A DNA stretch of 64,000 nt from Escherichia phage NHEP1. Under the pieces are notes generated by a model. That model made no database searches. It saw nothing but the letters and a program-made list of their open reading frames with translations, and was not told where the DNA came from. Positions 1-64,000 of this stretch are shown here, one piece after another. How positions within the stretch are numbered: the first letter of the stretch is position 1; each line of letters opens with the position of its first letter. Both the position numbers and the translations under genes were made by a program. The stretch is from sequence record PQ511146.1. One strand, 5' to 3'.

Positions 1-225
1 TAACAGTGCACCAGACAGAATCCCCTTCATCATCTTTAAAGGTAAGACACTGGGCCGAGTTTTCCAACTCATCAAGTTCTTCTTGTGATAAATAGGTCCC
101 TTCTTCCAGAAGGGCTTTTACCAGAGGGTTCTCACAAAACTCTGCTTCATAAATTGCACCGAGTGTGCAATCTTTAAAAGCTCGGTCATTTGCAACGCAT
201 TCTGGCTTCAAAGTAATTTTCATCT
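1..225 (-). CDS. hypothetical protein, partial (C-terminus beyond window edge)
   Basis: ATG at 225-223 on minus strand preceded by GGAG SD; frame open to position 1; absent from ORF track because truncated. Confidence 0.45.
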
Positions 226-298
226 TGGCGGTCTCCTTAATTATTTAAAATCAACGCTCTGTCTGTGTGGGGTATCTTACATCTACCCCAACTTGTTG

Positions 299-670
299 TC
301 AACGACTATTTTCAATCATCCACCAAGGATCGAGATAAGTTTGTTGACTTTTTGCCCACTGGCAAACTTCATTGTACATCTGGATCTCTTTGTCCGTCAG
401 TTCACGAATAGGCTCATCTATACCCTCATTTTTGTGGTAATCCCAGTCGGCATCGATTTCCCACAACCATGACTTACGATCTTCACGTTTACGCACACAG
501 AAGTCCCCAGGACGGCCTGCCAGTGCATTTAGGAACTCGTTCTCCGCTCGCTCCTGGAGAATACTAAGGAGCAAAACGTTGGAGCATGACCGTAAAATAT
601 GCTTCAGCTCACAATCATCGATCTCAACTTCAATACGTTGCTTGACTGTGTGGGTACCTTTTACTAACAT
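299..670 (-). CDS. hypothetical protein
   Basis: Track ORF 299..697 begins at TTG; internal ATG at 670 is preceded by AGGAGGT SD, so start moved. Confidence 0.55.
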   Translation of the reverse strand: MLVKGTHTVKQRIEVEIDDCELKHILRSCSNVLLLSILQERAENEFLNALAGRPGDFCVRKREDRKSWLWEIDADWDYHKNEGIDEPIRELTDKEIQMYNEVCQWAKSQQTYLDPWWMIENSR

Positions 671-680
671 TCTACCTCCT

Positions 681-875
681 CTAGACGAACTCTGCAAGGG
701 TTGTGTTGTTCACTGCACCGCAGTAGATGGAGTATCCCAACCCGTTAGGGTGTAGAAACCACGGCACACCTTGATCATCCTTCACGTATACATCTCCATT
801 TTCCGTAAAGGGCCAATACTCTTCTCCAAGGGTAAAATACCTACTCATACCTTCAGCCAGATACTTTACTTTCAT
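681..875 (-). CDS. small hypothetical protein, member 1 of a tandem paralog triplet
   Basis: 64 aa; shares motif DDxGxxWF/L...G...G...A.F with the next two ORFs. Confidence 0.5.
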   Translation of the reverse strand: MKVKYLAEGMSRYFTLGEEYWPFTENGDVYVKDDQGVPWFLHPNGLGYSIYCGAVNNTTLAEFV

Positions 876-1099
876 AGATCCTCTTCAACAGCTACAAACT
901 TGGCAAGTAGGGTGGTTCCATAGATATGATACTCACCGTTTGCCAGATGGGAGATAAACCAGGCAACACCGTCCTCGTCTTCGATCATATTGTTTCTGCG
1001 ATCCTCGTCGTAATAAACCTTGTAGACCTTACCTTCTTCAAAGAATGATAGGTCTGTCATCTTCTCTTCTACAAATGTCGCTTTAACCAAAGTTGTCAT
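872..1099 (-). CDS. small hypothetical protein, member 2 of tandem paralog triplet
   Basis: 75 aa; EDEDGVAWFISHLANGEYHIYGTTLLAKF matches paralog motif; overlapping stop/start with neighbours. Confidence 0.5.
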   Translation of the reverse strand: MTTLVKATFVEEKMTDLSFFEEGKVYKVYYDEDRRNNMIEDEDGVAWFISHLANGEYHIYGTTLLAKFVAVEEDL

Positions 1100-1380
1100 T
1101 GATCTGCCTCCTTCTTGTTGAGCCGGAACACTGCAATAATAGCATTTCCAAGATGCAGTGTCAAATCATTTCCCAGATACCATAACATTCCACGGTCATC
1201 TTTAATGAAAGGGTAACAATCCGGTGCCTTCCAGACATTATACACTTTGCCGACCTGAAAGAAATCAGGCCCTGTTGGAATTTTAGTACCGGGCCATACT
1301 TGGGACACCTGAACGCATTCTACCTGCATAATGACAGGGATAGTCATGGAGGTAAATGTTTTTGTTGGTTCTACTACCAT
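1096..1380 (-). CDS. small hypothetical protein, member 3 of tandem paralog triplet
   Basis: Track ORF 1096..1470 overlaps polymerase 3' end; ATG at 1380 preceded by GAGAGGAGA SD; KDDRGMLWYLGNDLTLHLGNAIIAVF matches paralog motif. Confidence 0.5.
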   Translation of the reverse strand: MVVEPTKTFTSMTIPVIMQVECVQVSQVWPGTKIPTGPDFFQVGKVYNVWKAPDCYPFIKDDRGMLWYLGNDLTLHLGNAIIAVFRLNKKEADQ

Positions 1381-1429
1381 AAAAGTCTCCTCTCTGTCTA
1401 ACAACACTTCCGTGTGTTGATAGTTTACA

Positions 1430-4400
1430 TTAGTGACAATCACCCCAGTTACGACCGCACAAGTATTCACCTGTGATCTGGAACGGAACGCCCATCATTT
1501 TAGAAGCCTGCCAGAAGCAATGCACCACCATTTCGCCCACAGGGCTCCAGATAAGCTCAAGCTTTCCGTCATCATTCAAGATAGGATCGTATACCGTATT
1601 TCCATCCTTGTCAACCACTTCGTTTCCGTCCTCATCTTTGCGTGCCTTTTTGTACTTATGACCGTCGAACACATGAAGTTTAGCCTCTTGTTGGGCTTTA
1701 AATGTTTCCAGCTCTTCAATTGTGTCGAAGGTGTATACGGTTTTATACTTAGGTGTGTCAGGCACTTGAAGCTGATATTCGTCATGGTAATAGATAATAC
1801 GACGAACACCCTCATCATACCATCCACGCTTCACCATCTGGTGGTGCATGAGGATTCCGACCAAGTCGCACAACGATGCACCGCCATTTTGCTGATATGC
1901 ATTAAGCAAAGAGTGTTTAGAGCGGGTCCAAATGGCATGCCCGTCAAAAGAGTAGATAAATTTCTTACCTGTTGCTTCCCAGAATTTCTCCAGATCCTCT
2001 TTACGCCCCTTAAGGCCCGGGTTGGCATCCCAGAGAGCATCAATTACTCTCTGTCCAAGTTCTGGAGAGATATCTAGCATATCTGCAACTTTATCTTTTT
2101 GTGCCCCGTACATAACCCCATATGTGACAGGCTTACCATCGTTACGGGAAATCTCCTTGCCTGCTACAGAAGAGTAAGCTTTGGCGTTATTACAGTTACC
2201 GCACACTGCCACTTTACCATTCCTTCTCACAATGATTGCTCCAGAAGGGACGGTAACGCAATAAACCAAAGAACCGCTCACCTCGACAGACTCTTTAGAT
2301 AGTGTCAGCAACCCTGCTCTCTGTTTGCTACCAATCGTGATTCTGTGCTGTACGGAACGACCTTTTTTGTGAATCGCCACCGTATTATTCCGTAAACCAC
2401 ACTGAGTAGCCAGCGCAGACACAACCTCTACAGATTTCTTCCTGCACCCGGCCTGAGAGTAGTAGGCAACTTTTCCACCTTCGGAAGATACCCACCCGTC
2501 CCAGTTAGATAAAGAAGCTATAAACAGGTTTTTAGATTCTTTATCAAGGTCCATCAGGTTGTAGGTGAAATCCTTATTGCTGTCCAAAAACTCAAATACC
2601 CAGGACGGAACGTGGAATTGGAACCTTCTCGCCAGTAAGCCCCCTTTTGTGGTTTTCCCGCTCTGCTCTACATAACTAAGGCTTAGAGCAGAAAAAGTAT
2701 CTAAAAGCGTTGCAACTTTTCTGCCCTTCCCGACCTGAATCCTGCACACGATGCTGCCGTCCTTATTTGTATGCAAGTGCCCATCATCGTGAATAGCAAT
2801 AAGCAAATTAACCTGGGCAGGAGATAAGGTTGTATTCCCATAAAACTCTGCCGCATGGATAAACCTTCTTCCTGAATTAGACCCTTTACCTGCTTTCAGG
2901 TCTTTTGCCAAATCTTCAAACAATTTATTGCTTCTGTGATCCACGGTCAGCATCCTGTGTTGATCTGTAACCATAAAATCCACACTGCTGTTGTGGAAAT
3001 GATACATATCCCCACAATAACTACGCTTAACGTAATTTAATGGAGTAACAAGGTTCATCGACGAGGTGTTGTGATCGTACTGGAACACCTGTGTTCCCGG
3101 ATCAAGATCTTCAAACCTCACCCACCCTTTCTCCGTGAGAATTTGTGTATCTCCTGAATAACAGTGTGCATCGCCGTTACTTACAACATCATAATACAGA
3201 CCGTTGTCAAACTCAAAGGCACCCCAGGCCCCGATGAGCTGCTCTAAGTTGGACCCGTCAATACCGATCTCAAAGTATCCTGGAGGAACACCCCACAGAC
3301 TACGCATCTCTTTACCCATAACCACTTTAGGAGATGGTTTAGGCATGTTTGCACAAATACTATGTTTCTGTCTGGAAGTGTTTGTTAATCCAGAACTTTT
3401 AGCAGGAAGCTTGTGGTCAATCTTCAAACGTGGATGATTAAGAAGACCAGTATCAACCTTATCTTCCTTGATTGGATCAAGGACCGATCTGCGGTTTCGC
3501 AATGATAACCACAAAACGATATCTTTAGCCATCTCTCCGTTCAATTTTTCAAGATTCGGGCACAGGTGTCCAAACGTATCTTTCAGTTGCGGAGAAGTAA
3601 TAAGCGCTCTGGCTTTTCTACGTATCTTCCCAAACACTTCCTTTTTAATCCTTTCTGAGTTAGGGAAGCTTCGGAACTTATGCACAGTTGTCTGGAACTT
3701 GGCATCAGTTTTGTTCCAGAAGTTGATAATTAGATCACAATACTCTGACTCCAAAAGCTCGTCCATATATGCATATACTCGTGCATCAACATCTGCATCA
3801 GGTAAAGCTTTCTTCTTGCTGTCTTTAGTTACATCTTTAGTTCTCCACATTGTTGGGAGCCAACCAGCACTGATCAGGTATCGCTTGATGTCGTCCTGAT
3901 TGCTGATTTTCATAGGTATCTTGCAGTCAGGCATTCGCTTCTGCTGTAGGTCACTTATCGCCTGATCCATCAGCTCTTTAGGTAAAGGGTGTGGTGTAGA
4001 AGTTCCTTTGATATACCCCCTCAAGAAATCAGCCATCTTATCGGGGTCTTTACAGCCCATCTCTTCACACCATTTTATCCCCATCTTACTTACATCCCCT
4101 GTGGAGGTAAATGCTCGCTTAGGAGGAGCTTTGAACTCTAAAGCACTCATGTCCACAGGGTAGCCAAGCTTGTCTTTTAACCATTTCCAACCATTATTGG
4201 AGATTGTCCCATCTTGGTTAAACGGCTTTTCAGGGAACTTAGGCCGCTGAGACATTGATAACTCTTTTAAAGGAAGTTGTGGTTCAACACGATCAGCGAT
4301 CTCTTTCATCCACGCATCGCAACGGTCACGTAAAGCAATAGCCCCATCTATGTCGAAATACACCCCCTGTCGAGCCTGCAGCTCCATCAGGAAGTGCTGT

Positions 4401-5176
4401 AACATGCCTCGGCGTAATGCGTTCTTCCAGGTGATCTTCTTGAAGCCTTTCGGCTTCTCTTTGGCAGGATCGTACATAAAGTTCTGCATGTCAGATTTGC
4501 CGTAGAATACACCTTTTGATTCCGCTACCAACTCCTTCCAGAGCAACTCCTGGATGATAACGTCCTCGAACACACGATCCACATACTTCCACAGTGGAAG
4601 CTCACGCCAGTCATCGATTTGAACTTTCTGGTTACCAAGGGCATAGCCCCATGCCATAAGGCCATGAGGCCCAACAGGCTGCATTTTCTTGGTAACTGGA
4701 TTGAATACTGCGTCCGGACAACCTTTTGGCAAAGGGCGGTCAGGCCACAAGATTCGGCTCATCGCTAACGTATCAAACAGATTAACCGGGTGGTCGTTGA
4801 TAGTCCCCATGCATTTAGGATCACGGAACATATCAAAATGAATACCGGATAATCTTTCCATCAGCATAAAGTCGTAACTGTAGCAGTTATGACAGTTCAA
4901 AGCCGTAGGTGACCAGTCTGAATTGCCTGTAAGCCAACCTTCCAACTCTGAAAAATCTGCTATGCGAGCCTCAAAATCTGTATAAAGGGTCTTCTTTGCC
5001 AGAATGAAGTTCTTAGCTTTCTCCACATCCTCTTCAGAGTAGTGTGTGCGGTCATTTAGAGGAAGGAACAGCATAAAACGGTTCTTATTCAGCTCTTTAA
5101 ACAAACCGCAGTGATAATAAAGATCTGGGTCTTCCAGCAGGCCAGAGGCCTCAAAATCGAACGACCACATGCTCAT
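1430..5176 (-). CDS. DNA polymerase, family A, with N-terminal 3'-5' exonuclease domain; intein-containing precursor
   Basis: 1248 aa; Exo I motif FDFEASGL; Pol A motif A-like IDGSNLEQL, motif B KxxxYGxMYG, motif C YYHDE; AAGGAG SD before ATG at 5176. Confidence 0.9.
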   Translation of the reverse strand: MSMWSFDFEASGLLEDPDLYYHCGLFKELNKNRFMLFLPLNDRTHYSEEDVEKAKNFILAKKTLYTDFEARIADFSELEGWLTGNSDWSPTALNCHNCYSYDFMLMERLSGIHFDMFRDPKCMGTINDHPVNLFDTLAMSRILWPDRPLPKGCPDAVFNPVTKKMQPVGPHGLMAWGYALGNQKVQIDDWRELPLWKYVDRVFEDVIIQELLWKELVAESKGVFYGKSDMQNFMYDPAKEKPKGFKKITWKNALRRGMLQHFLMELQARQGVYFDIDGAIALRDRCDAWMKEIADRVEPQLPLKELSMSQRPKFPEKPFNQDGTISNNGWKWLKDKLGYPVDMSALEFKAPPKRAFTSTGDVSKMGIKWCEEMGCKDPDKMADFLRGYIKGTSTPHPLPKELMDQAISDLQQKRMPDCKIPMKISNQDDIKRYLISAGWLPTMWRTKDVTKDSKKKALPDADVDARVYAYMDELLESEYCDLIINFWNKTDAKFQTTVHKFRSFPNSERIKKEVFGKIRRKARALITSPQLKDTFGHLCPNLEKLNGEMAKDIVLWLSLRNRRSVLDPIKEDKVDTGLLNHPRLKIDHKLPAKSSGLTNTSRQKHSICANMPKPSPKVVMGKEMRSLWGVPPGYFEIGIDGSNLEQLIGAWGAFEFDNGLYYDVVSNGDAHCYSGDTQILTEKGWVRFEDLDPGTQVFQYDHNTSSMNLVTPLNYVKRSYCGDMYHFHNSSVDFMVTDQHRMLTVDHRSNKLFEDLAKDLKAGKGSNSGRRFIHAAEFYGNTTLSPAQVNLLIAIHDDGHLHTNKDGSIVCRIQVGKGRKVATLLDTFSALSLSYVEQSGKTTKGGLLARRFQFHVPSWVFEFLDSNKDFTYNLMDLDKESKNLFIASLSNWDGWVSSEGGKVAYYSQAGCRKKSVEVVSALATQCGLRNNTVAIHKKGRSVQHRITIGSKQRAGLLTLSKESVEVSGSLVYCVTVPSGAIIVRRNGKVAVCGNCNNAKAYSSVAGKEISRNDGKPVTYGVMYGAQKDKVADMLDISPELGQRVIDALWDANPGLKGRKEDLEKFWEATGKKFIYSFDGHAIWTRSKHSLLNAYQQNGGASLCDLVGILMHHQMVKRGWYDEGVRRIIYYHDEYQLQVPDTPKYKTVYTFDTIEELETFKAQQEAKLHVFDGHKYKKARKDEDGNEVVDKDGNTVYDPILNDDGKLELIWSPVGEMVVHCFWQASKMMGVPFQITGEYLCGRNWGDCH
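2195..3163 (-). mobile_element. intein (about 323 aa) in DNA polymerase between motifs A and B, with putative LAGLIDADG-type homing endonuclease
   Basis: Begins CYSGDTQIL (block A, Cys1 codon at 3163-3161); TxxH block B (VTDQH); LLIAIHDDG and IASLSNWDG resemble LAGLIDADG; ends ...VAVCGN with +1 Cys; motif B resumes right after. Confidence 0.7.
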
Positions 5177-5234
5177 ATACAGTTCTCCTTAAAGGGGAGG
5201 CGGTTGTACTACCCCTCCCACTCTTGGTTAAACA

Positions 5235-7313
5235 TTAAAAAGGTGTTTCGTCGTCTTCAAAACCAGGAACGTGGTTAGAGGACGGATCATCATACTGAAG
5301 GTCTTCCTGTGTGTCAACAGGGTTAACAGCAGGGGTTATAACCTTATCAGCCACAACCTTGCCCACAGGTGTTTCTACAACTGCATGCTCCTGATCCTCA
5401 AACATAGCCTGAGGTCTCCAAACAACCTCCCCACCTTCCCCGTCTGTAAACATCTGCATTTCTTTGTCCCAGTACCAGTTGCTGGCATCATAGAACTTGC
5501 CTGTGTGGGGATCCATAACTAGAGTGTCCGCAATACCTAAGGTTTTTGCTGGGCGGTTTTTAAGACCTACCAGTCGGACACGTCCACGGGAACGATCCAC
5601 CATCTCCTCTGCCTCTACCCCGACAACCACCCAGCTAAGTTGCTCCAATCCGGCACTACCGCGAAGGTTCTCTTTTCGTACAGGGTACCAGAAAGGTAAC
5701 GGATTTCCATCCTTATCCTTCGGAGGTACAATCTCTGTGCGCTTCAGGTGAGCAATCACCAAGATAAACACATTAAACTGCTTACAGAACGCGGCTAGTT
5801 GAGTCATAGCCATGTCAAGCTCTTTACGCTCATCCTTAACATTAAGCCCTGAAATCACCATAGACAGGTGATCCAGCACAATGTAACGGCAGTGATACAG
5901 GCACACCATTTGTTTAAGCTTAGTGATCAGCTCATCTACAGGGATGGAGCCGAAATGCTTGAACACTTTGATTTTTCCGGCCTTGGCCCAAGATTGATGA
6001 ATCTCAGCGTGCTCCTGATCGGTCAGGAACTGACTGGGGTCTTCAACAAACTCTTTAACATCAAACCCCAGCTGGTTAGCGTACAGAGAGTTGATTGCTT
6101 CCTCAGGATCCTCTTCAAGGTGAATCAGGCACAGGCGATCATCCTCTTCATAATCATCAGCTTTAGGGCATGTTGGATCCATCAAGTATCTTGCAATGCA
6201 ATGTTCCAGCTTCTTGGCTACAGTTGTTTTACCACCGCCAGACGGGCCTGTCAGCATCATCAAGGTGCCTTTGTGGAGTCCTTTCAGCATCTTCTGCAGT
6301 TTAGGGAACTCTGCACTGATATCTACGCCATTGGAAGTCTTCTTACGAAGAGATTCAATGGAGAAGTCTTCTAAATCAGATACAGCATCAGGCACATATT
6401 TGACTGGGTGACGGAACATGTTGACAATATCTTCCAGCTTTTTAGCCTTCAGCATGTCACGAATATCTTTTACACCATCAGGGTCGTTTACCTCACCCGG
6501 GTATTCCACGTGGTAAACGTTATCAGCCATCAAAAATGCTGCGATATTATGTGTGGCTTCAACACCTTTAATAACGTGTTTTTGCTTCTCTACCTCGTTA
6601 GCTGCATCGTTGTCCATTGCAAGGACCACTGTTCCGTAGCTACGGATAAATTTCTCATTGTTCGCAAAAGTGTCTACGGCGTTTGCACACCCACAGTTAA
6701 TTCCAACAAAAGGCAGGCATGGTTTTCCTGCCAGATCCCCGCCGTTGATAACTGCATCAATCCCATCCTGGACTTCTTTAGCCCACTGCTTCACCTTCGC
6801 TGGGGCTTTAGCATTGGTGAGAATTCCTTTTACTTGTATCTGATATGCAGCCTGCCACGCTGCAATAACATCTCCTTCTCCCTCACAAACGTTAATCTGC
6901 TTACGGTTGTTGGAGGATGCACACAGCTTTTGACCAAACATCTGGGAGTTGGCCTTTACTATGCCAACAACCGAGAAATGGCCCCTTTGCTCTTTAGGGA
7001 TTGTCCAGTCACGCTTTTTAAAGCCAGATAGATTACCGTAGCGGTCATAATACGGAAAGTAGGTGGCAGTAACAGTTACACCATCCTCTTGGGATAGCGA
7101 TGATCGTACACCAAAATATTGTGCAGCCATCAGTCCAATATTTTGTTGTGGAACAGGGACAATTTTAGTGTTTTCTAAAACAGTCTCCACAGTTTCAACT
7201 TCTTTTTCATCACGATAGTCTCGTTTCACACTCCCCCCACTTTTATACTTAGTTGCTTTCGGGTTTGGCTCACCGAAACGGTTGTATGCAGATGCCATGA
7301 ATTTACTGCCCAT
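5235..7313 (-). CDS. DNA primase/helicase (TOPRIM-like N-terminal region plus DnaB-like ATPase)
   Basis: 692 aa; Walker A LTGPSGGGKTT, Walker B-like YIVLDHLS; acidic VLAMDNDAANE region N-terminal of the ATPase; AAGGAG SD. Confidence 0.7.
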   Translation of the reverse strand: MGSKFMASAYNRFGEPNPKATKYKSGGSVKRDYRDEKEVETVETVLENTKIVPVPQQNIGLMAAQYFGVRSSLSQEDGVTVTATYFPYYDRYGNLSGFKKRDWTIPKEQRGHFSVVGIVKANSQMFGQKLCASSNNRKQINVCEGEGDVIAAWQAAYQIQVKGILTNAKAPAKVKQWAKEVQDGIDAVINGGDLAGKPCLPFVGINCGCANAVDTFANNEKFIRSYGTVVLAMDNDAANEVEKQKHVIKGVEATHNIAAFLMADNVYHVEYPGEVNDPDGVKDIRDMLKAKKLEDIVNMFRHPVKYVPDAVSDLEDFSIESLRKKTSNGVDISAEFPKLQKMLKGLHKGTLMMLTGPSGGGKTTVAKKLEHCIARYLMDPTCPKADDYEEDDRLCLIHLEEDPEEAINSLYANQLGFDVKEFVEDPSQFLTDQEHAEIHQSWAKAGKIKVFKHFGSIPVDELITKLKQMVCLYHCRYIVLDHLSMVISGLNVKDERKELDMAMTQLAAFCKQFNVFILVIAHLKRTEIVPPKDKDGNPLPFWYPVRKENLRGSAGLEQLSWVVVGVEAEEMVDRSRGRVRLVGLKNRPAKTLGIADTLVMDPHTGKFYDASNWYWDKEMQMFTDGEGGEVVWRPQAMFEDQEHAVVETPVGKVVADKVITPAVNPVDTQEDLQYDDPSSNHVPGFEDDETPF

Positions 7314-8067
7314 TAATTCTTCTCCTTACTGCAGGCTCGTTTGCTAAGAATACAGCTCTTGCCCAGCCACGTGGTGTAAGGCTTCGAATCATCTTCGTCC
7401 TTGCACTCTTTCCACCTAGCTTAGCGTGTTGCATGGAATAACCACTAACCGCATCAACTATTTGCGGGACAGGTTTTGTGGCGGGGATTATAAATCCATT
7501 GCCTATCCAACCGCAAGTTATTTTTGGGTAGGCATCACGTGGAGCTATAAATTCAGGAAACCATGGGTTTACATCATCCTCTGGTAAATACCCACCATAA
7601 TCCGAAGGATGAAAACGGTAATCAGGTTTTCGCCACAGTGTTGACATAACTCCTACAGGGTTCTCTACATGCCACGGGCAATCGTAAATCTCTCCCAACT
7701 CTTCTGCAACCCGAGCATCTTTCACAGCATTAATTTGGATCAGAGGATCCTTAGCCAGCTTTTTCTTAAAGTGTGCAGCTCCGGATACTGCTAAATGCGT
7801 GCACGGAGGAAATGCAAGAATAAAGTCTGGAGCCGGATACATGCAAAAAGTTTCTTGAGGGAACCATGGATCAATCCAATAATCCACATAGTGAATGTTA
7901 GGATGATCGGTTATCACCTCTACATAACTACCGTGGTCAGCACCTTCTGCATTAAAGCACAGGCACAGGTACCCAGCTTTTGCCCAGTCAATAACTGCAC
8001 CACCGGACCCGTCAAATAGACTCCACACGACACCTTTGTGGTAGTGTTCTTTGTAGATAAATTTCAA
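7303..8067 (-). CDS. DNA (cytosine-5)-methyltransferase-like protein
   Basis: Motif I SLFDGSGG (FxGxGG), motif IV-like FPPCTHLAVSG (PPC), motif VI HVENPVG (ENV) in canonical order; track start GTG at 8097 lies in a terminator hairpin, TTG at 8067 follows AGGAGA SD (start uncertain). Confidence 0.5.
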   Translation of the reverse strand: MKFIYKEHYHKGVVWSLFDGSGGAVIDWAKAGYLCLCFNAEGADHGSYVEVITDHPNIHYVDYWIDPWFPQETFCMYPAPDFILAFPPCTHLAVSGAAHFKKKLAKDPLIQINAVKDARVAEELGEIYDCPWHVENPVGVMSTLWRKPDYRFHPSDYGGYLPEDDVNPWFPEFIAPRDAYPKITCGWIGNGFIIPATKPVPQIVDAVSGYSMQHAKLGGKSARTKMIRSLTPRGWARAVFLANEPAVRRRINGQ

Positions 8068-8083
8068 TTTGCTGTCTCCTAAT

Positions 8084-8112
8084 GCAAAAAGCCCCACCCT
8101 TTCGGGCAGGGC
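8084..8112 (-). terminator. rho-independent terminator after the 8119..8601 gene
   Basis: Minus-strand transcript GCCCUGCCC-GAAA-GGGUGGGGC followed by UUUUU. Confidence 0.55.
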
Positions 8113-8118
8113 ATAGTG

Positions 8119-8601
8119 TTAAACCCGGATACCTATTGTATACTCGGTGGATACCAATGTCAAATCTAAATTTAAAATTTCTTGCATCTCATAGTATGCG
8201 TCCAGGGTGAGATACATTTCACCATCCTTTTCTACATACTTGTCAAGGTGTTTTAGGCACTTTGGATAGCTATCAAGGGCAGCCTTTAGGCACTCAAACT
8301 CCGTGCTGTTGATGAATCCTTCCATCTTGGCTACCCGTTCCGGAGTAACGATAGCACTGTAGTGAGATTTAGCTTCCTGAATGCAATGGGTCCAAGCATC
8401 AACTTTCTCTTCGAAAAGTCCGAAGAACTTCTTCTTGGTGAGCTTCAGATTCTTTAAGTGCTTAAGAACTCGGTTGCCGATTACAGACACATCACGAAAC
8501 TTAAGGATCACTTTGTCAATATCCTCGCGGCCTATTTTCACAAAGCAGGCCTCACACATTTCAGGAGAGGCATAGCCTACTTTCCACATAAAATCTGACA
8601 T
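8119..8601 (-). CDS. hypothetical protein
   Basis: 160 aa ORF; AAGGAGGG SD 7 nt upstream of ATG. Confidence 0.6.
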   Translation of the reverse strand: MSDFMWKVGYASPEMCEACFVKIGREDIDKVILKFRDVSVIGNRVLKHLKNLKLTKKKFFGLFEEKVDAWTHCIQEAKSHYSAIVTPERVAKMEGFINSTEFECLKAALDSYPKCLKHLDKYVEKDGEMYLTLDAYYEMQEILNLDLTLVSTEYTIGIRV

Positions 8602-8613
8602 AGCACTCCCTCC

Positions 8614-9012
8614 TTATTCCTGAAAAGCAACGATATCGTATGAGCTTGCAGACGAGCCGGGGGAAGAGTGACTCCAGTCTAGATCATCAGAGAAGTCAGC
8701 ATACTGTGCACCACTCCGCAGTTTATATTTTACCCACTTACCTGGTGCAGGGTTTTCACCACCCTCCCATACTTCCCAACCTTCTGGCAAGCCGTTATCT
8801 TGGGAGTAACCATCAACTTCACTAGTGATCTCTGGGTTTGGCACCAAGATCCATGCAGGCTCTTCCTTCTTAGCAAGTGTCCACACAATGTATGTGTCTG
8901 AGCAGGAGCATGTCAGTAAAGTATACCCACTGTTCAGAACTTCTGCAAGCTCTTTTTCAGCATCTTCTAATTTGGTTAGGTGGTATTGGATAATCTTCAC
9001 ATCTGTAATCAT
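8614..9012 (-). CDS. hypothetical protein
   Basis: 132 aa ORF; AGGAGG SD upstream of ATG. Confidence 0.6.
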   Translation of the reverse strand: MITDVKIIQYHLTKLEDAEKELAEVLNSGYTLLTCSCSDTYIVWTLAKKEEPAWILVPNPEITSEVDGYSQDNGLPEGWEVWEGGENPAPGKWVKYKLRSGAQYADFSDDLDWSHSSPGSSASSYDIVAFQE

Positions 9013-9314
9013 TAGAAGCCTCCTACTTCTTCAGCAAATGCTGCCGCTGTCGTCGCTGCATCCAGATAGGACTCTAGTTCACGTGCTGCACGTTTGTAAA
9101 TCGAGTGGCGCAGATCGTTTGGTAACTGGTGAAAATCCACCTCTTCTCCGTTGTGGTAAACATGCACATCAGTAATCTGTCTAAATCCATAATAATCAAC
9201 ATCAGAATCACGGCACTCCAGATCTGGCAACTGGACAACTGCCTGAGCCTCTACAGTGAGCATATCGTCAAGTTCGAAATCGATTTCAAAAGTGTATGGT
9301 TTATAACGCTTCAT
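9012..9314 (-). CDS. hypothetical protein
   Basis: 100 aa ORF; AAGGAG SD upstream. Confidence 0.6.
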   Translation of the reverse strand: MKRYKPYTFEIDFELDDMLTVEAQAVVQLPDLECRDSDVDYYGFRQITDVHVYHNGEEVDFHQLPNDLRHSIYKRAARELESYLDAATTAAAFAEEVGGF

Positions 9315-9373
9315 TATTCGGTGTTCTCCTTATCTTGTGTGAAGAGTAGACCTCTCCTTCGATATTTTAAATA

Positions 9374-10717
9374 TTACTCTAAATCTTCTTCTGAGTCAAG
9401 CTTATCTTTCACAGCTAAATTAGGGGCAAGTTTGTAATAGCGAAAGCCCCCACCGCCTTGCCAGTTTACAGATTTAGAAATACCACTTTGATCTTCACCA
9501 TCGATCACTTTTTGCAAGCGTGGAATAATATGGGTATGACAATGATCTCCTAGCTCAACCGAGATCCAACGTCTTTTCATCTTGTGAGCTACAGCAGCAG
9601 TAGTTCCAGAACCACCAAATGAATCCAATACTAAATCTCCTTCTCGCGTACACATTTCTAAAATCCGCTTCAAAAGCGCTTCAGGTTTTTTTCCATTTTT
9701 GAAACTAACGCCCCCTTCATTTGCTATTCCATTCCAACTAATGTCAGTCCAAACATCAGTTATTAGTTCAGCAGGCTGCATCTCACCGTCAATTTCCAAA
9801 AGCCTGTTGGAATAAAAGACCATTTGCCTACCATTTGCGATATAAAAGCCTTCGACATCCTCATTTGGATGTACATAAACCTTATCCCTATCTTTCTTTG
9901 ACTTCTCGATAGTTTCTTTTCTCTTTATTTTGGCACCACCGCCAATTGCAACGGATTGAAATACACGTTCTGCATTATCAATTGCAAATTGTGCTAATTC
10001 ATCATCAAATGTATCAGGCAGTTTTTTCTTGGCTTCTTTTGTATCTTTATAGCCATTGGCCTTTGCAAACGCATCGGCAATACCGCACCACGTCCAACTT
10101 TTATAATGGTCATCTGGGTTTAATAGATATTTGTTATATCCCGTATCATACTCTTTAGGTATATAGATTTTGTTAAGTGGTTTCTTGGTACGATCTTTTG
10201 CATATACAAGCAAAAAGTTTGCTGTGGAGAAAACTGTAGTTCCTGTTGCCTTAAAGCCTGAAGGGCAATTTGTAGTCATCGATATGGTATTTAACTGATT
10301 TGCACGACCAAAAATCTCGTCCATCAAGACTTTTAAATAAGCCATTTCGCAGTCATCTAAGTGAACGAATATCACTCCATCATCGCTTAGCAGATTACGA
10401 ATTATTTCTAATCTGTCCCGCATTAAGCCCAGCCAAAGGGAGTGCTCCAGGCTATCATCGTAGTGCTCAAAATCCCTTCCGGTATTGAATGGCGGGTCTA
10501 TGTAAACACACTTCACTTTGCCTGCATACTCTTGCTCTAGTGCCTTCAATGCCAGTAAGTTATCTCCAAAAATCAGTTTATTATCAAAAATATCGTTTTC
10601 GGTCACCTTTTTACTGGCGTGATAAGACTTGCTCGAATCTTCTAACAAAATGTGAGGCTCTAGCTTTTTGCGCTCGTTCTTACCTATCCAGGTAAGTTCT
10701 AATTTGGTTTTACTCAT
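9374..10717 (-). CDS. DNA methyltransferase, N6-adenine/N4-cytosine beta class
   Basis: 447 aa; motif IV IDPPF precedes motif I DSFGGSGTT (beta-class order). Confidence 0.85.
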   Translation of the reverse strand: MSKTKLELTWIGKNERKKLEPHILLEDSSKSYHASKKVTENDIFDNKLIFGDNLLALKALEQEYAGKVKCVYIDPPFNTGRDFEHYDDSLEHSLWLGLMRDRLEIIRNLLSDDGVIFVHLDDCEMAYLKVLMDEIFGRANQLNTISMTTNCPSGFKATGTTVFSTANFLLVYAKDRTKKPLNKIYIPKEYDTGYNKYLLNPDDHYKSWTWCGIADAFAKANGYKDTKEAKKKLPDTFDDELAQFAIDNAERVFQSVAIGGGAKIKRKETIEKSKKDRDKVYVHPNEDVEGFYIANGRQMVFYSNRLLEIDGEMQPAELITDVWTDISWNGIANEGGVSFKNGKKPEALLKRILEMCTREGDLVLDSFGGSGTTAAVAHKMKRRWISVELGDHCHTHIIPRLQKVIDGEDQSGISKSVNWQGGGGFRYYKLAPNLAVKDKLDSEEDLE

Positions 10718-10743
10718 CGTTTGGTGCTCTCCTTAGTTTTTGT

Positions 10744-10761
10744 GGGGAGGAGTGCCTCCCC
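10744..10761. other. perfect intergenic hairpin GGGGAGG-AGTG-CCTCCCC
   Basis: 7-bp GC-rich inverted repeat between methyltransferase start and upstream gene stop; no U-tract on the coding (minus) strand. Confidence 0.4.
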
Positions 10762-10778
10762 TTTATACTCACATCTTA

Positions 10779-11120
10779 CTACTCAAGGTCTTCAGAGTCA
10801 AGCTCAAAAAGAATCAAACTGTGCATGCCTGCAGAGAGATCAACACACCCTGCAACAATAAGGGTTTGATAGTAAGGTTCAGCACCCTCAATATCTTCGT
10901 TAAAATCCACAACAAGGTAGTCACCTTTGTTAAAGGTGTATTTGTCCGATGTAAACGCAAAACCTGCCCAGTCCCCTACTGCAGGATCTTTATCAGTCAC
11001 CTTTGTTAGCAGTAGATCTTTTTCACGAGATCTTTTAGTAAAATCGTGAATCACAACATCCTTCTCTTCAGGAGTCGGATTGCCACACACGTAGTTAACG
11101 ATATTTCTCCACAAACTCAT
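10779..11120 (-). CDS. hypothetical protein
   Basis: 113 aa ORF; stop overlaps start region of next gene. Confidence 0.55.
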   Translation of the reverse strand: MSLWRNIVNYVCGNPTPEEKDVVIHDFTKRSREKDLLLTKVTDKDPAVGDWAGFAFTSDKYTFNKGDYLVVDFNEDIEGAEPYYQTLIVAGCVDLSAGMHSLILFELDSEDLE

Positions 11121-12487
11121 ACGTCCCCCTTTTCTGCTCTAGTTTCAAAATCTTTCCTGACTTTCTCGTCTAAGCCAGGGAAAGTTGTATTATAAAACTC
11201 TACGACTCTCGGGTCAACAATAATATCCACCTCTCTTAATGGACGCAACAAGTTTATTCCTTGTATCGTCTTAACCCGACTCAAGGCAACATACGTCATT
11301 CCGGGAGAGAAAGCTCCGTTCTTTCCGAGGTCTAGGTTGTAACAATCTAACGTAAGTCCTTGACTTTTATGCGATGTTACTGCGTACCCAGATTTCAAAG
11401 GAAGTTGCTCATAAGACCCGATCACAACCCTCTCTATGAACTTCTCCATCTTCCTTTCGGCAATATTGTACCTCTGGGAAGGTTTGTACTCGTTATTCTC
11501 CCACAATCTCGGCTCAATTTCAACCTGTGTCCCGTCTTCCAGCTCAACCACCACAGACTTGGTCTTGAATTTTACCACTGTGGCGCGTGTCCCGTTGACA
11601 TAGTACGGAACTTTATGTGTCGGGTCAACATCGTTTGAGGTTATCATAACCTTCATCCCTATCTTCAGCCTCATTTCCTGCTCCACAGGCAGTGTGGAGG
11701 GGAACTTACCTTTCATTTTACCAATGTAGGTCTTCTCTGGGGCCTTGATGGCATCATAGAAACGTCTGTTCACCTCCTCTGCTTGCTTATTGGTGGCACA
11801 GATGGTCAAGGCATCTGTTGGGACACCACCATGATAGCAACGAGTGTTAAGCTCTGCTACAACCTCTTTTATGCGACGACCTTCACGAACACAGTTCAAC
11901 ATTGTGGCGAAGCGAACAGATTCCTGACGGAACTGGTCTACTAATGCTATATTGTGAAGATTAAGATCCTCCCAAGATTTTGTATAGCAACACAGGTCTG
12001 TGTGGTAGAAGTTGAAGTAGGCTTCTTTCTCCATAGAAGAGACAACTGGGGGTGCTTGGTAGAAATCTCCAAACAATAGCACCTGAATGCCTCCGAAAGG
12101 TTTGTCATTTTTCCGAAGAAAGCGGAGTTTTCTATCCATCTCTATGAACTTGTCAGCACGGATCATAGAGATTTCATCGATAATTAGGATGGTAAATGCC
12201 TTGCTTTTCAGAGGCTTTGCTGTTTTTGCCCTTATTGCTGTCCAGTCTGACTCCATGCTCACACCTGCGGCAAGATCGAAAGTTCGGTGCGCTGTTGCTC
12301 CATTAACGTTTAAAGCGGCTACCCCTGTCGGGGCAACCGTTATGCAAGAGTCTCCATACATGGACTGGATCATGTTGATAAGATATGTCTTCCCGGTTCC
12401 ACCGGGTCCACTTACGAAGACATTCTCACCACTCATGATTGCAACAAGGGCAGCATCTGTGCCTACATCGTACTGCCCTTTTTCCAT
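11117..12487 (-). CDS. SF1 DNA helicase, Dda/RecD/Pif1-like
   Basis: 456 aa; Walker A GPGGTGKT, Walker B IIDEISM, C-terminal SHKSQGLT and YVALSRV motifs. Confidence 0.85.
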   Translation of the reverse strand: MEKGQYDVGTDAALVAIMSGENVFVSGPGGTGKTYLINMIQSMYGDSCITVAPTGVAALNVNGATAHRTFDLAAGVSMESDWTAIRAKTAKPLKSKAFTILIIDEISMIRADKFIEMDRKLRFLRKNDKPFGGIQVLLFGDFYQAPPVVSSMEKEAYFNFYHTDLCCYTKSWEDLNLHNIALVDQFRQESVRFATMLNCVREGRRIKEVVAELNTRCYHGGVPTDALTICATNKQAEEVNRRFYDAIKAPEKTYIGKMKGKFPSTLPVEQEMRLKIGMKVMITSNDVDPTHKVPYYVNGTRATVVKFKTKSVVVELEDGTQVEIEPRLWENNEYKPSQRYNIAERKMEKFIERVVIGSYEQLPLKSGYAVTSHKSQGLTLDCYNLDLGKNGAFSPGMTYVALSRVKTIQGINLLRPLREVDIIVDPRVVEFYNTTFPGLDEKVRKDFETRAEKGDV

Positions 12488-13692
12488 TACGCCTCCTCGT
12501 AGATAATGTCGATAGTATTACCGTCGCGGTCAACCACGTACTCAATTGGGTCGCCATCTTTGCGTGATTCTGGAGCTACTACGATTTCGTAGCGGCATGC
12601 ACGGCACTTGGCGCTGTTGTGTTGGTAAGGTACACTAACTACATCAGCAGGGTCAACCATGACCGTCATCACAGTTCCGTAGCTCTTTGCATACTCTTTG
12701 CTGGCACAGTGCAGGCCATAAGAGCATGCAGCTTCCGGATCATCCTCTACAAAGTTACGGGGCATGGATACAAAAGCTCCCTGGTATTGTGGGACTTTAC
12801 CACTGTGCCAATCCACCCACTTGTCGCCGTTAAACTGAACCCCTTTGTAGCAAATGATTCGACCATCTTCTGCAATCTGAATGTCGTTTGCCTGCATAAA
12901 ATCGTAGAGCATGTTTACAGATTTTGCAGAAGGATTGCGTAGCAGGCGAACGAGGAATTTCACATAGCGGTCATCCAGTGTTCCGTCTGCATAATCTTTC
13001 TCAATTTTCTTTGCAATGGTGGATCGCATCTCTACACCGTAGTAGTAGAGCTTACCATCTTTCATGATCAGGTTGTCTGCAAGTGTGGTGAACTCATTCT
13101 TGCGTTCCAGCCAGACAAGGATTTCACCAATTGCCTCGTCATATTCCTGAACAGAGATATGGTCGAAGACTTTCTGGTAAACTTCCTCACTTTCACTGCG
13201 GCGAATTTCAAAAATACCTTCGTTGCAGGTGATCTGGAGGAGTTCCCCGCAAATAACCACCAAAGGCTCGATGCTTCGGGTCTGTTGCTGAGACACACTG
13301 CTCACCACCTCCAGCACCGGGTCTTTTACTTCTACTAAAGGTTCTTCTGACTTGATTGCTACCCCAGTGAACCCTACACCGTGAACAACACACAGTGGAT
13401 ATACCACACCCCAACGTTTAACGGAACCTTCTCCTGAATCTAAGATCATGGCGTACTTACCGTTATCTTCCAGCCCATATCGAAATAAACGGGCCTCTTC
13501 ACGGGTTTCAAAATCCTCACGGGTGTAGCAGACGCTGTCACGGTCAGGATCGAACAACTCTGGGGCACCTACTGCCAGTGTCCAGGTTGTGTTACCTTTC
13601 TCAATAGCGCATGTGAAACCCTTCTTCTCAAGCTCTGCACGGCGGTCACGTGCTTCTTTACGAGTTTTGAAATGTTCGTAGATGAAAATCAT
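12487..13692 (-). CDS. rIIB-like protein (tentative)
   Basis: Directly downstream of GHKL-ATPase gene; C-terminal region (MLYDFMQANDIQIAEDG...DVVSVPYQHNSAKCRACRYEIV) resembles my recollection of T4 rIIB; start moved to ATG after AAGGAGA SD. Confidence 0.45.
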   Translation of the reverse strand: MIFIYEHFKTRKEARDRRAELEKKGFTCAIEKGNTTWTLAVGAPELFDPDRDSVCYTREDFETREEARLFRYGLEDNGKYAMILDSGEGSVKRWGVVYPLCVVHGVGFTGVAIKSEEPLVEVKDPVLEVVSSVSQQQTRSIEPLVVICGELLQITCNEGIFEIRRSESEEVYQKVFDHISVQEYDEAIGEILVWLERKNEFTTLADNLIMKDGKLYYYGVEMRSTIAKKIEKDYADGTLDDRYVKFLVRLLRNPSAKSVNMLYDFMQANDIQIAEDGRIICYKGVQFNGDKWVDWHSGKVPQYQGAFVSMPRNFVEDDPEAACSYGLHCASKEYAKSYGTVMTVMVDPADVVSVPYQHNSAKCRACRYEIVVAPESRKDGDPIEYVVDRDGNTIDIIYEEA

Positions 13693-13702
13693 CTTGGTCT
13701 CC

Positions 13703-15685
13703 TTATTTGATGTTATTCTTTGTATCAATCAGTTCACGGTATTCAATCATAGCAGGAGTGTCCCAATATTTCAAGCCTACATGCTTCAAAAGTGGATATT
13801 TCTTTTCCAATCTTGCAATATAGGCCTTCCCGCACTTAACCCGGTTGGCGATTAAGATTTTGGCACGATGATTTAGCTCACCGTACTTCCACGTGGTGCT
13901 ACCTTCCCACTTGTGGAAATGTGGCCGATAACTTCCAAAATCCTGCATGGGGATAATTTTACCTAACTGTCTGTACAGGCTGTCATATGAAGTTTCATTT
14001 GCTGCGCGAGTTAGTAAGAATTTCCAAGCATCCTCTTTCAACAAATGTTCCACATTCTTCTCTGTAACATATTGGCAATCAGGATCAGTCCAAAGCAGAC
14101 GAGATTCCGACACCAGGTACAGATCTTCCCCTTCAGGAATCTGGAGTGCCGCACGCACACGGTCATAATCTTGCTGGTAGATGTTGCTCATCTGCCCTAG
14201 CCAACAACTTCCGCGTTGGATATCCCCCTCATACGGTATGCAGTGCTTAATCTTCCTGAACTCTGCCTTAGTAATACGCTCACGCCGGAAGTAACCATCC
14301 TTCTCAAGTTTTTTAACCCAATAGCCTGGTTCGTAACGGGTTTTGGTTTCACCTTTCTTCGTAGGTCGGCGTGGAAGCTCCGATAACAATTTGACCGTAT
14401 CTGCAAAAAACGGATGGTGTGCCGCCTCTTTAAACTCTTTCACCAGATCCGTGTTACGGCAATAGAAAACGTTGCGTCCGGTAATCTCGCTTAAGTAGTT
14501 ACACTTATTCCGGTTATATTTGCCGTCTCCGTCGTTAAATACTAAATAAACTCCCCGTAAGAATTCTACCTTTCCGTAGCAGGCGTAACCTATGCGGCCT
14601 TTATTTAAGCCGCCAGCGAAGATCTCGCAGTCCCCCAAATTTCCTAGCCCTGTTTCTTCCCAGCGGTCATACATAAAATTCTTACCGAAGATGTGCCCGA
14701 ACACTCCACTGTTCTTCATCATCTCGCGTGCTTCTGAGGATGTTTTTGCTGTCTCCAGTTCTGCAACAACTTCTGCTCCACGAAGGCGAATGCCTTCTTT
14801 GACAAAAGCTTCCAAACGCTCTTGGAATCCACCATCGTCGTGACCTTCTATGGTCCATTCACGCCCTGGGTTAATATTGCAATCTCCGATAGGGATCTCT
14901 ACACAAATTGCAGGATAATCTATTAGTGTCTCCAGGAACTTAGAACGGTAAGGTTGGTGACCCATTACCACACGACTCTCGTCAGAGCTGGTATAACCCT
15001 TCAGGATGGTCATCTTCCAACCATCTTTTTCATAATAATACTGCGCCTCTACTTTGTCTCCCTCCAGCATCTTGCTCGTCATCGGGTCGGTGACAGTGAA
15101 CGGAAATTTTGCATAGCGCAGGCATGATGCAATAGCGGTGCGATATTTCAGAACATGCTCTTTCTTAACATGAAACTGAACTTTTACCCCGTTGTGCTCT
15201 TCAGTCTTCCGCTCACGGATCTTGGTGACATTTGGGATACCCTGGTCCAAGAACAATAGGTATGTGCTTTCCACACCGTTGTGCACACTGATTACATCGA
15301 AAGTGTCCACCATACTGAACGGGGCCTTTGAACCAACACCTTTATTGCCTACCAGAGCGTTGCTGTTGCGCTTGGTTGACTCTCCGAGGTTCATGAAGGT
15401 GTTGCGGACCATCTCTTCTGACATGCCTAATCCAACGTCCTGCACAAAGAAGTATGGTTCAAGGTCTGTAGGAGAGTGAATGATGATCGGAACATCACCC
15501 CGTCCAGACTCAACATGGGAGTCCACAGCATTGAAGATCGGTTCACGGCAGCTTGCCAGCACCTTATCTTCATAAATCCCTTTGATGATTAGCCCAAAAG
15601 TCTCTTTGTTCAGAGAAATTGATCCCCTGGTTACCTCCATATTCCCAGTTAGCACCGCTTTAGTTTCACTGCTGTTTACAATCAT
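13703..15685 (-). CDS. GHKL-family ATPase, rIIA-like (tentative)
   Basis: 660 aa; Bergerat-fold motifs FNAVDS (N box), DVGLGM (G1), GNKGVGSKA (G2) in N-terminal third; AAGGAG SD. Confidence 0.55.
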   Translation of the reverse strand: MIVNSSETKAVLTGNMEVTRGSISLNKETFGLIIKGIYEDKVLASCREPIFNAVDSHVESGRGDVPIIIHSPTDLEPYFFVQDVGLGMSEEMVRNTFMNLGESTKRNSNALVGNKGVGSKAPFSMVDTFDVISVHNGVESTYLLFLDQGIPNVTKIRERKTEEHNGVKVQFHVKKEHVLKYRTAIASCLRYAKFPFTVTDPMTSKMLEGDKVEAQYYYEKDGWKMTILKGYTSSDESRVVMGHQPYRSKFLETLIDYPAICVEIPIGDCNINPGREWTIEGHDDGGFQERLEAFVKEGIRLRGAEVVAELETAKTSSEAREMMKNSGVFGHIFGKNFMYDRWEETGLGNLGDCEIFAGGLNKGRIGYACYGKVEFLRGVYLVFNDGDGKYNRNKCNYLSEITGRNVFYCRNTDLVKEFKEAAHHPFFADTVKLLSELPRRPTKKGETKTRYEPGYWVKKLEKDGYFRRERITKAEFRKIKHCIPYEGDIQRGSCWLGQMSNIYQQDYDRVRAALQIPEGEDLYLVSESRLLWTDPDCQYVTEKNVEHLLKEDAWKFLLTRAANETSYDSLYRQLGKIIPMQDFGSYRPHFHKWEGSTTWKYGELNHRAKILIANRVKCGKAYIARLEKKYPLLKHVGLKYWDTPAMIEYRELIDTKNNIK

Positions 15686-16182
15686 TTATTGCGCTCCTTG
15701 TAGTAGATATGACTCCCGAATTGAGCTGTCCTCTGCATCTTTTTTGCCCATTTCGGTCGTACTTTTGTTGTATGGTAGTGTGTTGCTCCGCCTGTTATAT
15801 CCATAGCCATGTATGCAACATGGTTGTTATTATAGACCTTTAGAAGCATCTTTGCAAGACTTTTAGCGTGATCCCATGAATCTTTTTCTGTCACCTTAAA
15901 AGTTTTGCCGTGGTTTGTCCACGAAAACTGGTTAGGTTGGTAGACAATCTTTCTTATAGTGTCTGGGTATTTGGGGTGAGATTTCCTGTTTAGTGTGGCA
16001 AACCCAGATGCCAGCATACCCATCGTGCCATCCCCTCTAGCCTCCCTGTAGATATTGCATGCCAGAATGTTTTCCTTAGTATCCGACGGCTTGCAGGTGT
16101 GATATACTTTTTGTTTTGGTGCTGCAACAACAGGCAGCGATAAAAATGCGCTCAAAATAATAGCAAAGATCTTAGTTTTCAC
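15682..16182 (-). CDS. cell wall hydrolase, SleB/Hydrolase_2-like, with N-terminal signal peptide
   Basis: 166 aa; signal peptide MKTKIFAIILSAFLSLPVVAAP; NIYREARGDG, NQFS and GATHYH motifs; GTG start after GGAG SD; stop overlaps rIIA-like start. Confidence 0.65.
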   Translation of the reverse strand: MKTKIFAIILSAFLSLPVVAAPKQKVYHTCKPSDTKENILACNIYREARGDGTMGMLASGFATLNRKSHPKYPDTIRKIVYQPNQFSWTNHGKTFKVTEKDSWDHAKSLAKMLLKVYNNNHVAYMAMDITGGATHYHTTKVRPKWAKKMQRTAQFGSHIYYKERNK

Positions 16183-16187
16183 AATAG

Positions 16188-16218
16188 CTCCAAATAGAAA
16201 ATCCCCGCCGAAGCGGGG
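16188..16218 (-). terminator. rho-independent terminator (UUCG tetraloop)
   Basis: Minus transcript CCCCGC-UUCG-GCGGGG followed by AUUUUCUAUUU; downstream of 16232..16612. Confidence 0.65.
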
Positions 16219-16231
16219 TGTGTCTTAGAAA

Positions 16232-16612
16232 TTAATCGTAGTGTGCCAAAATCTCTCCATCGTTGCAAGTCCCCTCTACGAAGTTGTGAAGATTCATGCA
16301 TTCATCTTGATAGAAGAATTTACCGCTTTTCAGCCGTAGACCAAACAACTCCGCATCTCCACGATGGCAAGCCTCTACAAGTTCATAGATTTCATACGGT
16401 AACTCTCCATCGTCATGGAAGAACCCCGCTTTATCGTTGACATAGATGAAGAAATAGTCACTGCTGTCGCAAGCGTCCAGTATTTTAAACCAGATTTCAT
16501 CCACATCTTTTTCTCGGATATCGATCACACAAGTGGAGCTGCATTCGTACTCCTTCTCCGGCTCCTCGGTCAATACCACCAAGTAGTTTCCCCGCTTACC
16601 TACTTTAGCCAT
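16232..16612 (-). CDS. hypothetical protein
   Basis: 126 aa ORF. Confidence 0.55.
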   Translation of the reverse strand: MAKVGKRGNYLVVLTEEPEKEYECSSTCVIDIREKDVDEIWFKILDACDSSDYFFIYVNDKAGFFHDDGELPYEIYELVEACHRGDAELFGLRLKSGKFFYQDECMNLHNFVEGTCNDGEILAHYD

Positions 16613-16621
16613 ACAACCTCC

Positions 16622-17806
16622 TCAAGCTTTAGCTAAAATGGCGCTAAACTCTTCACCAAACTCTTTTACAATCTTCATCAGGTTTGGGTATGCTTTGATC
16701 AGCTGAGCGACGATCTTGTCCCTGCCTTTACCAATAAGTAAGGCATTTCCTAAGGCGTTAGGTTTCATCATCGCCATAAAGACTGAGAATACAAAGTCTC
16801 GGTTCTCATCCTTGAAATTTTCCCAAAGGAAATCAAGGAAGTTTGCCACACAGCTGACAAGATCTTCGTCGGAGATACTTGCATTTTCCATCATATTACG
16901 AATAGCGATACAACCTTCTGACCCCAGAATCCACAAGATGTCTGGCTGCTTAGGACCTACATATTCTTTGCAGCCTCCTGCCATAATCCGACCGATTTCT
17001 GGCAAGTTTCGTTTCTTGGTGTGGTAGGTCCAAATTTCTACCGCTGCAGTGTGACCAATTGCACCTTGTAGAAGGACACGGGCCATAGCGTCAGAAATAA
17101 TACCGCTGTCAAAATCGTGCAGGATGTCAGATGCAGCAACCCAAGATCGCGGTGTGGCAAAAGATGGACAATTAATCTCAGCCATGGCCTCATAATTATC
17201 AATGGCTGATGGGACTCTTTTCAGATATCCAATTACAGAGGAGTGCACCCCATTAAGGAATGCATAGTCCTCAATAAACACCTCTGCACTGCTTGTAACT
17301 TCTACAATGATAAAGCGGTTAGCTAGAGGAGCTTCGAGCGCCGAAAGAACAGCACCGTCTGTAGCACGGTTACCTGCAGCTACAAAAACAGAGCCCTTAG
17401 GAAATGCATAGGTGCCGCACTTGTGGTCGAGCATAATTTGCATTGCAACCTTCTGCAGGTAGTTATCTGCATGAGTAAGCTCGTCTAGAAAGATAATTCC
17501 GCTCCAGTCCGGATCTGCAGGCCAAAATTCTGGAATTGCAAACACTGTACGTGTAGTCCCATCCGACTCTACAGGGATAGGTAGCCCAGATAAGTCAGCA
17601 GGGTCTTTATCTGACAGTCGCACGTCAACAAGGTTGTCATCTCGCTCACCGAACATATTATCAGCGATCTGCTTCATCACCTGACTTTTACCCACACCCA
17701 TTGGTCCCAAAATTAGGACAGATCGGCTATGACGTTGGGCAAACTGAATAATGGCTGGCAACTCACGGACAGTGATTTGACCACTTTCGAATACGTTTCT
17801 TGACAT
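16622..17806 (-). CDS. AAA+ ATPase, MoxR/CobS-like (AAA_5-type)
   Basis: 394 aa; Walker A ILGPMGVGKSQV, Walker B IIFLDELTHA. Confidence 0.75.
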   Translation of the reverse strand: MSRNVFESGQITVRELPAIIQFAQRHSRSVLILGPMGVGKSQVMKQIADNMFGERDDNLVDVRLSDKDPADLSGLPIPVESDGTTRTVFAIPEFWPADPDWSGIIFLDELTHADNYLQKVAMQIMLDHKCGTYAFPKGSVFVAAGNRATDGAVLSALEAPLANRFIIVEVTSSAEVFIEDYAFLNGVHSSVIGYLKRVPSAIDNYEAMAEINCPSFATPRSWVAASDILHDFDSGIISDAMARVLLQGAIGHTAAVEIWTYHTKKRNLPEIGRIMAGGCKEYVGPKQPDILWILGSEGCIAIRNMMENASISDEDLVSCVANFLDFLWENFKDENRDFVFSVFMAMMKPNALGNALLIGKGRDKIVAQLIKAYPNLMKIVKEFGEEFSAILAKA

Positions 17807-18108
17807 TAGTAAAAGTCCTCTACTTGTGTGTAAGTGTTTTCAAAGTTTTCCAAAACAGATGTCACATCGGATCTGTCAATATCGTACACAACTTCCCAGT
17901 TGTATGCAACCCTTTCTGCTGTTGCTTCTTCGGGACTTAACCGCCTACTGGGGTGAAAGAATGTTGGAGTGCACTTTCTTAGCTGTTTCCCGATTTTCCC
18001 ATAACAATACCTGTGGATAATTTTGTCAAAATTTAACTCTTTTTCTGCACAAAGTTCATGTTTCTGGTATAGCATGTTTATTACTCTTTTAAGTGGCCTC
18101 CTTGCCAC
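17806..18108 (-). CDS. hypothetical protein
   Basis: 100 aa ORF in compact minus-strand operon. Confidence 0.5.
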   Translation of the reverse strand: MARRPLKRVINMLYQKHELCAEKELNFDKIIHRYCYGKIGKQLRKCTPTFFHPSRRLSPEEATAERVAYNWEVVYDIDRSDVTSVLENFENTYTQVEDFY

Positions 18109-18114
18109 TACCTG

Positions 18115-18495
18115 CTAGAATGCAGTTCGAATCCAAACAAGGTTTTTATCTGCCCAATCATAAAGGCAAGTCATTGCACTGTTGAATTGCTCGCATGGTG
18201 GATAATCCTCTTCCATTCGGCGCATACCAGAACCTTGAGGGAAAAGACTCATTGCTGCAAACCACGAATCGTAGTCATCCACAGTGTCGAAGTAGTATAC
18301 AACATCCTCCAATTCAGGGTCGAATTTTAAATTATCAGGATCCAGCAGCTCAGGAAACTTGGCACGTAACTTGCCAGCTACGATACTTGCCAGCTCGCTA
18401 ACATGCTTGTTGTCCCAATCTACCAGTTTCCCGTCTTCATCGATGCGTCCTAGCCACTGTTCATGGAGATCAACTGTTGTCTTCCACTGTGCCAT
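18115..18495 (-). CDS. hypothetical protein
   Basis: 126 aa ORF. Confidence 0.5.
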   Translation of the reverse strand: MAQWKTTVDLHEQWLGRIDEDGKLVDWDNKHVSELASIVAGKLRAKFPELLDPDNLKFDPELEDVVYYFDTVDDYDSWFAAMSLFPQGSGMRRMEEDYPPCEQFNSAMTCLYDWADKNLVWIRTAF

Positions 18496-18497
18496 TA

Positions 18498-18755
18498 TCA
18501 GTCTACCTCTTCTTCCCGTTGCAGCTCAAGATACCCATAGGTCTGGATATCTTCAAGGGTGTGAAACTCCCCGTCAGCAGCCAAGGCGCGAACAACTTGG
18601 CGCAAAACTTTATGAGGGACTTCATCCAGCCCTAGATTCAGTGCAGGAAACACCTTATCTAAGTCAACAAAATAAACGAACTGTAGTTCACCAGCTTCAA
18701 AAGGTGTATCTTCAATAAACATCTTCTCGGCATTGGTCAAGATCTGCACTTTCAT
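18498..18755 (-). CDS. hypothetical protein
   Basis: 85 aa ORF. Confidence 0.5.
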   Translation of the reverse strand: MKVQILTNAEKMFIEDTPFEAGELQFVYFVDLDKVFPALNLGLDEVPHKVLRQVVRALAADGEFHTLEDIQTYGYLELQREEEVD

Positions 18756-19111
18756 TATTCTACCCCCTCTTCTTTTTCTTCAGCATTAGTTTCAGTGCTA
18801 CCCCACTCTGGAGTTTCCACCTCGATAGTAAACTCACGCACTACACGGTAATTGCCCATGAAGCGCTCCACTTCTTCAAGGCTTATGGAGAGGCCATTGG
18901 CAACCAAGTCTGCAGCACCCTTCTCTACCAGGTAGTCCAGATTGGCTTCCAAGGCTTCAGGCTCAAACCCTGTCAATGCAATCATATAACCTTCCCCTTC
19001 ATCAGGGAGGGCAATACAGCCCAACTGATTTTCTTTAAAAAAGCAGTGACCATCATTATTGATTGGGTGCTCATTGCAGTAAATAGCTGCACGATAAGTA
19101 ACTTTAGACAT
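18755..19111 (-). CDS. hypothetical protein
   Basis: 118 aa ORF. Confidence 0.5.
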   Translation of the reverse strand: MSKVTYRAAIYCNEHPINNDGHCFFKENQLGCIALPDEGEGYMIALTGFEPEALEANLDYLVEKGAADLVANGLSISLEEVERFMGNYRVVREFTIEVETPEWGSTETNAEEKEEGVE

Positions 19112-19123
19112 TGATAGGCCTCC

Positions 19124-19402
19124 TTAGGCAACTGTCATTTTACATTCTTTGAATTTTAGCACAAGACGGTGATTGTGTCTAGTGTCTAAAAAGATTTTTT
19201 CAACCATCAGGCACACGGTGTAACCGTCCATCTTATTGACAACAAAATCTCCAGGGTAAGGGAGAATGTCACCTGGACTGGGGAAACATAGCCCACTCAA
19301 GAAGGCATCGTCGGTGGTGGATTTAATGGATTTCCACACACTGTCTGCCTGAATATTTTCACCCACATAATATACACTACCACATGCCTTCATCATAGTC
19401 AA
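19124..19402 (-). CDS. hypothetical protein
   Basis: 92 aa ORF. Confidence 0.5.
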   Translation of the reverse strand: MTMMKACGSVYYVGENIQADSVWKSIKSTTDDAFLSGLCFPSPGDILPYPGDFVVNKMDGYTVCLMVEKIFLDTRHNHRLVLKFKECKMTVA

Positions 19403-20298
19403 ATCTCCGCGTAAATTAAACTGGAATCAGTATACTTCTTTAGTGGGTAAATATCCTGTCCATAGATGCCGTCATTAAACACCTCATCTACCCAAAGGCT
19501 ACACTTATATCCCATCATCTCTAAAACACCCATCTCTTCTTCGGTAAACTTATCACCGCTCTTGCAAGATGTCAATACCTCATTCTGTACTCTTGCCACC
19601 TCGAAGCGGTTATTGGCAATATCGCTATTAGCGATCAAATACTCACCCAAAGGGTGTGCGGCATTAAAGATGCACAGTGGACGGTTGACGTAATAGTCTC
19701 CAGGTGTATAAAAATTATTGAGGTCTTTCACTAGAACATTCTTATCAGTCACTTCATTCATAACATCATGCATATCGCACATCTTTATATGTTTGAGGAT
19801 TCCATCCCCCATCACAAAATAAAAACTTGCTGAAACACTTTCGGCATAGATCTTACTAGATCCGTTGTAGTTGTATTTTACTCGGATGCTAACGGGGGTT
19901 TTTCCTGTCGCGTTAGCCATCATCCAAAGAAATGGCAGCTCATACTTCTCCTCTGAGGAAACAAAAGGTGAAGTTGCCAGAGATCGGAAACCTCCAGAGA
20001 AGTTGAAAGTTACAGAACCGCTCCGGCGGTATGATACTGCGTATTCCACTTTTATATCAACATATCCGTTGGAGTAAGTATGCCCTCCATTATCAAGGTA
20101 TGTCCACTTATCGGACCCAGATACCAACCTCCGCTCAATTACCTTCATCACTACAGGGATTAGCGGATTAGTACAAACCGATTTTGAAGTAGCTTTATCA
20201 TCCAAAGCCTCGTAAATTGCAGAAAGGATATCACCTGCTGAGAGATTGGTTGTGATATCTTGTTTCCACCTGGTGCTAAAACTGTTAAGATTTGCCAT
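19399..20298 (-). CDS. hypothetical protein
   Basis: 299 aa; TAGGAGCAC SD before ATG; first gene after divergent promoter. Confidence 0.6.
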   Translation of the reverse strand: MANLNSFSTRWKQDITTNLSAGDILSAIYEALDDKATSKSVCTNPLIPVVMKVIERRLVSGSDKWTYLDNGGHTYSNGYVDIKVEYAVSYRRSGSVTFNFSGGFRSLATSPFVSSEEKYELPFLWMMANATGKTPVSIRVKYNYNGSSKIYAESVSASFYFVMGDGILKHIKMCDMHDVMNEVTDKNVLVKDLNNFYTPGDYYVNRPLCIFNAAHPLGEYLIANSDIANNRFEVARVQNEVLTSCKSGDKFTEEEMGVLEMMGYKCSLWVDEVFNDGIYGQDIYPLKKYTDSSLIYAEI

Positions 20299-20338
20299 GA
20301 GTAAGTGCTCCTATGTTAGTTTTCTTTTGAATGGGTGC

Positions 20339-20367
20339 ACTATATCGTGGATTTAGAGTAAAGTCAA
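20339..20367 (-). promoter_or_regulatory. sigma70-like promoter (TTGACT-N17-TATAGT) for leftward operon
   Basis: Read on minus strand: -35 TTGACT, 17-nt spacer, -10 TATAGT. Confidence 0.6.
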
Positions 20368-20380
20368 CACGTTTTTCAGG

Positions 20381-20409
20381 TTGACATCTTCTCAGGCACT
20401 TGGTAAGAT
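20381..20409 (+). promoter_or_regulatory. sigma70-like promoter (TTGACA-N17-TAAGAT) for rightward accessory operon
   Basis: -35 TTGACA at 20381-20386, 17-nt spacer, -10 TAAGAT; 14 bp from the divergent minus-strand promoter. Confidence 0.55.
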
Positions 20410-20440
20410 TTCTCCACCCACAGAGAACAAGAGACAACTC

Positions 20441-21430
20441 ATGAATCTTGAAAAATATTATACACCAGAAGAGTTAGAGCGCTTGCTCAAAAAATACAGA
20501 CGCAAACAGAATAACGCACGGAAACGGGATATAGAGTTCAACCTGTCATGGGAAGAATATCTCCTATTTGGTAAAAAACTTTTAGGAGAGGGAGTATGCG
20601 ACTATACCCTTATACCTTTCGACATGCACACAGATGAAAACGGACTGGGAAATCCTTTCTACCCATCTCTGGAGCGGATAGATGATGAAGGTCCTTATGC
20701 GGTTGACAATTGTTGTGTGGTGGGATTGAGATGCAACTCCCTAAAGGACTGCCTGGTAGATAAAAAGACCGCAGTCTTGATTAAAGACAAAACTGATCGA
20801 AAAATTGTCCAGCAGATGATGCTCCACCTGAGCGAAGAGCGTATGGAGAAATTGAAAGGTGATTACACTTTTGAAGATTTCATCTTGCAATATGGAACGG
20901 AAGAGGATAAACTAGCACTCTTTGACGAAGAATGGGAGGAAGATATGTCACCGATGCAGGATTTTAAAAACTTCATGGCTAATCGTGGAGCCAACAAGCA
21001 CATTTCTGACATTGTAAACGAGCCTGTAGTAGAGGAGATTGGAGAGATGACGCAACAGGCTTACGAAGAGGAAAAAGAGCCTCAAGTGGTCGAAGAAGAG
21101 CTTACAGAAGAGGTTCCTGCACTGCCTGACGATGTTGAGATTGCCAAAGCTTACACTTTCTATTGCCAGACGTTCTACGATGCAGGTATGAAAGTTGATC
21201 TGTCATTCAGCCAGTTTAAGAGCACATACATTCGAAAATGTTGTGCTTTAACTGGTGAACGTCTCGGTGCCGGACTTAAACCCCTATTAGTTACCGACTG
21301 GAACAAAGGTTTCACCAAAGGTAACTTCATGGTAGTATCTCCAATCATGGAGAAGGCTATGACAGACCTTATGAAGACCACTCGCATGACAATGACCGAG
21401 TTGGCTGGTATTTTCAAGCACGTTAAATAA
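20441..21430 (+). CDS. hypothetical acidic protein with two related Cys-containing segments
   Basis: Track ORF starts at TTG inside the promoter -35; first ATG is 20441; acidic linker EEEKEPQVVEEELTEEVP. Confidence 0.55.
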   Translation: MNLEKYYTPEELERLLKKYRRKQNNARKRDIEFNLSWEEYLLFGKKLLGEGVCDYTLIPFDMHTDENGLGNPFYPSLERIDDEGPYAVDNCCVVGLRCNSLKDCLVDKKTAVLIKDKTDRKIVQQMMLHLSEERMEKLKGDYTFEDFILQYGTEEDKLALFDEEWEEDMSPMQDFKNFMANRGANKHISDIVNEPVVEEIGEMTQQAYEEEKEPQVVEEELTEEVPALPDDVEIAKAYTFYCQTFYDAGMKVDLSFSQFKSTYIRKCCALTGERLGAGLKPLLVTDWNKGFTKGNFMVVSPIMEKAMTDLMKTTRMTMTELAGIFKHVK

Positions 21431-21435
21431 TGACA

Positions 21436-21450
21436 GGGGCCATTGGCCCC
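21436..21450 (+). other. intergenic hairpin GGGGCC-ATT-GGCCCC (possible weak terminator/attenuator)
   Basis: Perfect 6-bp GC stem between stop at 21430 and next start; weak U-tract. Confidence 0.4.
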
Positions 21451-21463
21451 TTCTGGAGTTTTA

Positions 21464-22924
21464 ATGGATAGCAGAAGTTCAGAAATCATTACCGCACAAA
21501 AAGATGATGCCTTGCGAATGCTGCAGGCCGCTCGCATGTACCTTCTTGAAAAGCTGCCGTTTTATGGCACACTGTTGTCAGGGTTGCAGTTCGTAGAAAA
21601 CCACACATGGTGCTCCACTATGGCAACAGACCATAAACGCATCTACTACAGCCCTGAGTTCATTATGGGGTTGGCAGATGAGCGTAAAACCATTCTTAAA
21701 GCATCTCTGACTGACAAGCAGTTTGAGATGGCTGAAGTTTTCTATTCCCCAAAATCTGTGAAAGAGGTGGCCTTTCTTCTGTCACATGAGGTGGGGCATA
21801 TTATCTGTGATCATCTGGTCCGTGGTAAAAGCTTTGAGCCGGAACTGTTCAATATTGCTTGTGATCACGTTATCAACACAGGTCTTGTGGTTGACTTTAG
21901 CAAGCCTCCTTGTGTTTTCTTCCCGAAGGGGAAAAGCACTGAGTTCGTAAAAGGTAAGCCTTTTGGCTTCTTAGCTAATTGCTACTGCGACATGAAGTTT
22001 CATGGATGGATTGCGGAGAACGTCTATGCAGTTCTTGATAAACAAAGAGATCAGAATGGCGGTAAAAGTAAGAACGGTAAAGGTGAGAACTCCCAAGGAG
22101 ATAAACGACAAACCGATGATCACATGAGCGGGAACGGTGGCACTAGTGATGATCTTGGAAAGGCTATGGGGTATGATCAGCCGCAACCAGTAATCAGTCA
22201 ATCGGATAAAGATCAGGCCATGCAGGACTCTGGTGACATGTTGGAAGCAGCAATGCAAGCTTCAGGAGGTCGTTGCCCCGAGGCGGTGCGCGAGTTTGTC
22301 AAAAACAGAGGCAAGCCTGTAATCAATTATATAGATATTATTAAGCAACGTATGTTATCTAAAAGAAAGGCTGAGTTAACCTACAGAAAACCTGGTCGCC
22401 GATCTGGGTCTTTGACCACCACAATGCGAAAAGTTGGAGCTATAAACAAGAATCAACACGTTATTGTTCCTGGTCGTAATCCGGAAAACACTATAGATAT
22501 TGTAGTGGCTTTAGACGTTTCTGGGTCGATCTCACAAAGAACTTTAAAGAAAATGTTCAATGAGATCACCGGGTTGTGCAATTTGTATAAAGAGTTTAAG
22601 GTTACGATGTTCTGTTGGTCAACCGAGGTTGGAGAGGTTAAAGTATACACTCGCGGTAACATCGATGAGATGATCAACTATGAGGTCCACTCAACATGGG
22701 GCACAACAGCCGCCTGCGTGTTCGAGTATCTTGATGCTAACATACCGAATGCAAAAGATGTCATCGTCCTTACCGACCTCTACTTTGAGCATAACTTTGA
22801 ACAAAAGGCTGTTGACAACAAGTGGAAAAAGTACGATACTTTATGGGTTCTCACCGAAGGGTATAATAAAAATTATATCCCGAGCTTTGGGAAAACTGTG
22901 GAATTAATCGAGTACGCTAAGTAA
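21464..22924 (+). CDS. metallopeptidase-like (HExxH) + von Willebrand factor A domain protein
   Basis: 486 aa; LLSHEVGHIICDH motif; C-terminal MIDAS-like VALDVSGSIS; track TTG start replaced by ATG after GGAG SD. Confidence 0.7.
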   Translation: MDSRSSEIITAQKDDALRMLQAARMYLLEKLPFYGTLLSGLQFVENHTWCSTMATDHKRIYYSPEFIMGLADERKTILKASLTDKQFEMAEVFYSPKSVKEVAFLLSHEVGHIICDHLVRGKSFEPELFNIACDHVINTGLVVDFSKPPCVFFPKGKSTEFVKGKPFGFLANCYCDMKFHGWIAENVYAVLDKQRDQNGGKSKNGKGENSQGDKRQTDDHMSGNGGTSDDLGKAMGYDQPQPVISQSDKDQAMQDSGDMLEAAMQASGGRCPEAVREFVKNRGKPVINYIDIIKQRMLSKRKAELTYRKPGRRSGSLTTTMRKVGAINKNQHVIVPGRNPENTIDIVVALDVSGSISQRTLKKMFNEITGLCNLYKEFKVTMFCWSTEVGEVKVYTRGNIDEMINYEVHSTWGTTAACVFEYLDANIPNAKDVIVLTDLYFEHNFEQKAVDNKWKKYDTLWVLTEGYNKNYIPSFGKTVELIEYAK

Positions 22925-22939
22925 GAGAGGATGGTATTT

Positions 22940-23197
22940 ATGGCAACAGAGGTAGTAATTAAAGCTGAACGCCCAGTTAAAAAAGCTATCAACACGTTCC
23001 CTGTAGGAACCATTGTGAGCATGATTACAGAGTCAGGCCGTGTATCTACACTGCTAATCGTGAAATCTGCATGCTCATCTTGTGTGTGGGCATACGATCT
23101 TGACGAGAAAGAACTGAAAGATTTTGTCGGGGAGCTGAAAGCAACAGAGCTTGACGCTCGTATCGAAGTATTTGGTGAAACTATGAAGGAAGAGTAA
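22940..23197 (+). CDS. hypothetical protein
   Basis: 85 aa; second ATG chosen for SD spacing. Confidence 0.5.
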   Translation: MATEVVIKAERPVKKAINTFPVGTIVSMITESGRVSTLLIVKSACSSCVWAYDLDEKELKDFVGELKATELDARIEVFGETMKEE

Positions 23198-23460
23198 TGA
23201 CTACAAAAATCACTATTGCAGAACCGAAAGCTAACACGCAACCTATCGAAAAGTTTAAATGCGGCGAGGTGGTAACATTTACACCAGATAATGAAGATGC
23301 TAAGATTTTTGCCATGGTAACAGCCGAGTGGATGTGTGACAATACCACACAGGTGCTGCGTTTTGACACCTATCTTACAGATGAAATCAGGAACGACAAG
23401 ATCGTGACTGGTGTGGATACTGAGATCATTTTCTACAAGAGCTTTTTAGAGGGTTTCTGA
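23197..23460 (+). CDS. hypothetical protein
   Basis: 87 aa; start overlaps upstream stop. Confidence 0.5.
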   Translation: MTTKITIAEPKANTQPIEKFKCGEVVTFTPDNEDAKIFAMVTAEWMCDNTTQVLRFDTYLTDEIRNDKIVTGVDTEIIFYKSFLEGF

Positions 23461-23461
23461 T

Positions 23462-23695
23462 ATGGCAAAAATTCGTAAATTATCCAGCAATCAGGTTGTG
23501 AAAGACTTTGAATCTGGAGAGATTCTGTATGTTCGTGATGCAGATGATGAAGGTGAAGATCTTGTTATGCTGGTAGGGCACGCTGAAGACGGATGCATCC
23601 AGGCTGTTTTTCTTGAAACAGCTGTGGTACACTGGATAGAGCTGGACCTGAAAGCACGAAAACCTAAAGCAGAAATCATTATTTACGAAGATTGA
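23462..23695 (+). CDS. hypothetical protein
   Basis: 77 aa. Confidence 0.5.
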   Translation: MAKIRKLSSNQVVKDFESGEILYVRDADDEGEDLVMLVGHAEDGCIQAVFLETAVVHWIELDLKARKPKAEIIIYED

Positions 23696-23711
23696 CAAAA
23701 AGGAGAGAGCC

Positions 23712-24161
23712 GTGTTGAGCAAACGTGAATGCGACAGCATTAGTCTGAATTCCTATAAGAAACAATGGTTTGGGGTAGAAGTTTGCCGACTGCGGCTAGG
23801 CTCCTACTTGAACTTCGTCTATTATGAGAGTGACAGCCGTATCGTCTCTTATGAAGTGTTCTACACTAAGAATACATTCGAGCTGAGACGTAAGGTGGAT
23901 GGCGGGAGATCTACCGCCCAGAATAATTGGGAAACTATTCTACCTCCAGATGTTATAGGAAGCCCCCTGAATGTATCTGAAGATGAAAATCTTATGGTTC
24001 ATGCTATGATGGGACTTGACAGCTTAGAGCTGGCGATCTATGATATGTCTATCGAAGCAGTTAAGCTGGACTACATCGAAAACACTTTAGAGGAAGGTAT
24101 CAAGAAGTTTCTCGGTGAGAAATTGAAAGCCCACTTTCATAAGGAGCTATATCTGTTATGA
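23712..24161 (+). CDS. hypothetical protein
   Basis: 149 aa; GTG start after AAAGGAGAGAG SD. Confidence 0.5.
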   Translation: MLSKRECDSISLNSYKKQWFGVEVCRLRLGSYLNFVYYESDSRIVSYEVFYTKNTFELRRKVDGGRSTAQNNWETILPPDVIGSPLNVSEDENLMVHAMMGLDSLELAIYDMSIEAVKLDYIENTLEEGIKKFLGEKLKAHFHKELYLL

Positions 24162-24403
24162 AGACCCGTAAAGAACGTAACAAGATTTTACCTGGCGCTC
24201 TCGAACACATGATGAAGTGCAGATCTATCTGGCACTCTGCCAAGGAGGGGCAGCATGTGGTCGTGGTTAGTGATAATGCCAACCCATTCGGTGATTATGT
24301 CACCATGATGACTCCATACATCCGCGACGGTGTTGTGGAAGTGGTTCCTTATAACGGTCTGCATGAGAGGCATTTTGAGAGCACTTTGCTAGTGGAGCTA
24401 TAA
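24158..24403 (+). CDS. hypothetical protein
   Basis: 81 aa; ATGA stop/start overlap. Confidence 0.5.
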   Translation: MKTRKERNKILPGALEHMMKCRSIWHSAKEGQHVVVVSDNANPFGDYVTMMTPYIRDGVVEVVPYNGLHERHFESTLLVEL

Positions 24404-24405
24404 TC

Positions 24406-24972
24406 ATGGCGGTCAATGTGGCTTACAACACAGGAAAGCTTGACAGAGACATTGGGTGTCTTGTCCTTTCAGATACAGAGGAGTATTGGGGTTATGGGTT
24501 GCTGTCAGACCCACACCCGAGCAACCTTGTATCAACAGTGCTATATCGCTACGACCCTGTACCAACGGTACACGACAAAGACATTCACGACCTTCGGATC
24601 AAGTGTCTGGAAGATCTTCTGAACAATGGCTGCAACGATCTGCGGGTAGCCAAGGAGAAGCTTACAAACATTCACAAAGAGGAAGTGATGAGCACCCTCA
24701 GTAAGAGATCAGTGCACAAAAAGATGATGCTGAACTTTGCAATGGGTATCTACATGGATGGGTATAAGGGAGGGGATCCGATCCTCAAGCTTCGCTGCCC
24801 AACACTGTGGGAAAGAGTGGTTGACAGTAAGGACGGTACTGCCCTGCTAGAACTCCACACTGCAGGTTGGATTTGGCGGTATGTAGACGGATACCCTCTG
24901 TGGGCATGTGGGCCCGGTGAGTTTGTTGACAGACCTAGCGCGGTAGTGGATTTGCTATTGCAGTTTGAATAA
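24406..24972 (+). CDS. hypothetical protein
   Basis: 188 aa; GGAG SD upstream. Confidence 0.55.
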   Translation: MAVNVAYNTGKLDRDIGCLVLSDTEEYWGYGLLSDPHPSNLVSTVLYRYDPVPTVHDKDIHDLRIKCLEDLLNNGCNDLRVAKEKLTNIHKEEVMSTLSKRSVHKKMMLNFAMGIYMDGYKGGDPILKLRCPTLWERVVDSKDGTALLELHTAGWIWRYVDGYPLWACGPGEFVDRPSAVVDLLLQFE

Positions 24973-25028
24973 AAGGTGAGTTATAAAGCATTCATACACC
25001 TATCAACAATACAACAAGAGAGACTGAG

Positions 25029-25304
25029 ATGACGAAAGAAGAAGCTGACGTATTAGACTTTGCACTAGAGGCTACGCAAGAGGCTCTAGTGTTAGCTTGG
25101 AAAATGAACCAACGTGCTGCAGAATGCAACCGCCGAATCAATGAGATCCTGGGTATGTCTATGTATGATTTCACCATGCATGCTGGAGAGATTCCTGAAT
25201 TAACTGCTGAGATGAATGATCTTGACAATAAAATTAATATCATTCTGAAGACAGCAGAAACAACTCACCAAACCGCCCGTAAATTTATCAACGAGAAGGT
25301 GTGA
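25029..25304 (+). CDS. hypothetical protein (predicted helical)
   Basis: 91 aa. Confidence 0.5.
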   Translation: MTKEEADVLDFALEATQEALVLAWKMNQRAAECNRRINEILGMSMYDFTMHAGEIPELTAEMNDLDNKINIILKTAETTHQTARKFINEKV

Positions 25305-25306
25305 AT

Positions 25307-25780
25307 ATGGACTACAGCTACTGCGGAGAAGAAGTACCTTTTAACTACAGCAATCTCGCCACGAGTAATCCATATGAGACTCGTCACGGCACACACATCA
25401 TTGCTATTGACTTTGATGGAACGTTTAATGCGAGCCCTTTCATCTTCTCCCGCCTTATTAAGGACCTGAAGAAGGAAGGGTGGACAGTCTATCTTGTGAC
25501 TTTCCGATTCATCACTCAAGACAACGTGGACATCGAATACTGGCGCAAGGAGTTAGATGTTGGAGTGTTTTATACTGGAGGCGTTCAGAAGGCCGCTTAT
25601 CTGGCGCAGTTTGATATCTACCCAGACATCTGGGTTGATGATTCTCCAGCTTGCATTCCGGCTAAGAATCAGTTAGAGTTTGCAATGAAGGAGATTGAGT
25701 ATAAGTCTGACGCTAAGCGTAACGGATGGCCCTTTATTATTGAAGATTACCCAGATCCTGAACCGGAGAAAGAACCATGA
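25307..25780 (+). CDS. HAD-superfamily hydrolase-like protein (putative phosphatase/nucleotidase)
   Basis: Motif I IAIDFDGT (DxDGT) near N-terminus, acidic WVDDSP motif near C-terminus; ATG 25307 after GAAGGTG. Confidence 0.5.
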   Translation: MDYSYCGEEVPFNYSNLATSNPYETRHGTHIIAIDFDGTFNASPFIFSRLIKDLKKEGWTVYLVTFRFITQDNVDIEYWRKELDVGVFYTGGVQKAAYLAQFDIYPDIWVDDSPACIPAKNQLEFAMKEIEYKSDAKRNGWPFIIEDYPDPEPEKEP

Positions 25781-25947
25781 AACGAAGATACCATTACGTG
25801 ATGTGGAAGTTATATCATGGTGCTGCTAAGGCTTATCGAGCCGTGTTTGGTAATGACAATCACTGCATTATGTTACACCTTACATCCATTGAGCATCACA
25901 ATGAGTGGATTCGTGCAATCGTAATAGGTGACAAAGACTTTAAGTAA
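25777..25947 (+). CDS. small hypothetical protein (56 aa), not in ORF track
   Basis: ATGA overlap with preceding stop; translation MKRRYHYVMWKLYHGAAKAYRAVFG... ends TAA at 25945-25947. Confidence 0.4.
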   Translation: MKRRYHYVMWKLYHGAAKAYRAVFGNDNHCIMLHLTSIEHHNEWIRAIVIGDKDFK

Positions 25948-25977
25948 AGTATGGCTTTCGAGATGGAGACTGACTAA

Positions 25978-26361
25978 ATGTGCAAGTGTAAATCTTATAA
26001 TTGGAAAGTGAAAGGTGCCAAGCATCCAAATGTTATCGTTGATGTGCCTAAAAAGCTCCGTGACGGCAAAAAACGTGTGTGCCTTGATAAGTGCATGGCT
26101 AAACCTATCATGAGCCTATGGGCGGCAGGATTGAAGACCTTAAACTGCTGCTGTGGTCATAACAAACGCCCACCAAGCATTATCATACCGGAGAATGCAG
26201 ATCCTAAAGCATATGCCAAGATACTGACCCGCTACTACAGCACCTTCTTGATTGGAAAATGGTGCCACGATGAACTCCAGTGGTGGATAGCGTATGGCGG
26301 TCTTGGTGCTGCTTTAGGTTTCCCAGCTTTATCAGATAAATCTGTCAAGGTATCGTCGTAA
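25978..26361 (+). CDS. Cys-rich hypothetical protein (possible zinc-binding)
   Basis: 127 aa; CKCK...C...C...CCCGHNKRP cysteine clusters. Confidence 0.5.
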   Translation: MCKCKSYNWKVKGAKHPNVIVDVPKKLRDGKKRVCLDKCMAKPIMSLWAAGLKTLNCCCGHNKRPPSIIIPENADPKAYAKILTRYYSTFLIGKWCHDELQWWIAYGGLGAALGFPALSDKSVKVSS

Positions 26362-26370
26362 CCTATTTTA

Positions 26371-26388
26371 AGGCCTCAAACGAGGCCT
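26371..26388 (+). other. hairpin AGGCCUC-AAAC-GAGGCCU after 25978..26361 (possible terminator)
   Basis: Perfect 7-bp stem right after stop; no strong U-tract. Confidence 0.35.
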
Positions 26389-26465
26389 ATGCCTTCATAA
26401 ACTACCTGCCTCTGTGTGATTACCCTTCTAAATAAAATACCCTCTCAAATTGCTTAAAATTAAGC

Positions 26466-26494
26466 TTGACATCAACACCAGATTTATATATGAT
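26466..26494 (+). promoter_or_regulatory. sigma70-like promoter (TTGACA-N17-TATGAT)
   Basis: -35 TTGACA 26466-26471, 17-nt spacer, -10 TATGAT 26489-26494; about 30 nt upstream of SD/ATG at 26525. Confidence 0.55.
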
Positions 26495-26524
26495 TATCTC
26501 ATCAACCAAGCAGAGGAGATTGTC

Positions 26525-26932
26525 ATGGATAATCTTGCGAGTGTGAACGTCGAAATTGTTAAACTAAAGTTCTTGGGCTTTCGAGACCCTAATTCTCTAA
26601 CAGCTATACTGATGGATACCCACTTCACACCTGGGAAAGAGTACACTGCCTTCCGTTATATTTGTGGAGATCACGAATCGGCCTATAGTGTGAATACAAA
26701 CCTCGGCGAGGGATATTTCATCAAAGATATCACAGATCACTTGTGGGGTATGTGGGAATTGGTGGAAGAAGAGAATAAATCCCTTCCCAAAGAGATTTGG
26801 GTGCACACCTTCCACACAGGTAAGTTCGGAGGTACGGAACATAAGTCTATCCACTATGAAGAAGAAAGTGCCATCAAACAACAAGCTGTGCTTGGTGGAT
26901 CTGTAGAAAAATTTGTTAAATGCGAGGACTGA
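26525..26932 (+). CDS. hypothetical protein
   Basis: Track ORF 26450..26932 overlaps the promoter; ATG at 26525 preceded by AGAGGAGA SD. Confidence 0.55.
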   Translation: MDNLASVNVEIVKLKFLGFRDPNSLTAILMDTHFTPGKEYTAFRYICGDHESAYSVNTNLGEGYFIKDITDHLWGMWELVEEENKSLPKEIWVHTFHTGKFGGTEHKSIHYEEESAIKQQAVLGGSVEKFVKCED

Positions 26933-26935
26933 GAA

Positions 26936-27136
26936 ATGGCTGATTTTTGTAAAGATTGCTCTGAAGAGTTGTTTGGCTTTGACTGCAAAGATTTGGAAGG
27001 TCTGATCACTGAGGATCAGTGGAAGGAAGGCTATGCAGCACCTGTTATTTGTGAAGGTTGTGGCTATACCTATGTTGACCATAAAGGTAAGCGCGTCAAG
27101 CCGTCTGAAGATGGGGCATGTTGGGAGTATTACTAA
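26936..27136 (+). CDS. small zinc-ribbon-like protein
   Basis: 66 aa; CxxC...CxxC (FCKDC ... CEGCG). Confidence 0.5.
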   Translation: MADFCKDCSEELFGFDCKDLEGLITEDQWKEGYAAPVICEGCGYTYVDHKGKRVKPSEDGACWEYY

Positions 27137-27145
27137 CTATAAAAA

Positions 27146-27172
27146 GAAAGGGGCCATTTGGCCCCTTTTTTA
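27146..27172. terminator. bidirectional rho-independent terminator between convergent transcription units
   Basis: AAAAAGAAAGGGGCC-AUUU-GGCCCCUUUUUU: 6-bp GC stem flanked by A-run and U-run. Confidence 0.75.
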
Positions 27173-27183
27173 TCTACTACTTG

Positions 27184-30100
27184 TTAAAGAGAGAAAGTCG
27201 CGTAGGCTCCCAGACGATACTGCTGATCACCAGGGAACATAACACCTATAGAGGCTGTCCCTAGAATCCTGCCTTCCTTTCCAGACTCCATTCTGAACCC
27301 TACCCATCCGGAACTCCTTGCAGCCTCGATGTTGTCGCTATACCCAAAAGTGGCAAGCTCGTCAACACCAGCTCCAAACAGCAACTGAAGCTGACTTCTC
27401 GGAAGCCCTATAATTTCAGGAATATATGCACCAAAGTACACCATCTGCCCTACCTTAGGACCGCTGCCGTACTCCATCGGCTTGCTTGTAGAGAAAGTCT
27501 TCATACCAGAAGTCCCTGCCGGATTAGGGTATGCCCCGTTTGTTGCTGTGCCTATCCACATTCTCCACTGAGGTGCCATCTGTCTGACAGTGAAAGATGT
27601 TGAAGACGTTTTGCGGCCTGCATCATCCGTAACTACAAACTTTATAGTGACATTACCAGGGGCTTTAAATGTTACCAATCCTGTGGTAGCATCCACTGTT
27701 GCAATGTTAGTATTACTACTTTCCCAAGTCTTTCTAATCCCTGGCACATTGGAAGGGGTAATAGAAGGTTCCTGCATCTGCAGTTTACCGCCCACAATCC
27801 CTATGCCGTTACCTGGATTATACAACGCACCAACTTCATCTACAATGTTACCTGCCTTGAGGCTGTACTTTTTAGAGAAGTTGTAAGTGCCGTTATATGC
27901 GTGTGTCCCTGAGAAGGTTACATCTGCCTTGCCGTTGGAGATGCAAACCAAAGCATACTTCCTGTCAGGCAACTGTGCCCCAGTTTCTGGGTGAGTTTTA
28001 CCCACCTGGAACACGCTCGGGTCAGTAGAGTCGTGGCTATCACTAACAGAGCTTGGACCACCCATCAACTGTGACAAGCAATTCCTTACCCATGTCCAGT
28101 TATTGTCACTGGAGAAGTCTACAGTCAAATCAAACACAACCCACTCATTTGGCTTCCACACAGGTGTTGTGATCAACTTACCAACACCCCCACCCTGAAG
28201 AGTAGGAGATTGTTCAGTGATCAGGGCAGAGTATGCCAGAGTGCCCAACTGCATAGTCTGGCTTGCTGTCCTCACTACCTTAGAATCAGCATCTGTGAAG
28301 TTGTTGATGATCTGGAATGTGCCATAAGTGTTTTTACAGGTAATTCTGGCGTTCAGTGTGTCAATCTTCCTCACATCTGCCATAGCAGTGTTAGACACAG
28401 AGAAGTCAGAAGCTTTAGCTGAGTTTGCTGCAACAGCCGGATCAACGTTGAGGGTTGCGTTGAACTGGCAGGCAGGAGTAACCAGCAGCTTGTTATCACC
28501 TATTTGCTTCCATGAAACACTTTGAACAGGGAGATTCCATTTAATACCTGAGAAAACTTTAGCAACCCTTGGTCCCAGAGCTCCCGTCCTGTTGTCTTTA
28601 CAGCACATGGACATAGTGATCGTTGACGGGGTGGCCTGACCAAACAATTGTTGTGCTTTTGCAGAGGACATGGTGTAGAAATTGTCCTTAACAAACTCAT
28701 CAGCCGCTAACGATCCGTCAGATCTCCACCATTGCACCTGGTACCCAGTCTTATCCCAGCCACCGACCTGCTTTAAGTCCTCCCAAGAGATTTCCAAATC
28801 TCCGGTGGTAGGGTTAATTGCCGCAGTTCCTGGTGTTCCAGATGACCATATTGGGATATCGAACCACGCTGGTTTAACAGACTGCACTGCGTTAGGTCCT
28901 ATTGCAGCAGCAAGTTGTTGACCCATCAATACGCGAGCATCTTTCACCAGACCCCACTCAATCATAGACCCAGAGTAACCCTCTTTCTTATATGCGGATG
29001 ACCCATTCAAGTGAATAAGTCTACTTGTGCCGAAGTTATGTGCTCCACCGCCGTTGTCGTCTGCAAAATTGGTTATGATTCTATCCCTGATGTTTTTCCA
29101 TGCCCTGCCCCCAATCTCGTAGTCATGGTCATAACATCTTTGCAGCGTTGTCCAGCAAATGATCGCCATCCTTCTGCCGTTACTGAAGCCAAAAGCCTGA
29201 TCGTTAAGCTCTCTCCACAAATAGCAGTTAGTGGTCCACATAGCTCTGTGAATGTTGAACCAGTTTATAGACTTGGCTGAGTTATCCCACTGAGTCCCAG
29301 GTAATTCAGGCCACACTGCATTAACCAGCATGTCTTCTGTTCCTGCATCAACCAAGAACCCTCTTACCTTTTTACCCATGCCTACCCTGTCTTTTGCAAT
29401 CCAACTGCCAAACAATCTCAGTTTTGGACCGTAAACAACATCTTCCGGATGCTCAAAAGAGACATACTTCAGATATACTGTAGGGTCACCATAGGTGCCA
29501 TCACAAACAGCTTTGTGCATGTTCTCGCCAAGGTCTAGACGAAGTCCTGTTACAACTTTTGACGTGTCGGTGAATTTGTCTGTTAAATCAAATTCATACC
29601 ACCACCAACCTGCACCCAACAATACCTTCTTACAACGCTGCGCATCTGTATCAGATATTCTCTTATCTCCTGAAAAAGGTGAGTCAGCAAACTGATAGTG
29701 CAGAGCAATTTCAAAAGGATGTGTGGAGGTCCCGTTTTCTGCAAGGACTTGTTTACCTATTAAGTCACACTTAATAATCATCACAACACGTTTGTACCCA
29801 TTTGTTACTGGGATCTGCATAGACATAGATGTCCCGTCCATGTTTGATCTCAGCGCAGTCATGATGATATAAGGATCAACGGCATTACCAAGAGTTTCAG
29901 GCCCTGGAATTATCTTATACTTCTTAACCTGCCCCATGATGTAATCACTGGCGTAAGTTGCAGCCTCGAAGCAAGATCCCCCGTTAGGCAGTTCCCCTGG
30001 CCCCCAGAAAAATGCGCCATAACAGTTATAAAACCACTTGTTAGGGTCGTATTTGTTCTTGAAGGTCTGAACCTCGTTGGCCTGTTTTGTCAAGAAAACC

Positions 30101-32817
30101 TGCGTATCTGTAAAGATTGCAGGGTTTACTCTTGACTGTCGATTAGCATACCCGGTTTGGTTAAACCATTGATTGCAAGAGTAATCCCTCATATAATCGT
30201 AATCAGAGTATTTGTTTGCATCCTCGTTCCAACACATGTTGAGGTTGGTGCCGCCCATGCATACAATATATTCTTCAACGTATTTATCACTTCGAGTGGG
30301 AATTCCTATGAACCATCTGTTAACAGGCTCGTCCCAAGCGGTACGTTCATCTTTAACGCAGATTGCAATCCAGTCATGTGTCCCTGTTTTCTTGCACACA
30401 TCCCGTTTCATACCGTAGTAGAATTCTTTGGTATTTGGCTCAGGTGCGCTTATCAGGTAGCTCCACGCTTGGTCTGCATAGGTTCCGTCAGTGCGTGGGT
30501 CGTGATCAAAGGCGTACATGATGATCCTTTCCCCGCCAAGATGTTCACCAAGAGTAACTTTGATGTTCACATCTCCGTAACCGTTGCGAACAACATCCAT
30601 ATTGTCAATAGAGATGCCTCTAGGGGTGTAGGCAATTTTCAGTGAGTTATCCTCACTGGTGCCCCCAAGTGTAATCCCTATGTTGTTTGTTGTCCCGTCG
30701 GCATATCTTACTGTGGCTTCCCAGCGTATTCCGAAATATCCTGCATCATGGCTGACAATTTTCAGTGTACGAGCACCTGGGTGAGGTTTTCCAGGATCAG
30801 GCCAAGGGTCTGGGTGTTCGTGGACAGTCAACGACGTTCCGTTTTGCTCGTTAACCTGCAACATTTTACCACCTCTGCCGTTAGGGTTGAACTCCCATAC
30901 GGCCTGTGTCTGCACTAAGTTGTTGTAGGTATTTCGTCTCTGATCATAAATCTCTTGGGTAACATCATAAGTGACTGATCCAGCATCCATTCTGTGGAGT
31001 CGGACCATATACGATGTATCTCCTTCTACCGCAGGCTGAGTCCCATTCAGCCCGAAGTATACAGTGTCATTAACATGGAACTGTTTGTTTCTACCGACAG
31101 TATGCCACTTACCGTCAGAAGGATACGCAGGAACTATGGTGTTCCAGTTCAAGGTCCTTGTCGTGTGCGTTCTGCCTGTGCCATGCTTGTCATGATAGGT
31201 TATTTTTACAGAGTACAGGCCACGTCTGTTCACATTCCTGTTATACTGAGTAACAACAACTTCGTTGGCCCCGCCGTGGTTCCAGTTGGTGGAGAATTGG
31301 TAATTTGCATCTGTAACAACCGTACCTGCAGCATTTACCAGTTCAATCTTGTCAATAATGAACGTAGCTCCCTCTGGCTGAGGCTTCAATTTCATCTTGA
31401 CCGTGTCACCAATGTAGATATTGCTAACGCTGCTAACACCGTTAACGTCAAAAATATCATCAACACCCCAACTATCTACTGGGACATTTTTATACCAATT
31501 CTCAGGAACCTCTGTGAACCCTTGACTATTAAGTCTGCCACCAAACAGGTTATTAGAACCTGCAAAACTTCCCCTTGGGATGCCTGACCACCAAAGTTTA
31601 CCATTAACAACAGTAAAGGTCCCTAAGAAACCTTCTCTGTGAATGCCTTGGAAATAAACACTCTCTGTCCAGCTAACTGGGAGGCGTTGCTCAACGTATT
31701 TAGCCGTAGCAAGGGCCTGGTAATGAACAAAATCGGCACGGGGGTTATTGTTTGCAGATTGTGCGCCAATATCGTTGCACAGGTTTCGAGAGAAGCCACG
31801 ATACTGCTTAGTACCATTGTTGAAGAAAATGCCACTTGTGCCGTACCCACGAGCCATTATCACCTCATGGGTGTAGGTTATATTCAAAGCACGCCAGGCA
31901 TCATCCCCCCAAACGTTTTGACCATAAAATACGTTAACAAGTTGTTGGTCATCAGGTCTGTGCATTCTTTGTGTTGCAACCACTGCCCCGTTCGGACCAC
32001 ACATGAATCCTTTCCACTCCTCATCTGCAGGAATGCCTTTCAAATCGTTGCGAGTAATCTGAGCAGGGGGCCAAACAAGGTCGTTTCTACTGTTGTTTCT
32101 CAGAAAGTCGTATCCAGCAATCCAAAAACCTCTAGGCCCACCGAAAATAACAGAGTTGTCATGCACCTCGCAGTTGATACTTGGGTTTTTCCAAGGGCCT
32201 GTTTCAGGATTTTCTGATGTTTCACCAATCTTTACAGGAGTTGCATGCTGGTTCTTATCTACATGTAAAGATCCGTAGGTGTTGTTACCAGACCCGTACA
32301 GGTGTAAAATGCCGTCACCCTCAGCCTCTGCCATAACCCAAACAGTGTTGTTAATACCACCCATTACCTCGATAAGGCGCTCTGGGTGGGTGTCAAGGTG
32401 CAATCCTTGAACAATCTGTTCCGGAAGAGGTGTCCACTCGTTTACGCAAACATCGTTACCACCTGCCGCAGTGGATCCGATAAGACCTGCAGTGCAACCG
32501 ATGTAGAAAAACTGGTTATCAAAAGTCCGGATCACAAACGCACGGTCTGCTCTCCACACATGATCAACATTCCAGGCCGTCTCGCTCGGGTAGTTTATAG
32601 GGTTACGATCCCCAGTGCGACACTCCCCGAACTTGTTATAGCCAGTAATATTAAGCTGACCGTCGTCAAAAAGTATAGCTAAGCTATTTACATAAGCTAC
32701 TGTAGTGCTTGTACCGTCACTGTTGTCTATTGGGTATGACAGAACAGCAAGTTCCTTAACTCCACCCCTCTTATCGAGGAAATGACGACCAAGTTTTAGC
32801 AAAGGGATTGGAAGCAT
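27184..32817 (-). CDS. giant putative virion protein (1877 aa) with N-terminal RCC1-like beta-propeller repeats and C-terminal-region Big_2 Ig-like domain
   Basis: RCC1-like glycine-rich repeats (GYNKFGECRTGD, YGSGNNTYGSLHVD); Big_2-like TWESSNTNIATVDATTGLVTFKAPGNVTIKFVVTDDAG; terminators on both sides. Confidence 0.6.
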   Translation of the reverse strand: MLPIPLLKLGRHFLDKRGGVKELAVLSYPIDNSDGTSTTVAYVNSLAILFDDGQLNITGYNKFGECRTGDRNPINYPSETAWNVDHVWRADRAFVIRTFDNQFFYIGCTAGLIGSTAAGGNDVCVNEWTPLPEQIVQGLHLDTHPERLIEVMGGINNTVWVMAEAEGDGILHLYGSGNNTYGSLHVDKNQHATPVKIGETSENPETGPWKNPSINCEVHDNSVIFGGPRGFWIAGYDFLRNNSRNDLVWPPAQITRNDLKGIPADEEWKGFMCGPNGAVVATQRMHRPDDQQLVNVFYGQNVWGDDAWRALNITYTHEVIMARGYGTSGIFFNNGTKQYRGFSRNLCNDIGAQSANNNPRADFVHYQALATAKYVEQRLPVSWTESVYFQGIHREGFLGTFTVVNGKLWWSGIPRGSFAGSNNLFGGRLNSQGFTEVPENWYKNVPVDSWGVDDIFDVNGVSSVSNIYIGDTVKMKLKPQPEGATFIIDKIELVNAAGTVVTDANYQFSTNWNHGGANEVVVTQYNRNVNRRGLYSVKITYHDKHGTGRTHTTRTLNWNTIVPAYPSDGKWHTVGRNKQFHVNDTVYFGLNGTQPAVEGDTSYMVRLHRMDAGSVTYDVTQEIYDQRRNTYNNLVQTQAVWEFNPNGRGGKMLQVNEQNGTSLTVHEHPDPWPDPGKPHPGARTLKIVSHDAGYFGIRWEATVRYADGTTNNIGITLGGTSEDNSLKIAYTPRGISIDNMDVVRNGYGDVNIKVTLGEHLGGERIIMYAFDHDPRTDGTYADQAWSYLISAPEPNTKEFYYGMKRDVCKKTGTHDWIAICVKDERTAWDEPVNRWFIGIPTRSDKYVEEYIVCMGGTNLNMCWNEDANKYSDYDYMRDYSCNQWFNQTGYANRQSRVNPAIFTDTQVFLTKQANEVQTFKNKYDPNKWFYNCYGAFFWGPGELPNGGSCFEAATYASDYIMGQVKKYKIIPGPETLGNAVDPYIIMTALRSNMDGTSMSMQIPVTNGYKRVVMIIKCDLIGKQVLAENGTSTHPFEIALHYQFADSPFSGDKRISDTDAQRCKKVLLGAGWWWYEFDLTDKFTDTSKVVTGLRLDLGENMHKAVCDGTYGDPTVYLKYVSFEHPEDVVYGPKLRLFGSWIAKDRVGMGKKVRGFLVDAGTEDMLVNAVWPELPGTQWDNSAKSINWFNIHRAMWTTNCYLWRELNDQAFGFSNGRRMAIICWTTLQRCYDHDYEIGGRAWKNIRDRIITNFADDNGGGAHNFGTSRLIHLNGSSAYKKEGYSGSMIEWGLVKDARVLMGQQLAAAIGPNAVQSVKPAWFDIPIWSSGTPGTAAINPTTGDLEISWEDLKQVGGWDKTGYQVQWWRSDGSLAADEFVKDNFYTMSSAKAQQLFGQATPSTITMSMCCKDNRTGALGPRVAKVFSGIKWNLPVQSVSWKQIGDNKLLVTPACQFNATLNVDPAVAANSAKASDFSVSNTAMADVRKIDTLNARITCKNTYGTFQIINNFTDADSKVVRTASQTMQLGTLAYSALITEQSPTLQGGGVGKLITTPVWKPNEWVVFDLTVDFSSDNNWTWVRNCLSQLMGGPSSVSDSHDSTDPSVFQVGKTHPETGAQLPDRKYALVCISNGKADVTFSGTHAYNGTYNFSKKYSLKAGNIVDEVGALYNPGNGIGIVGGKLQMQEPSITPSNVPGIRKTWESSNTNIATVDATTGLVTFKAPGNVTIKFVVTDDAGRKTSSTSFTVRQMAPQWRMWIGTATNGAYPNPAGTSGMKTFSTSKPMEYGSGPKVGQMVYFGAYIPEIIGLPRSQLQLLFGAGVDELATFGYSDNIEAARSSGWVGFRMESGKEGRILGTASIGVMFPGDQQYRLGAYATFSL

Positions 32818-32825
32818 TGTGTTCT

Positions 32826-32858
32826 CCAGATAAGAAAACCGCCCCGTCAGGAGCGGTC
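32826..32858 (-). terminator. rho-independent terminator after the 581-aa fibre gene
   Basis: Minus transcript CCGCUCC-UGAC-GGGGCGG followed by UUUUCUUAUC. Confidence 0.55.
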
Positions 32859-32865
32859 AGATATA

Positions 32866-34611
32866 TTAACGTTGTGCAATAACCACATCCACAATATCAC
32901 CAACACCACAATATGTCAATTGTAGCAAGGTGACACTGTTGGCTTTGTTGTTAATAACAGGAGTAGCCGACAGTATGGCATATTTATCGTGTAAGGTCAC
33001 GTTGTGGCCTACAGCATCCTGAATGACATAGATGATTGCAGTGAACGGGTAAGGTTTATCTTCAGCCGATGTTCCAGGCCATTGCCCTATTGTAAAATCC
33101 CCTTTCGCGTGGACAACATACATATTGGCCTGCCCGTTAGGTGTCCATGTCCCACTAGATGCGTCAGCCTCCTCTAAGTCAAACTCCACCTTCCCTGCAT
33201 GGAAAGCAGGGGCAGTAATAGTTTTACCAGCTTCAATTTCTTGAGAGGTGGTTATCTTGCCACTGGAGTTAATGCCATTACAGACAAAGTTGACATTAGA
33301 GAAGTCTGGCAGCCACCCAGTCACTGTACCTGATATTTCAAGGTTGTGAAGGTAGGTGGTGCCCGTCCCTGCTGCGTTTAAACTAACATCTCCATTTACC
33401 TGCAAGTTTCTGGTAACGTTGCAGTTTTCAGAGTTTGCAGTTGTTGCAGTTAGAGTGGTGGTTGTCAGCTCGGTAATTGCACCTTTGTTGGCTGTAAGCC
33501 CTTCTCCTTCAAAAGTGGCACGCTCATTCACCCTCAGAGTATTTAAAGATATGTTCTGGACAGATGCTGTGCCACGAATGACTATAGATCCGCCAACCTC
33601 TAAATCTCCATTGATCAGTGCATCTCCCGTGCTTTCAATATAGCTAGGGTAGATCATGGTGCCATCTACAGAGTAGGTTATCCCTGTAACGGTGCCTGTC
33701 ACCTCAAGGTTCTTAACCCTGGTGGTCCCATCAACCTGCAATGTCGGTTCGGTGGCTGCCTTCATGGCATTACCGCGAATGTACACGTAGTCAAAAAAGT
33801 TATTACCTAGACCATCAAAATGCACATCGTTGTTATTAGCCACTGGTTTCCCAGAAGTTATAGTGTCAGCTATAGCTCTGTGAGTTGATACTTCATGAGG
33901 TTGCAGCTCTGTGCTTCTCCAGTCTGCATGCTTAGGATCGCTCCACGCAAAGGTTAGTGTAGAAGTATTTGCAGTAAGGATTAGGTTCCTGAAGCGTGCA
34001 GTAGAATCTGCTCCATTAACAGGCCCGTGTAAGGTAAGGGTGCCCCCAACTATGGTGTTGGCAAGTTCTGTAAGACCTTTTACCACCAAAGATCCTACAG
34101 TAACTTTCATCCCCTCCATGGCTTTAAATATGCTATCCACATAGTCAACAACAAACTCTGTGTTTGCTATAGATTCGGACTTATCGTCCATTGGAGGTGT
34201 AGGTACTCTCGGGTCACCTTCGAACCTTGGACTGTTAAGTTTTGCGTAGTATTTTGCCATTACTGCAGAATCGGTATATAATCTCCAGTTCGGAGATCGT
34301 GAAGGATCTGCTGGCATCCTAACCGGGTTAGATTTTGATGCTGCTGGGGCGTACCACCACTGAGTGCCTGTATCCCCTTTAAACTCATACAACTGGTTAA
34401 AAACTGTTGTGGATGCACCATACGCCCAAGGGATTGGTGGCGTTTTAAAATAAAGGGTGTCAAGCATGGCTTTTCGTACCGTAGGGATGGTGGTCCCATC
34501 CTCTACGACAACTTCATCCACAGCGTTACCGTTGACAATCAAGTGCAAACGTTCAGAATCAACAATTACTTGATCTACCGCCTGCTCAAAGCTTGTCATG
34601 TCTTGCGCCAT
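32866..34611 (-). CDS. tail fibre / tailspike-like protein
   Basis: 581 aa; repetitive beta-rich segments (NLEVTGTVTGITYSVDG, NLEISGTVTGW) in fibre gene cluster. Confidence 0.55.
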   Translation of the reverse strand: MAQDMTSFEQAVDQVIVDSERLHLIVNGNAVDEVVVEDGTTIPTVRKAMLDTLYFKTPPIPWAYGASTTVFNQLYEFKGDTGTQWWYAPAASKSNPVRMPADPSRSPNWRLYTDSAVMAKYYAKLNSPRFEGDPRVPTPPMDDKSESIANTEFVVDYVDSIFKAMEGMKVTVGSLVVKGLTELANTIVGGTLTLHGPVNGADSTARFRNLILTANTSTLTFAWSDPKHADWRSTELQPHEVSTHRAIADTITSGKPVANNNDVHFDGLGNNFFDYVYIRGNAMKAATEPTLQVDGTTRVKNLEVTGTVTGITYSVDGTMIYPSYIESTGDALINGDLEVGGSIVIRGTASVQNISLNTLRVNERATFEGEGLTANKGAITELTTTTLTATTANSENCNVTRNLQVNGDVSLNAAGTGTTYLHNLEISGTVTGWLPDFSNVNFVCNGINSSGKITTSQEIEAGKTITAPAFHAGKVEFDLEEADASSGTWTPNGQANMYVVHAKGDFTIGQWPGTSAEDKPYPFTAIIYVIQDAVGHNVTLHDKYAILSATPVINNKANSVTLLQLTYCGVGDIVDVVIAQR

Positions 34612-34620
34612 GATTTCTCC

Positions 34621-34887
34621 TTAAGCTTTTTGCTCTTCGTTTTTAACGTGGTCAGGGTGCTGGCAACCCCACCGGAGCGAGATGAATTTGCTAATAAGCT
34701 GGGGGCAAGCTACCGAAGGTGCGTATATCCACGCATACCATTCAGGAAGCGTATCATTGTACCCCATATGAATAAACACCCCAGTCATCACTGCCATGCC
34801 TATGTTTGACCATAGCTTAGATTGGGACACTTTCGTAGGGTCATCAGATGCCGCAACCAACCCCCATAAAAACTGAGTTAATTTCAT
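34621..34887 (-). CDS. small membrane protein (holin candidate, speculative)
   Basis: 88 aa; hydrophobic segment LWSNIGMAVMTGVFIHMG. Confidence 0.3.
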   Translation of the reverse strand: MKLTQFLWGLVAASDDPTKVSQSKLWSNIGMAVMTGVFIHMGYNDTLPEWYAWIYAPSVACPQLISKFISLRWGCQHPDHVKNEEQKA

Positions 34888-34896
34888 TTACCCTCT

Positions 34897-35940
34897 TTAA
34901 GCATAAGATATGGTGATCCATTGACCGTTTACAAATTTTTGAATAGCACCAGTCCAATAGTCACCTTGATACGGGTGTTTATAGGCGTAATTGCCGGAGC
35001 ACATTACATGCCCAGGGTATACTCTTGATTCTCTGTAGGTGGTTCTGAAACGGTTTGCTATCCTTACATCTTCAACACCCCTACTAGGCATAGGGATAGT
35101 AAGGTTACCACTGCTATCTGCGCTACTACCATTTACCCTGCGGACCACGTTTCTCCCACCAACTGTTGCATATTGACCCCTGGCGGTTTTATCGTTACAA
35201 TCTACTCTTCCACCTATTTGAGCGCTGCCGCAGGATTGTTGTCCATTAACAGTGGCTCTTGGTATCGTTACCGCATTGGCATTTGCAGAGGAGCTTTTTG
35301 CATCATTGCATTCAAGATTTCCTTGGATAGCCAGTCTTGCACGGTTGGCAGTTATAGCATTGAGCTTCATAGCCGAAAACACAGGCTGCCCACCAGAAGG
35401 TTGAAATCTCCAACGGAAACCGTCTATTTGGTGAGAAGGATCATCAAGGTCTGTGCCGTCAGCGCCACCGATGTTGTCCATAATCCAGAAATCCATCATC
35501 GTCTTGTCTGGAGTTATGGTGGTGTATATCGCCGCATTGTCTGTTGACGCAGATGCAAACTCAATTCTTTGAAGACCTAAAGTTTGAGTCTGGATCATTG
35601 TGTCTCCAGTCTTGTCAACATAAAGGTCATCCATTTCTTCAGGCGAGTATACATTGAGAACTTGACGTGCAGCAGCTTTGTCTGGAACGTCTGCCAGATT
35701 ATTAGTGACCCTTAAGAATCTATTATCCCATCCAGGGACAACATCTTCTGTTAAATGCTTTAGCCACGCAGAGAGCATGTGGAGTTCAAAGTTAACAACT
35801 TCACATGCTATCCTTTGTGTCACATCCCAACCTTTCAATCTCTCTTCTTTGTTCGGTTGAGATTTGTTCAACTCTCCTGTATTTTCAAGCACAACATCCT
35901 GATTGGCCCAAATATCGAGAGGGATAACTGGTTTAGTCAT
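34897..35940 (-). CDS. tail fibre protein, paralog A (P2 gpH-like C-terminal tip)
   Basis: 347 aa; N-terminus and C-terminal tip (QKFVNGQWITISYA) clearly similar to 36956..37996; ATG after AGGAGAAC SD. Confidence 0.6.
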   Translation of the reverse strand: MTKPVIPLDIWANQDVVLENTGELNKSQPNKEERLKGWDVTQRIACEVVNFELHMLSAWLKHLTEDVVPGWDNRFLRVTNNLADVPDKAAARQVLNVYSPEEMDDLYVDKTGDTMIQTQTLGLQRIEFASASTDNAAIYTTITPDKTMMDFWIMDNIGGADGTDLDDPSHQIDGFRWRFQPSGGQPVFSAMKLNAITANRARLAIQGNLECNDAKSSSANANAVTIPRATVNGQQSCGSAQIGGRVDCNDKTARGQYATVGGRNVVRRVNGSSADSSGNLTIPMPSRGVEDVRIANRFRTTYRESRVYPGHVMCSGNYAYKHPYQGDYWTGAIQKFVNGQWITISYA

Positions 35941-35974
35941 CACGTTCTCCTGAGAAAATTCCTTAAGGACTATT

Positions 35975-36012
35975 TTAACACTTTAGAGAACAAAATGCAA
36001 GAACGGCATCCT
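35975..36012 (-). terminator. rho-independent terminator between the two fibre cassettes
   Basis: Perfect 8-bp stem GAACGGCA-(4 nt)-UGCCGUUC followed on minus strand by UUGCAUUUUGUUCUCU. Confidence 0.6.
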
Positions 36013-36030
36013 TGCCGTTCTGACCTTTGT

Positions 36031-36345
36031 TTACCTTTTACTATGCTCTACAAGCATGTGTAAAATCTTTTGTACATCAGCTCTGATACCGGAGACATCT
36101 GTCCTGACATCTTGCTTAAGGTCGTTAATATCGGCCTCTAGCTTACTTAGCCGGGTCTCAATAATGGAATCAAGTCTATCTTTTGTAACCATGCTATTTT
36201 TCACTAAAATGAGGTCTTTCTCCAGCTCATCCAGCCTCTTGGAAATGCCTTTCCATTTGGTGTGCCACTGGTTGAAAGCCCATACACAGATCGGGACAAC
36301 GGTACCCATGCAGATACCGTACAGTGCCGCCAAATCCAACTCCAC
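36031..36345 (-). CDS. membrane-anchored coiled-coil protein (spanin- or chaperone-like, speculative)
   Basis: 104 aa; N-terminal TM LAALYGICMGTVVPICVWAF then charged heptad-like region. Confidence 0.35.
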   Translation of the reverse strand: MELDLAALYGICMGTVVPICVWAFNQWHTKWKGISKRLDELEKDLILVKNSMVTKDRLDSIIETRLSKLEADINDLKQDVRTDVSGIRADVQKILHMLVEHSKR

Positions 36346-36356
36346 AACACCTCCTC

Positions 36357-36941
36357 TTAGAGGGTAGGTCGTTCCGGGAAGAAAATGTCAGGGGCTTTAG
36401 ATGTATCTATTTCAAGAAGTTTTACCCTGTACATTTTCAAATCTCTGATGTTGCGTTTTTGGTCATCAGTGAGATCGTATTCAAGGTCAATCATGTCTTG
36501 ATAGGCACCAATTCTAGCAGTAGCCCAAGCAAGTTCTGTCTCTATGACACCCTCTGCCTGTTGAACAAAGAATTCATTGTCTGTGACAAATTCATCACCA
36601 ACTAAACGCAAAGCGTCGTGGTGGAGCATAATGTTTTCTGGTACCTCTTCTTTTTTGGCGATAACCACACGAAGACCTGGAGCAGGCCACAAGGCATCGG
36701 GTTCTTCTGTAGATGTCTTAAGAATACCCTTCTCGTCAACAAGTAGGAAGATACAACCCGGATTTTCTTGTCGTAATGCTCGTGATTGCACATACCAATC
36801 GCCATCATCATTACGTAAAAAATATCCAGTGTATGCCGTGTAATCCTCAACCTCCTGAGGAGTCAACTCCTTGGTCTCCTTGTTGGTGTAGTATTCGCCA
36901 GATCCCGGCTGGTAAAGCTTAAACTCTTGAAGTATTTTCAT
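36357..36941 (-). CDS. tail fibre assembly protein (Tfa family)
   Basis: 194 aa; C-terminal signature RNIRDLKMYRVKLLEIDTSKAPDIFFPERP matches the conserved Tfa motif (...VD.S.APDI.WP..P); directly downstream of fibre paralog B. Confidence 0.65.
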   Translation of the reverse strand: MKILQEFKLYQPGSGEYYTNKETKELTPQEVEDYTAYTGYFLRNDDGDWYVQSRALRQENPGCIFLLVDEKGILKTSTEEPDALWPAPGLRVVIAKKEEVPENIMLHHDALRLVGDEFVTDNEFFVQQAEGVIETELAWATARIGAYQDMIDLEYDLTDDQKRNIRDLKMYRVKLLEIDTSKAPDIFFPERPTL

Positions 36942-36955
36942 GCTAGTCCTCCGAT

Positions 36956-37996
36956 CTACGCATAATTAACAGTGATCCATTGACCATTTACAAGTTTTTG
37001 TAAAGGACCTGCCCAGTAGGTTGAACCACGCATCTCTTTTTTATCACCAAAATGCCAACCTGTGACAACGTAGCCGTTGCGAACTGGAGATTCAGAAACA
37101 CCATCAACAAGTCTTGCACCGATTCTGATATCCTGTACCCCTGTCTGCGGGATGGTGATCGTTACATCGCCGTTACCGTTAGCCGTCACTCCATTCACAG
37201 AGCGCACCACATTTCTGTTACCGACAACACAGTGCTGGCTTCTTACAACCATACTGTCACAACTTGCGCCGCCATTAACATATACTGACCCAGCCGTCAA
37301 CTGACTAGCTACATTGCAGTTGGTGAATGTTGCTGTGCTGCTAATGGTGAGGTTATTACATCGCATGTTATCAACAACTTCAACATTGCCCACCACTTTC
37401 AACAACGCACGATTAGCCGTGATCGCGTTCAGGTACATCAGAGTGAACTCTGGGTTAATGTCCGGCTGAGTTGGCTGGAATCTCCAACGGAACGCATCTA
37501 CTGTAGATGTACCACCATCATCGAACGCCCCAATATTATCACTTAACCCAAAGTCAAGAGTTGTCTTATCTGGGCCAATAGTTGTCTCTATCCAAGCCTT
37601 ATCTGTCTCGGCAGCTTTAAAGTTGATACGTTGCAAACCCAATGGGCCTGTCATTGTATCACCTGTAACTTTTACATACCTGGCGTCTGCCTCTTCCTTA
37701 GTAATAATCCCAAGGTTTCTACGGGCAACAGGGATGTTTAAAAGATCACTCAAGTTATTATCACGTACCAGATAACGCCCTTCTTGAGCGGGGATCTGCT
37801 CGTCAGCAATGTATTTTGCCCAAGTTCCGAGCATATTGAAAATATAGTTAAGTTCTTCACAGGATGGCTTTTGACCAAGATCCCAACCTTTTCTCCACAA
37901 ATCATCAATCGGGCGTAGCCTGTTCTGTCTGTGGGTGTTAGGCAGAACCTGATCCTCCTCTGCCCAAATCTCTAATGGAAAACTAGGTTTTGACAT
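36956..37996 (-). CDS. tail fibre protein, paralog B (P2 gpH-like C-terminal tip)
   Basis: 346 aa; C-terminal QKLVNGQWITVNYA; paralog of 34897..35940. Confidence 0.6.
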   Translation of the reverse strand: MSKPSFPLEIWAEEDQVLPNTHRQNRLRPIDDLWRKGWDLGQKPSCEELNYIFNMLGTWAKYIADEQIPAQEGRYLVRDNNLSDLLNIPVARRNLGIITKEEADARYVKVTGDTMTGPLGLQRINFKAAETDKAWIETTIGPDKTTLDFGLSDNIGAFDDGGTSTVDAFRWRFQPTQPDINPEFTLMYLNAITANRALLKVVGNVEVVDNMRCNNLTISSTATFTNCNVASQLTAGSVYVNGGASCDSMVVRSQHCVVGNRNVVRSVNGVTANGNGDVTITIPQTGVQDIRIGARLVDGVSESPVRNGYVVTGWHFGDKKEMRGSTYWAGPLQKLVNGQWITVNYA

Positions 37997-38008
37997 TTTA
38001 TCTCCTGA

Positions 38009-40081
38009 TTATGAGAAGTCTGGCGGAACAACATCTTCTACATACCCTTTCAGAGCAACCTGTCCCATATGCAGAACAGTAGAATCTCTGGCGGTAACAG
38101 TGATGCTGTCAGACATTACTTGCGGGTATGCCCACACATACTGTTTTACCTCAGGGTATCTATACTCTATGGTTGCCATGTTTCCGCAGATACATCTCCA
38201 TAAAAATTCTTGGTAATTCCTGGTTGGGTCGTAGCCATATACCGGAGCAAGCTCTTTGCTAGGAACGAACCCTGCAAGGTATTGTATTTCAGACGGTTGC
38301 CAACCTAACTTAACGATAGGTATGTTTACAGACTCTTTTGCCTTTTCAATACCGCCCTGCATCACCCAATCGTAGCACTCGGTGCAGAAGAAATCAAGAG
38401 CGCCTGCTTCCTTTTTATATTGGTCGGCAAGGTTCAGTTTTTGCGTAAGCTCGGTTTCCATAATGGTCGGGAAAAACAGCAAAGCTGTCATCTGAGCCGA
38501 TGCAGCATGTGCTTTTATTGCCTTTGAAATAGCTGCAATACGAGCTCCAAGCTTACCACGACAAAATGCTACATACTTGTCATAAACACCGCCAGTTTTA
38601 GGATCGTCAATAGTCCCAATGTCTAGTGCATATTCACCAGTCTCATCATAAAACGCCTGCTTTGTAGGGTAGTCATAAATACAAGGCTTACGAGTATCGG
38701 TATTGAACCACCACCACGGTTCACCAATCTGCATAATCACTGGCAGGTTGTTTCTCATAGCGGCTGATGCAAAATTCTTAAATACTGCAGTAAGGAAATT
38801 CATACCCTCTTCAATGGTTGGAGACAGGAGGTAACTACAAGGCGTATAGCCTGTTTTAGCATAGTTATCGTTCCAGTCTCTCTGGGTCCATTCCAACGGA
38901 CAGGCATCGCTATAAAGCTCAAAGCTTACAGACTGCATAACGTCGAAGTCATGTCGTTTGGCATTGTACATAAAATCATCATGCCATTTATAAGCTGCAG
39001 CGTTTAGAGCTCCTGTTTTGTTTATAGACCATTGGGTTCCTGACCATGTGTAGTCATAATAATGGCTCATACCAACATAATGGTTTATGGTTCCTGTATA
39101 GCCCAGACGCTTGATATTACTCAACACCCTTAAAGGGGATACGTTCCACATATCGTCATATGCTGTGCAGATCCCAACATCGTGTTCTTTCACCTGAATA
39201 TTGTTAAGTTGCATCATTTTCCAGCCTGTGTCCGGCTGAAGAAGATCTAGACGCAACTCACACTCTACATTTTCCGTTCTCGGGTCTGTGCTATTACCTA
39301 CCCAATCTTTAGGCATAAGTGGTATTAGAATCCTTCTCACCTGCCGGGGATCAACACCCATCATGTTGTTGTTCTGGTCCATCCCGACGCAGTCCTCGAA
39401 ATCAATATGAATTTCTGCAACATTCTTATCCTCTGAGATGCTGACAGCATATTGAGCTAAAGGAACATAGATGATTGTACCATCAACAAGGTCTACAGTC
39501 ATAATCATCTTTTCAGGGGTGGAGAAGTTGCTGGCATTGGTTATTGACATTCTGAACCAAAGCTTGGTGTTTCTCATCTCGTAGTGATCATCAAATCCAA
39601 TGCCGAAATGGTCATACTTGTCAACTGTTTCCCAAATGCACCCAGCCATGCCCCCATATGTTCTTGACACTAAACGATTAATACAGCAGTTATTATCCGC
39701 AACAATACAGGTGCTTTCAGTCTGCTGTGTGGTTGTAACCCAGTATCTTGGGTGAAACATTCTCTCCTCAACGGTATCCCAAGATATTCTGTCAAGATTT
39801 TCATCTGAAACTATTGTACATTTCGCTCTTTGTGTTCCAATCATAACCCCTTGGGAGTTTGATGAAAACTCCATAAAGAAGCTCCTTGGCAACCTGTTTG
39901 GCAATTTGTCAACAATTTCTACAGGGATCTCGATACTGGTTGCCCCAACCGGGATAGTTACATCGCCCTCAACATGATCATAATCCCTACCCGGAACTGC
40001 AGTATCCTGAACTGTGCGGTAATGAAACCGTGCAGCCATTGTAGAGTAATCACGGTAAGGTTTAAAAACAGCTGTTGCCAT
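38009..40081 (-). CDS. baseplate/fibre-associated structural protein with N-terminal Calx-beta-like segment
   Basis: 690 aa; DYDHVEGDVTIPVGATSIEIPVEIVDK; positioned after baseplate J/I-like genes. Confidence 0.45.
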   Translation of the reverse strand: MATAVFKPYRDYSTMAARFHYRTVQDTAVPGRDYDHVEGDVTIPVGATSIEIPVEIVDKLPNRLPRSFFMEFSSNSQGVMIGTQRAKCTIVSDENLDRISWDTVEERMFHPRYWVTTTQQTESTCIVADNNCCINRLVSRTYGGMAGCIWETVDKYDHFGIGFDDHYEMRNTKLWFRMSITNASNFSTPEKMIMTVDLVDGTIIYVPLAQYAVSISEDKNVAEIHIDFEDCVGMDQNNNMMGVDPRQVRRILIPLMPKDWVGNSTDPRTENVECELRLDLLQPDTGWKMMQLNNIQVKEHDVGICTAYDDMWNVSPLRVLSNIKRLGYTGTINHYVGMSHYYDYTWSGTQWSINKTGALNAAAYKWHDDFMYNAKRHDFDVMQSVSFELYSDACPLEWTQRDWNDNYAKTGYTPCSYLLSPTIEEGMNFLTAVFKNFASAAMRNNLPVIMQIGEPWWWFNTDTRKPCIYDYPTKQAFYDETGEYALDIGTIDDPKTGGVYDKYVAFCRGKLGARIAAISKAIKAHAASAQMTALLFFPTIMETELTQKLNLADQYKKEAGALDFFCTECYDWVMQGGIEKAKESVNIPIVKLGWQPSEIQYLAGFVPSKELAPVYGYDPTRNYQEFLWRCICGNMATIEYRYPEVKQYVWAYPQVMSDSITVTARDSTVLHMGQVALKGYVEDVVPPDFS

Positions 40082-40767
40082 TAACCCTCCTGTCTAGTTG
40101 CGTTTACTGTAATACTTTCACAATAAATGGTTGTAGTGTCCCAATCAGGTCTTACGTCAGGAACATATAACAAAGTAGCCAGCCCACCAACCCCGAACTG
40201 ATTTTCTTCCCACACTGATCCAAAGCCGAGAGCTGTAGAGTCCCCTTCAAAACCAAAAGCTTGCCCTTGCGACTCCGTAAGACGCAAATGACAAGGCAAT
40301 GGCAGCATATCCAAGATCTGGTCGATAGACTGCAATATGTCAAAGCAAGTTTTTCTAATGTTTATGTCAAACCTGAAATTGTCACCTTTCCACGTATCGA
40401 AATTATCTCTTCCGAACAACTGTCGTAAGGTGGAGATGACATCTTCGCGAGTACCACCTCTTGATGATGCTGCCTGCTGAATAATCAGTGTAGCACGAAA
40501 ATCCGCATCTGAAAGCCCATTCCGAAGAATACCAAGTTGATTACCAACTTCGTCAAGGTATCTTCCGCTGGCATTGTTAAGCAGTCTTCCTTCAGCCAAA
40601 CCTACCAGCATCTTATCAACATTCTCCAACCTTTTAAGGTACACGGTTAAGAATGTGACTAAATTAACCTTCTCAGCCAGAAAATCTCCAGGTAGGTAGT
40701 CAAGACCCCCCTGAACAAAATCTGGCAGAGTGTGGATGTGGTTGACATCCGACTTAATCTCTGCCAT
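40081..40767 (-). CDS. baseplate protein, gpI-like position
   Basis: 228 aa; immediately downstream of Baseplate_J-like gene with overlapping stop/start; assignment positional. Confidence 0.35.
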   Translation of the reverse strand: MAEIKSDVNHIHTLPDFVQGGLDYLPGDFLAEKVNLVTFLTVYLKRLENVDKMLVGLAEGRLLNNASGRYLDEVGNQLGILRNGLSDADFRATLIIQQAASSRGGTREDVISTLRQLFGRDNFDTWKGDNFRFDINIRKTCFDILQSIDQILDMLPLPCHLRLTESQGQAFGFEGDSTALGFGSVWEENQFGVGGLATLLYVPDVRPDWDTTTIYCESITVNATRQEG

Positions 40768-40778
40768 ATCTCGCCGCC

Positions 40779-42269
40779 TTAAATAGTTTGTTGGAAAGTT
40801 ATATTACTTTCGTCGAGGTCAAACACCTCGGTCATGTTTGCAACAATATCGTTTGTAGTGTAAGCTTCGTCAGAGGCTCCTACAGGTTTAACTTGAATTA
40901 CCAATCTGTTAAATCTGCCTATCGACACAGCAGCGGATGCAGCACCTACCAATTGGATATTGTACAACGTATCGGCGACATCCAAGCCGTTAACAACCTG
41001 TAAAAGAGCCTCTACAATGGCATCTTTTTCGGTTGTGGAAAGCGCAGCACCTGAGTAGGTAATTCTTACATCTAGGCGGTAGGTATTTGCCTTGGAGTAA
41101 TAAATCCTTTCAGTCTGACCGTCTGATGTGGTAATATCGTAGAAGATATTCCCATAAGTTCTGTTTGTGCAAGCTATGGTTTGATACAGTGCCTGACAGA
41201 TATCCTCTGTTGCACCACCAAACACCACCACTTGAAACTTATAAGGTGGTATACCTTTCGCATCCGTTTTATCGGTGTTGTTGGAGAACACTCTTACTTT
41301 CTCAACACCTTTCACCTCGCTTACAGCGCTAAGGATTGCAGGACGGGTAGCTTTAGATGTCAGCTGTTTAGTGCTGGAAGCTCTTAAGCGATACTCAGAG
41401 TCTTTCTCAACATCCCTACCCTCATTGAATCTTTCTCGGTTGGTAAGCTTGATAAATCCACTGGGAGTAGGTGACATTGTTGTCACGGTTTCTGCCTCTC
41501 TTGACAGCTCACCAGCCTCGTTAGCGATAACATCTAGGGTGATAGTTCTTTCCCCTACAATCGGGGATACTCTGAAATCTACCCTGCTATTAAGTCCAAC
41601 TTGATCAAGATTCGAATTGTACCCTATCCACAACGTCCCTGTCAACATATCTATCTGAATTAGATCATCATTCAGCAGGGTTGTATTATCGACAATGAAT
41701 TGCTTAATCTCGCCGTAAAAGCTTGGCAAATCAGAAGAGTCCAGAGCCTTATCTGTTAAAACCAGACTTTTTGTTTTGATACTTCCGTCTGTCTGGTTGG
41801 TAATTTGAAAGTTGTATTTCCCAATTCTTAGGTCTGGAGCGTTTATTCTGTGAGCAATAAGATTTCCCGCCACCTGCACATCGTTGCTAAGAACAAAGTT
41901 GCCACTGTCCAGCGTATAAGTTTTGGAATCATAAATCATATTGTACGGCACAGTTGTGTTGATTGTCAACTGGCAGGTACCTGATGATTTAGAACGGCCT
42001 CTTCGGTAAATACCCTGTCTTCCAAGAAGCTCATCCAGGTAAATACCTTCTGCCCCATATAGCGTCTGTGATGCGTATACAGATGCTGCCATAAGAATAA
42101 GTTGATATTCTCGCTCGTTGAAAATAGTGGTCAGCTTATCTGCAACTGAGTTACTTTGTACGTTGAAGTTTTCGCCAAAAGCACGGATCAGGCTTTGCTT
42201 AGTTTCAACGATTAGGTCATTTAGGGTTGGTATAACGAAACCAGCCTCTGTCAATCCATACTTAGCCAC
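40779..42269 (-). CDS. baseplate wedge protein, Baseplate_J (gp6/gp47/XkdT-like)
   Basis: 496 aa; N-terminal GLTEAGFVIPTLNDLIVETKQSLIRAFG, central YRLRASSTKQLTSKATRPAILSAVSEVKGVEKVRVF and C-terminal region fit Baseplate_J pattern; GTG start after GGAGGAG SD. Confidence 0.65.
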   Translation of the reverse strand: MAKYGLTEAGFVIPTLNDLIVETKQSLIRAFGENFNVQSNSVADKLTTIFNEREYQLILMAASVYASQTLYGAEGIYLDELLGRQGIYRRGRSKSSGTCQLTINTTVPYNMIYDSKTYTLDSGNFVLSNDVQVAGNLIAHRINAPDLRIGKYNFQITNQTDGSIKTKSLVLTDKALDSSDLPSFYGEIKQFIVDNTTLLNDDLIQIDMLTGTLWIGYNSNLDQVGLNSRVDFRVSPIVGERTITLDVIANEAGELSREAETVTTMSPTPSGFIKLTNRERFNEGRDVEKDSEYRLRASSTKQLTSKATRPAILSAVSEVKGVEKVRVFSNNTDKTDAKGIPPYKFQVVVFGGATEDICQALYQTIACTNRTYGNIFYDITTSDGQTERIYYSKANTYRLDVRITYSGAALSTTEKDAIVEALLQVVNGLDVADTLYNIQLVGAASAAVSIGRFNRLVIQVKPVGASDEAYTTNDIVANMTEVFDLDESNITFQQTI

Positions 42270-42302
42270 GTCACTCCTCCGGTATGAAAATCTCTACAAG
42301 GT

Positions 42303-42331
42303 ATTTTACCAAATTTTGTAACAATAGTCAA
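42303..42331 (-). promoter_or_regulatory. sigma70-like promoter (TTGACT-N17-TAAAAT) upstream of Baseplate_J-like gene
   Basis: Read on minus strand right after the terminator: -35 TTGACT, 17-nt spacer, -10 TAAAAT. Confidence 0.55.
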
Positions 42332-42336
42332 TCTGA

Positions 42337-42366
42337 GCATAAAAATAAACCCCGCCGAAGCGGGGC
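42337..42366 (-). terminator. rho-independent terminator (UUCG tetraloop) after the 1381-aa gene
   Basis: Minus transcript CCCCGC-UUCG-GCGGGG then UUUAUUUUUAU; same hairpin as at 16203-16218. Confidence 0.7.
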
Positions 42367-42374
42367 TTTAAAGG

Positions 42375-45300
42375 TTAGTCGTGAGACTCGTTCCAAGGTC
42401 CCTGGAAGCTTGAGTTAGAACGACTAACGATCACAGTGGGACAGGAGATTGTGACACCTGTCACGCTAGACGTTGACCACGGTGTGTAAATCTCGATAAC
42501 AATGTCTATAGTTTGTTCACCCAGACCTGTTATCCCTACCGCACACATGCCGTTGTTGTCGTTAAAATACTTCTTGCCAGCAAGGATCTGATGACCAGCT
42601 ATCCATGCATTCAGCTGGGAGCTGGCAAGAGTACCATTCAGTTTAAAGAAGAATGTTACGTTCTTACCCTGACCTGAAACGTTATCTACGTATCTCCACC
42701 TCCAACGGCAAACCCTTTGCCGGGAGTTGTATACTGGAGCACAATCTCCGTAAGTCCTGTGTGCAACAATCGCACCTTCGAACTGGTTAGCACGGATAAC
42801 GGAAGCTTCTACACGTCCACGGAATGTACCTCCTGTTGCATCTATGGTTCCTCTAAAGCTACCGTTGTTGGCATAAACATCCCCACGGAAGGTGCCACTG
42901 GTAGCGTTAACTGCCCCTGTGAAGTTACCTGCACTAGCGTTGATGTTACCTTTCACCCACACATCCATAAACTGGGCGTGCCCGTTCTTGTTAATATACC
43001 AACCGTATTTGTGGTACCCGTTGCCATCGTAGTTGTTTGACGAAATTTCTTGCGCGATCTTGGCAGAAGAGATCGTGCCGTTCTCTATAAAAGCGTCTTT
43101 CAAGAACGCTTGGTTGTTCTTGATTGCGAAAGCAAGGGTTGCTGTTCCATTGCCTGGGTTGTATACCGCAAAGTTGTTTGCGCTAACCATGAAATATGAC
43201 TGAACTTGGCCTCCAGAGCCTTCCATGCCTAACTGGATACCTGCCACATACTTATTCCCTGCGGAGTCTACCTGTATTTTTGTGCCCCATTGAGCATTTA
43301 CTTTGCCCTCTAAGTCGGTCACAGCCTTAGATGTTGTAGCCACTGCAGCTCTGAGTTCGGTCACATCTCCAACATCATCAATAATCTCCTGCTTAGCAAC
43401 AGCAAGTTCTTGACGAATAGCTGACGCTGTGCCATTAATAAGGTCAACAGTAGACTTATTAGTTTCAGAAATATTCGCAGACAATTCTTTCTTAGTCTGA
43501 GTCAGCTTATTATCCAACCCGTTAATGTTATTGGTGTTGGTTGTAATCTGCCCTTTAGCAGTGGTTAACTGCTCAGTCAAAGCTGCCGTTTTCTGATTCA
43601 ATAGGTCAGTTGTGGCCTTGTTGGTGGTAGAAATCAACGTATTAAGATCAGACTTGGCGGTGTTTATCTTACCATCAAGCGTGGTGTAGTTTTTGGACAC
43701 TGTGGCGTTGGTCTGGCTAATCTTCTGGTCAAGAGTCTCAGAAGTTCTGTTCAGCAAGTCCACAGTGGCCTGGTTAGTGCTCAGAATGCTCGCATCCAAC
43801 TCAGATCTTTGAGTATTCAACTTGCCCTCTAGGCTCTTATCACCAGCCAGATAGCCTTTTTCAACATCTCCGATCTGCTCAGTCAACTCTCCCTGTGCAG
43901 CAACCAGTTTTTCATCCAACGCCTCTGTTTTCTTATTAAGAAGATCAGTGGTGGATTTGTTGGTTGACTCAATCAAGGATGATAGTTTAGCACTCTCATT
44001 TTGCAGGTTGTTGGTCAACTCACCTTTCGTTGCTGTCAGCTTGTTATCTAAAGCCTCAGTTTTCCGATTAAGGAGATCTGTAGTCGTTTTATTGGTTGAA
44101 ACAATTAGAGAGTTCAGCTCAGAGCTTTCCTGTGCCAAAGCATCTTCCAATTCACCCCTTGTTGAAACAATCTTCTCGTCCAAAGCTTCAGTTTTCTGAT
44201 TTAACAGATCGGTTGTAGCTTTGTTAGTGGTCTGTATTAGAGAAGTCAGCTTACCACTTTCTTTAGAAAGATCATCTGCAAACTTGTTCTGAGTGGCTAC
44301 CAGTTTCTGGTCTAGAGTGGTAAGCGTTCCATTAACGTCCTGGAAGTTGTCGTGGGTTTCTTGGATGAATATTCCAACCCTATTCCCCAACTGAGCATAC
44401 AGCTTGTCTACTCTAGAGAACTCACCTTCCATGTGGTCAAAAGCCTCGTCAACTCTACCATCCATGTACCTGTTAAGTTCTGTGACACGATTTTCAACCT
44501 CTTCAATAGAGGAATCTAAAGTGCTCATCAACTCTTTATAAGTTTCTGTCTTTTTAAATTCAGCATCTATCTGAGGCATCAAATCTTCAATAGAGGTGTA
44601 GCAGCGTGCAGCGCATTCTATAAACTGAGAACTACCAAAAGCGTTTGTGGTTCGAATATACCAATAATAGATCTTATCGTTCTGCAGACCTTCAGATGTC
44701 CAAGTTGAACCAACACCCATACGAGTGGCTTTTGAAGTAACGGTTGCATCACTTGTGTCTGGCAACCTTGTCATACCAGATGTCCAAAAGTCATACTGGG
44801 TGCTTACACTTGCTAAGTCCCTGCTGTGCGGAATCAAGGTGATAGCAAAGTATCCCTGCTTAACTTCTACAGAAACCGGAGCTTCAGGTGCCTGAATGTT
44901 AAACTCGCAGTACGCTTCTGGAGATACACCACCTTTATAAGATGTTGCAACCACGGTTGCTGTGTATGACCCTTTGGTCAATCCTTCTACACGGACAAAC
45001 TGCTCTACTGTTTGTGCTGTCCAAATAATTTCTCCGTTCTTTCTTACCTGCACAATATTTTGAGCATAAGTTCCAACGTTGTCCCAAGCCAAAACACCAT
45101 GAGTTACTTCCCCAGCTTGAAGAACAGAGTATCTGAAGTTTTGCGGTTGAGCTACGCCGGACGGGGATATCGGAATATCCACATCGCCAGAATCCGGAAG
45201 TTGCCCTGTGGCATCATTCCACTCTTTAGCATCTTGACGGAGTTTTACCTTGACACCGCCCTTTTTGGTGAACTCCCACTCAAGAACCCTCATTTCTTGG

Positions 45301-46520
45301 CCCACTATACCAATACTTGGAAGGTCCATCGTAACGTAACGCCCAGGCTTAAATTTAAAACCCCGCATATTGCAGGTTACTTCAATAATCCTACCAGCTC
45401 TGGCACGTCTTAAGAAGATTGCAGAAACACGCTGAGCTTGATAAGGACTGGTAACAAAGCGATAATCTATATCGATTATCTTTCTTTCTCCATCCTTCTC
45501 TATCCACTCTGGGACAAACACTGATGGAAAATCTGTTTCAGAATATCCTTTAGCCGGACTAGTGAATCTGCCAGTTATTGTGTTGGATCTTTTGTCGAAG
45601 GAGGCTTCAGGATAGATCTTAACCTCACCGCAAACACAGTCCTCACTCAGTGTCATTGTTGCCGGGCCATAGTATGCACCTACCAGCAGACCATATTTGC
45701 CAGCTACATAGCTAAGGTCTGCACCACAAGCTTTCAGCATCTCTGCCATAATGCTTGCTGGTGCTTCATCCATGTCGAACTCGCCATTAATGGTGTAACG
45801 GCGCTCACTGGTTCCGTCCGCGTTTTTTACAGCCTCGTCGCATATGTTGGCAGCTTCCTTGAAGGACTCCCAGTTGATGGTTTCGTCAGGACATTTAAGG
45901 TACGTTCTTAGATAGTCCAGAATCACCAAGGCAGCGTTGTTGGTATACACCTCTTTACTGATACGAGGATCATAACATTTTTTACCAACCTTGACGAGTG
46001 TAACGTTTGGCAACCCAAAAGGAAACTTGTTAGGGTCAAACTTAAAGCTGGCACGTAGCCAACTGATCCCTCTACCTATCATGTCTGGTGACCACGAAGG
46101 GCAGTGTGTGCCCATGAAAGGATCAGAGGTTTTCCTGTCGTTATGCAACTCCCACGATACCAAATCCCCATACGAGGAAATAGGATTACCGTCGATAAGT
46201 ATATCTTCTATACCTTCCAAGGGATGATTGGCAAGAACAATAGCACAATGAAGGGTTCTGTCCCTGTCCTGCTCTAAAAACGCAAGCAATCCAGATGTGC
46301 GTGTCTTCCCATATACTACAGAGCAAGGTGCAGCAGAAGATCTGAGAAGTTTTTGTCTATCTTGTTGACTTCTGTAAGATTTGTTGCCTTCGAAAATCTT
46401 ATCAAGGGTTCTGGTGGTAACAGTGTTCAGGCTGTCAGCCAGAGCTGCCTTGGATGCGTTCCAGTCATAGCTCGAAGATCTTGCAGAAGCAACGATGTTA
46501 TCAATCATTGCAATTGGCAT
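42375..46520 (-). CDS. lambda gpJ-like host specificity / central tail fibre protein with expanded coiled-coil repeat insert
   Basis: 1381 aa; FN3-like segment (APEAPVSVEVKQGYFAITLIPHS ... YYWYIRTTNAFGSSQFIE) and YVAGIQLGMEG... segment resemble recalled lambda J; six 44-57 aa repeats (L[TNS]SLI.[ST]TNK.TTDLLN) between them. Confidence 0.55.
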   Translation of the reverse strand: MPIAMIDNIVASARSSSYDWNASKAALADSLNTVTTRTLDKIFEGNKSYRSQQDRQKLLRSSAAPCSVVYGKTRTSGLLAFLEQDRDRTLHCAIVLANHPLEGIEDILIDGNPISSYGDLVSWELHNDRKTSDPFMGTHCPSWSPDMIGRGISWLRASFKFDPNKFPFGLPNVTLVKVGKKCYDPRISKEVYTNNAALVILDYLRTYLKCPDETINWESFKEAANICDEAVKNADGTSERRYTINGEFDMDEAPASIMAEMLKACGADLSYVAGKYGLLVGAYYGPATMTLSEDCVCGEVKIYPEASFDKRSNTITGRFTSPAKGYSETDFPSVFVPEWIEKDGERKIIDIDYRFVTSPYQAQRVSAIFLRRARAGRIIEVTCNMRGFKFKPGRYVTMDLPSIGIVGQEMRVLEWEFTKKGGVKVKLRQDAKEWNDATGQLPDSGDVDIPISPSGVAQPQNFRYSVLQAGEVTHGVLAWDNVGTYAQNIVQVRKNGEIIWTAQTVEQFVRVEGLTKGSYTATVVATSYKGGVSPEAYCEFNIQAPEAPVSVEVKQGYFAITLIPHSRDLASVSTQYDFWTSGMTRLPDTSDATVTSKATRMGVGSTWTSEGLQNDKIYYWYIRTTNAFGSSQFIECAARCYTSIEDLMPQIDAEFKKTETYKELMSTLDSSIEEVENRVTELNRYMDGRVDEAFDHMEGEFSRVDKLYAQLGNRVGIFIQETHDNFQDVNGTLTTLDQKLVATQNKFADDLSKESGKLTSLIQTTNKATTDLLNQKTEALDEKIVSTRGELEDALAQESSELNSLIVSTNKTTTDLLNRKTEALDNKLTATKGELTNNLQNESAKLSSLIESTNKSTTDLLNKKTEALDEKLVAAQGELTEQIGDVEKGYLAGDKSLEGKLNTQRSELDASILSTNQATVDLLNRTSETLDQKISQTNATVSKNYTTLDGKINTAKSDLNTLISTTNKATTDLLNQKTAALTEQLTTAKGQITTNTNNINGLDNKLTQTKKELSANISETNKSTVDLINGTASAIRQELAVAKQEIIDDVGDVTELRAAVATTSKAVTDLEGKVNAQWGTKIQVDSAGNKYVAGIQLGMEGSGGQVQSYFMVSANNFAVYNPGNGTATLAFAIKNNQAFLKDAFIENGTISSAKIAQEISSNNYDGNGYHKYGWYINKNGHAQFMDVWVKGNINASAGNFTGAVNATSGTFRGDVYANNGSFRGTIDATGGTFRGRVEASVIRANQFEGAIVAHRTYGDCAPVYNSRQRVCRWRWRYVDNVSGQGKNVTFFFKLNGTLASSQLNAWIAGHQILAGKKYFNDNNGMCAVGITGLGEQTIDIVIEIYTPWSTSSVTGVTISCPTVIVSRSNSSFQGPWNESHD
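43390..44290 (-). repeat. diverged tandem repeat array (about 132-bp units) encoding coiled-coil repeats inside the J-like gene
   Basis: Recurring DNA blocks with ...gttggt...gaaa... cores near 43440, 43600, 43940, 44070, 44200; protein repeats LTSLIQTTNKATTDLLNQ / LNSLIVSTNKTTTDLLNR / LSSLIESTNKSTTDLLNK etc. Confidence 0.6.
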
Positions 46521-46957
46521 TAATACCTCCAGACATCAACAACGATAGAATCTTTCATGTCGAACATAAAGATCCCTTTATCACCTTTCGCCCAAATCTG
46601 GTTGTTCCAGAACACACCAGCGGTGAGCCCGTTCAGACCTTCGAAAATAACAATATCACCACGCTGAACCTGTTTAGGAGTATCCAGTCGAGTCAAAAAG
46701 AGATCAAAAATAGTAGGCAGATGTGTGGTTTTGAAACGAAGCATGCACCATCTCTTGCTTTCCAACTCTGTTTTATACGTTCCTTCAAAGTTAGAAAGAA
46801 AATCTGTTCCGTATTGGGCATCAACACACTTAGCCGCAAAAGTGCAGCAATCGTGGAATCCCCATTCAAACGGGATGGTGGCTTCTTCGTCAAACACTTT
46901 CCACAATCTTTCTTGCCAGTCCACTAAACGAGGGTGTGTGCTCATTAAACCTCCCAA
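46520..46957 (-). CDS. tail-associated NlpC/P60-like peptidase (tentative)
   Basis: 145 aa; FEWGFHDCCTFAAKCVDAQYG with candidate catalytic Cys; immediately upstream of J-like gene. Confidence 0.35.
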   Translation of the reverse strand: MGGLMSTHPRLVDWQERLWKVFDEEATIPFEWGFHDCCTFAAKCVDAQYGTDFLSNFEGTYKTELESKRWCMLRFKTTHLPTIFDLFLTRLDTPKQVQRGDIVIFEGLNGLTAGVFWNNQIWAKGDKGIFMFDMKDSIVVDVWRY

Positions 46958-47511
46958 ATGATCGGGCGGCTTGCCACCTGATCCACATATTTAAAAAATC
47001 TGTCATTATCGTTTCTTGAGCTATGGCTCTCCTCTGTGTACCGATAAGGAAAACCTCTTAACCAGCTGTTGAAGATGGAAGATATGGATATGGACAAAGC
47101 ACTATTCTCCCCTGTCTGAATAGCCATGTCTGTTATAAGGCCGTCAAACAAGCCATTGGTTGTAACAGGTAAACCATTCTCCATAGCTGTGATATACAAC
47201 GTGGCACGACAACCCGAATACTCCGTCTTCAGCAGATCACCTACATACTTGGGATCAAACCCGTTCAATGTTGCTACCACAGATCCGAAGTTGGTGGCAT
47301 CTTTCTCAGACACAGCAGTCAATGTTGCTGATCCACCTATCCCTATAAAATGTTGCCCCTCAATCACCACAACACCAGTTCCTGAGCACACCCTGACAGT
47401 CCCTGTTGGTAGCTCTAGCTTTGCAGCAATTAAGATCTCAACACTATCAAGCTCCAGCTTTTCAAGAAATAAATTATCTAATGGCGCTCTAATCATCTTA
47501 GAAATCCTCAA
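46945..47511 (-). CDS. tail tip assembly protein (hypothetical)
   Basis: 188 aa; overlapping stop/start with neighbours. Confidence 0.4.
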   Translation of the reverse strand: MRISKMIRAPLDNLFLEKLELDSVEILIAAKLELPTGTVRVCSGTGVVVIEGQHFIGIGGSATLTAVSEKDATNFGSVVATLNGFDPKYVGDLLKTEYSGCRATLYITAMENGLPVTTNGLFDGLITDMAIQTGENSALSISISSIFNSWLRGFPYRYTEESHSSRNDNDRFFKYVDQVASRPIIWEV

Positions 47512-48088
47512 AGAAGTTGATAACTATATTATCACCTTTTTGCATAGCATCGACTTTTTGCTTAATTTTATAAATATCTCTGATATGAAACCTACCCTTT
47601 GGGGATTGAGTTATTATCTTCATAGTGTCCCCTGCGGCAATAGGTTTTCTAAGTCTTGGAGATATGCTTATAACAGCAGACCCAACACCATCGCTGCGCA
47701 CTGGAGCTGTTACCACTTTCAATTCATCGTTAACAGATATTTTATCCCCAGCTCTGGCTATGTCTCTGTTTGGCTCCCATCCGACCGTCTTCAAAAAATC
47801 GTCGTTACCAGTAGGCCCAAGGGCGATTGGCTCATTAGCTGTTACTGAGTGACCGTACGTTTTAATAAGAAAAATGTTCCCATCTTTATACACCTGATCA
47901 ACAAAGCTCTTAAGCTCTAGCAGTTGTGACTCGCTGATATTGGAAACCGTCAAAGTGCCTTTCCAGTTAGGTGTGGCATAGGTCACTTTTTGCGTTTTAC
48001 CTGTAAACGGACTTTTAAACGTAACAATATCTGCCAGCAGCTCCAATCTGATGTCTGGAAGGTATCTAGGCCTTTCCCATAAAAACAT
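47498..48088 (-). CDS. tail tip protein (hypothetical, distal-tail-like position)
   Basis: 196 aa; first gene after terminator 48148-48180. Confidence 0.4.
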   Translation of the reverse strand: MFLWERPRYLPDIRLELLADIVTFKSPFTGKTQKVTYATPNWKGTLTVSNISESQLLELKSFVDQVYKDGNIFLIKTYGHSVTANEPIALGPTGNDDFLKTVGWEPNRDIARAGDKISVNDELKVVTAPVRSDGVGSAVISISPRLRKPIAAGDTMKIITQSPKGRFHIRDIYKIKQKVDAMQKGDNIVINFFEDF

Positions 48089-48147
48089 TGTGCCTCCAGG
48101 TTAAACAATCATGATAGTTATTTTACCAGATTTTGAGTTAATACGCA

Positions 48148-48180
48148 ATACAAACAAAAAGCCCCCGCCGAAGCGAGGGC
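48148..48180 (-). terminator. rho-independent terminator (UUCG tetraloop) after the 1272-aa fibre gene
   Basis: Minus transcript GCCCUCGC-UUCG-GCGGGGGC then CUUUUUGUUUG. Confidence 0.65.
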
Positions 48181-48187
48181 AAAACAG

Positions 48188-51100
48188 TTACTTCAGTTTC
48201 TCTTGCAGCCCAGTAACAACCTCTGTCAATTTTTTAACCTGTTCCTCAAGGGCGGTTATTTTATCATCCTGTTCCCTACAAACTTGGACAAGCAAGCCTG
48301 TCACAGCTGCGTAATCCACGCTGTAGAATCTTTCCTCTGTTATCAAAGGAGTTCCATCTTGCGTGGGATCAGGAGCCTCTTTCCTTTGCACGAAAGATCC
48401 AACCGCTTCAGGTAATGCTTCCATAACCTCTTGAGCAATTACCCCTGCGTAAGGCATACCATTCTCTTTTAAAGTGTAGGTATAGCCATTCATCTTCCGG
48501 ATAGCTTCTAACGCGTTAGGAATAACTTCTATGTTATCCTTCAGGTCGCGGTCAGAGTTTTGGTTCACGGATACACAGTTTACTGCACCGTTTACAGAAA
48601 GATATCTTGATTTATCCGGCAAGGTACCACAATGCCATACCCAATTTGCTTGAGAATCGTCAAGAACCTTAAACTCCAACACGTTTGGACGATTTCCTGT
48701 GCTGCCGTTGCCCCAATAGTGCATATGAGCGCTATTCGCAGGCATGTTGCCACCGTTATTAGTGACATGGCTTCCAGAAATATATACCTTTAACTCTGGG
48801 GTCGGTATTTCCCCTTCTGGGGTTGTTCCTCCATACCTGAAGCTAACACCGTTACCGCCTGTTTGGGTCCACGGTCCCCAAGTAAAGACCTGCTTCACCA
48901 TATTCCCATAACGTATAAATCTATCGCCGTGATAGGTAATATACTCTTGAACACACCCATTACCGTTATTGGCGTTATTTTGTAACACAATGAGTGTCCC
49001 GGCCTCATTTACGGGATAATGACGATCATTTGTTGCATCATTATTTGCAGGCTGATGGTAAATACCCTCCCACAATCCGTGATAGGTATTAAGGTCTGAA
49101 GTACCAAGGCCTTGACCCCTGTGCTGCATGGCCTTATTCCAGGGGTGATGATTACCACCTTCTATAGACCTGGTGTATAAGTTACTTTGTCTGCCAGCAA
49201 TCTGGAAAGCGTAGTTTCCTGAGAATCCTACAGATAAGCCACCTACAACCATGGTGTCTTGTGGACCGTTAACATTACCAGCTATTATTTTTGACGGGTT
49301 GTTAGGCCCGAACTGGTTGTTCCAGTCTGCACCAGTATGACATACAAAACCACCAGGAGCTGAGAAAGTACCGTCCTTGTTGAAGTTGTAGAATCTATGA
49401 GCTGTGCCTACCACATCACGAACAATAACTTGACCAGCCTCTGGGGTGGATCTGAACTCTGCCTGTCCTTGCAGTCTTGCACCATTACCACATTTAGAGG
49501 TAAAGGTGTTGTTGATCAGATCCTCTGTTCCTTCCGATGCAGCTTGGAACCCTGCGTTAGAGAACAGTGCTTTCCTGGTGGTTTGGCTACCTGGACAAAT
49601 GTAGTTAAGACCATTATACCACATCTCTACAGGAGGCATCTCTGTCTTACTCATCAGAACCATTCTGTCAGGTGTGCCTATATAGTGCCAGCCTGCGCCA
49701 CCCCCAGTATAGAACCCTGATGTTCCCTTGAACTCAGCAAGAGGTCTGGTGTTTGTTACATCATCACCTTTAATTGCAAGACTTAAATTATCTGATGCAA
49801 GAGGGGCGCAAAACTTGACACCATCTTGGTTGTTAGTTACATTCCCTACCTGCCAGTCATTTTCTCTGGTAAATACCTCAAGAACGTTTCTGCTTGCGTA
49901 GATACTAACAGGGAAAGCACGCGCCTCAACATAGAATGCAACATACTCCTGCTTTCCTCTGGTTGGAGCTATGCACCCAAGAATTGCTTTCTCGTTTTGG
50001 TAGAAATTAATAACACCTTGGAAAGAATCCCCCCTATCCGTCCAGCCACCAGTTCTGTAGTGACACTGCAAGGTAGCACAGTTCATAGGGTCATTTCCAG
50101 ATGAAGATCTGGTGACTATAGTAATATCCGTACCTGTCGAAGGGGCGTAATACGGATCTGTTCTAACGATGATTGGGTAGTATTTCCCATCTTCCATCCC
50201 TGCGGTTCTTGGCAGTGTTAAGAAATCTTTTACACCTGCTGCTACAGGAACTCTAAACATATTCTGAGCTTCTGCCAGAGTTGTAACCCCAGTACCACCT
50301 GCTGCCTGAGGTAAAGGTTCCCACTTGGCCTTCCGGTTGTTATAAACACCCCATTCCAGAGTACCATTACCGGATTCATCCATCCCTCCATCCCAGATTA
50401 CCATTTTTGCGGCTTTCTTGGATCCCCAGAACCCTCTTTCTGCTCCTGAACTACGGATCCATTCTCCGAGTCCCCAGTTTGTCAGCTGACCAGTAAGATC
50501 CCCAACCTGCATGTATTTAGGACAGTCTAATACGCCGTCTTCGCGGAAACCTAAATATCTATGGGTTTCAGATCCTTTTGCACCTTTGTGTAGGTGGATT
50601 GTTAACCACGCCTTATTGTCGTTTCTTACCTCGGAATAGATCCTATACCCATGCTCAAGGACACCGTCAGCACTGTATTTGTCCCCGTGAACAATGCCAG
50701 ATGCCGACTTGACATCAGCAGAGCTTTGAGACAGGTAAAGGTGCCCGAAGGTAGGAGAATTCCTAGACCCAAGACCTATGTGCGATCTAAAGGTCTCATC
50801 GTTACGAGGTCTGACCATCGGCTGCCATGCAGTCCACTGGTTTGTGTTGGCCTGATAAGTTCTCAAATACCAAACATCTACGTTAGAGAATGGGTAGTAT
50901 TCCTGACGACAGCCTGTGCCGCCGTTAGCATTGTTCTGCCAAACAATTAGGTGACCCGCACCAGAACCTGCAGGGTAACCATTTGCCTCAGTTGCATTAG
51001 CAGTCATCGGCTGGTAGTATACACCATCCTGATTACCAGTCAAGTTATTGATATTGAAATTTGCCTCAAGGGCTGCACGTTGCTTATAGAAAGCCCCTAA

Positions 51101-52006
51101 GTTAATGCGTGCACCTGCGGCATCTTTGGCCCCTGTACCACCCTGCTCTATAGCAAGAGGTTGCCACGAAGCTGTTTGTTGGTTCCACATACCCCAACGG
51201 CCTGTTGCATCAAGCTGCAAGTACCCTGCCGTGTTTAAATCATCTCCGGCACGGATAACTGTTCTTGTTGGGTTGTTTGCCTCCAGGCGTTTAAATTCGT
51301 CACGAAGTGCTATTCTTTTTGTTGTTGCTACACCGTTGGTTACTGCAATGGTATACATGGCTCCAGAGGTAGCGCCACGGAAAATGCCATCAACAGTTGT
51401 AGTATCACGACGAGATACCACACCGTTCAGAAATTTTTCACCAGCTGCTTCAGAAGGGTAGTTAGTAGTTCTTCCCTCTTCAATAACTGCAGGACCAACA
51501 AAGTTGACAAGGTGAATAACATCACCTACAGTATGCACTGTACCAAAATCTACCCGCTGTGCAAGTGCTTTAGCATCGTTGGCTGTCTGAACAGTAACAT
51601 CCATTACATCCTGGACAGACTGCCCTTCGGCTGTCATGATCATAGATGCGCCAATGGTAGATTCTAGCTCCTCCCTTAGGGACGGGTCAGTATATACCAT
51701 CCACGCAGCGTCAGTAATCCCACCGTCAGAATATGGTGAAGACAGTGCAGGGACAGTGTGTGGAAATTCGCCTTTCCAACGCAGGTATAGATCTTCCTCT
51801 TCGAAGTAGGCAAAATCCATTGGGCCGTTTAACTTACCACCTTCCTTAAAGGAGATTACATGAGAAACAGTCCCATCCACATGGACAACATCGCCAATTT
51901 TTACACGACGGGTCAGGTCTGGTTGTTGAACAACCAGGTAATCATCCTCTGTCACTGCGGTAGTGGCAGGAAGAGATTCAATTCTGACAACTTTAATATC
52001 AGCCAT
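48188..52006 (-). CDS. long tail fibre / tailspike with C-terminal intramolecular chaperone (Peptidase_S74-like) domain
   Basis: 1272 aa; C-terminus SDRDLKDNIEVIPNALEAIRKMNGYTYTLKENGMPYAGVIAQEV then coiled coil; N-terminal 120 aa homologous to 54641..55309. Confidence 0.7.
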   Translation of the reverse strand: MADIKVVRIESLPATTAVTEDDYLVVQQPDLTRRVKIGDVVHVDGTVSHVISFKEGGKLNGPMDFAYFEEEDLYLRWKGEFPHTVPALSSPYSDGGITDAAWMVYTDPSLREELESTIGASMIMTAEGQSVQDVMDVTVQTANDAKALAQRVDFGTVHTVGDVIHLVNFVGPAVIEEGRTTNYPSEAAGEKFLNGVVSRRDTTTVDGIFRGATSGAMYTIAVTNGVATTKRIALRDEFKRLEANNPTRTVIRAGDDLNTAGYLQLDATGRWGMWNQQTASWQPLAIEQGGTGAKDAAGARINLGAFYKQRAALEANFNINNLTGNQDGVYYQPMTANATEANGYPAGSGAGHLIVWQNNANGGTGCRQEYYPFSNVDVWYLRTYQANTNQWTAWQPMVRPRNDETFRSHIGLGSRNSPTFGHLYLSQSSADVKSASGIVHGDKYSADGVLEHGYRIYSEVRNDNKAWLTIHLHKGAKGSETHRYLGFREDGVLDCPKYMQVGDLTGQLTNWGLGEWIRSSGAERGFWGSKKAAKMVIWDGGMDESGNGTLEWGVYNNRKAKWEPLPQAAGGTGVTTLAEAQNMFRVPVAAGVKDFLTLPRTAGMEDGKYYPIIVRTDPYYAPSTGTDITIVTRSSSGNDPMNCATLQCHYRTGGWTDRGDSFQGVINFYQNEKAILGCIAPTRGKQEYVAFYVEARAFPVSIYASRNVLEVFTRENDWQVGNVTNNQDGVKFCAPLASDNLSLAIKGDDVTNTRPLAEFKGTSGFYTGGGAGWHYIGTPDRMVLMSKTEMPPVEMWYNGLNYICPGSQTTRKALFSNAGFQAASEGTEDLINNTFTSKCGNGARLQGQAEFRSTPEAGQVIVRDVVGTAHRFYNFNKDGTFSAPGGFVCHTGADWNNQFGPNNPSKIIAGNVNGPQDTMVVGGLSVGFSGNYAFQIAGRQSNLYTRSIEGGNHHPWNKAMQHRGQGLGTSDLNTYHGLWEGIYHQPANNDATNDRHYPVNEAGTLIVLQNNANNGNGCVQEYITYHGDRFIRYGNMVKQVFTWGPWTQTGGNGVSFRYGGTTPEGEIPTPELKVYISGSHVTNNGGNMPANSAHMHYWGNGSTGNRPNVLEFKVLDDSQANWVWHCGTLPDKSRYLSVNGAVNCVSVNQNSDRDLKDNIEVIPNALEAIRKMNGYTYTLKENGMPYAGVIAQEVMEALPEAVGSFVQRKEAPDPTQDGTPLITEERFYSVDYAAVTGLLVQVCREQDDKITALEEQVKKLTEVVTGLQEKLK

Positions 52007-52011
52007 TCTTT

Positions 52012-52036
52012 CTCCTGAAAGGGGGCAAACAGCCCC
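52012..52036 (-). other. intergenic hairpin GGGGGC-UGUUU-GCCCCC immediately upstream of fibre gene SD (weak terminator/attenuator)
   Basis: 6-bp GC stem between stop of 52042..54639 and AGGAGAAAGA SD of 48188..52006; short UUUC tail. Confidence 0.4.
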
Positions 52037-52041
52037 CTATG

Positions 52042-54639
52042 TTAAAGGTACAATCCACGGTATTGAGCATAAAGTCCCAGACCGCGAAGGATTTCGCCAG
52101 AGTGATAGCCTACCGGATCAGAAACTGCCCAGCAGCCGTTTAAAACATTATCCCCGTTAATGAAGTGGTGCTTTTGCAGTAACTTCATACAGGCTTCTAC
52201 AACAATATCTATTTGAGGTATTGTCTCTGAATACCCGCAAAGACCTAGCCAGCAGCAACCTGCAAGCCATTCACCTACCACCCACATCCTGTCTCCTCTG
52301 TCCTGATAAGAGTATCCTCCAGAGGTGTTAAAGTCTGTAGGTAGATTTCCTGAATGAGATGACTGGAATCTGTTGAGGAACCATGCCCATTTCTGGCAGA
52401 ACAGGAACAGTCTTTCATCAACAGGTTCTTTATGTTTCTTGAGCTCATATATTGTGCGGCACGCAGCAACAAAAGATCTTGACTGGAGCTTAGAGTTATC
52501 TACCATCTCCCACCAACCAGTCAACCCTTCATTACCTCTTTGCCATACATAACGTGAGGCAACTGGACCCTCTGTCTTAAATGTATTATTATACCAGACT
52601 TGAGAGTCGTACAGAAAGCCTATTGTATTTGACAATCTATGGCGATCTATGTTTTCTGCACCCATGCAGTAGACTGCTGGGTATTGCATGCCAGGGTAGG
52701 GCCAATTTGGCTTTTCCTCTAAGAGATAGTTTTCCTTATCTATCACCTTCCCAGCAGGGAACACACCAGGAGTGTGTCTGTATGCTCCTTGCTTGTAGTT
52801 TCTGACATAGCAATCACCAACCTTGGCGGTTGATTCTGTCTTGCTTGCCATCCATACACTAAACCAGATCAGATAAGCATCCCTATCTGCAACATAAAAT
52901 TGCGGCAGCGTGTTGACGCAATACAGATCGAACAAGCCATTGCCTATCTGCCTGTCGCTCAGACTGAAATCTACAGAGGTAATTCCTTTAGGGTTAGCAA
53001 AGAAAGGTTTAATCTCATCTTCTGTGTGATGAGGTTGTGTTGGGTCTAGTTTAAAATCGCCCAGGGTAAGAGTTTCTGTTATCCATTGCCCGTTAGTAGC
53101 ATATAGATCAGCATACCATAACCAACGGTCTTTGTCAAGAAATTTGACCCTTACCATCTCATCATCTGACCGATAAGTCACTGAGTTTAAAGAAATCTCT
53201 CTTCCAAAATTGAAAGTTACCTTGCCTCTTACTATGTTGCAACGGGTGAAGTTGTCAGAGTGGTTGTAAATGTCGGTATCATACTGCATACTGACACTCG
53301 CGCCACCGCTTACGGTAATGTTTTCCTCTTTTGGCAAGAGATACGGGTTACCGTCTTTACCAACCACCTCCACGAAATCGGTGACCTTGGCAACTGTCTC
53401 TGTTACCTCTGACCCTCCAAAAGGGACCCCTATCCTATACTGTTTTTTGTTATTGTTGCCATCATTAAGGATGAAATGTGGCTGAAACAGAACCCCTTCT
53501 CCTCCGAAATTCATAACAATTTCAGCATCTCTGCCTATTTTGTATGTAATCCCTTTTTGGATTATTTCGCAAGGCTGGCGTGCGTTCATTCTAAAATTGA
53601 TATATCCGTCACTATCCCTACTCATGACAGGTACTGTTCCTGCAACTAGACAGGTGCCATCTGTGAACGGAGCCTTAATCAACGTGGTCTTTCTAAACAG
53701 TTTGTCGTAGGCATTTATATCACTGAAATTAAGCAGCTTGTTGTAAGATTGCTTAAACGCTGTGTAATACTTTTCCTCACCTGTCAAGGTATAGAGTTGA
53801 TAACAAGCGTCACACCACATTTCTTCCCCGTCCAACTCTGGGGCTTGATTGTCTGCAACCACGTTTATAGGATTTACAATTACAGGGGATCCAGCAGGTA
53901 TCACCGATCCACCCTGCTCTTGTGGCAATCTCACACAGTAGGTTACCTTGTGGCTGCCTGTAACACCCTTATCCTGCAGTTGGATTGTGCCGAACTCTGC
54001 AGACGTATGACCACTATCGGCTATGCTACCATTGGCCCAATAGCGGTTACCATCCCATGCTATATACCACTCAACCCACCAACTTAATCCAGATGTTGTC
54101 CAATTTGGGTTAGCATCTGTGCCGCCGTAAACATCAGAGTCTACAGTGTTTCTTCCTAGCACACCGTTATACGCTTGGAATGCCTTGTCTAAGTATTCTC
54201 CCCATGTCGGGGATCCAGCTGGGATTTTTCCTCTACCATTGGTGAAAGACACCACTACATCTTTAAACCCACCATGTGATGGAACCCCATCTGTGGATAA
54301 CGGGTAGTGGGACAATCTTTGCATTTTACTTTCTACTGCATATACGCCCAGAAGATGACTGTTGTAGGCTTCCCAAGCCTCTTTGGCCCTATCTAGATAA
54401 AAATCGCTTTTTGATGCCCTGTATGCCTCAATGTACCCCAGAATCAACACAGCCTGAGCTTCATGCATTGCCCAATCATTATTTATCTTACTCCCTGACC
54501 AACCTGACGCTATAAGTCCATCCTGGTTTACCAGTTTGTTCTGCGTGGGGAGATTGGTAATGCCTGTGTTGTTATCGAGGCACTTCCTGTGCCCCTCAAT
54601 CATCTGAAATACGTTATCAATGTTGTGTTGAATACGCAT
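52042..54639 (-). CDS. putative tail-associated polysaccharide-degrading enzyme (alpha/alpha-toroid-like, speculative)
   Basis: 865 aa; aromatic/Trp-rich helical segments at both ends with beta-rich middle; own AGGAG SD inside the end of the upstream gene; start 1 nt after upstream stop. Confidence 0.35.
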   Translation of the reverse strand: MRIQHNIDNVFQMIEGHRKCLDNNTGITNLPTQNKLVNQDGLIASGWSGSKINNDWAMHEAQAVLILGYIEAYRASKSDFYLDRAKEAWEAYNSHLLGVYAVESKMQRLSHYPLSTDGVPSHGGFKDVVVSFTNGRGKIPAGSPTWGEYLDKAFQAYNGVLGRNTVDSDVYGGTDANPNWTTSGLSWWVEWYIAWDGNRYWANGSIADSGHTSAEFGTIQLQDKGVTGSHKVTYCVRLPQEQGGSVIPAGSPVIVNPINVVADNQAPELDGEEMWCDACYQLYTLTGEEKYYTAFKQSYNKLLNFSDINAYDKLFRKTTLIKAPFTDGTCLVAGTVPVMSRDSDGYINFRMNARQPCEIIQKGITYKIGRDAEIVMNFGGEGVLFQPHFILNDGNNNKKQYRIGVPFGGSEVTETVAKVTDFVEVVGKDGNPYLLPKEENITVSGGASVSMQYDTDIYNHSDNFTRCNIVRGKVTFNFGREISLNSVTYRSDDEMVRVKFLDKDRWLWYADLYATNGQWITETLTLGDFKLDPTQPHHTEDEIKPFFANPKGITSVDFSLSDRQIGNGLFDLYCVNTLPQFYVADRDAYLIWFSVWMASKTESTAKVGDCYVRNYKQGAYRHTPGVFPAGKVIDKENYLLEEKPNWPYPGMQYPAVYCMGAENIDRHRLSNTIGFLYDSQVWYNNTFKTEGPVASRYVWQRGNEGLTGWWEMVDNSKLQSRSFVAACRTIYELKKHKEPVDERLFLFCQKWAWFLNRFQSSHSGNLPTDFNTSGGYSYQDRGDRMWVVGEWLAGCCWLGLCGYSETIPQIDIVVEACMKLLQKHHFINGDNVLNGCWAVSDPVGYHSGEILRGLGLYAQYRGLYL

Positions 54640-54640
54640 C

Positions 54641-55309
54641 TTAGATAGCTCCTGCTATAATCAGTGCCCCGTACCAAGTTAGCCCGTTGTCGTAGGTTTC
54701 TAACTTGAAAATATCTGTTGCACCAGCTGTAAATGTTAGGATAGGATCTCTTCCGTATGCCCATTTAACATTATCAGGCCAATAGACTTTGTTACCGCCA
54801 GAGGTCTGAGTAATGCATACGGTTATAGTTCTCGCTACCCCTTCAAGACCTTCTGTCTGATTTTCAAAAGAGATTGTGGTATTTGAAGTTAGTCGAACTT
54901 TAAAAGTGTCCGCAACTTCAAGATCCATATCAAGCTGACCACCAATAGATCCGTAATCAACTATTCTGCCAGAAGAAGTTGCAGCAAGCTCCCCAAAAAC
55001 AGACCAGGCTTTTGCAGACACACCCCCAGCACCCTCTACAGTAGAGTCTGGGAGGATTATTTTAGGGTAATCCCCGTTCCACGTGTAGTATCGCTTGGTC
55101 TCTGGGTCATAAGCAAAGTCCTTCTTGCTCTTAAGATAACCGCCCTCTGTGAAATAAACTATTTTAGTAATGCTAAGATCATTGACAACATCATCAATCT
55201 TAGCCTTTCTTGTCCCGTCAGTCTGGTTGACAACCAAGAAGTCATCACTCAAGACTGTTTCTGCATCTTCAAGATCTGGGATTGGTATTGTAGGATAAGC
55301 TACAGCCAT
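54641..55309 (-). CDS. tail fibre N-terminal anchor-domain protein (adapter)
   Basis: 222 aa; DDFLVVNQTDGTRKAKIDDVV...FTEGGYLKSKKDFAY aligns with N-terminus of 48188..52006 (DDYLVVQQPDLTRRVKIGDVV...FKEGGKLNGPMDFAY). Confidence 0.55.
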   Translation of the reverse strand: MAVAYPTIPIPDLEDAETVLSDDFLVVNQTDGTRKAKIDDVVNDLSITKIVYFTEGGYLKSKKDFAYDPETKRYYTWNGDYPKIILPDSTVEGAGGVSAKAWSVFGELAATSSGRIVDYGSIGGQLDMDLEVADTFKVRLTSNTTISFENQTEGLEGVARTITVCITQTSGGNKVYWPDNVKWAYGRDPILTFTAGATDIFKLETYDNGLTWYGALIIAGAI

Positions 55310-55318
55310 GATTTCTCC

Positions 55319-56035
55319 TTAGTTAACATCAATAGCACGACCAGACTGGTTGGCAATAGCCTCATCATTAGAGGTAGCAATAACACCCGAATATTCGCGC
55401 TCATCTGGAGCAAGCGTCCAGGTATTGCGGTTAATGGTTTGTTCTGCATCAGTCATCAGCAGATCTTTATCCTGAGTCAACAGAGAACCTACAGGGATCG
55501 GGTTTTCCATCTCAGGACCAGCATACTGGTTCCACCACGTAGCATCCCCGGTTCTAGGCAACCTGAAGTTGATCAGGTAGTACAGTTTATTAGCCCACTT
55601 AATCCAACCTTCATCATCACACAGAGAGGTTGTCCCAGCATCAGGCTGTGGATAGGTAAACTGGTCAAGACCTACGAAAGCAAGTCTTACAATCTCGTTC
55701 TCTTTGGTAACAACCTCAAAGAACGCTTGGTATGTTCTCGATCTTCGATCCATGGTGGATTGGAAGTTTATGATGTTTAGTACATCCGGCTCTTGTCTTG
55801 CCACTTCCATAATCTTGTTATCAAGAACAGTCTTCATGACCTTCTTACTGAGAAAGTCCATATAAGGGAAGCCAAACAACTCGTCAAAGTACCAGCTCCC
55901 TTTCCAGGTATTAAACCTCATCCACAGGCGCTGGCGCAGACTTACCTGGTTTGAGTCTATCAACTCAAGACCTTTATCTATCGCCAAATCACCTGTCTGT
56001 GGGTCCATCAATATATCACTATAAAGCGTAGCCAT
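55319..56035 (-). CDS. baseplate wedge protein, gp25/GPW-like
   Basis: 238 aa; TWKGSWYFDELFGFPY resembles the GPW/gp25 core motif (...KGSRPFDPEFG...). Confidence 0.5.
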   Translation of the reverse strand: MATLYSDILMDPQTGDLAIDKGLELIDSNQVSLRQRLWMRFNTWKGSWYFDELFGFPYMDFLSKKVMKTVLDNKIMEVARQEPDVLNIINFQSTMDRRSRTYQAFFEVVTKENEIVRLAFVGLDQFTYPQPDAGTTSLCDDEGWIKWANKLYYLINFRLPRTGDATWWNQYAGPEMENPIPVGSLLTQDKDLLMTDAEQTINRNTWTLAPDEREYSGVIATSNDEAIANQSGRAIDVN

Positions 56036-56047
56036 GCAAGCCCTCTA

Positions 56048-56725
56048 TTAGTGCGGTCCACTTGTCTCGCCATCAGGGCAAGAGTGGGTATGACCTTTAT
56101 ATTCTGCATAGAATGAGTCCAAATCCACACCAGCAGCCGTTATAATTCTACCAGACGGGTCTACTGTTGCACCATTCATTCTAATATTCCCATCCACAGC
56201 AGCTCGTAAGTTGGCAGCTCCGTTAGTGAAAGAAAACTCCCCACTACTGTCGCACCGTAATGTCCCGCCAGGTGTTTGAAGCTCAAAATCACCAGAAGGT
56301 GTCAGCTTAAAATAAACCCTATCATTCCATAACTCCACATTATCAGGATCGATCTGCAAAGCGTTCGAGTCTGAATGAACAGAGGTTATTGCCCACCCTG
56401 GAAACAGACCGTGAGTTTGTTGATCGTCGTTATTGTTTTCATTTCTCTCTGAAAACTGCAACCCTACAACATCGCCAGCCTTAATAGGGAGTGTTAACCT
56501 TGCCTTCCCACTGTTTGCAGACATCACCTGGATCGGAACGTCATAAATAAGAGGGTATCTCTCAACATCCCCGTCATCAAACGTGGTTTCAGCTATTGGC
56601 TGTACTGCTGCGGAGGGGATACTGTAATCTACACTGACAACTCTGGCCCTGATACTGGTGTGGTAGTCCCTCATTATTTTTTCTATAAAGGATCTTACAG
56701 CAGCATCTTTCCTATTTATTGCCAT
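56048..56725 (-). CDS. baseplate central spike, gpV/gp5-like
   Basis: 225 aa; C-terminal KGHTHSCPDGETSGPH with HxH metal-binding-type apex motif; adjacent to gp25-like gene. Confidence 0.55.
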   Translation of the reverse strand: MAINRKDAAVRSFIEKIMRDYHTSIRARVVSVDYSIPSAAVQPIAETTFDDGDVERYPLIYDVPIQVMSANSGKARLTLPIKAGDVVGLQFSERNENNNDDQQTHGLFPGWAITSVHSDSNALQIDPDNVELWNDRVYFKLTPSGDFELQTPGGTLRCDSSGEFSFTNGAANLRAAVDGNIRMNGATVDPSGRIITAAGVDLDSFYAEYKGHTHSCPDGETSGPH

Positions 56726-57723
56726 TATACCTCCTCAGTTTTGTCAACAACTCCACCCACTGTTTCCCCAAGGCCAAGCTCTGTAGTGTAATCACCACCT
56801 TCTATGGTGCCCTTATGATGGACTGTGATCACCTTATAGAAGCCTGTGTATTGCCTGCTTTTAAGATAAATGGTGGACTCTGGGAGGATCGCCCCGTTAA
56901 GACATGTGGTTACAGTAAGACCAACATCCTCTCTCGGGTTTTTCTTTTTCTTACTTGTGCCACCTTTCGCAGCAGCTTTAGCTTTTCGTTTTTTAGCAGG
57001 TTCTGGGTTTTTAGGTGTGGGTGATCCGTGCATCCCAGACTCTGCACTTATTTCAAATACAGAGTCCTTGAACCTTTTTCCAACCTTGGTCCAATATAGA
57101 GCACCGTCCTGAACGCTGAATGTTGAGTTTGTCAGCCTTGCAAACCTGCGGAGGTTCTCTGCAGTGTTCCCAGAGAAAGCCATAGAGTATTGTAAAGTCT
57201 GGTTTCCAAAACCAACAACCCTACCTTTTGGCAAGTTCATATCCTTCAGCAGGTCATTAAGCACAGAGTTCAGAGGTGTGCCCTTCTGATAAGACCTTGT
57301 GCTTTGGCACTTAATGATGTTCTCAGTGCCATCCCCAAAGATGAACTTAGTTTTTCTGGTCGGACCTTCCCATCTGTCCTCAACAAACTCTACAGTTCCG
57401 GAGAATATCAACTGGTTCTCATTATCATAGCCAGCCTCAAACATAACTGCAAGAGCATCAGCTTGATGCATATCCAGATAGTTAACTGTATCGTCAGACA
57501 GGTTGTAAACTGTCACATAGCCTTTGTTTGGCTCTTTGGTATTGTCCTTTTGTATGTCAAACTCGATATTGGCAGCACCAGTGTCCGAGCTAATCTCATA
57601 AACTCCGGAATCACTCTCTCCTTTCTTTTCAACAGATTTTGGGATATTGGTTTTTGATTTACCGCCATGCTCTACAGGACGACCAAATAATAATCGCCAT
57701 GTTCTACGTCTGTACTCTGCCAT
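56725..57723 (-). CDS. tail/baseplate protein (hub-like position), hypothetical
   Basis: 332 aa; Lys-rich segment PEPAKKRKAKAAAKGGTSKKKKNPR; between tape measure and spike. Confidence 0.35.
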   Translation of the reverse strand: MAEYRRRTWRLLFGRPVEHGGKSKTNIPKSVEKKGESDSGVYEISSDTGAANIEFDIQKDNTKEPNKGYVTVYNLSDDTVNYLDMHQADALAVMFEAGYDNENQLIFSGTVEFVEDRWEGPTRKTKFIFGDGTENIIKCQSTRSYQKGTPLNSVLNDLLKDMNLPKGRVVGFGNQTLQYSMAFSGNTAENLRRFARLTNSTFSVQDGALYWTKVGKRFKDSVFEISAESGMHGSPTPKNPEPAKKRKAKAAAKGGTSKKKKNPREDVGLTVTTCLNGAILPESTIYLKSRQYTGFYKVITVHHKGTIEGGDYTTELGLGETVGGVVDKTEEV

Positions 57724-58103
57724 TATTCTAACCCTTGCTGTTCCTTGTAAAGATCAACTGGGGTGCCGTATACAAGCTGTAGCTCGGATCTTGCTCCAAG
57801 GTTGTATCTTCCAACCCTGCCCCAATATTGATCATCTTTAAACGACAGCGCCATCAACCTACCTTTCGGTAAATCGTCTCTGTAATGCAGTCCGTCTAAG
57901 ATATCTTGACAAGCTGTTACTTTTCTGGTTACTAAAGGGCTGTCACCTACCGGACCAAGGGATAACCACCAAGACTCATCCCTCTCATTCCATTGCATAC
58001 GCATTTCATACGTTTCATTGTCTAAAACAACACGCATGGTTTGATCGGGAAAGCCGTCAATGTCCCACACAAAGGTGATTATGCACCAATCTTTAAGCTC
58101 CAT
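57723..58103 (-). CDS. tail protein, hypothetical
   Basis: 126 aa; stop/start overlap with neighbours. Confidence 0.4.
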   Translation of the reverse strand: MELKDWCIITFVWDIDGFPDQTMRVVLDNETYEMRMQWNERDESWWLSLGPVGDSPLVTRKVTACQDILDGLHYRDDLPKGRLMALSFKDDQYWGRVGRYNLGARSELQLVYGTPVDLYKEQQGLE

Positions 58104-58114
58104 TGCACGCCCCC

Positions 58115-58999
58115 TTATTTTCCGTTAACTTTGTTGTAGTTTCCCTGCTCAGATGGGACTATGGTAGAAGGTCTTCCATATTCCTGATAATACCAATCCG
58201 CAGCAGATTGAGTAACACCGTTTTCATCCGTCCACATCATAGATTTGTATGGCTGCCACTCTTCTGCGGCATTTGTGGATGCAGTGTCTGCAAATGCCCC
58301 TGTATCCCTCTTGTTACCTACGTTACTGCCATTCTTACAGTCGTTGACAGCACCTTTTTGCTGGGTCTTGCCTACTTTCTTAGGGTTGCTGTATACAGTT
58401 GCATTAACAACCTTGTTCAAGTAGAATGTGCGGAACTCTGTAAGTTCTACATCAAACACCATCGCAGCACCTTCACCAACAGACTTGTTGGCAGAAAGGC
58501 TGGTTATGATGTAGTTCTCAAGGAGTCTTTCCTCGGTAACCAAAGAAACCAACTGGCGCTTATTAATGATCTCAGTCAAAGCCTCCAGTGCAGCGCCTGG
58601 TCGCATAGATGCTGCAGGATTTTTAGAGTCAGTGTTCCTGTCAATGTAGTTTTGCTCATAGATTATATGTGGTGATGTATTTACCCTACCAGTAAAAGAA
58701 AATACACCATCTTTAATTACAGCGTGGTCTGACAGGGTAGATTTATCTTCCACCGCAAACCCAGTTTTATCAACAGAATGTTTGAAAGAGTAGTTCTCAA
58801 CCTGATCGAAGATAATGGCAAGATCGTTAGTAAAGTTTTTACCCTTCATCTCCGTATTGCGACCACCATAGTTAAGACCGCTGACAAACATAGTGTACTT
58901 TACATCGCTTTCAGTTTGCTGCTCTGCCTTTTCAGCCTTTGGAGATTTAACCTCTTGAGGCTTGTACAGGTCTTTTTCATCAACTATATTGCTTGGCAT
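58115..58999 (-). CDS. tail protein, hypothetical (first gene after tape measure)
   Basis: Track start 59026 abuts the promoter -10; second ATG at 58999 follows GGAGAGG SD. Confidence 0.4.
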   Translation of the reverse strand: MPSNIVDEKDLYKPQEVKSPKAEKAEQQTESDVKYTMFVSGLNYGGRNTEMKGKNFTNDLAIIFDQVENYSFKHSVDKTGFAVEDKSTLSDHAVIKDGVFSFTGRVNTSPHIIYEQNYIDRNTDSKNPAASMRPGAALEALTEIINKRQLVSLVTEERLLENYIITSLSANKSVGEGAAMVFDVELTEFRTFYLNKVVNATVYSNPKKVGKTQQKGAVNDCKNGSNVGNKRDTGAFADTASTNAAEEWQPYKSMMWTDENGVTQSAADWYYQEYGRPSTIVPSEQGNYNKVNGK

Positions 59000-59032
59000 A
59001 ACCTCTCCAGGACACTCCGATACCATCTAGAT

Positions 59033-59061
59033 ATTGTATCATAAAATAGCCGTTTTTACAA
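59033..59061 (-). promoter_or_regulatory. sigma70-like promoter (TTGTAA-N17-TACAAT)
   Basis: Read on minus strand after terminator 59065-59092: -35 TTGTAA, 17-nt spacer, -10 TACAAT. Confidence 0.45.
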
Positions 59062-59064
59062 CAC

Positions 59065-59092
59065 CGATAAAATAAAGGGGGCCGGAGCCCCC
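59065..59092 (-). terminator. rho-independent terminator after tape measure gene
   Basis: Minus transcript GGGGGC-UCCG-GCCCCC followed by UUUAUUUUAU. Confidence 0.65.
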
Positions 59093-59105
59093 TATGTGCC
59101 GTTTA

Positions 59106-61442
59106 TTACCAAAGATCTGTTGACATAAAGTTAATATCTTTGTTGTTCTCCCACTCAAGTTTTGCATCAATTATTTTGTTAAACTCGCCCTCATTTATTG
59201 AAATAGTGATTTTCCCATCACTGATCTCTAAAGGCAGCATTTCCATAGTTCTTAATTGAGAAGCAAAACCAGGGCCACCTGGCAACGGAAGAGTACCGCC
59301 AGGTAAGGTGTCCAAAGGATCAACAAACCCGTTACCTCCGGATATAATATCTTTGCGAATCATATCGCTGATAGTATCCAGTTGCTGATTTCTTTCACTC
59401 AGCGGGTTGAAACGGTCATTAAATAACTCTCCGGCACTTAATATTGTGCCGATAATGCCCAGCTTGCCAAGTATGCCAACTTTACCACCAGGTGTCTTGA
59501 GGCCACCTCCACCTTTTCCTGCTGCGCCGCCACCACCAGATCCTTCTGCAGTGGCTGCACCTGCTGCTCCAGCTGCACCTCTTAGAGAACTAAGGAATTT
59601 AAAGGTTTTTACAAGCATGGATGCCATGACAAAACCTTTTGTCAGGGCGTTGACGACCAGCATGATGGCAGCAGCAAACCCTGCCCATTTAGCATAGCTA
59701 AAGGTGTCATGAAGCTCTTCAGAATATTCCTTCGTCTTAGCTGTTATGAATCCCCATTTAATCCCCCATTCAAGGAAAAACATGCGGATCTTGACTATAG
59801 TGTTGTTCAGTTCACCAACTACCCAGTTAAGACCTCTCACAAACCCGCTAACAAAATCACCAGAGGCATCCCACACAAATTGCAAAGTCTCACCAGTGCG
59901 GATCAGTGTATAATAGAACTCTGTTAGTTCGTCAGCCCAACGGGTGAACAGTTTCTGACGGGACAGTTCGATGAAGGTTTTCAGTCTGTTTTCTGCCAGC
60001 ACGTTAGACTTCTGCATTCTCTCATAACCAGCTGCAGATGCCTCGTTCATGTACTTAGCCACATACTTCATGATCTTGGCTGTTTTAACCTCACCTTTCT
60101 TCATCATGTCCATGAACTGATCCATGGAGAGTTCAGAAAGACCAAAAGCCTCTTTGGTGGCCTTGATGAAAGGTTCATATGCCCCAGGTAACGCTTCAGC
60201 AAGTTGTTGCTTAAGTTCTTCGGACATTACCTGTCCTTTACCAAGCATTTGCTGGATTGCCATAATACCGCGCTGGTATTTTACCTCATCCGCACCATAA
60301 GCAGCAGCATACTGTGAGTATGCAGAGAATAGCTCATGGACCTCTTGGTTCGTCATCTGATTTTTGGCGTTCACCGCCATCTGAGAATAACCCTGAAGAC
60401 CAGATTTGAGATCAAAACCAAGACGCATGGCCTCTTGCTGGACAAACGCAACTTCACTGTTGGCTTTGTTTGGATCTCCAGTAACAGCAGTAAGAGCAGC
60501 ACTTGCCCCCTCCATCATGTGACCGGATCTGTTCACCGCAGCAAATCCAGAAAAAGCTGTATACGCAGCTGTTGCATTAATAACAGATCTACGTAAGTCT
60601 CTCAGGGCATCGCCTAGTGTAAGCGTTTGGCTGGTGGCGCTTTTAAACCCAGACTGCAGAGCTGACAGGTGGGCGTTAAAGGTTGACTTTTTCATCTCTC
60701 CGCGAGCAAACCTGGACTCTAACTCAGAGTATCCTGGCAAGCTTCCACGGAATCCGGCTCCATACTTGGCAGAAAGTCTTATCGCAGAGTTGTATAGGTG
60801 GGTTCTCCTTGCCTCACGATCCGACATAAGCCTATTATCCATACCAGCTTTACTGTCCCTTCTTAGCTGCCTATGGTAACGGTTCATAGCCGCTGTCTGA
60901 GCTTTCACAAGATTAGGGTCGGAAGCCACACCACCCATGTTAGGGTTACCGGGGATATATTTGAAAGATTTGGCATTAGCCAAAACTCTTGCCTTAGGTG
61001 CCTTATAACCACCGTAAGACACTGGTGCAGATTTGGCAGCCTTTTTGGCCTCTTTAGCTTGCTGCTGGTAGAACTTACGCATCCTAGCCATTTCTGGATT
61101 TTTAGCGGTAAGATTACCCACAGCTTGTTTACGTCTCGCGTTCTCCCTACGTTCTATTGCAGCCCTTACTGCAGCCTCTTTCTTGGCTTGTGTTACGCTC
61201 TCCCTGTGCAGTTTAGCATTTGCCTGAGATTGCTGTCTGGCAACCCGCTGCATTGTTTGCTGGGTTTTAACAGCCACTGCCTGCCATCTACTCATTGGGT
61301 TGGCTGAGTTAAAATCCTCGCCCAGTTTCCTGAACTCCCTCCCAATACTGCGAATTTTCTCTACAGCTTTTTTGTAGGAGGAGTTCTCTATCTCAAAGCC
61401 AATCTTGTTGACTGTTGTGGCAACTATTTTGTTTGTAGCCAT
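59106..61442 (-). CDS. tail tape measure protein
   Basis: 778 aa; helix-rich, Ala/Gln/Lys-rich, Gly-rich segment (GAAGAAGAATAEGSGGGGAAGKGGGG) with hydrophobic stretches; directly downstream of G/GT chaperone pair. Confidence 0.8.
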   Translation of the reverse strand: MATNKIVATTVNKIGFEIENSSYKKAVEKIRSIGREFRKLGEDFNSANPMSRWQAVAVKTQQTMQRVARQQSQANAKLHRESVTQAKKEAAVRAAIERRENARRKQAVGNLTAKNPEMARMRKFYQQQAKEAKKAAKSAPVSYGGYKAPKARVLANAKSFKYIPGNPNMGGVASDPNLVKAQTAAMNRYHRQLRRDSKAGMDNRLMSDREARRTHLYNSAIRLSAKYGAGFRGSLPGYSELESRFARGEMKKSTFNAHLSALQSGFKSATSQTLTLGDALRDLRRSVINATAAYTAFSGFAAVNRSGHMMEGASAALTAVTGDPNKANSEVAFVQQEAMRLGFDLKSGLQGYSQMAVNAKNQMTNQEVHELFSAYSQYAAAYGADEVKYQRGIMAIQQMLGKGQVMSEELKQQLAEALPGAYEPFIKATKEAFGLSELSMDQFMDMMKKGEVKTAKIMKYVAKYMNEASAAGYERMQKSNVLAENRLKTFIELSRQKLFTRWADELTEFYYTLIRTGETLQFVWDASGDFVSGFVRGLNWVVGELNNTIVKIRMFFLEWGIKWGFITAKTKEYSEELHDTFSYAKWAGFAAAIMLVVNALTKGFVMASMLVKTFKFLSSLRGAAGAAGAATAEGSGGGGAAGKGGGGLKTPGGKVGILGKLGIIGTILSAGELFNDRFNPLSERNQQLDTISDMIRKDIISGGNGFVDPLDTLPGGTLPLPGGPGFASQLRTMEMLPLEISDGKITISINEGEFNKIIDAKLEWENNKDINFMSTDLW

Positions 61443-61454
61443 GCTTTCCTCATA

Positions 61455-61491
61455 ATAAAAAGGGCCAGATCCCAGAAAAGGAATCCGGCCC
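61455..61491 (-). terminator. stem-loop with U-tract between chaperone genes and tape measure gene (attenuator-like)
   Basis: Minus transcript GGGCCGGAUUCC-(loop)-GGGAUCUGGCCC followed by UUUUU, then GAGGAAA SD of tape measure. Confidence 0.45.
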
Positions 61492-61496
61492 TTAGA

Positions 61497-61745
61497 TTAT
61501 CCTCTCCTGCGTTTAGCTTTCGCAGCAGCTGCGGCAGCCCTCTGCTCCCGCTCCATTTCCCTATTTTGGACGGTATCTAGGAATTCTTCGATATCAAGAT
61601 ACTCACAGAGTTTCAGGAAATACGCCATATCTGCAAGATTTAGCGATTCAAAATTTTCCCCTTTGAAATTCTTGAGCACCCTGCACCAAAGAAAGTCGAA
61701 CCAGTTAAGTGAACTGTTCTTGGCTGCCCACTCACTGGCCCTCAC
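61497..61745 (-). CDS. tail assembly chaperone T segment (expressed as G-T fusion by -1 frameshift)
   Basis: 82 aa with GTG start; its frame is open about 38 codons upstream, overlapping the end of 61757..62230 in the -1 frame. Confidence 0.55.
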   Translation of the reverse strand: MRASEWAAKNSSLNWFDFLWCRVLKNFKGENFESLNLADMAYFLKLCEYLDIEEFLDTVQNREMEREQRAAAAAAKAKRRRG

Positions 61746-61756
61746 AACAACCTTGC

Positions 61757-62230
61757 TTATTCCTGCTCTTCCGGAGCCTGATCCAGATTGTTCACCTGCT
61801 GGATCATACCCATCTGCTGTAACATCTCCAGAAGGCTTCCTAAACCGTCTTGTGTGAAAAAACAGCCGTAGTTAACCTCCAGAACCTTACCTGCCAGCTT
61901 AATCATCTCCAGCAGATGCCCTGCAAACACAACATCAGGGTTAAGCTTATCCACACCATCCACGGTAATATCTTCGAACAAGATTTTAAATAACTCTTCA
62001 ATAGAGTTATCATCAAGTTCTTGAAACAGGTAAGCCAGGGCTGTAGGAAGGACCTCTGCCATATTCTGACCACCTGAGAGAATAGATCCGCCGACAGCTC
62101 CTAGCGGGACAGCTACAATCTTACCGATTTTAGGCATGTTTTTCATTGCTTTCATCGGTCCCCAGTGGGTGATCACAAAGTTGTGCCCTGCTAAATCAAT
62201 CTCTGTTGTAGGTCTAAAGTTTATAGCCAT
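61757..62230 (-). CDS. tail assembly chaperone (gpG-like)
   Basis: 157 aa acidic protein immediately upstream of tape measure; contains slippery heptamer. Confidence 0.65.
   Translation of the reverse strand: MAINFRPTTEIDLAGHNFVITHWGPMKAMKNMPKIGKIVAVPLGAVGGSILSGGQNMAEVLPTALAYLFQELDDNSIEELFKILFEDITVDGVDKLNPDVVFAGHLLEMIKLAGKVLEVNYGCFFTQDGLGSLLEMLQQMGMIQQVNNLDQAPEEQE
61856..61862 (-). other. programmed -1 ribosomal frameshift site (slippery heptamer U UUU UUC)
   Basis: In-frame T_TTT_TTC at codons Cys123-Phe124-Phe125 of chaperone gene; -1 frame open from here into 61497..61745. Confidence 0.55.
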
Positions 62231-62273
62231 TTTATAGCATCCTTATTAGTCATGTTGTGCACCATATTTGTGT

Positions 62274-62302
62274 ATTTTACCATGATTATGGTGCATTGTC
62301 AA
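62274..62302 (-). promoter_or_regulatory. sigma70-like promoter (TTGACA-N17-TAAAAT) upstream of chaperone/tape-measure genes
   Basis: Read on minus strand: consensus -35 TTGACA, 17-nt spacer, -10 TAAAAT. Confidence 0.6.
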
Positions 62303-62341
62303 TTTAACCTTTCAAGCAATCCAAAAGAGTTTGTCAAAACC

Positions 62342-62374
62342 ATAAAAGCAAAAAGCCCCACCCGAAGGTGAGGC
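62342..62374 (-). terminator. rho-independent terminator (UUCG tetraloop) after tube gene
   Basis: Minus transcript GCCUCACC-UUCG-GGUGGGGC followed by UUUUUGCUUUU. Confidence 0.65.
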
Positions 62375-62392
62375 TTATACTAAAGTGTGCCC

Positions 62393-62866
62393 TTAGATAA
62401 TACCTGCAAGACCTGCGAGGCCAGTGAGAGCACCAGTGATGTTGTCACGGTTGAGCCATGCATCCAGAATACCGATATCCCAGTCCAGCTGACCTACTTC
62501 GGTTCCGTAAGTGAGGTCAGGCTGTTTTTGGATCCAACCGATTGTGGCAATACCAGGACCCTGGCTACCTTCCAGTAGAACCGGGAAGAATACCAGACCA
62601 GTAATAGATGCCTGTTTCTGCCAGTCAGAAAGGTAAGCGTTCCATACAGAAGTGTTCTGCAAAGACACAGTCATAACACCAGATTGGTTACGAGACAGGG
62701 CTGCAGACATTTCGCCATCCACACCAACATGAGGGTAGATGTTGTCTTCGTTTCTTGAAACAACAATCTTGGTGTCAGCAGCGAAGCCAGTGACACGCTG
62801 CTGCATCAGATACAGTTTGACCTTTTTAGGGTCATAAGCATAAGGAGTTAAAATTTGAGTTTCCAT
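62393..62866 (-). CDS. tail tube protein (putative)
   Basis: 157 aa; positioned between putative sheath and chaperones. Confidence 0.45.
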   Translation of the reverse strand: METQILTPYAYDPKKVKLYLMQQRVTGFAADTKIVVSRNEDNIYPHVGVDGEMSAALSRNQSGVMTVSLQNTSVWNAYLSDWQKQASITGLVFFPVLLEGSQGPGIATIGWIQKQPDLTYGTEVGQLDWDIGILDAWLNRDNITGALTGLAGLAGII

Positions 62867-62876
62867 CTAGTCTTCC

Positions 62877-64000
62877 TTATTCAGTCATTGCAACAGCATT
62901 GGTGGATTTAGAACCAACCTTGTCCAGAAGGACGTTGATCCGGATACGAACGAAGTGCAGGGCGTTGTTATACACCAGTTCTACTTTCACACCTTCCAGA
63001 ACACGAGCAGCCAACTGATTGGTTGGGATCTCTGCACGTTTAGGAACTGTGATGATCGGGTCGTAGAACACATTGTTGTCTTCGTCAAAACCTGTCAGGA
63101 TCGCGCCATTCTTAATGCCGGTATTGATCGGGTTGTTCATCAGAACAGACTTGATAACCGGAAGATCATCATCAGACATCTTCATGCTTAAACCCATATT
63201 GGAGCGACGATGCATGTACCCAAACATGGATTCTTCAGATCTGAACTTGATCCAGTGTGCAAAACGAATAGCGTCTGCATACTGACCTGAAGCACACTTA
63301 CCTTCCCAGAAAGCGCCAACACCGTTAATCATTCTGTAGAAGTTAACGTGGTTTTCCCAAATCGCCATACGTTGAGTTAAAGTCAGAGATGGTGCAATCA
63401 CACCTGGCATCTGTTTTAAGTGCAAGCTGTCACCGTAGGACGGATCGTTGGATGCCATAGCACCTATGATACCACCCTCCGGGAAGTCCTTATCTGCACG
63501 AGGATCGTACATGCCAACACTGTCATATTGTGCAGCTTTCAGTTTGGTAGCGATGTTGCTATCTTTGCCAGTCACATCTTCTGCAGTAGAGTAGACGTGC
63601 AGCTTGTAGTTGGCCTGAGCCCACTTAGCACATGCTTCAATGTCGGTGTGGTCTTCATGGCACAGGAAGTACCAATTGTCCCGCTCAGCATTGATCTTAT
63701 CAACTACTGTAGAAGGTTTTTCAGAATTGGCGATATTCTTGATTGTATAGTTACCAGTATGATAACCAACAGTGCAGTCACCAGTGATGGTGATAACACC
63801 TTCAGAAGCCTCTACAGTGATATCGTTCAAGTTATCATCTGCTTCGATTTTAGTCTTCATTGATTCTGCAATCTGAGTTGCAGCTGTCCCACCAGAGATA
63901 GGAACTATCAAAGAGGTATTGTAGCCACCTTTTGCAATGGTCATTACGACATCGGTATCAGCTGCGGCAGCAATACCTTTAAAATCTACAGTGGTTTTTT
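62877..64000 (-). CDS. tail sheath protein (putative), N-terminus beyond window edge
   Basis: Frame stays open upstream of track ATG (63944) to window end; position before a 157-aa tube-like protein; C-terminal region loosely sheath-like. Confidence 0.45.
   Translation of the reverse strand, partial: KTTVDFKGIAAAADTDVVMTIAKGGYNTSLIVPISGGTAATQIAESMKTKIEADDNLNDITVEASEGVITITGDCTVGYHTGNYTIKNIANSEKPSTVVDKINAERDNWYFLCHEDHTDIEACAKWAQANYKLHVYSTAEDVTGKDSNIATKLKAAQYDSVGMYDPRADKDFPEGGIIGAMASNDPSYGDSLHLKQMPGVIAPSLTLTQRMAIWENHVNFYRMINGVGAFWEGKCASGQYADAIRFAHWIKFRSEESMFGYMHRRSNMGLSMKMSDDDLPVIKSVLMNNPINTGIKNGAILTGFDEDNNVFYDPIITVPKRAEIPTNQLAARVLEGVKVELVYNNALHFVRIRINVLLDKVGSKSTNAVAMTE

What the first reader, a model, noticed from the sequence alone, without database searches (positions are those of the whole stretch)
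61455..62230. G/GT frameshift chaperone pair followed by an attenuator-like terminator before the tape measure
A U_UUU_UUC slippery heptamer (61856..61862) with an open -1 frame into the next ORF supports G/GT-type frameshifting. Unusually, a 12-bp stem with U-tract (61455..61491) lies between the chaperone and tape-measure genes, which may tune their expression ratio.
Basis: seen in the sequence. Interest (0 to 1): 0.45.

Follow-up and report, generated by a model that had tools for sequence, protein, structure and literature searches.

The report
Phage tail-chaperone frameshift plus leaky terminator
This is the standard tail-assembly chaperone gene pair of an rV5-like E. coli phage, in which a few ribosomes slip back one base to make a longer second protein, followed by a transcription-terminator hairpin already published for phage rV5, so it is real and well conserved but ordinary.

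Summary
Both parts of the observation are in the sequence at the stated coordinates, on the minus strand. The window is a Vequintavirus, 99.4% identical to Escherichia phage ECP32.

**Frameshift**
- The gene order is sheath, tube, chaperone G (Pfam Phage_TAC_15), a −1-frame ORF, then the tape measure gene.
- T_TTT_TTC (61862..61856) is in the X_XXY_YYZ phase. It is the only in-phase TTTTTTC in about 17,600 codons of the window.
- It sits 3 codons after the −1 frame opens. That frame then runs 124 codons.
- The same in-phase T_TTT_TTY is kept in 69 of 69 metagenomic relatives (19 clusters). It is also kept in 10 of 12 annotated relatives down to 28% protein identity, although the preceding residue changes (Cys, Ser, Pro).
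- This is a lambda G/GT-type −1 programmed frameshift, predicted to give G (157 aa) and GT (244 aa).
- None of the 15 GenBank records I inspected annotates it. The same motif was described in 2025 for sister clades.

**Terminator**
- The hairpin (61493..61460, 14 bp, U-tract) is conserved in position, with different stem sequences, across Vequintavirinae.
- It is terminator t050 of the 2013 rV5 paper.
- The tape measure gene has no room for its own promoter, so it must be transcribed by read-through. This supports an attenuating role but does not prove it.

Interest is low.

The parts
61757..62230 (-). Gene G: tail assembly chaperone, 157 aa, the zero-frame product (rV5 gp051 homologue).
   Evidence: ORF. 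It matches Pfam PF21822 Phage_TAC_15 (E = 1.2e-23) and phrog_3840 tail assembly chaperone (E = 1.7e-68). It lies between the tube gene and the tape measure gene.
61856..61862 (-). Slippery heptamer T_TTT_TTC in X_XXY_YYZ phase (codons TGT TTT TTC = Cys-Phe-Phe 123-125).
   Evidence: Phase was checked. It is the only in-phase TTTTTTC in 17,630 codons of the window. It is conserved in 10 of 12 annotated relatives and 69 of 69 IMG/VR loci.
61497..61856 (-). The −1 frame segment of GT: 119 codons plus stop, re-reading C 61856. It holds a conserved RFR motif, a Gly/Ser-rich linker and a conserved C-terminal T domain. GenBank annotates only 61497..61745 as a separate 82-aa hypothetical protein (rV5 gp050).
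   Evidence: Frame analysis is. The segment matches phrog_10409 (E = 2.9e-51, function unknown).
61876..61880 (-). Shine-Dalgarno-like GGAGG, 13 nt 5' of the heptamer. It is a possible but unproven frameshift stimulator.
   Evidence: Read from the sequence. GGAGG, GGAG or GAGG is present at this position in 7 of 11 lineages, so it is not universally conserved.
61460..61493 (-). Terminator hairpin (rV5 t050): 14-bp stem, 6-nt loop.
   Evidence: −26.1 kcal/mol, z = −3.2. Hairpins at the same position with different stem sequences occur in relatives. It was published as t050.
61452..61461 (-). U-tract of the terminator (UUUUUAUUAU). Its first two U pair with the AA at the stem base.
   Evidence: Read from the sequence and reported by the scan.
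61448..61451 (-). GAGG ribosome-binding site of the tape measure gene, 5 nt before the ATG at 61442.
   Evidence: Read from the sequence. It is annotated as an RBS at the equivalent position in the Murica record.
59106..61442 (-). Tape measure protein gene, 778 aa.
   Evidence: Matches Pfam PF20155 TMP_3 (E = 3.4e-18) and phrog_5255.
62274..62302 (-). Promoter-like site upstream of G (rV5 P051): TTGACA, 17 nt, TAAAAT with an extended −10. It overlaps the putative late motif TGGTAAAATA.
   Evidence: (11 of 12 matches), and rV5 Table S4.
62353..62376 (-). Terminator-like hairpin after the tail tube gene (rV5 t052).
59076..59093 (-). Terminator-like hairpin after the tape measure gene (rV5 t049).

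Best explanation
The window carries the tail module of an rV5-like myovirus (genus Vequintavirus).

**Frameshift.**
- Gene G encodes a tail assembly chaperone.
- At T_TTT_TTC, a small fraction of ribosomes slip back one nucleotide. The two tRNA-Phe re-pair from UUU-UUC to UUU-UUU.
- Those ribosomes continue in the −1 frame and make GT (244 aa). GT is residues 1-125 of G, then a short conserved RFR motif, a Gly/Ser-rich linker and a roughly 70-aa T domain.
- By analogy with lambda G/GT and P2 E/E+E', G and GT coat the tape measure protein. The T domain recruits the tail tube protein. Neither protein ends up in the virion.

**Terminator.**
- Three nucleotides after the GT stop lies an intrinsic terminator (rV5 t050).
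- The tape measure gene begins 17 nt after the stem and has no room for its own promoter. It can therefore be transcribed only by RNA polymerases that read through the hairpin.
- The terminator thus sets tape measure mRNA, for a protein needed in only a few copies per tail, well below chaperone mRNA.

**Shown versus inferred.** Shown here are the sequence anatomy, family membership, conservation of the heptamer, frame and hairpin, and the absence of promoter space. Inferred are that slippage occurs and at what rate, that the hairpin terminates and how leakily, and the protein functions.
For: **Identity**
- The region is 99.4% identical to Escherichia phage vB_EcoM-ECP32, and 115 phage records cover at least 80% of it.

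**Family and position**
- G matches PF21822 and phrog_3840.
- Its neighbours are sheath (phrog_205), tube (PF11681, phrog_280) and tape measure (PF20155, phrog_5255).

**Frameshift site**
- The heptamer is in phase and the −1 frame is open for 124 codons.
- It is unique among 17,630 codons of the window.

**Conservation**
- In-phase TTTTTTC occurs at the homologous FF site in PVP-SE1, FENT2, CR3, W70, phAPEC8, VivaForever, two Aeromonas phages, a Felix O1-like phage and an Erwinia phage, at 28-55% G identity.
- The −1 frame is open 75-99 codons past the G stop in every one of the 12 relatives, including the two that lack TTTTTTC.
- All 69 IMG/VR loci, in 19 clusters at 70% identity, have wobble T plus TTT plus TTY. 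The preceding codon varies among TGT, TCT, AGT and CCT, so the nucleotide is conserved rather than the amino acid.
- Rheinheimera phage Barba8S carries the lambda heptamer G_GGA_AAG in the same overlap, near the homologous site. This favours ribosomal slippage.
- Post-shift peptides align from the first residues, well upstream of the various annotated starts of the downstream ORF.

**Published support**
- U_UU.U_UU.C is among the efficient E. coli −1 motifs (PMC4066793).
- The G/GT mechanism and its 30:1 ratio are described in PMC5009743.
- A conserved −1 frameshift with a GTTTTT motif is reported in sister clades (PMC12846349).

**Terminator**
- A hairpin plus U-tract sits at the same junction with different stem sequences in PVP-SE1-, CR3-, W70-, L019- and Aeromonas-type lineages, with 4-6 pair types at each stem level.
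- It was predicted as t050 (ΔG −24.2), flanked by P051, t049 and P048, in rV5 Table S4.
Against: **No experimental data.**
- The rV5 virion mass-spectrometry supplement contains no G or T peptides. That is expected for chaperones but uninformative.
- I found no transcriptome for this phage group.

**Frameshift**
- There is no convincing stimulatory RNA structure downstream of the heptamer (z = −1.6; no shared fold across relatives). The upstream GGAGG is present in only some lineages. The slippage rate could therefore be very low.
- Conservation of the FF dipeptide accounts for part of the T-run.
- The IMG/VR sample was retrieved with a peptide pattern that included FF, so only the synonymous choices in it are informative.

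**Terminator**
- The hairpin is absent in phAPEC8-type and Felix O1-type relatives, which have the same frameshift. It is therefore not an obligatory partner of G/GT.
- Late-infection RNA polymerase might ignore it.
Confidence: 0.78

Rival explanations
1. GT is made by transcriptional slippage rather than ribosomal slippage. RNA polymerase adds one extra U in the U6 run, giving mRNAs that encode exactly the same GT protein.
For: - The site is a homopolymeric T6 run (T7 in some relatives).
- A one-base insertion yields the same CFF-HTRR junction as a −1 ribosomal shift (inference from the sequence).
- A non-frameshift mechanism has been proposed for the T4-like chaperone genes (Vladimirov et al. 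2022, cited in PMC12846349).
Against: - From general knowledge of the recoding literature, six-base runs are shorter than the 8-9 or more base runs that give appreciable slippage by bacterial RNA polymerase.
- Every relative that has the run has it in the exact X_XXY_YYZ phase.
- One lineage uses the non-homopolymeric G_GGA_AAG instead.
- U_UU.U_UU.C is a proven ribosomal −1 motif in E. coli.
Confidence: 0.07
2. There is no recoding. The downstream ORF (61497..61745, GTG start) is translated independently as an 82-aa protein, as most GenBank records annotate it.
For: - It is annotated as a separate hypothetical protein in Murica, EdH4, PVP-SE1 and others.
- It has its own PHROG family (phrog_10409).
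- A weak AAGG lies upstream of the GTG (read from the sequence).
Against: - Annotated starts differ widely between relatives, from 38 to 88 aa, so there is no conserved start codon.
- The −1 frame is stop-free for about 40 codons upstream of the GTG, back to just before the heptamer, in every lineage.
- The peptide encoded upstream of the annotated starts is conserved.
- The closest record, ECP32, does not call the ORF at all.
Confidence: 0.08
3. The hairpin does not act mainly as a terminator. It might be a 3' stabiliser or processing site for the G/GT mRNA. Alternatively it might be a fully efficient terminator, with the tape measure gene expressed by some other route.
For: - Stable 3' hairpins commonly protect mRNA (general knowledge).
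- An Aeromonas-type relative has a consensus promoter (TTGACT, 17 nt, TATAAT) after its hairpin. There the hairpin acts as an insulator and the tape measure gene has its own promoter.
Against: - In this window only 17 nt separate the stem from the tape measure ATG, so no promoter fits.
- The tape measure protein is essential, so read-through must occur.
- The U-tract directly after a GC-rich stem base is the intrinsic-terminator signature.
- A stabilising role and a leaky-terminator role are not mutually exclusive.
Confidence: 0.12

Closest known systems
Phage lambda G/GT tail assembly chaperones (−1 frameshift at G_GGA_AAG; Levin et al. 1993, Xu et al. 2004, 2013, 2014; summarised in PMC5009743)
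   Same: - Position between the major tail/tube gene and the tape measure gene.
- Two overlapping ORFs related by a −1 shift.
- A slippery heptamer in the overlap.
- A short abundant product and a rare long product.
- Both products expected to be absent from virions.
   Different: - The heptamer is T_TTT_TTC rather than G_GGA_AAG.
- There is no detectable sequence similarity to lambda G. The family here is Pfam Phage_TAC_15.
- The shift site lies about 35 codons before the G stop. G therefore has a 32-residue C-terminal tail that GT lacks.
- This is a myovirus tail.
- An intrinsic terminator follows the pair.
Tail assembly chaperone locus of Vandenendeviridae (Pakpunavirus, phage Adele) and Andersonviridae (Felix O1- and Moogle-like phages), with a conserved GTTTTT motif (PMC12846349)
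   Same: - The phage lineages are evolutionarily related and share the sheath, tube, chaperone, tape measure synteny.
- The downstream ORF is routinely mis-annotated as a hypothetical protein.
- The −1 frame is uninterrupted.
- The slippery motif is a T-run. I found in-phase TTTTTTC in the Felix O1-like phage Alf5.
   Different: - As far as the passages I read go, that paper analysed Vandenendeviridae and Andersonviridae, not Vequintavirinae.
- The Felix O1-type locus has no hairpin. There the T stop overlaps the tape measure start.
Phage P2 E / E+E' (myovirus tail chaperones made by a −1 frameshift)
   Same: - A contractile-tail phage.
- The frameshift pair sits between tube and tape measure.
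- From my own recollection, P2 also uses a T-rich heptamer.
- The review cited says frameshift efficiency in P2 and related phages is 2- to 3-fold higher than in lambda.
   Different: The protein family is different. I did not test P2 sequences here.
Predicted rho-independent terminator t050 of phage rV5 (Kropinski et al. 2013, PMC3606486, Table S4)
   Same: The sequence GGGCCGGATTCCTTTTCTGGGATCTGGCCC-TTTTTATTAT is identical, and so is the position between genes 50 and 49.
   Different: None. It is the same element in a sister phage. That paper predicted it only and did not discuss it in relation to the chaperone-to-tape-measure ratio.

Membership tests
G/GT-type tail assembly chaperone pair with programmed −1 frameshift | Located between the major tail/tube gene and the tape measure gene, on the same strand. 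| tested here: met
   The order on the minus strand is sheath, tube, G, −1 ORF, tape measure.
G/GT-type tail assembly chaperone pair with programmed −1 frameshift | The second ORF is in the −1 frame relative to the first and overlaps its 3' end, with no stop between the shift site and the downstream ORF. | tested here: met
   The −1 frame is open from 3 codons before the heptamer to TAA 61499..61497, which is 124 codons.
G/GT-type tail assembly chaperone pair with programmed −1 frameshift | A slippery X_XXY_YYZ heptamer in the correct phase within the overlap. | tested here: met
   T_TTT_TTC at 61862..61856 is in phase. The motif is efficient in E. coli (PMC4066793).
G/GT-type tail assembly chaperone pair with programmed −1 frameshift | The shift site and frame relation are conserved in divergent relatives. 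| tested here: met
   10 of 12 annotated relatives have TTTTTTC, plus one with G_GGA_AAG. All 69 IMG/VR loci, in 19 clusters, have the motif.
G/GT-type tail assembly chaperone pair with programmed −1 frameshift | Sequence membership of a recognised chaperone family. | tested here: met
   PF21822 Phage_TAC_15 scores 84.4 bits against a cut-off of 22. phrog_3840 gives E = 1.7e-68. There is no NCBIfam or PDB relative.
G/GT-type tail assembly chaperone pair with programmed −1 frameshift | The fusion protein is actually produced at a low fixed ratio and is required for tail assembly. | not testable with these tools
   This needs a reporter assay, mass spectrometry of infected cells and a slip-dead mutant.
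Intrinsic (rho-independent) terminator | A GC-rich stem-loop immediately followed by a U-tract on the transcribed strand, located after a stop codon. | tested here: met
   14-bp stem with 8 G-C pairs, 6-nt loop, tail UUUUUAUUAU, 3 nt after the TAA.
Intrinsic (rho-independent) terminator | The structure is conserved while the sequence changes. | tested here: met
   Hairpins lie at the same junction with different stems in at least 6 lineages, with 4-6 pair types per stem level. RNAalifold on a MAFFT alignment was uninformative because indels misaligned the arms. The covariation evidence is therefore a register-from-base tabulation, not a formal test.
Intrinsic (rho-independent) terminator | RNA 3' ends form there, and the termination efficiency has been measured. 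| not testable with these tools
   No transcriptome or Term-seq study for this phage group was found.
Classical transcription attenuator (alternative terminator/antiterminator structures controlled by a leader peptide, protein or ligand) | A competing antiterminator structure or a sensing element. | tested here: not met
   The fold of 61435..61510 shows a single dominant hairpin. Rfam finds no known element. 'Attenuator-like' applies only in the loose sense of a leaky terminator inside an operon.

The most novel reading that the evidence does not exclude
Read-through of the terminator may be mechanically coupled to the frameshift.

- Only ribosomes that have shifted into the −1 frame travel the 260 nt between the G stop and the hairpin.
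- They stop at a TAA just 3 nt before the stem. The gap is −2 to +5 nt in 13 of the 18 lineages tabulated, against 12-17 nt for the two neighbouring terminators.
- A shifted ribosome trailing RNA polymerase would cover the 5' arm of the stem and suppress termination.
- Tape measure mRNA would then be made roughly in proportion to GT synthesis. That would be a frameshift-gated transcription attenuator fixing the GT to tape measure stoichiometry.

Nothing here excludes this. The only support is the spacing, and short stop-to-terminator distances are common anyway.
Probability: 0.06. Interest if true: 0.7.

Novelty: new member of a known kind. Interest (0 to 1): 0.2.

Why it matters
**Practical value.**
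- Vequintavirus and related genomes include many phage-therapy and O157 biocontrol candidates. In every record I inspected the chaperone pair is annotated as two unrelated hypothetical proteins, and in one record the second ORF is missing.
- They should be annotated as G and a joined GT product. The invariant T_TTT_TTY at the FF site gives a simple rule for doing so across Vequintavirinae, Stephanstirmvirinae, Plateaulakevirus and Felix O1-like phages.

**Biological point.** The layout is promoter, G/GT, terminator, tape measure, terminator, promoter. It is a tidy example of setting the level of a low-copy tail protein at the transcription level. It adds no new principle.

Tried and rejected
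- **RNAalifold on a MAFFT alignment of the T-to-tape-measure junctions.** Indels misaligned the stem arms and only 4 trivial pairs were returned. I replaced it with per-sequence folding and a tabulation counted from the stem base.
- **Stimulatory structure 3' of the heptamer.** The 116-nt fold is not better than shuffles (z = −1.6), and no common hairpin appears at 5-9 nt spacing across relatives. I rejected this as evidence.
- **Upstream GGAGG.** It is present in only 7 of 11 lineages, so I kept it as a possibility only.
- **Rfam scan of 61300..62450.** It returned only two sub-threshold chance hits.
- **PDB sequence search and NCBIfam with the 244-aa GT.** Nothing was found.
- **rV5 virion mass-spectrometry supplement, searched for G, T and junction peptides.** None were present.
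- **Literature searches for a Vequintavirus transcriptome or a described chaperone-to-tape-measure terminator.** None were found.
- **Plus-strand ORFs in the region (61663..61857, 61850..61993).** I did not test these short antisense ORFs further. Both lie antisense to the conserved minus-strand chaperone genes.
- **Classical attenuator with alternative structures.** I rejected this because there is only a single dominant hairpin.

Full report
**What the window is.** The 5-kb stretch around the finding is 99.4% identical to Escherichia phage vB_EcoM-ECP32. It is 95-99% identical to more than a hundred rV5-like phages of the genus Vequintavirus. All relevant genes are on the minus strand:
- tail sheath, 62877 to beyond 63944 (phrog_205, DUF3383)
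- tail tube, 62393..62866 (PF11681, phrog_280)
- a 157-aa ORF, 61757..62230
- an 82-aa ORF, 61497..61745, in another frame
- tape measure protein, 59106..61442 (PF20155, phrog_5255)
- baseplate genes further on

**Checking the frameshift observation.**
- The plus-strand bases 61856..61862 are GAAAAAA, so the mRNA reads UUUUUUC.
- The heptamer begins at the third base of codon 123 of the 157-aa ORF, giving TG[T TTT TTC], the phase required for tandem tRNA slippage.
- The −1 frame has a stop 3 codons upstream of the heptamer. It is then open for 37 codons overlapping G and 87 more, ending at TAA 61499..61497.
- A −1 shift gives a 244-aa product: G residues 1-125 followed by HTRRFRKPSG..., a Gly/Ser-rich stretch and the whole downstream ORF.
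- Across 17,630 codons of likely genes in the window there is exactly one in-phase TTTTTTC, which is this one. The expectation for a T6N heptamer in the 37-codon overlap is 0.006.

**What the first ORF is.** It is a member of Pfam Phage_TAC_15 (E = 1.2e-23) and of phrog_3840 'tail assembly chaperone' (E = 1.7e-68). The downstream ORF belongs to phrog_10409, of unknown function. No NCBIfam model or solved structure matches the fusion.

**Comparative evidence from annotated relatives.** tblastn with G finds 577 phage records. I fetched twelve relatives spanning 28-55% identity. They are Seunavirus PVP-SE1 and FENT2, Henunavirus pEp_SNUABM_01, Certrevirus CR3, W70, phAPEC8, VivaForever, two Aeromonas Plateaulakevirus phages, Rheinheimera phage Barba8S, Pseudomonas phage KoPa-4 and the Felix O1-like phage Alf5.
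- In all twelve the −1 frame is open for 75-99 codons beyond the G stop.
- Ten have TTTTTTC in phase at the homologous ...NYGxFF site.
- Barba8S has the lambda heptamer G_GGA_AAG in the same overlap, a few codons downstream of that site.
- Only KoPa-4 has no canonical heptamer.

**Comparative evidence from metagenomes.** A scan of IMG/VR returned 69 loci in 19 clusters at 70% identity.
- All 69 have T at the wobble position of the preceding codon, then TTT, then TTY.
- The preceding codon itself varies among TGT (Cys), TCT and AGT (Ser) and CCT (Pro), so the nucleotide is held rather than the residue.
- Caveat: that scan used a peptide pattern ending in FF, so only the synonymous choices are informative. 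The tblastn-derived set is free of this bias.

**Other points on the frameshift.**
- The peptides encoded just after the shift align across lineages (an RFR motif, with F nearly invariant). This is well upstream of the inconsistent start codons that annotators chose for the downstream ORF.
- U_UU.U_UU.C is among the efficient −1 motifs measured in E. coli (PMC4066793).
- I found no convincing downstream stimulatory structure.
- A GGAGG lies 13 nt upstream in this phage but in only about two thirds of lineages. A low, lambda-like efficiency is the reasonable expectation.

**Rivals to ribosomal frameshifting.**
- Independent initiation of the downstream ORF is what most GenBank records imply. 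It does not explain the stop-free, conserved −1 sequence upstream of it, nor the lack of a conserved start.
- Transcriptional slippage in the U6 run would give the same protein. However, the run is short, the phase is fixed in every relative that has the run, and one lineage uses a non-homopolymeric classical heptamer.

**Checking the hairpin.**
- On the mRNA strand, AAGGGCCGGAUUCC-UUUUCU-GGGAUCUGGCCCUU (61493..61460) is followed by UUUAUUAU.
- The centroid structure is this single 14-bp hairpin (−26.1 kcal/mol, z = −3.2). It is the strongest terminator-like hit in 54000..64000.
- It starts 3 nt after the GT stop and ends 17 nt before the tape measure ATG. Those 17 nt hold the GAGG ribosome-binding site.

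**Conservation of the hairpin.**
- It is conserved in position and shape but not in sequence. Present-day stems include AGCCGGGUUCC/GGGAGCCUGGCU (PVP-SE1 type), GGGCUGGAGUC/GACUCUGGCC (CR3 and W70 type), AAAGGGCUGG..CCAGCCCUUU (L019, 70% G identity) and GGCUGCC.C/G.GGCGGCC (Aeromonas type). Each is followed by a T-rich tract.
- It is absent where the T stop abuts or overlaps the tape measure start. This is the case in phAPEC8 and VivaForever, Felix O1-like Alf5, KoPa-4 and the GC-rich metagenomic lineages.
- It is therefore a lineage feature of Vequintavirinae and neighbours, not a universal companion of the frameshift.

**How it most likely works.** The rV5 genome paper predicted, at the homologous places, the following elements (PMC3606486 Table S4):
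- a promoter upstream of gene 51 (P051: TTGACA, 17 nt, TAAAAT, also matching their putative late motif TggTAaAAtA)
- terminator t052 after the tube gene
- t050, which is this hairpin with identical sequence
- t049 after the tape measure gene
- a putative late promoter P048 after that

All of these are present in the window. The tape measure gene is thus bracketed by two terminators and has no space for its own promoter. Because the protein is essential, t050 must be leaky. The amount of tape measure mRNA is set by read-through from the G/GT transcript. This fits the stoichiometry known from lambda, where many G molecules serve each tape measure molecule and the tape measure is present in a few copies per tail (PMC5009743). 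That is an inference from layout. No 3'-end mapping exists for this phage group as far as I could find.

**Comparison with what is known.**
- The frameshift is a textbook G/GT arrangement (Xu et al. 2004, cited).
- In 2025 the same T-run motif and the same mis-annotation were described for the sister clades Vandenendeviridae and Andersonviridae (PMC12846349).
- I found no paper or GenBank record that annotates it for Vequintavirinae. All 15 records inspected show two separate CDSs or only one.
- The terminator is already published and is annotated in the Murica and EdH4 records.
- The finding is therefore a correct reading of a known kind of system in a group where the recoding has not been written into the annotation.

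**Most novel reading not excluded.** Only shifted ribosomes translate up to the TAA that sits 3 nt from the stem, so they could occlude the hairpin and couple tape measure transcription to GT synthesis. The spacing is short (−2 to +5 nt) in 13 of the 18 lineages tabulated. It is 12-29 nt in several others, and short spacing is common for terminators generally. I rate this at about 6%.

**Verdict.**
- The element is a new member of a known kind.
- Interest is low (0.2).

Noticed in passing
window 62258-62295 (minus-strand promoter region upstream of G): A perfect 9-bp inverted repeat, TGCACCATA / TATGGTGCA, with 20 nt between the arms, brackets the −10 element of the promoter-like site P051. 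It could be an operator for a regulator of the chaperone transcript. Its two arms are the only exact copies of the 9-mer outside one unrelated match at 34414 in the window.
   Followed up: partly
window 59076-59093, 61460-61493 and 62353-62376: Three terminator-like hairpins follow the tape measure, G/GT and tube genes respectively. The tail genes are thus cut into single-gene or two-gene transcription segments, and the tape measure gene is the only one with no promoter-like site of its own.
   Followed up: partly
window 42302-42311, 48119-48128 and 62273-62282 (minus strand): There are three exact copies of TGGTAAAATA, the putative rV5 late-promoter motif. Each lies just upstream of a minus-strand gene start. 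With one mismatch allowed there are 17 matches against 5.7 expected.
   Followed up: partly
window 61876-61880: A Shine-Dalgarno-like GGAGG lies 13 nt 5' of the slippery heptamer. From memory, this is within the spacing reported to stimulate −1 shifting in dnaX. It is conserved in only about two thirds of lineages.
   Followed up: partly
GenBank MG065662, MG065672, MG065674, MG065677 and others: Eighteen records labelled 'Campylobacter phage' with host Campylobacter jejuni are about 96% identical to this E. coli rV5-like tail region. The host assignment looks doubtful.
   Followed up: no
L011 (Rheinheimera phage Barba8S), 1830-1836 and 2132-2770: This relative uses the lambda heptamer G_GGA_AAG instead of T_TTT_TTC. 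It also has an HNH endonuclease gene inserted on the opposite strand between the T ORF and the tape measure gene.
   Followed up: no
L036 (IMG/VR Aeromonas-type locus), within about 100 nt after the T stop: Here the hairpin after the T ORF is followed by a consensus promoter (TTGACT, 17 nt, TATAAT) before the tape measure gene. In this lineage the tape measure gene appears to have its own promoter.
   Followed up: no
L009 (VivaForever) 2220-2370 and L010 (Aeromonas 4L372D) 2205-2524: The annotated tape measure starts look too far downstream. The supposed intergenic DNA encodes the conserved N-terminus (...KI.N.VTF.VDK...) from a TTG or GTG start.
   Followed up: partly
L003 (ECP32, the closest record), 2944-3257: The closest GenBank relative does not annotate the −1 ORF at all. 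This leaves a 314-bp gap between the chaperone and tape measure genes.
   Followed up: no
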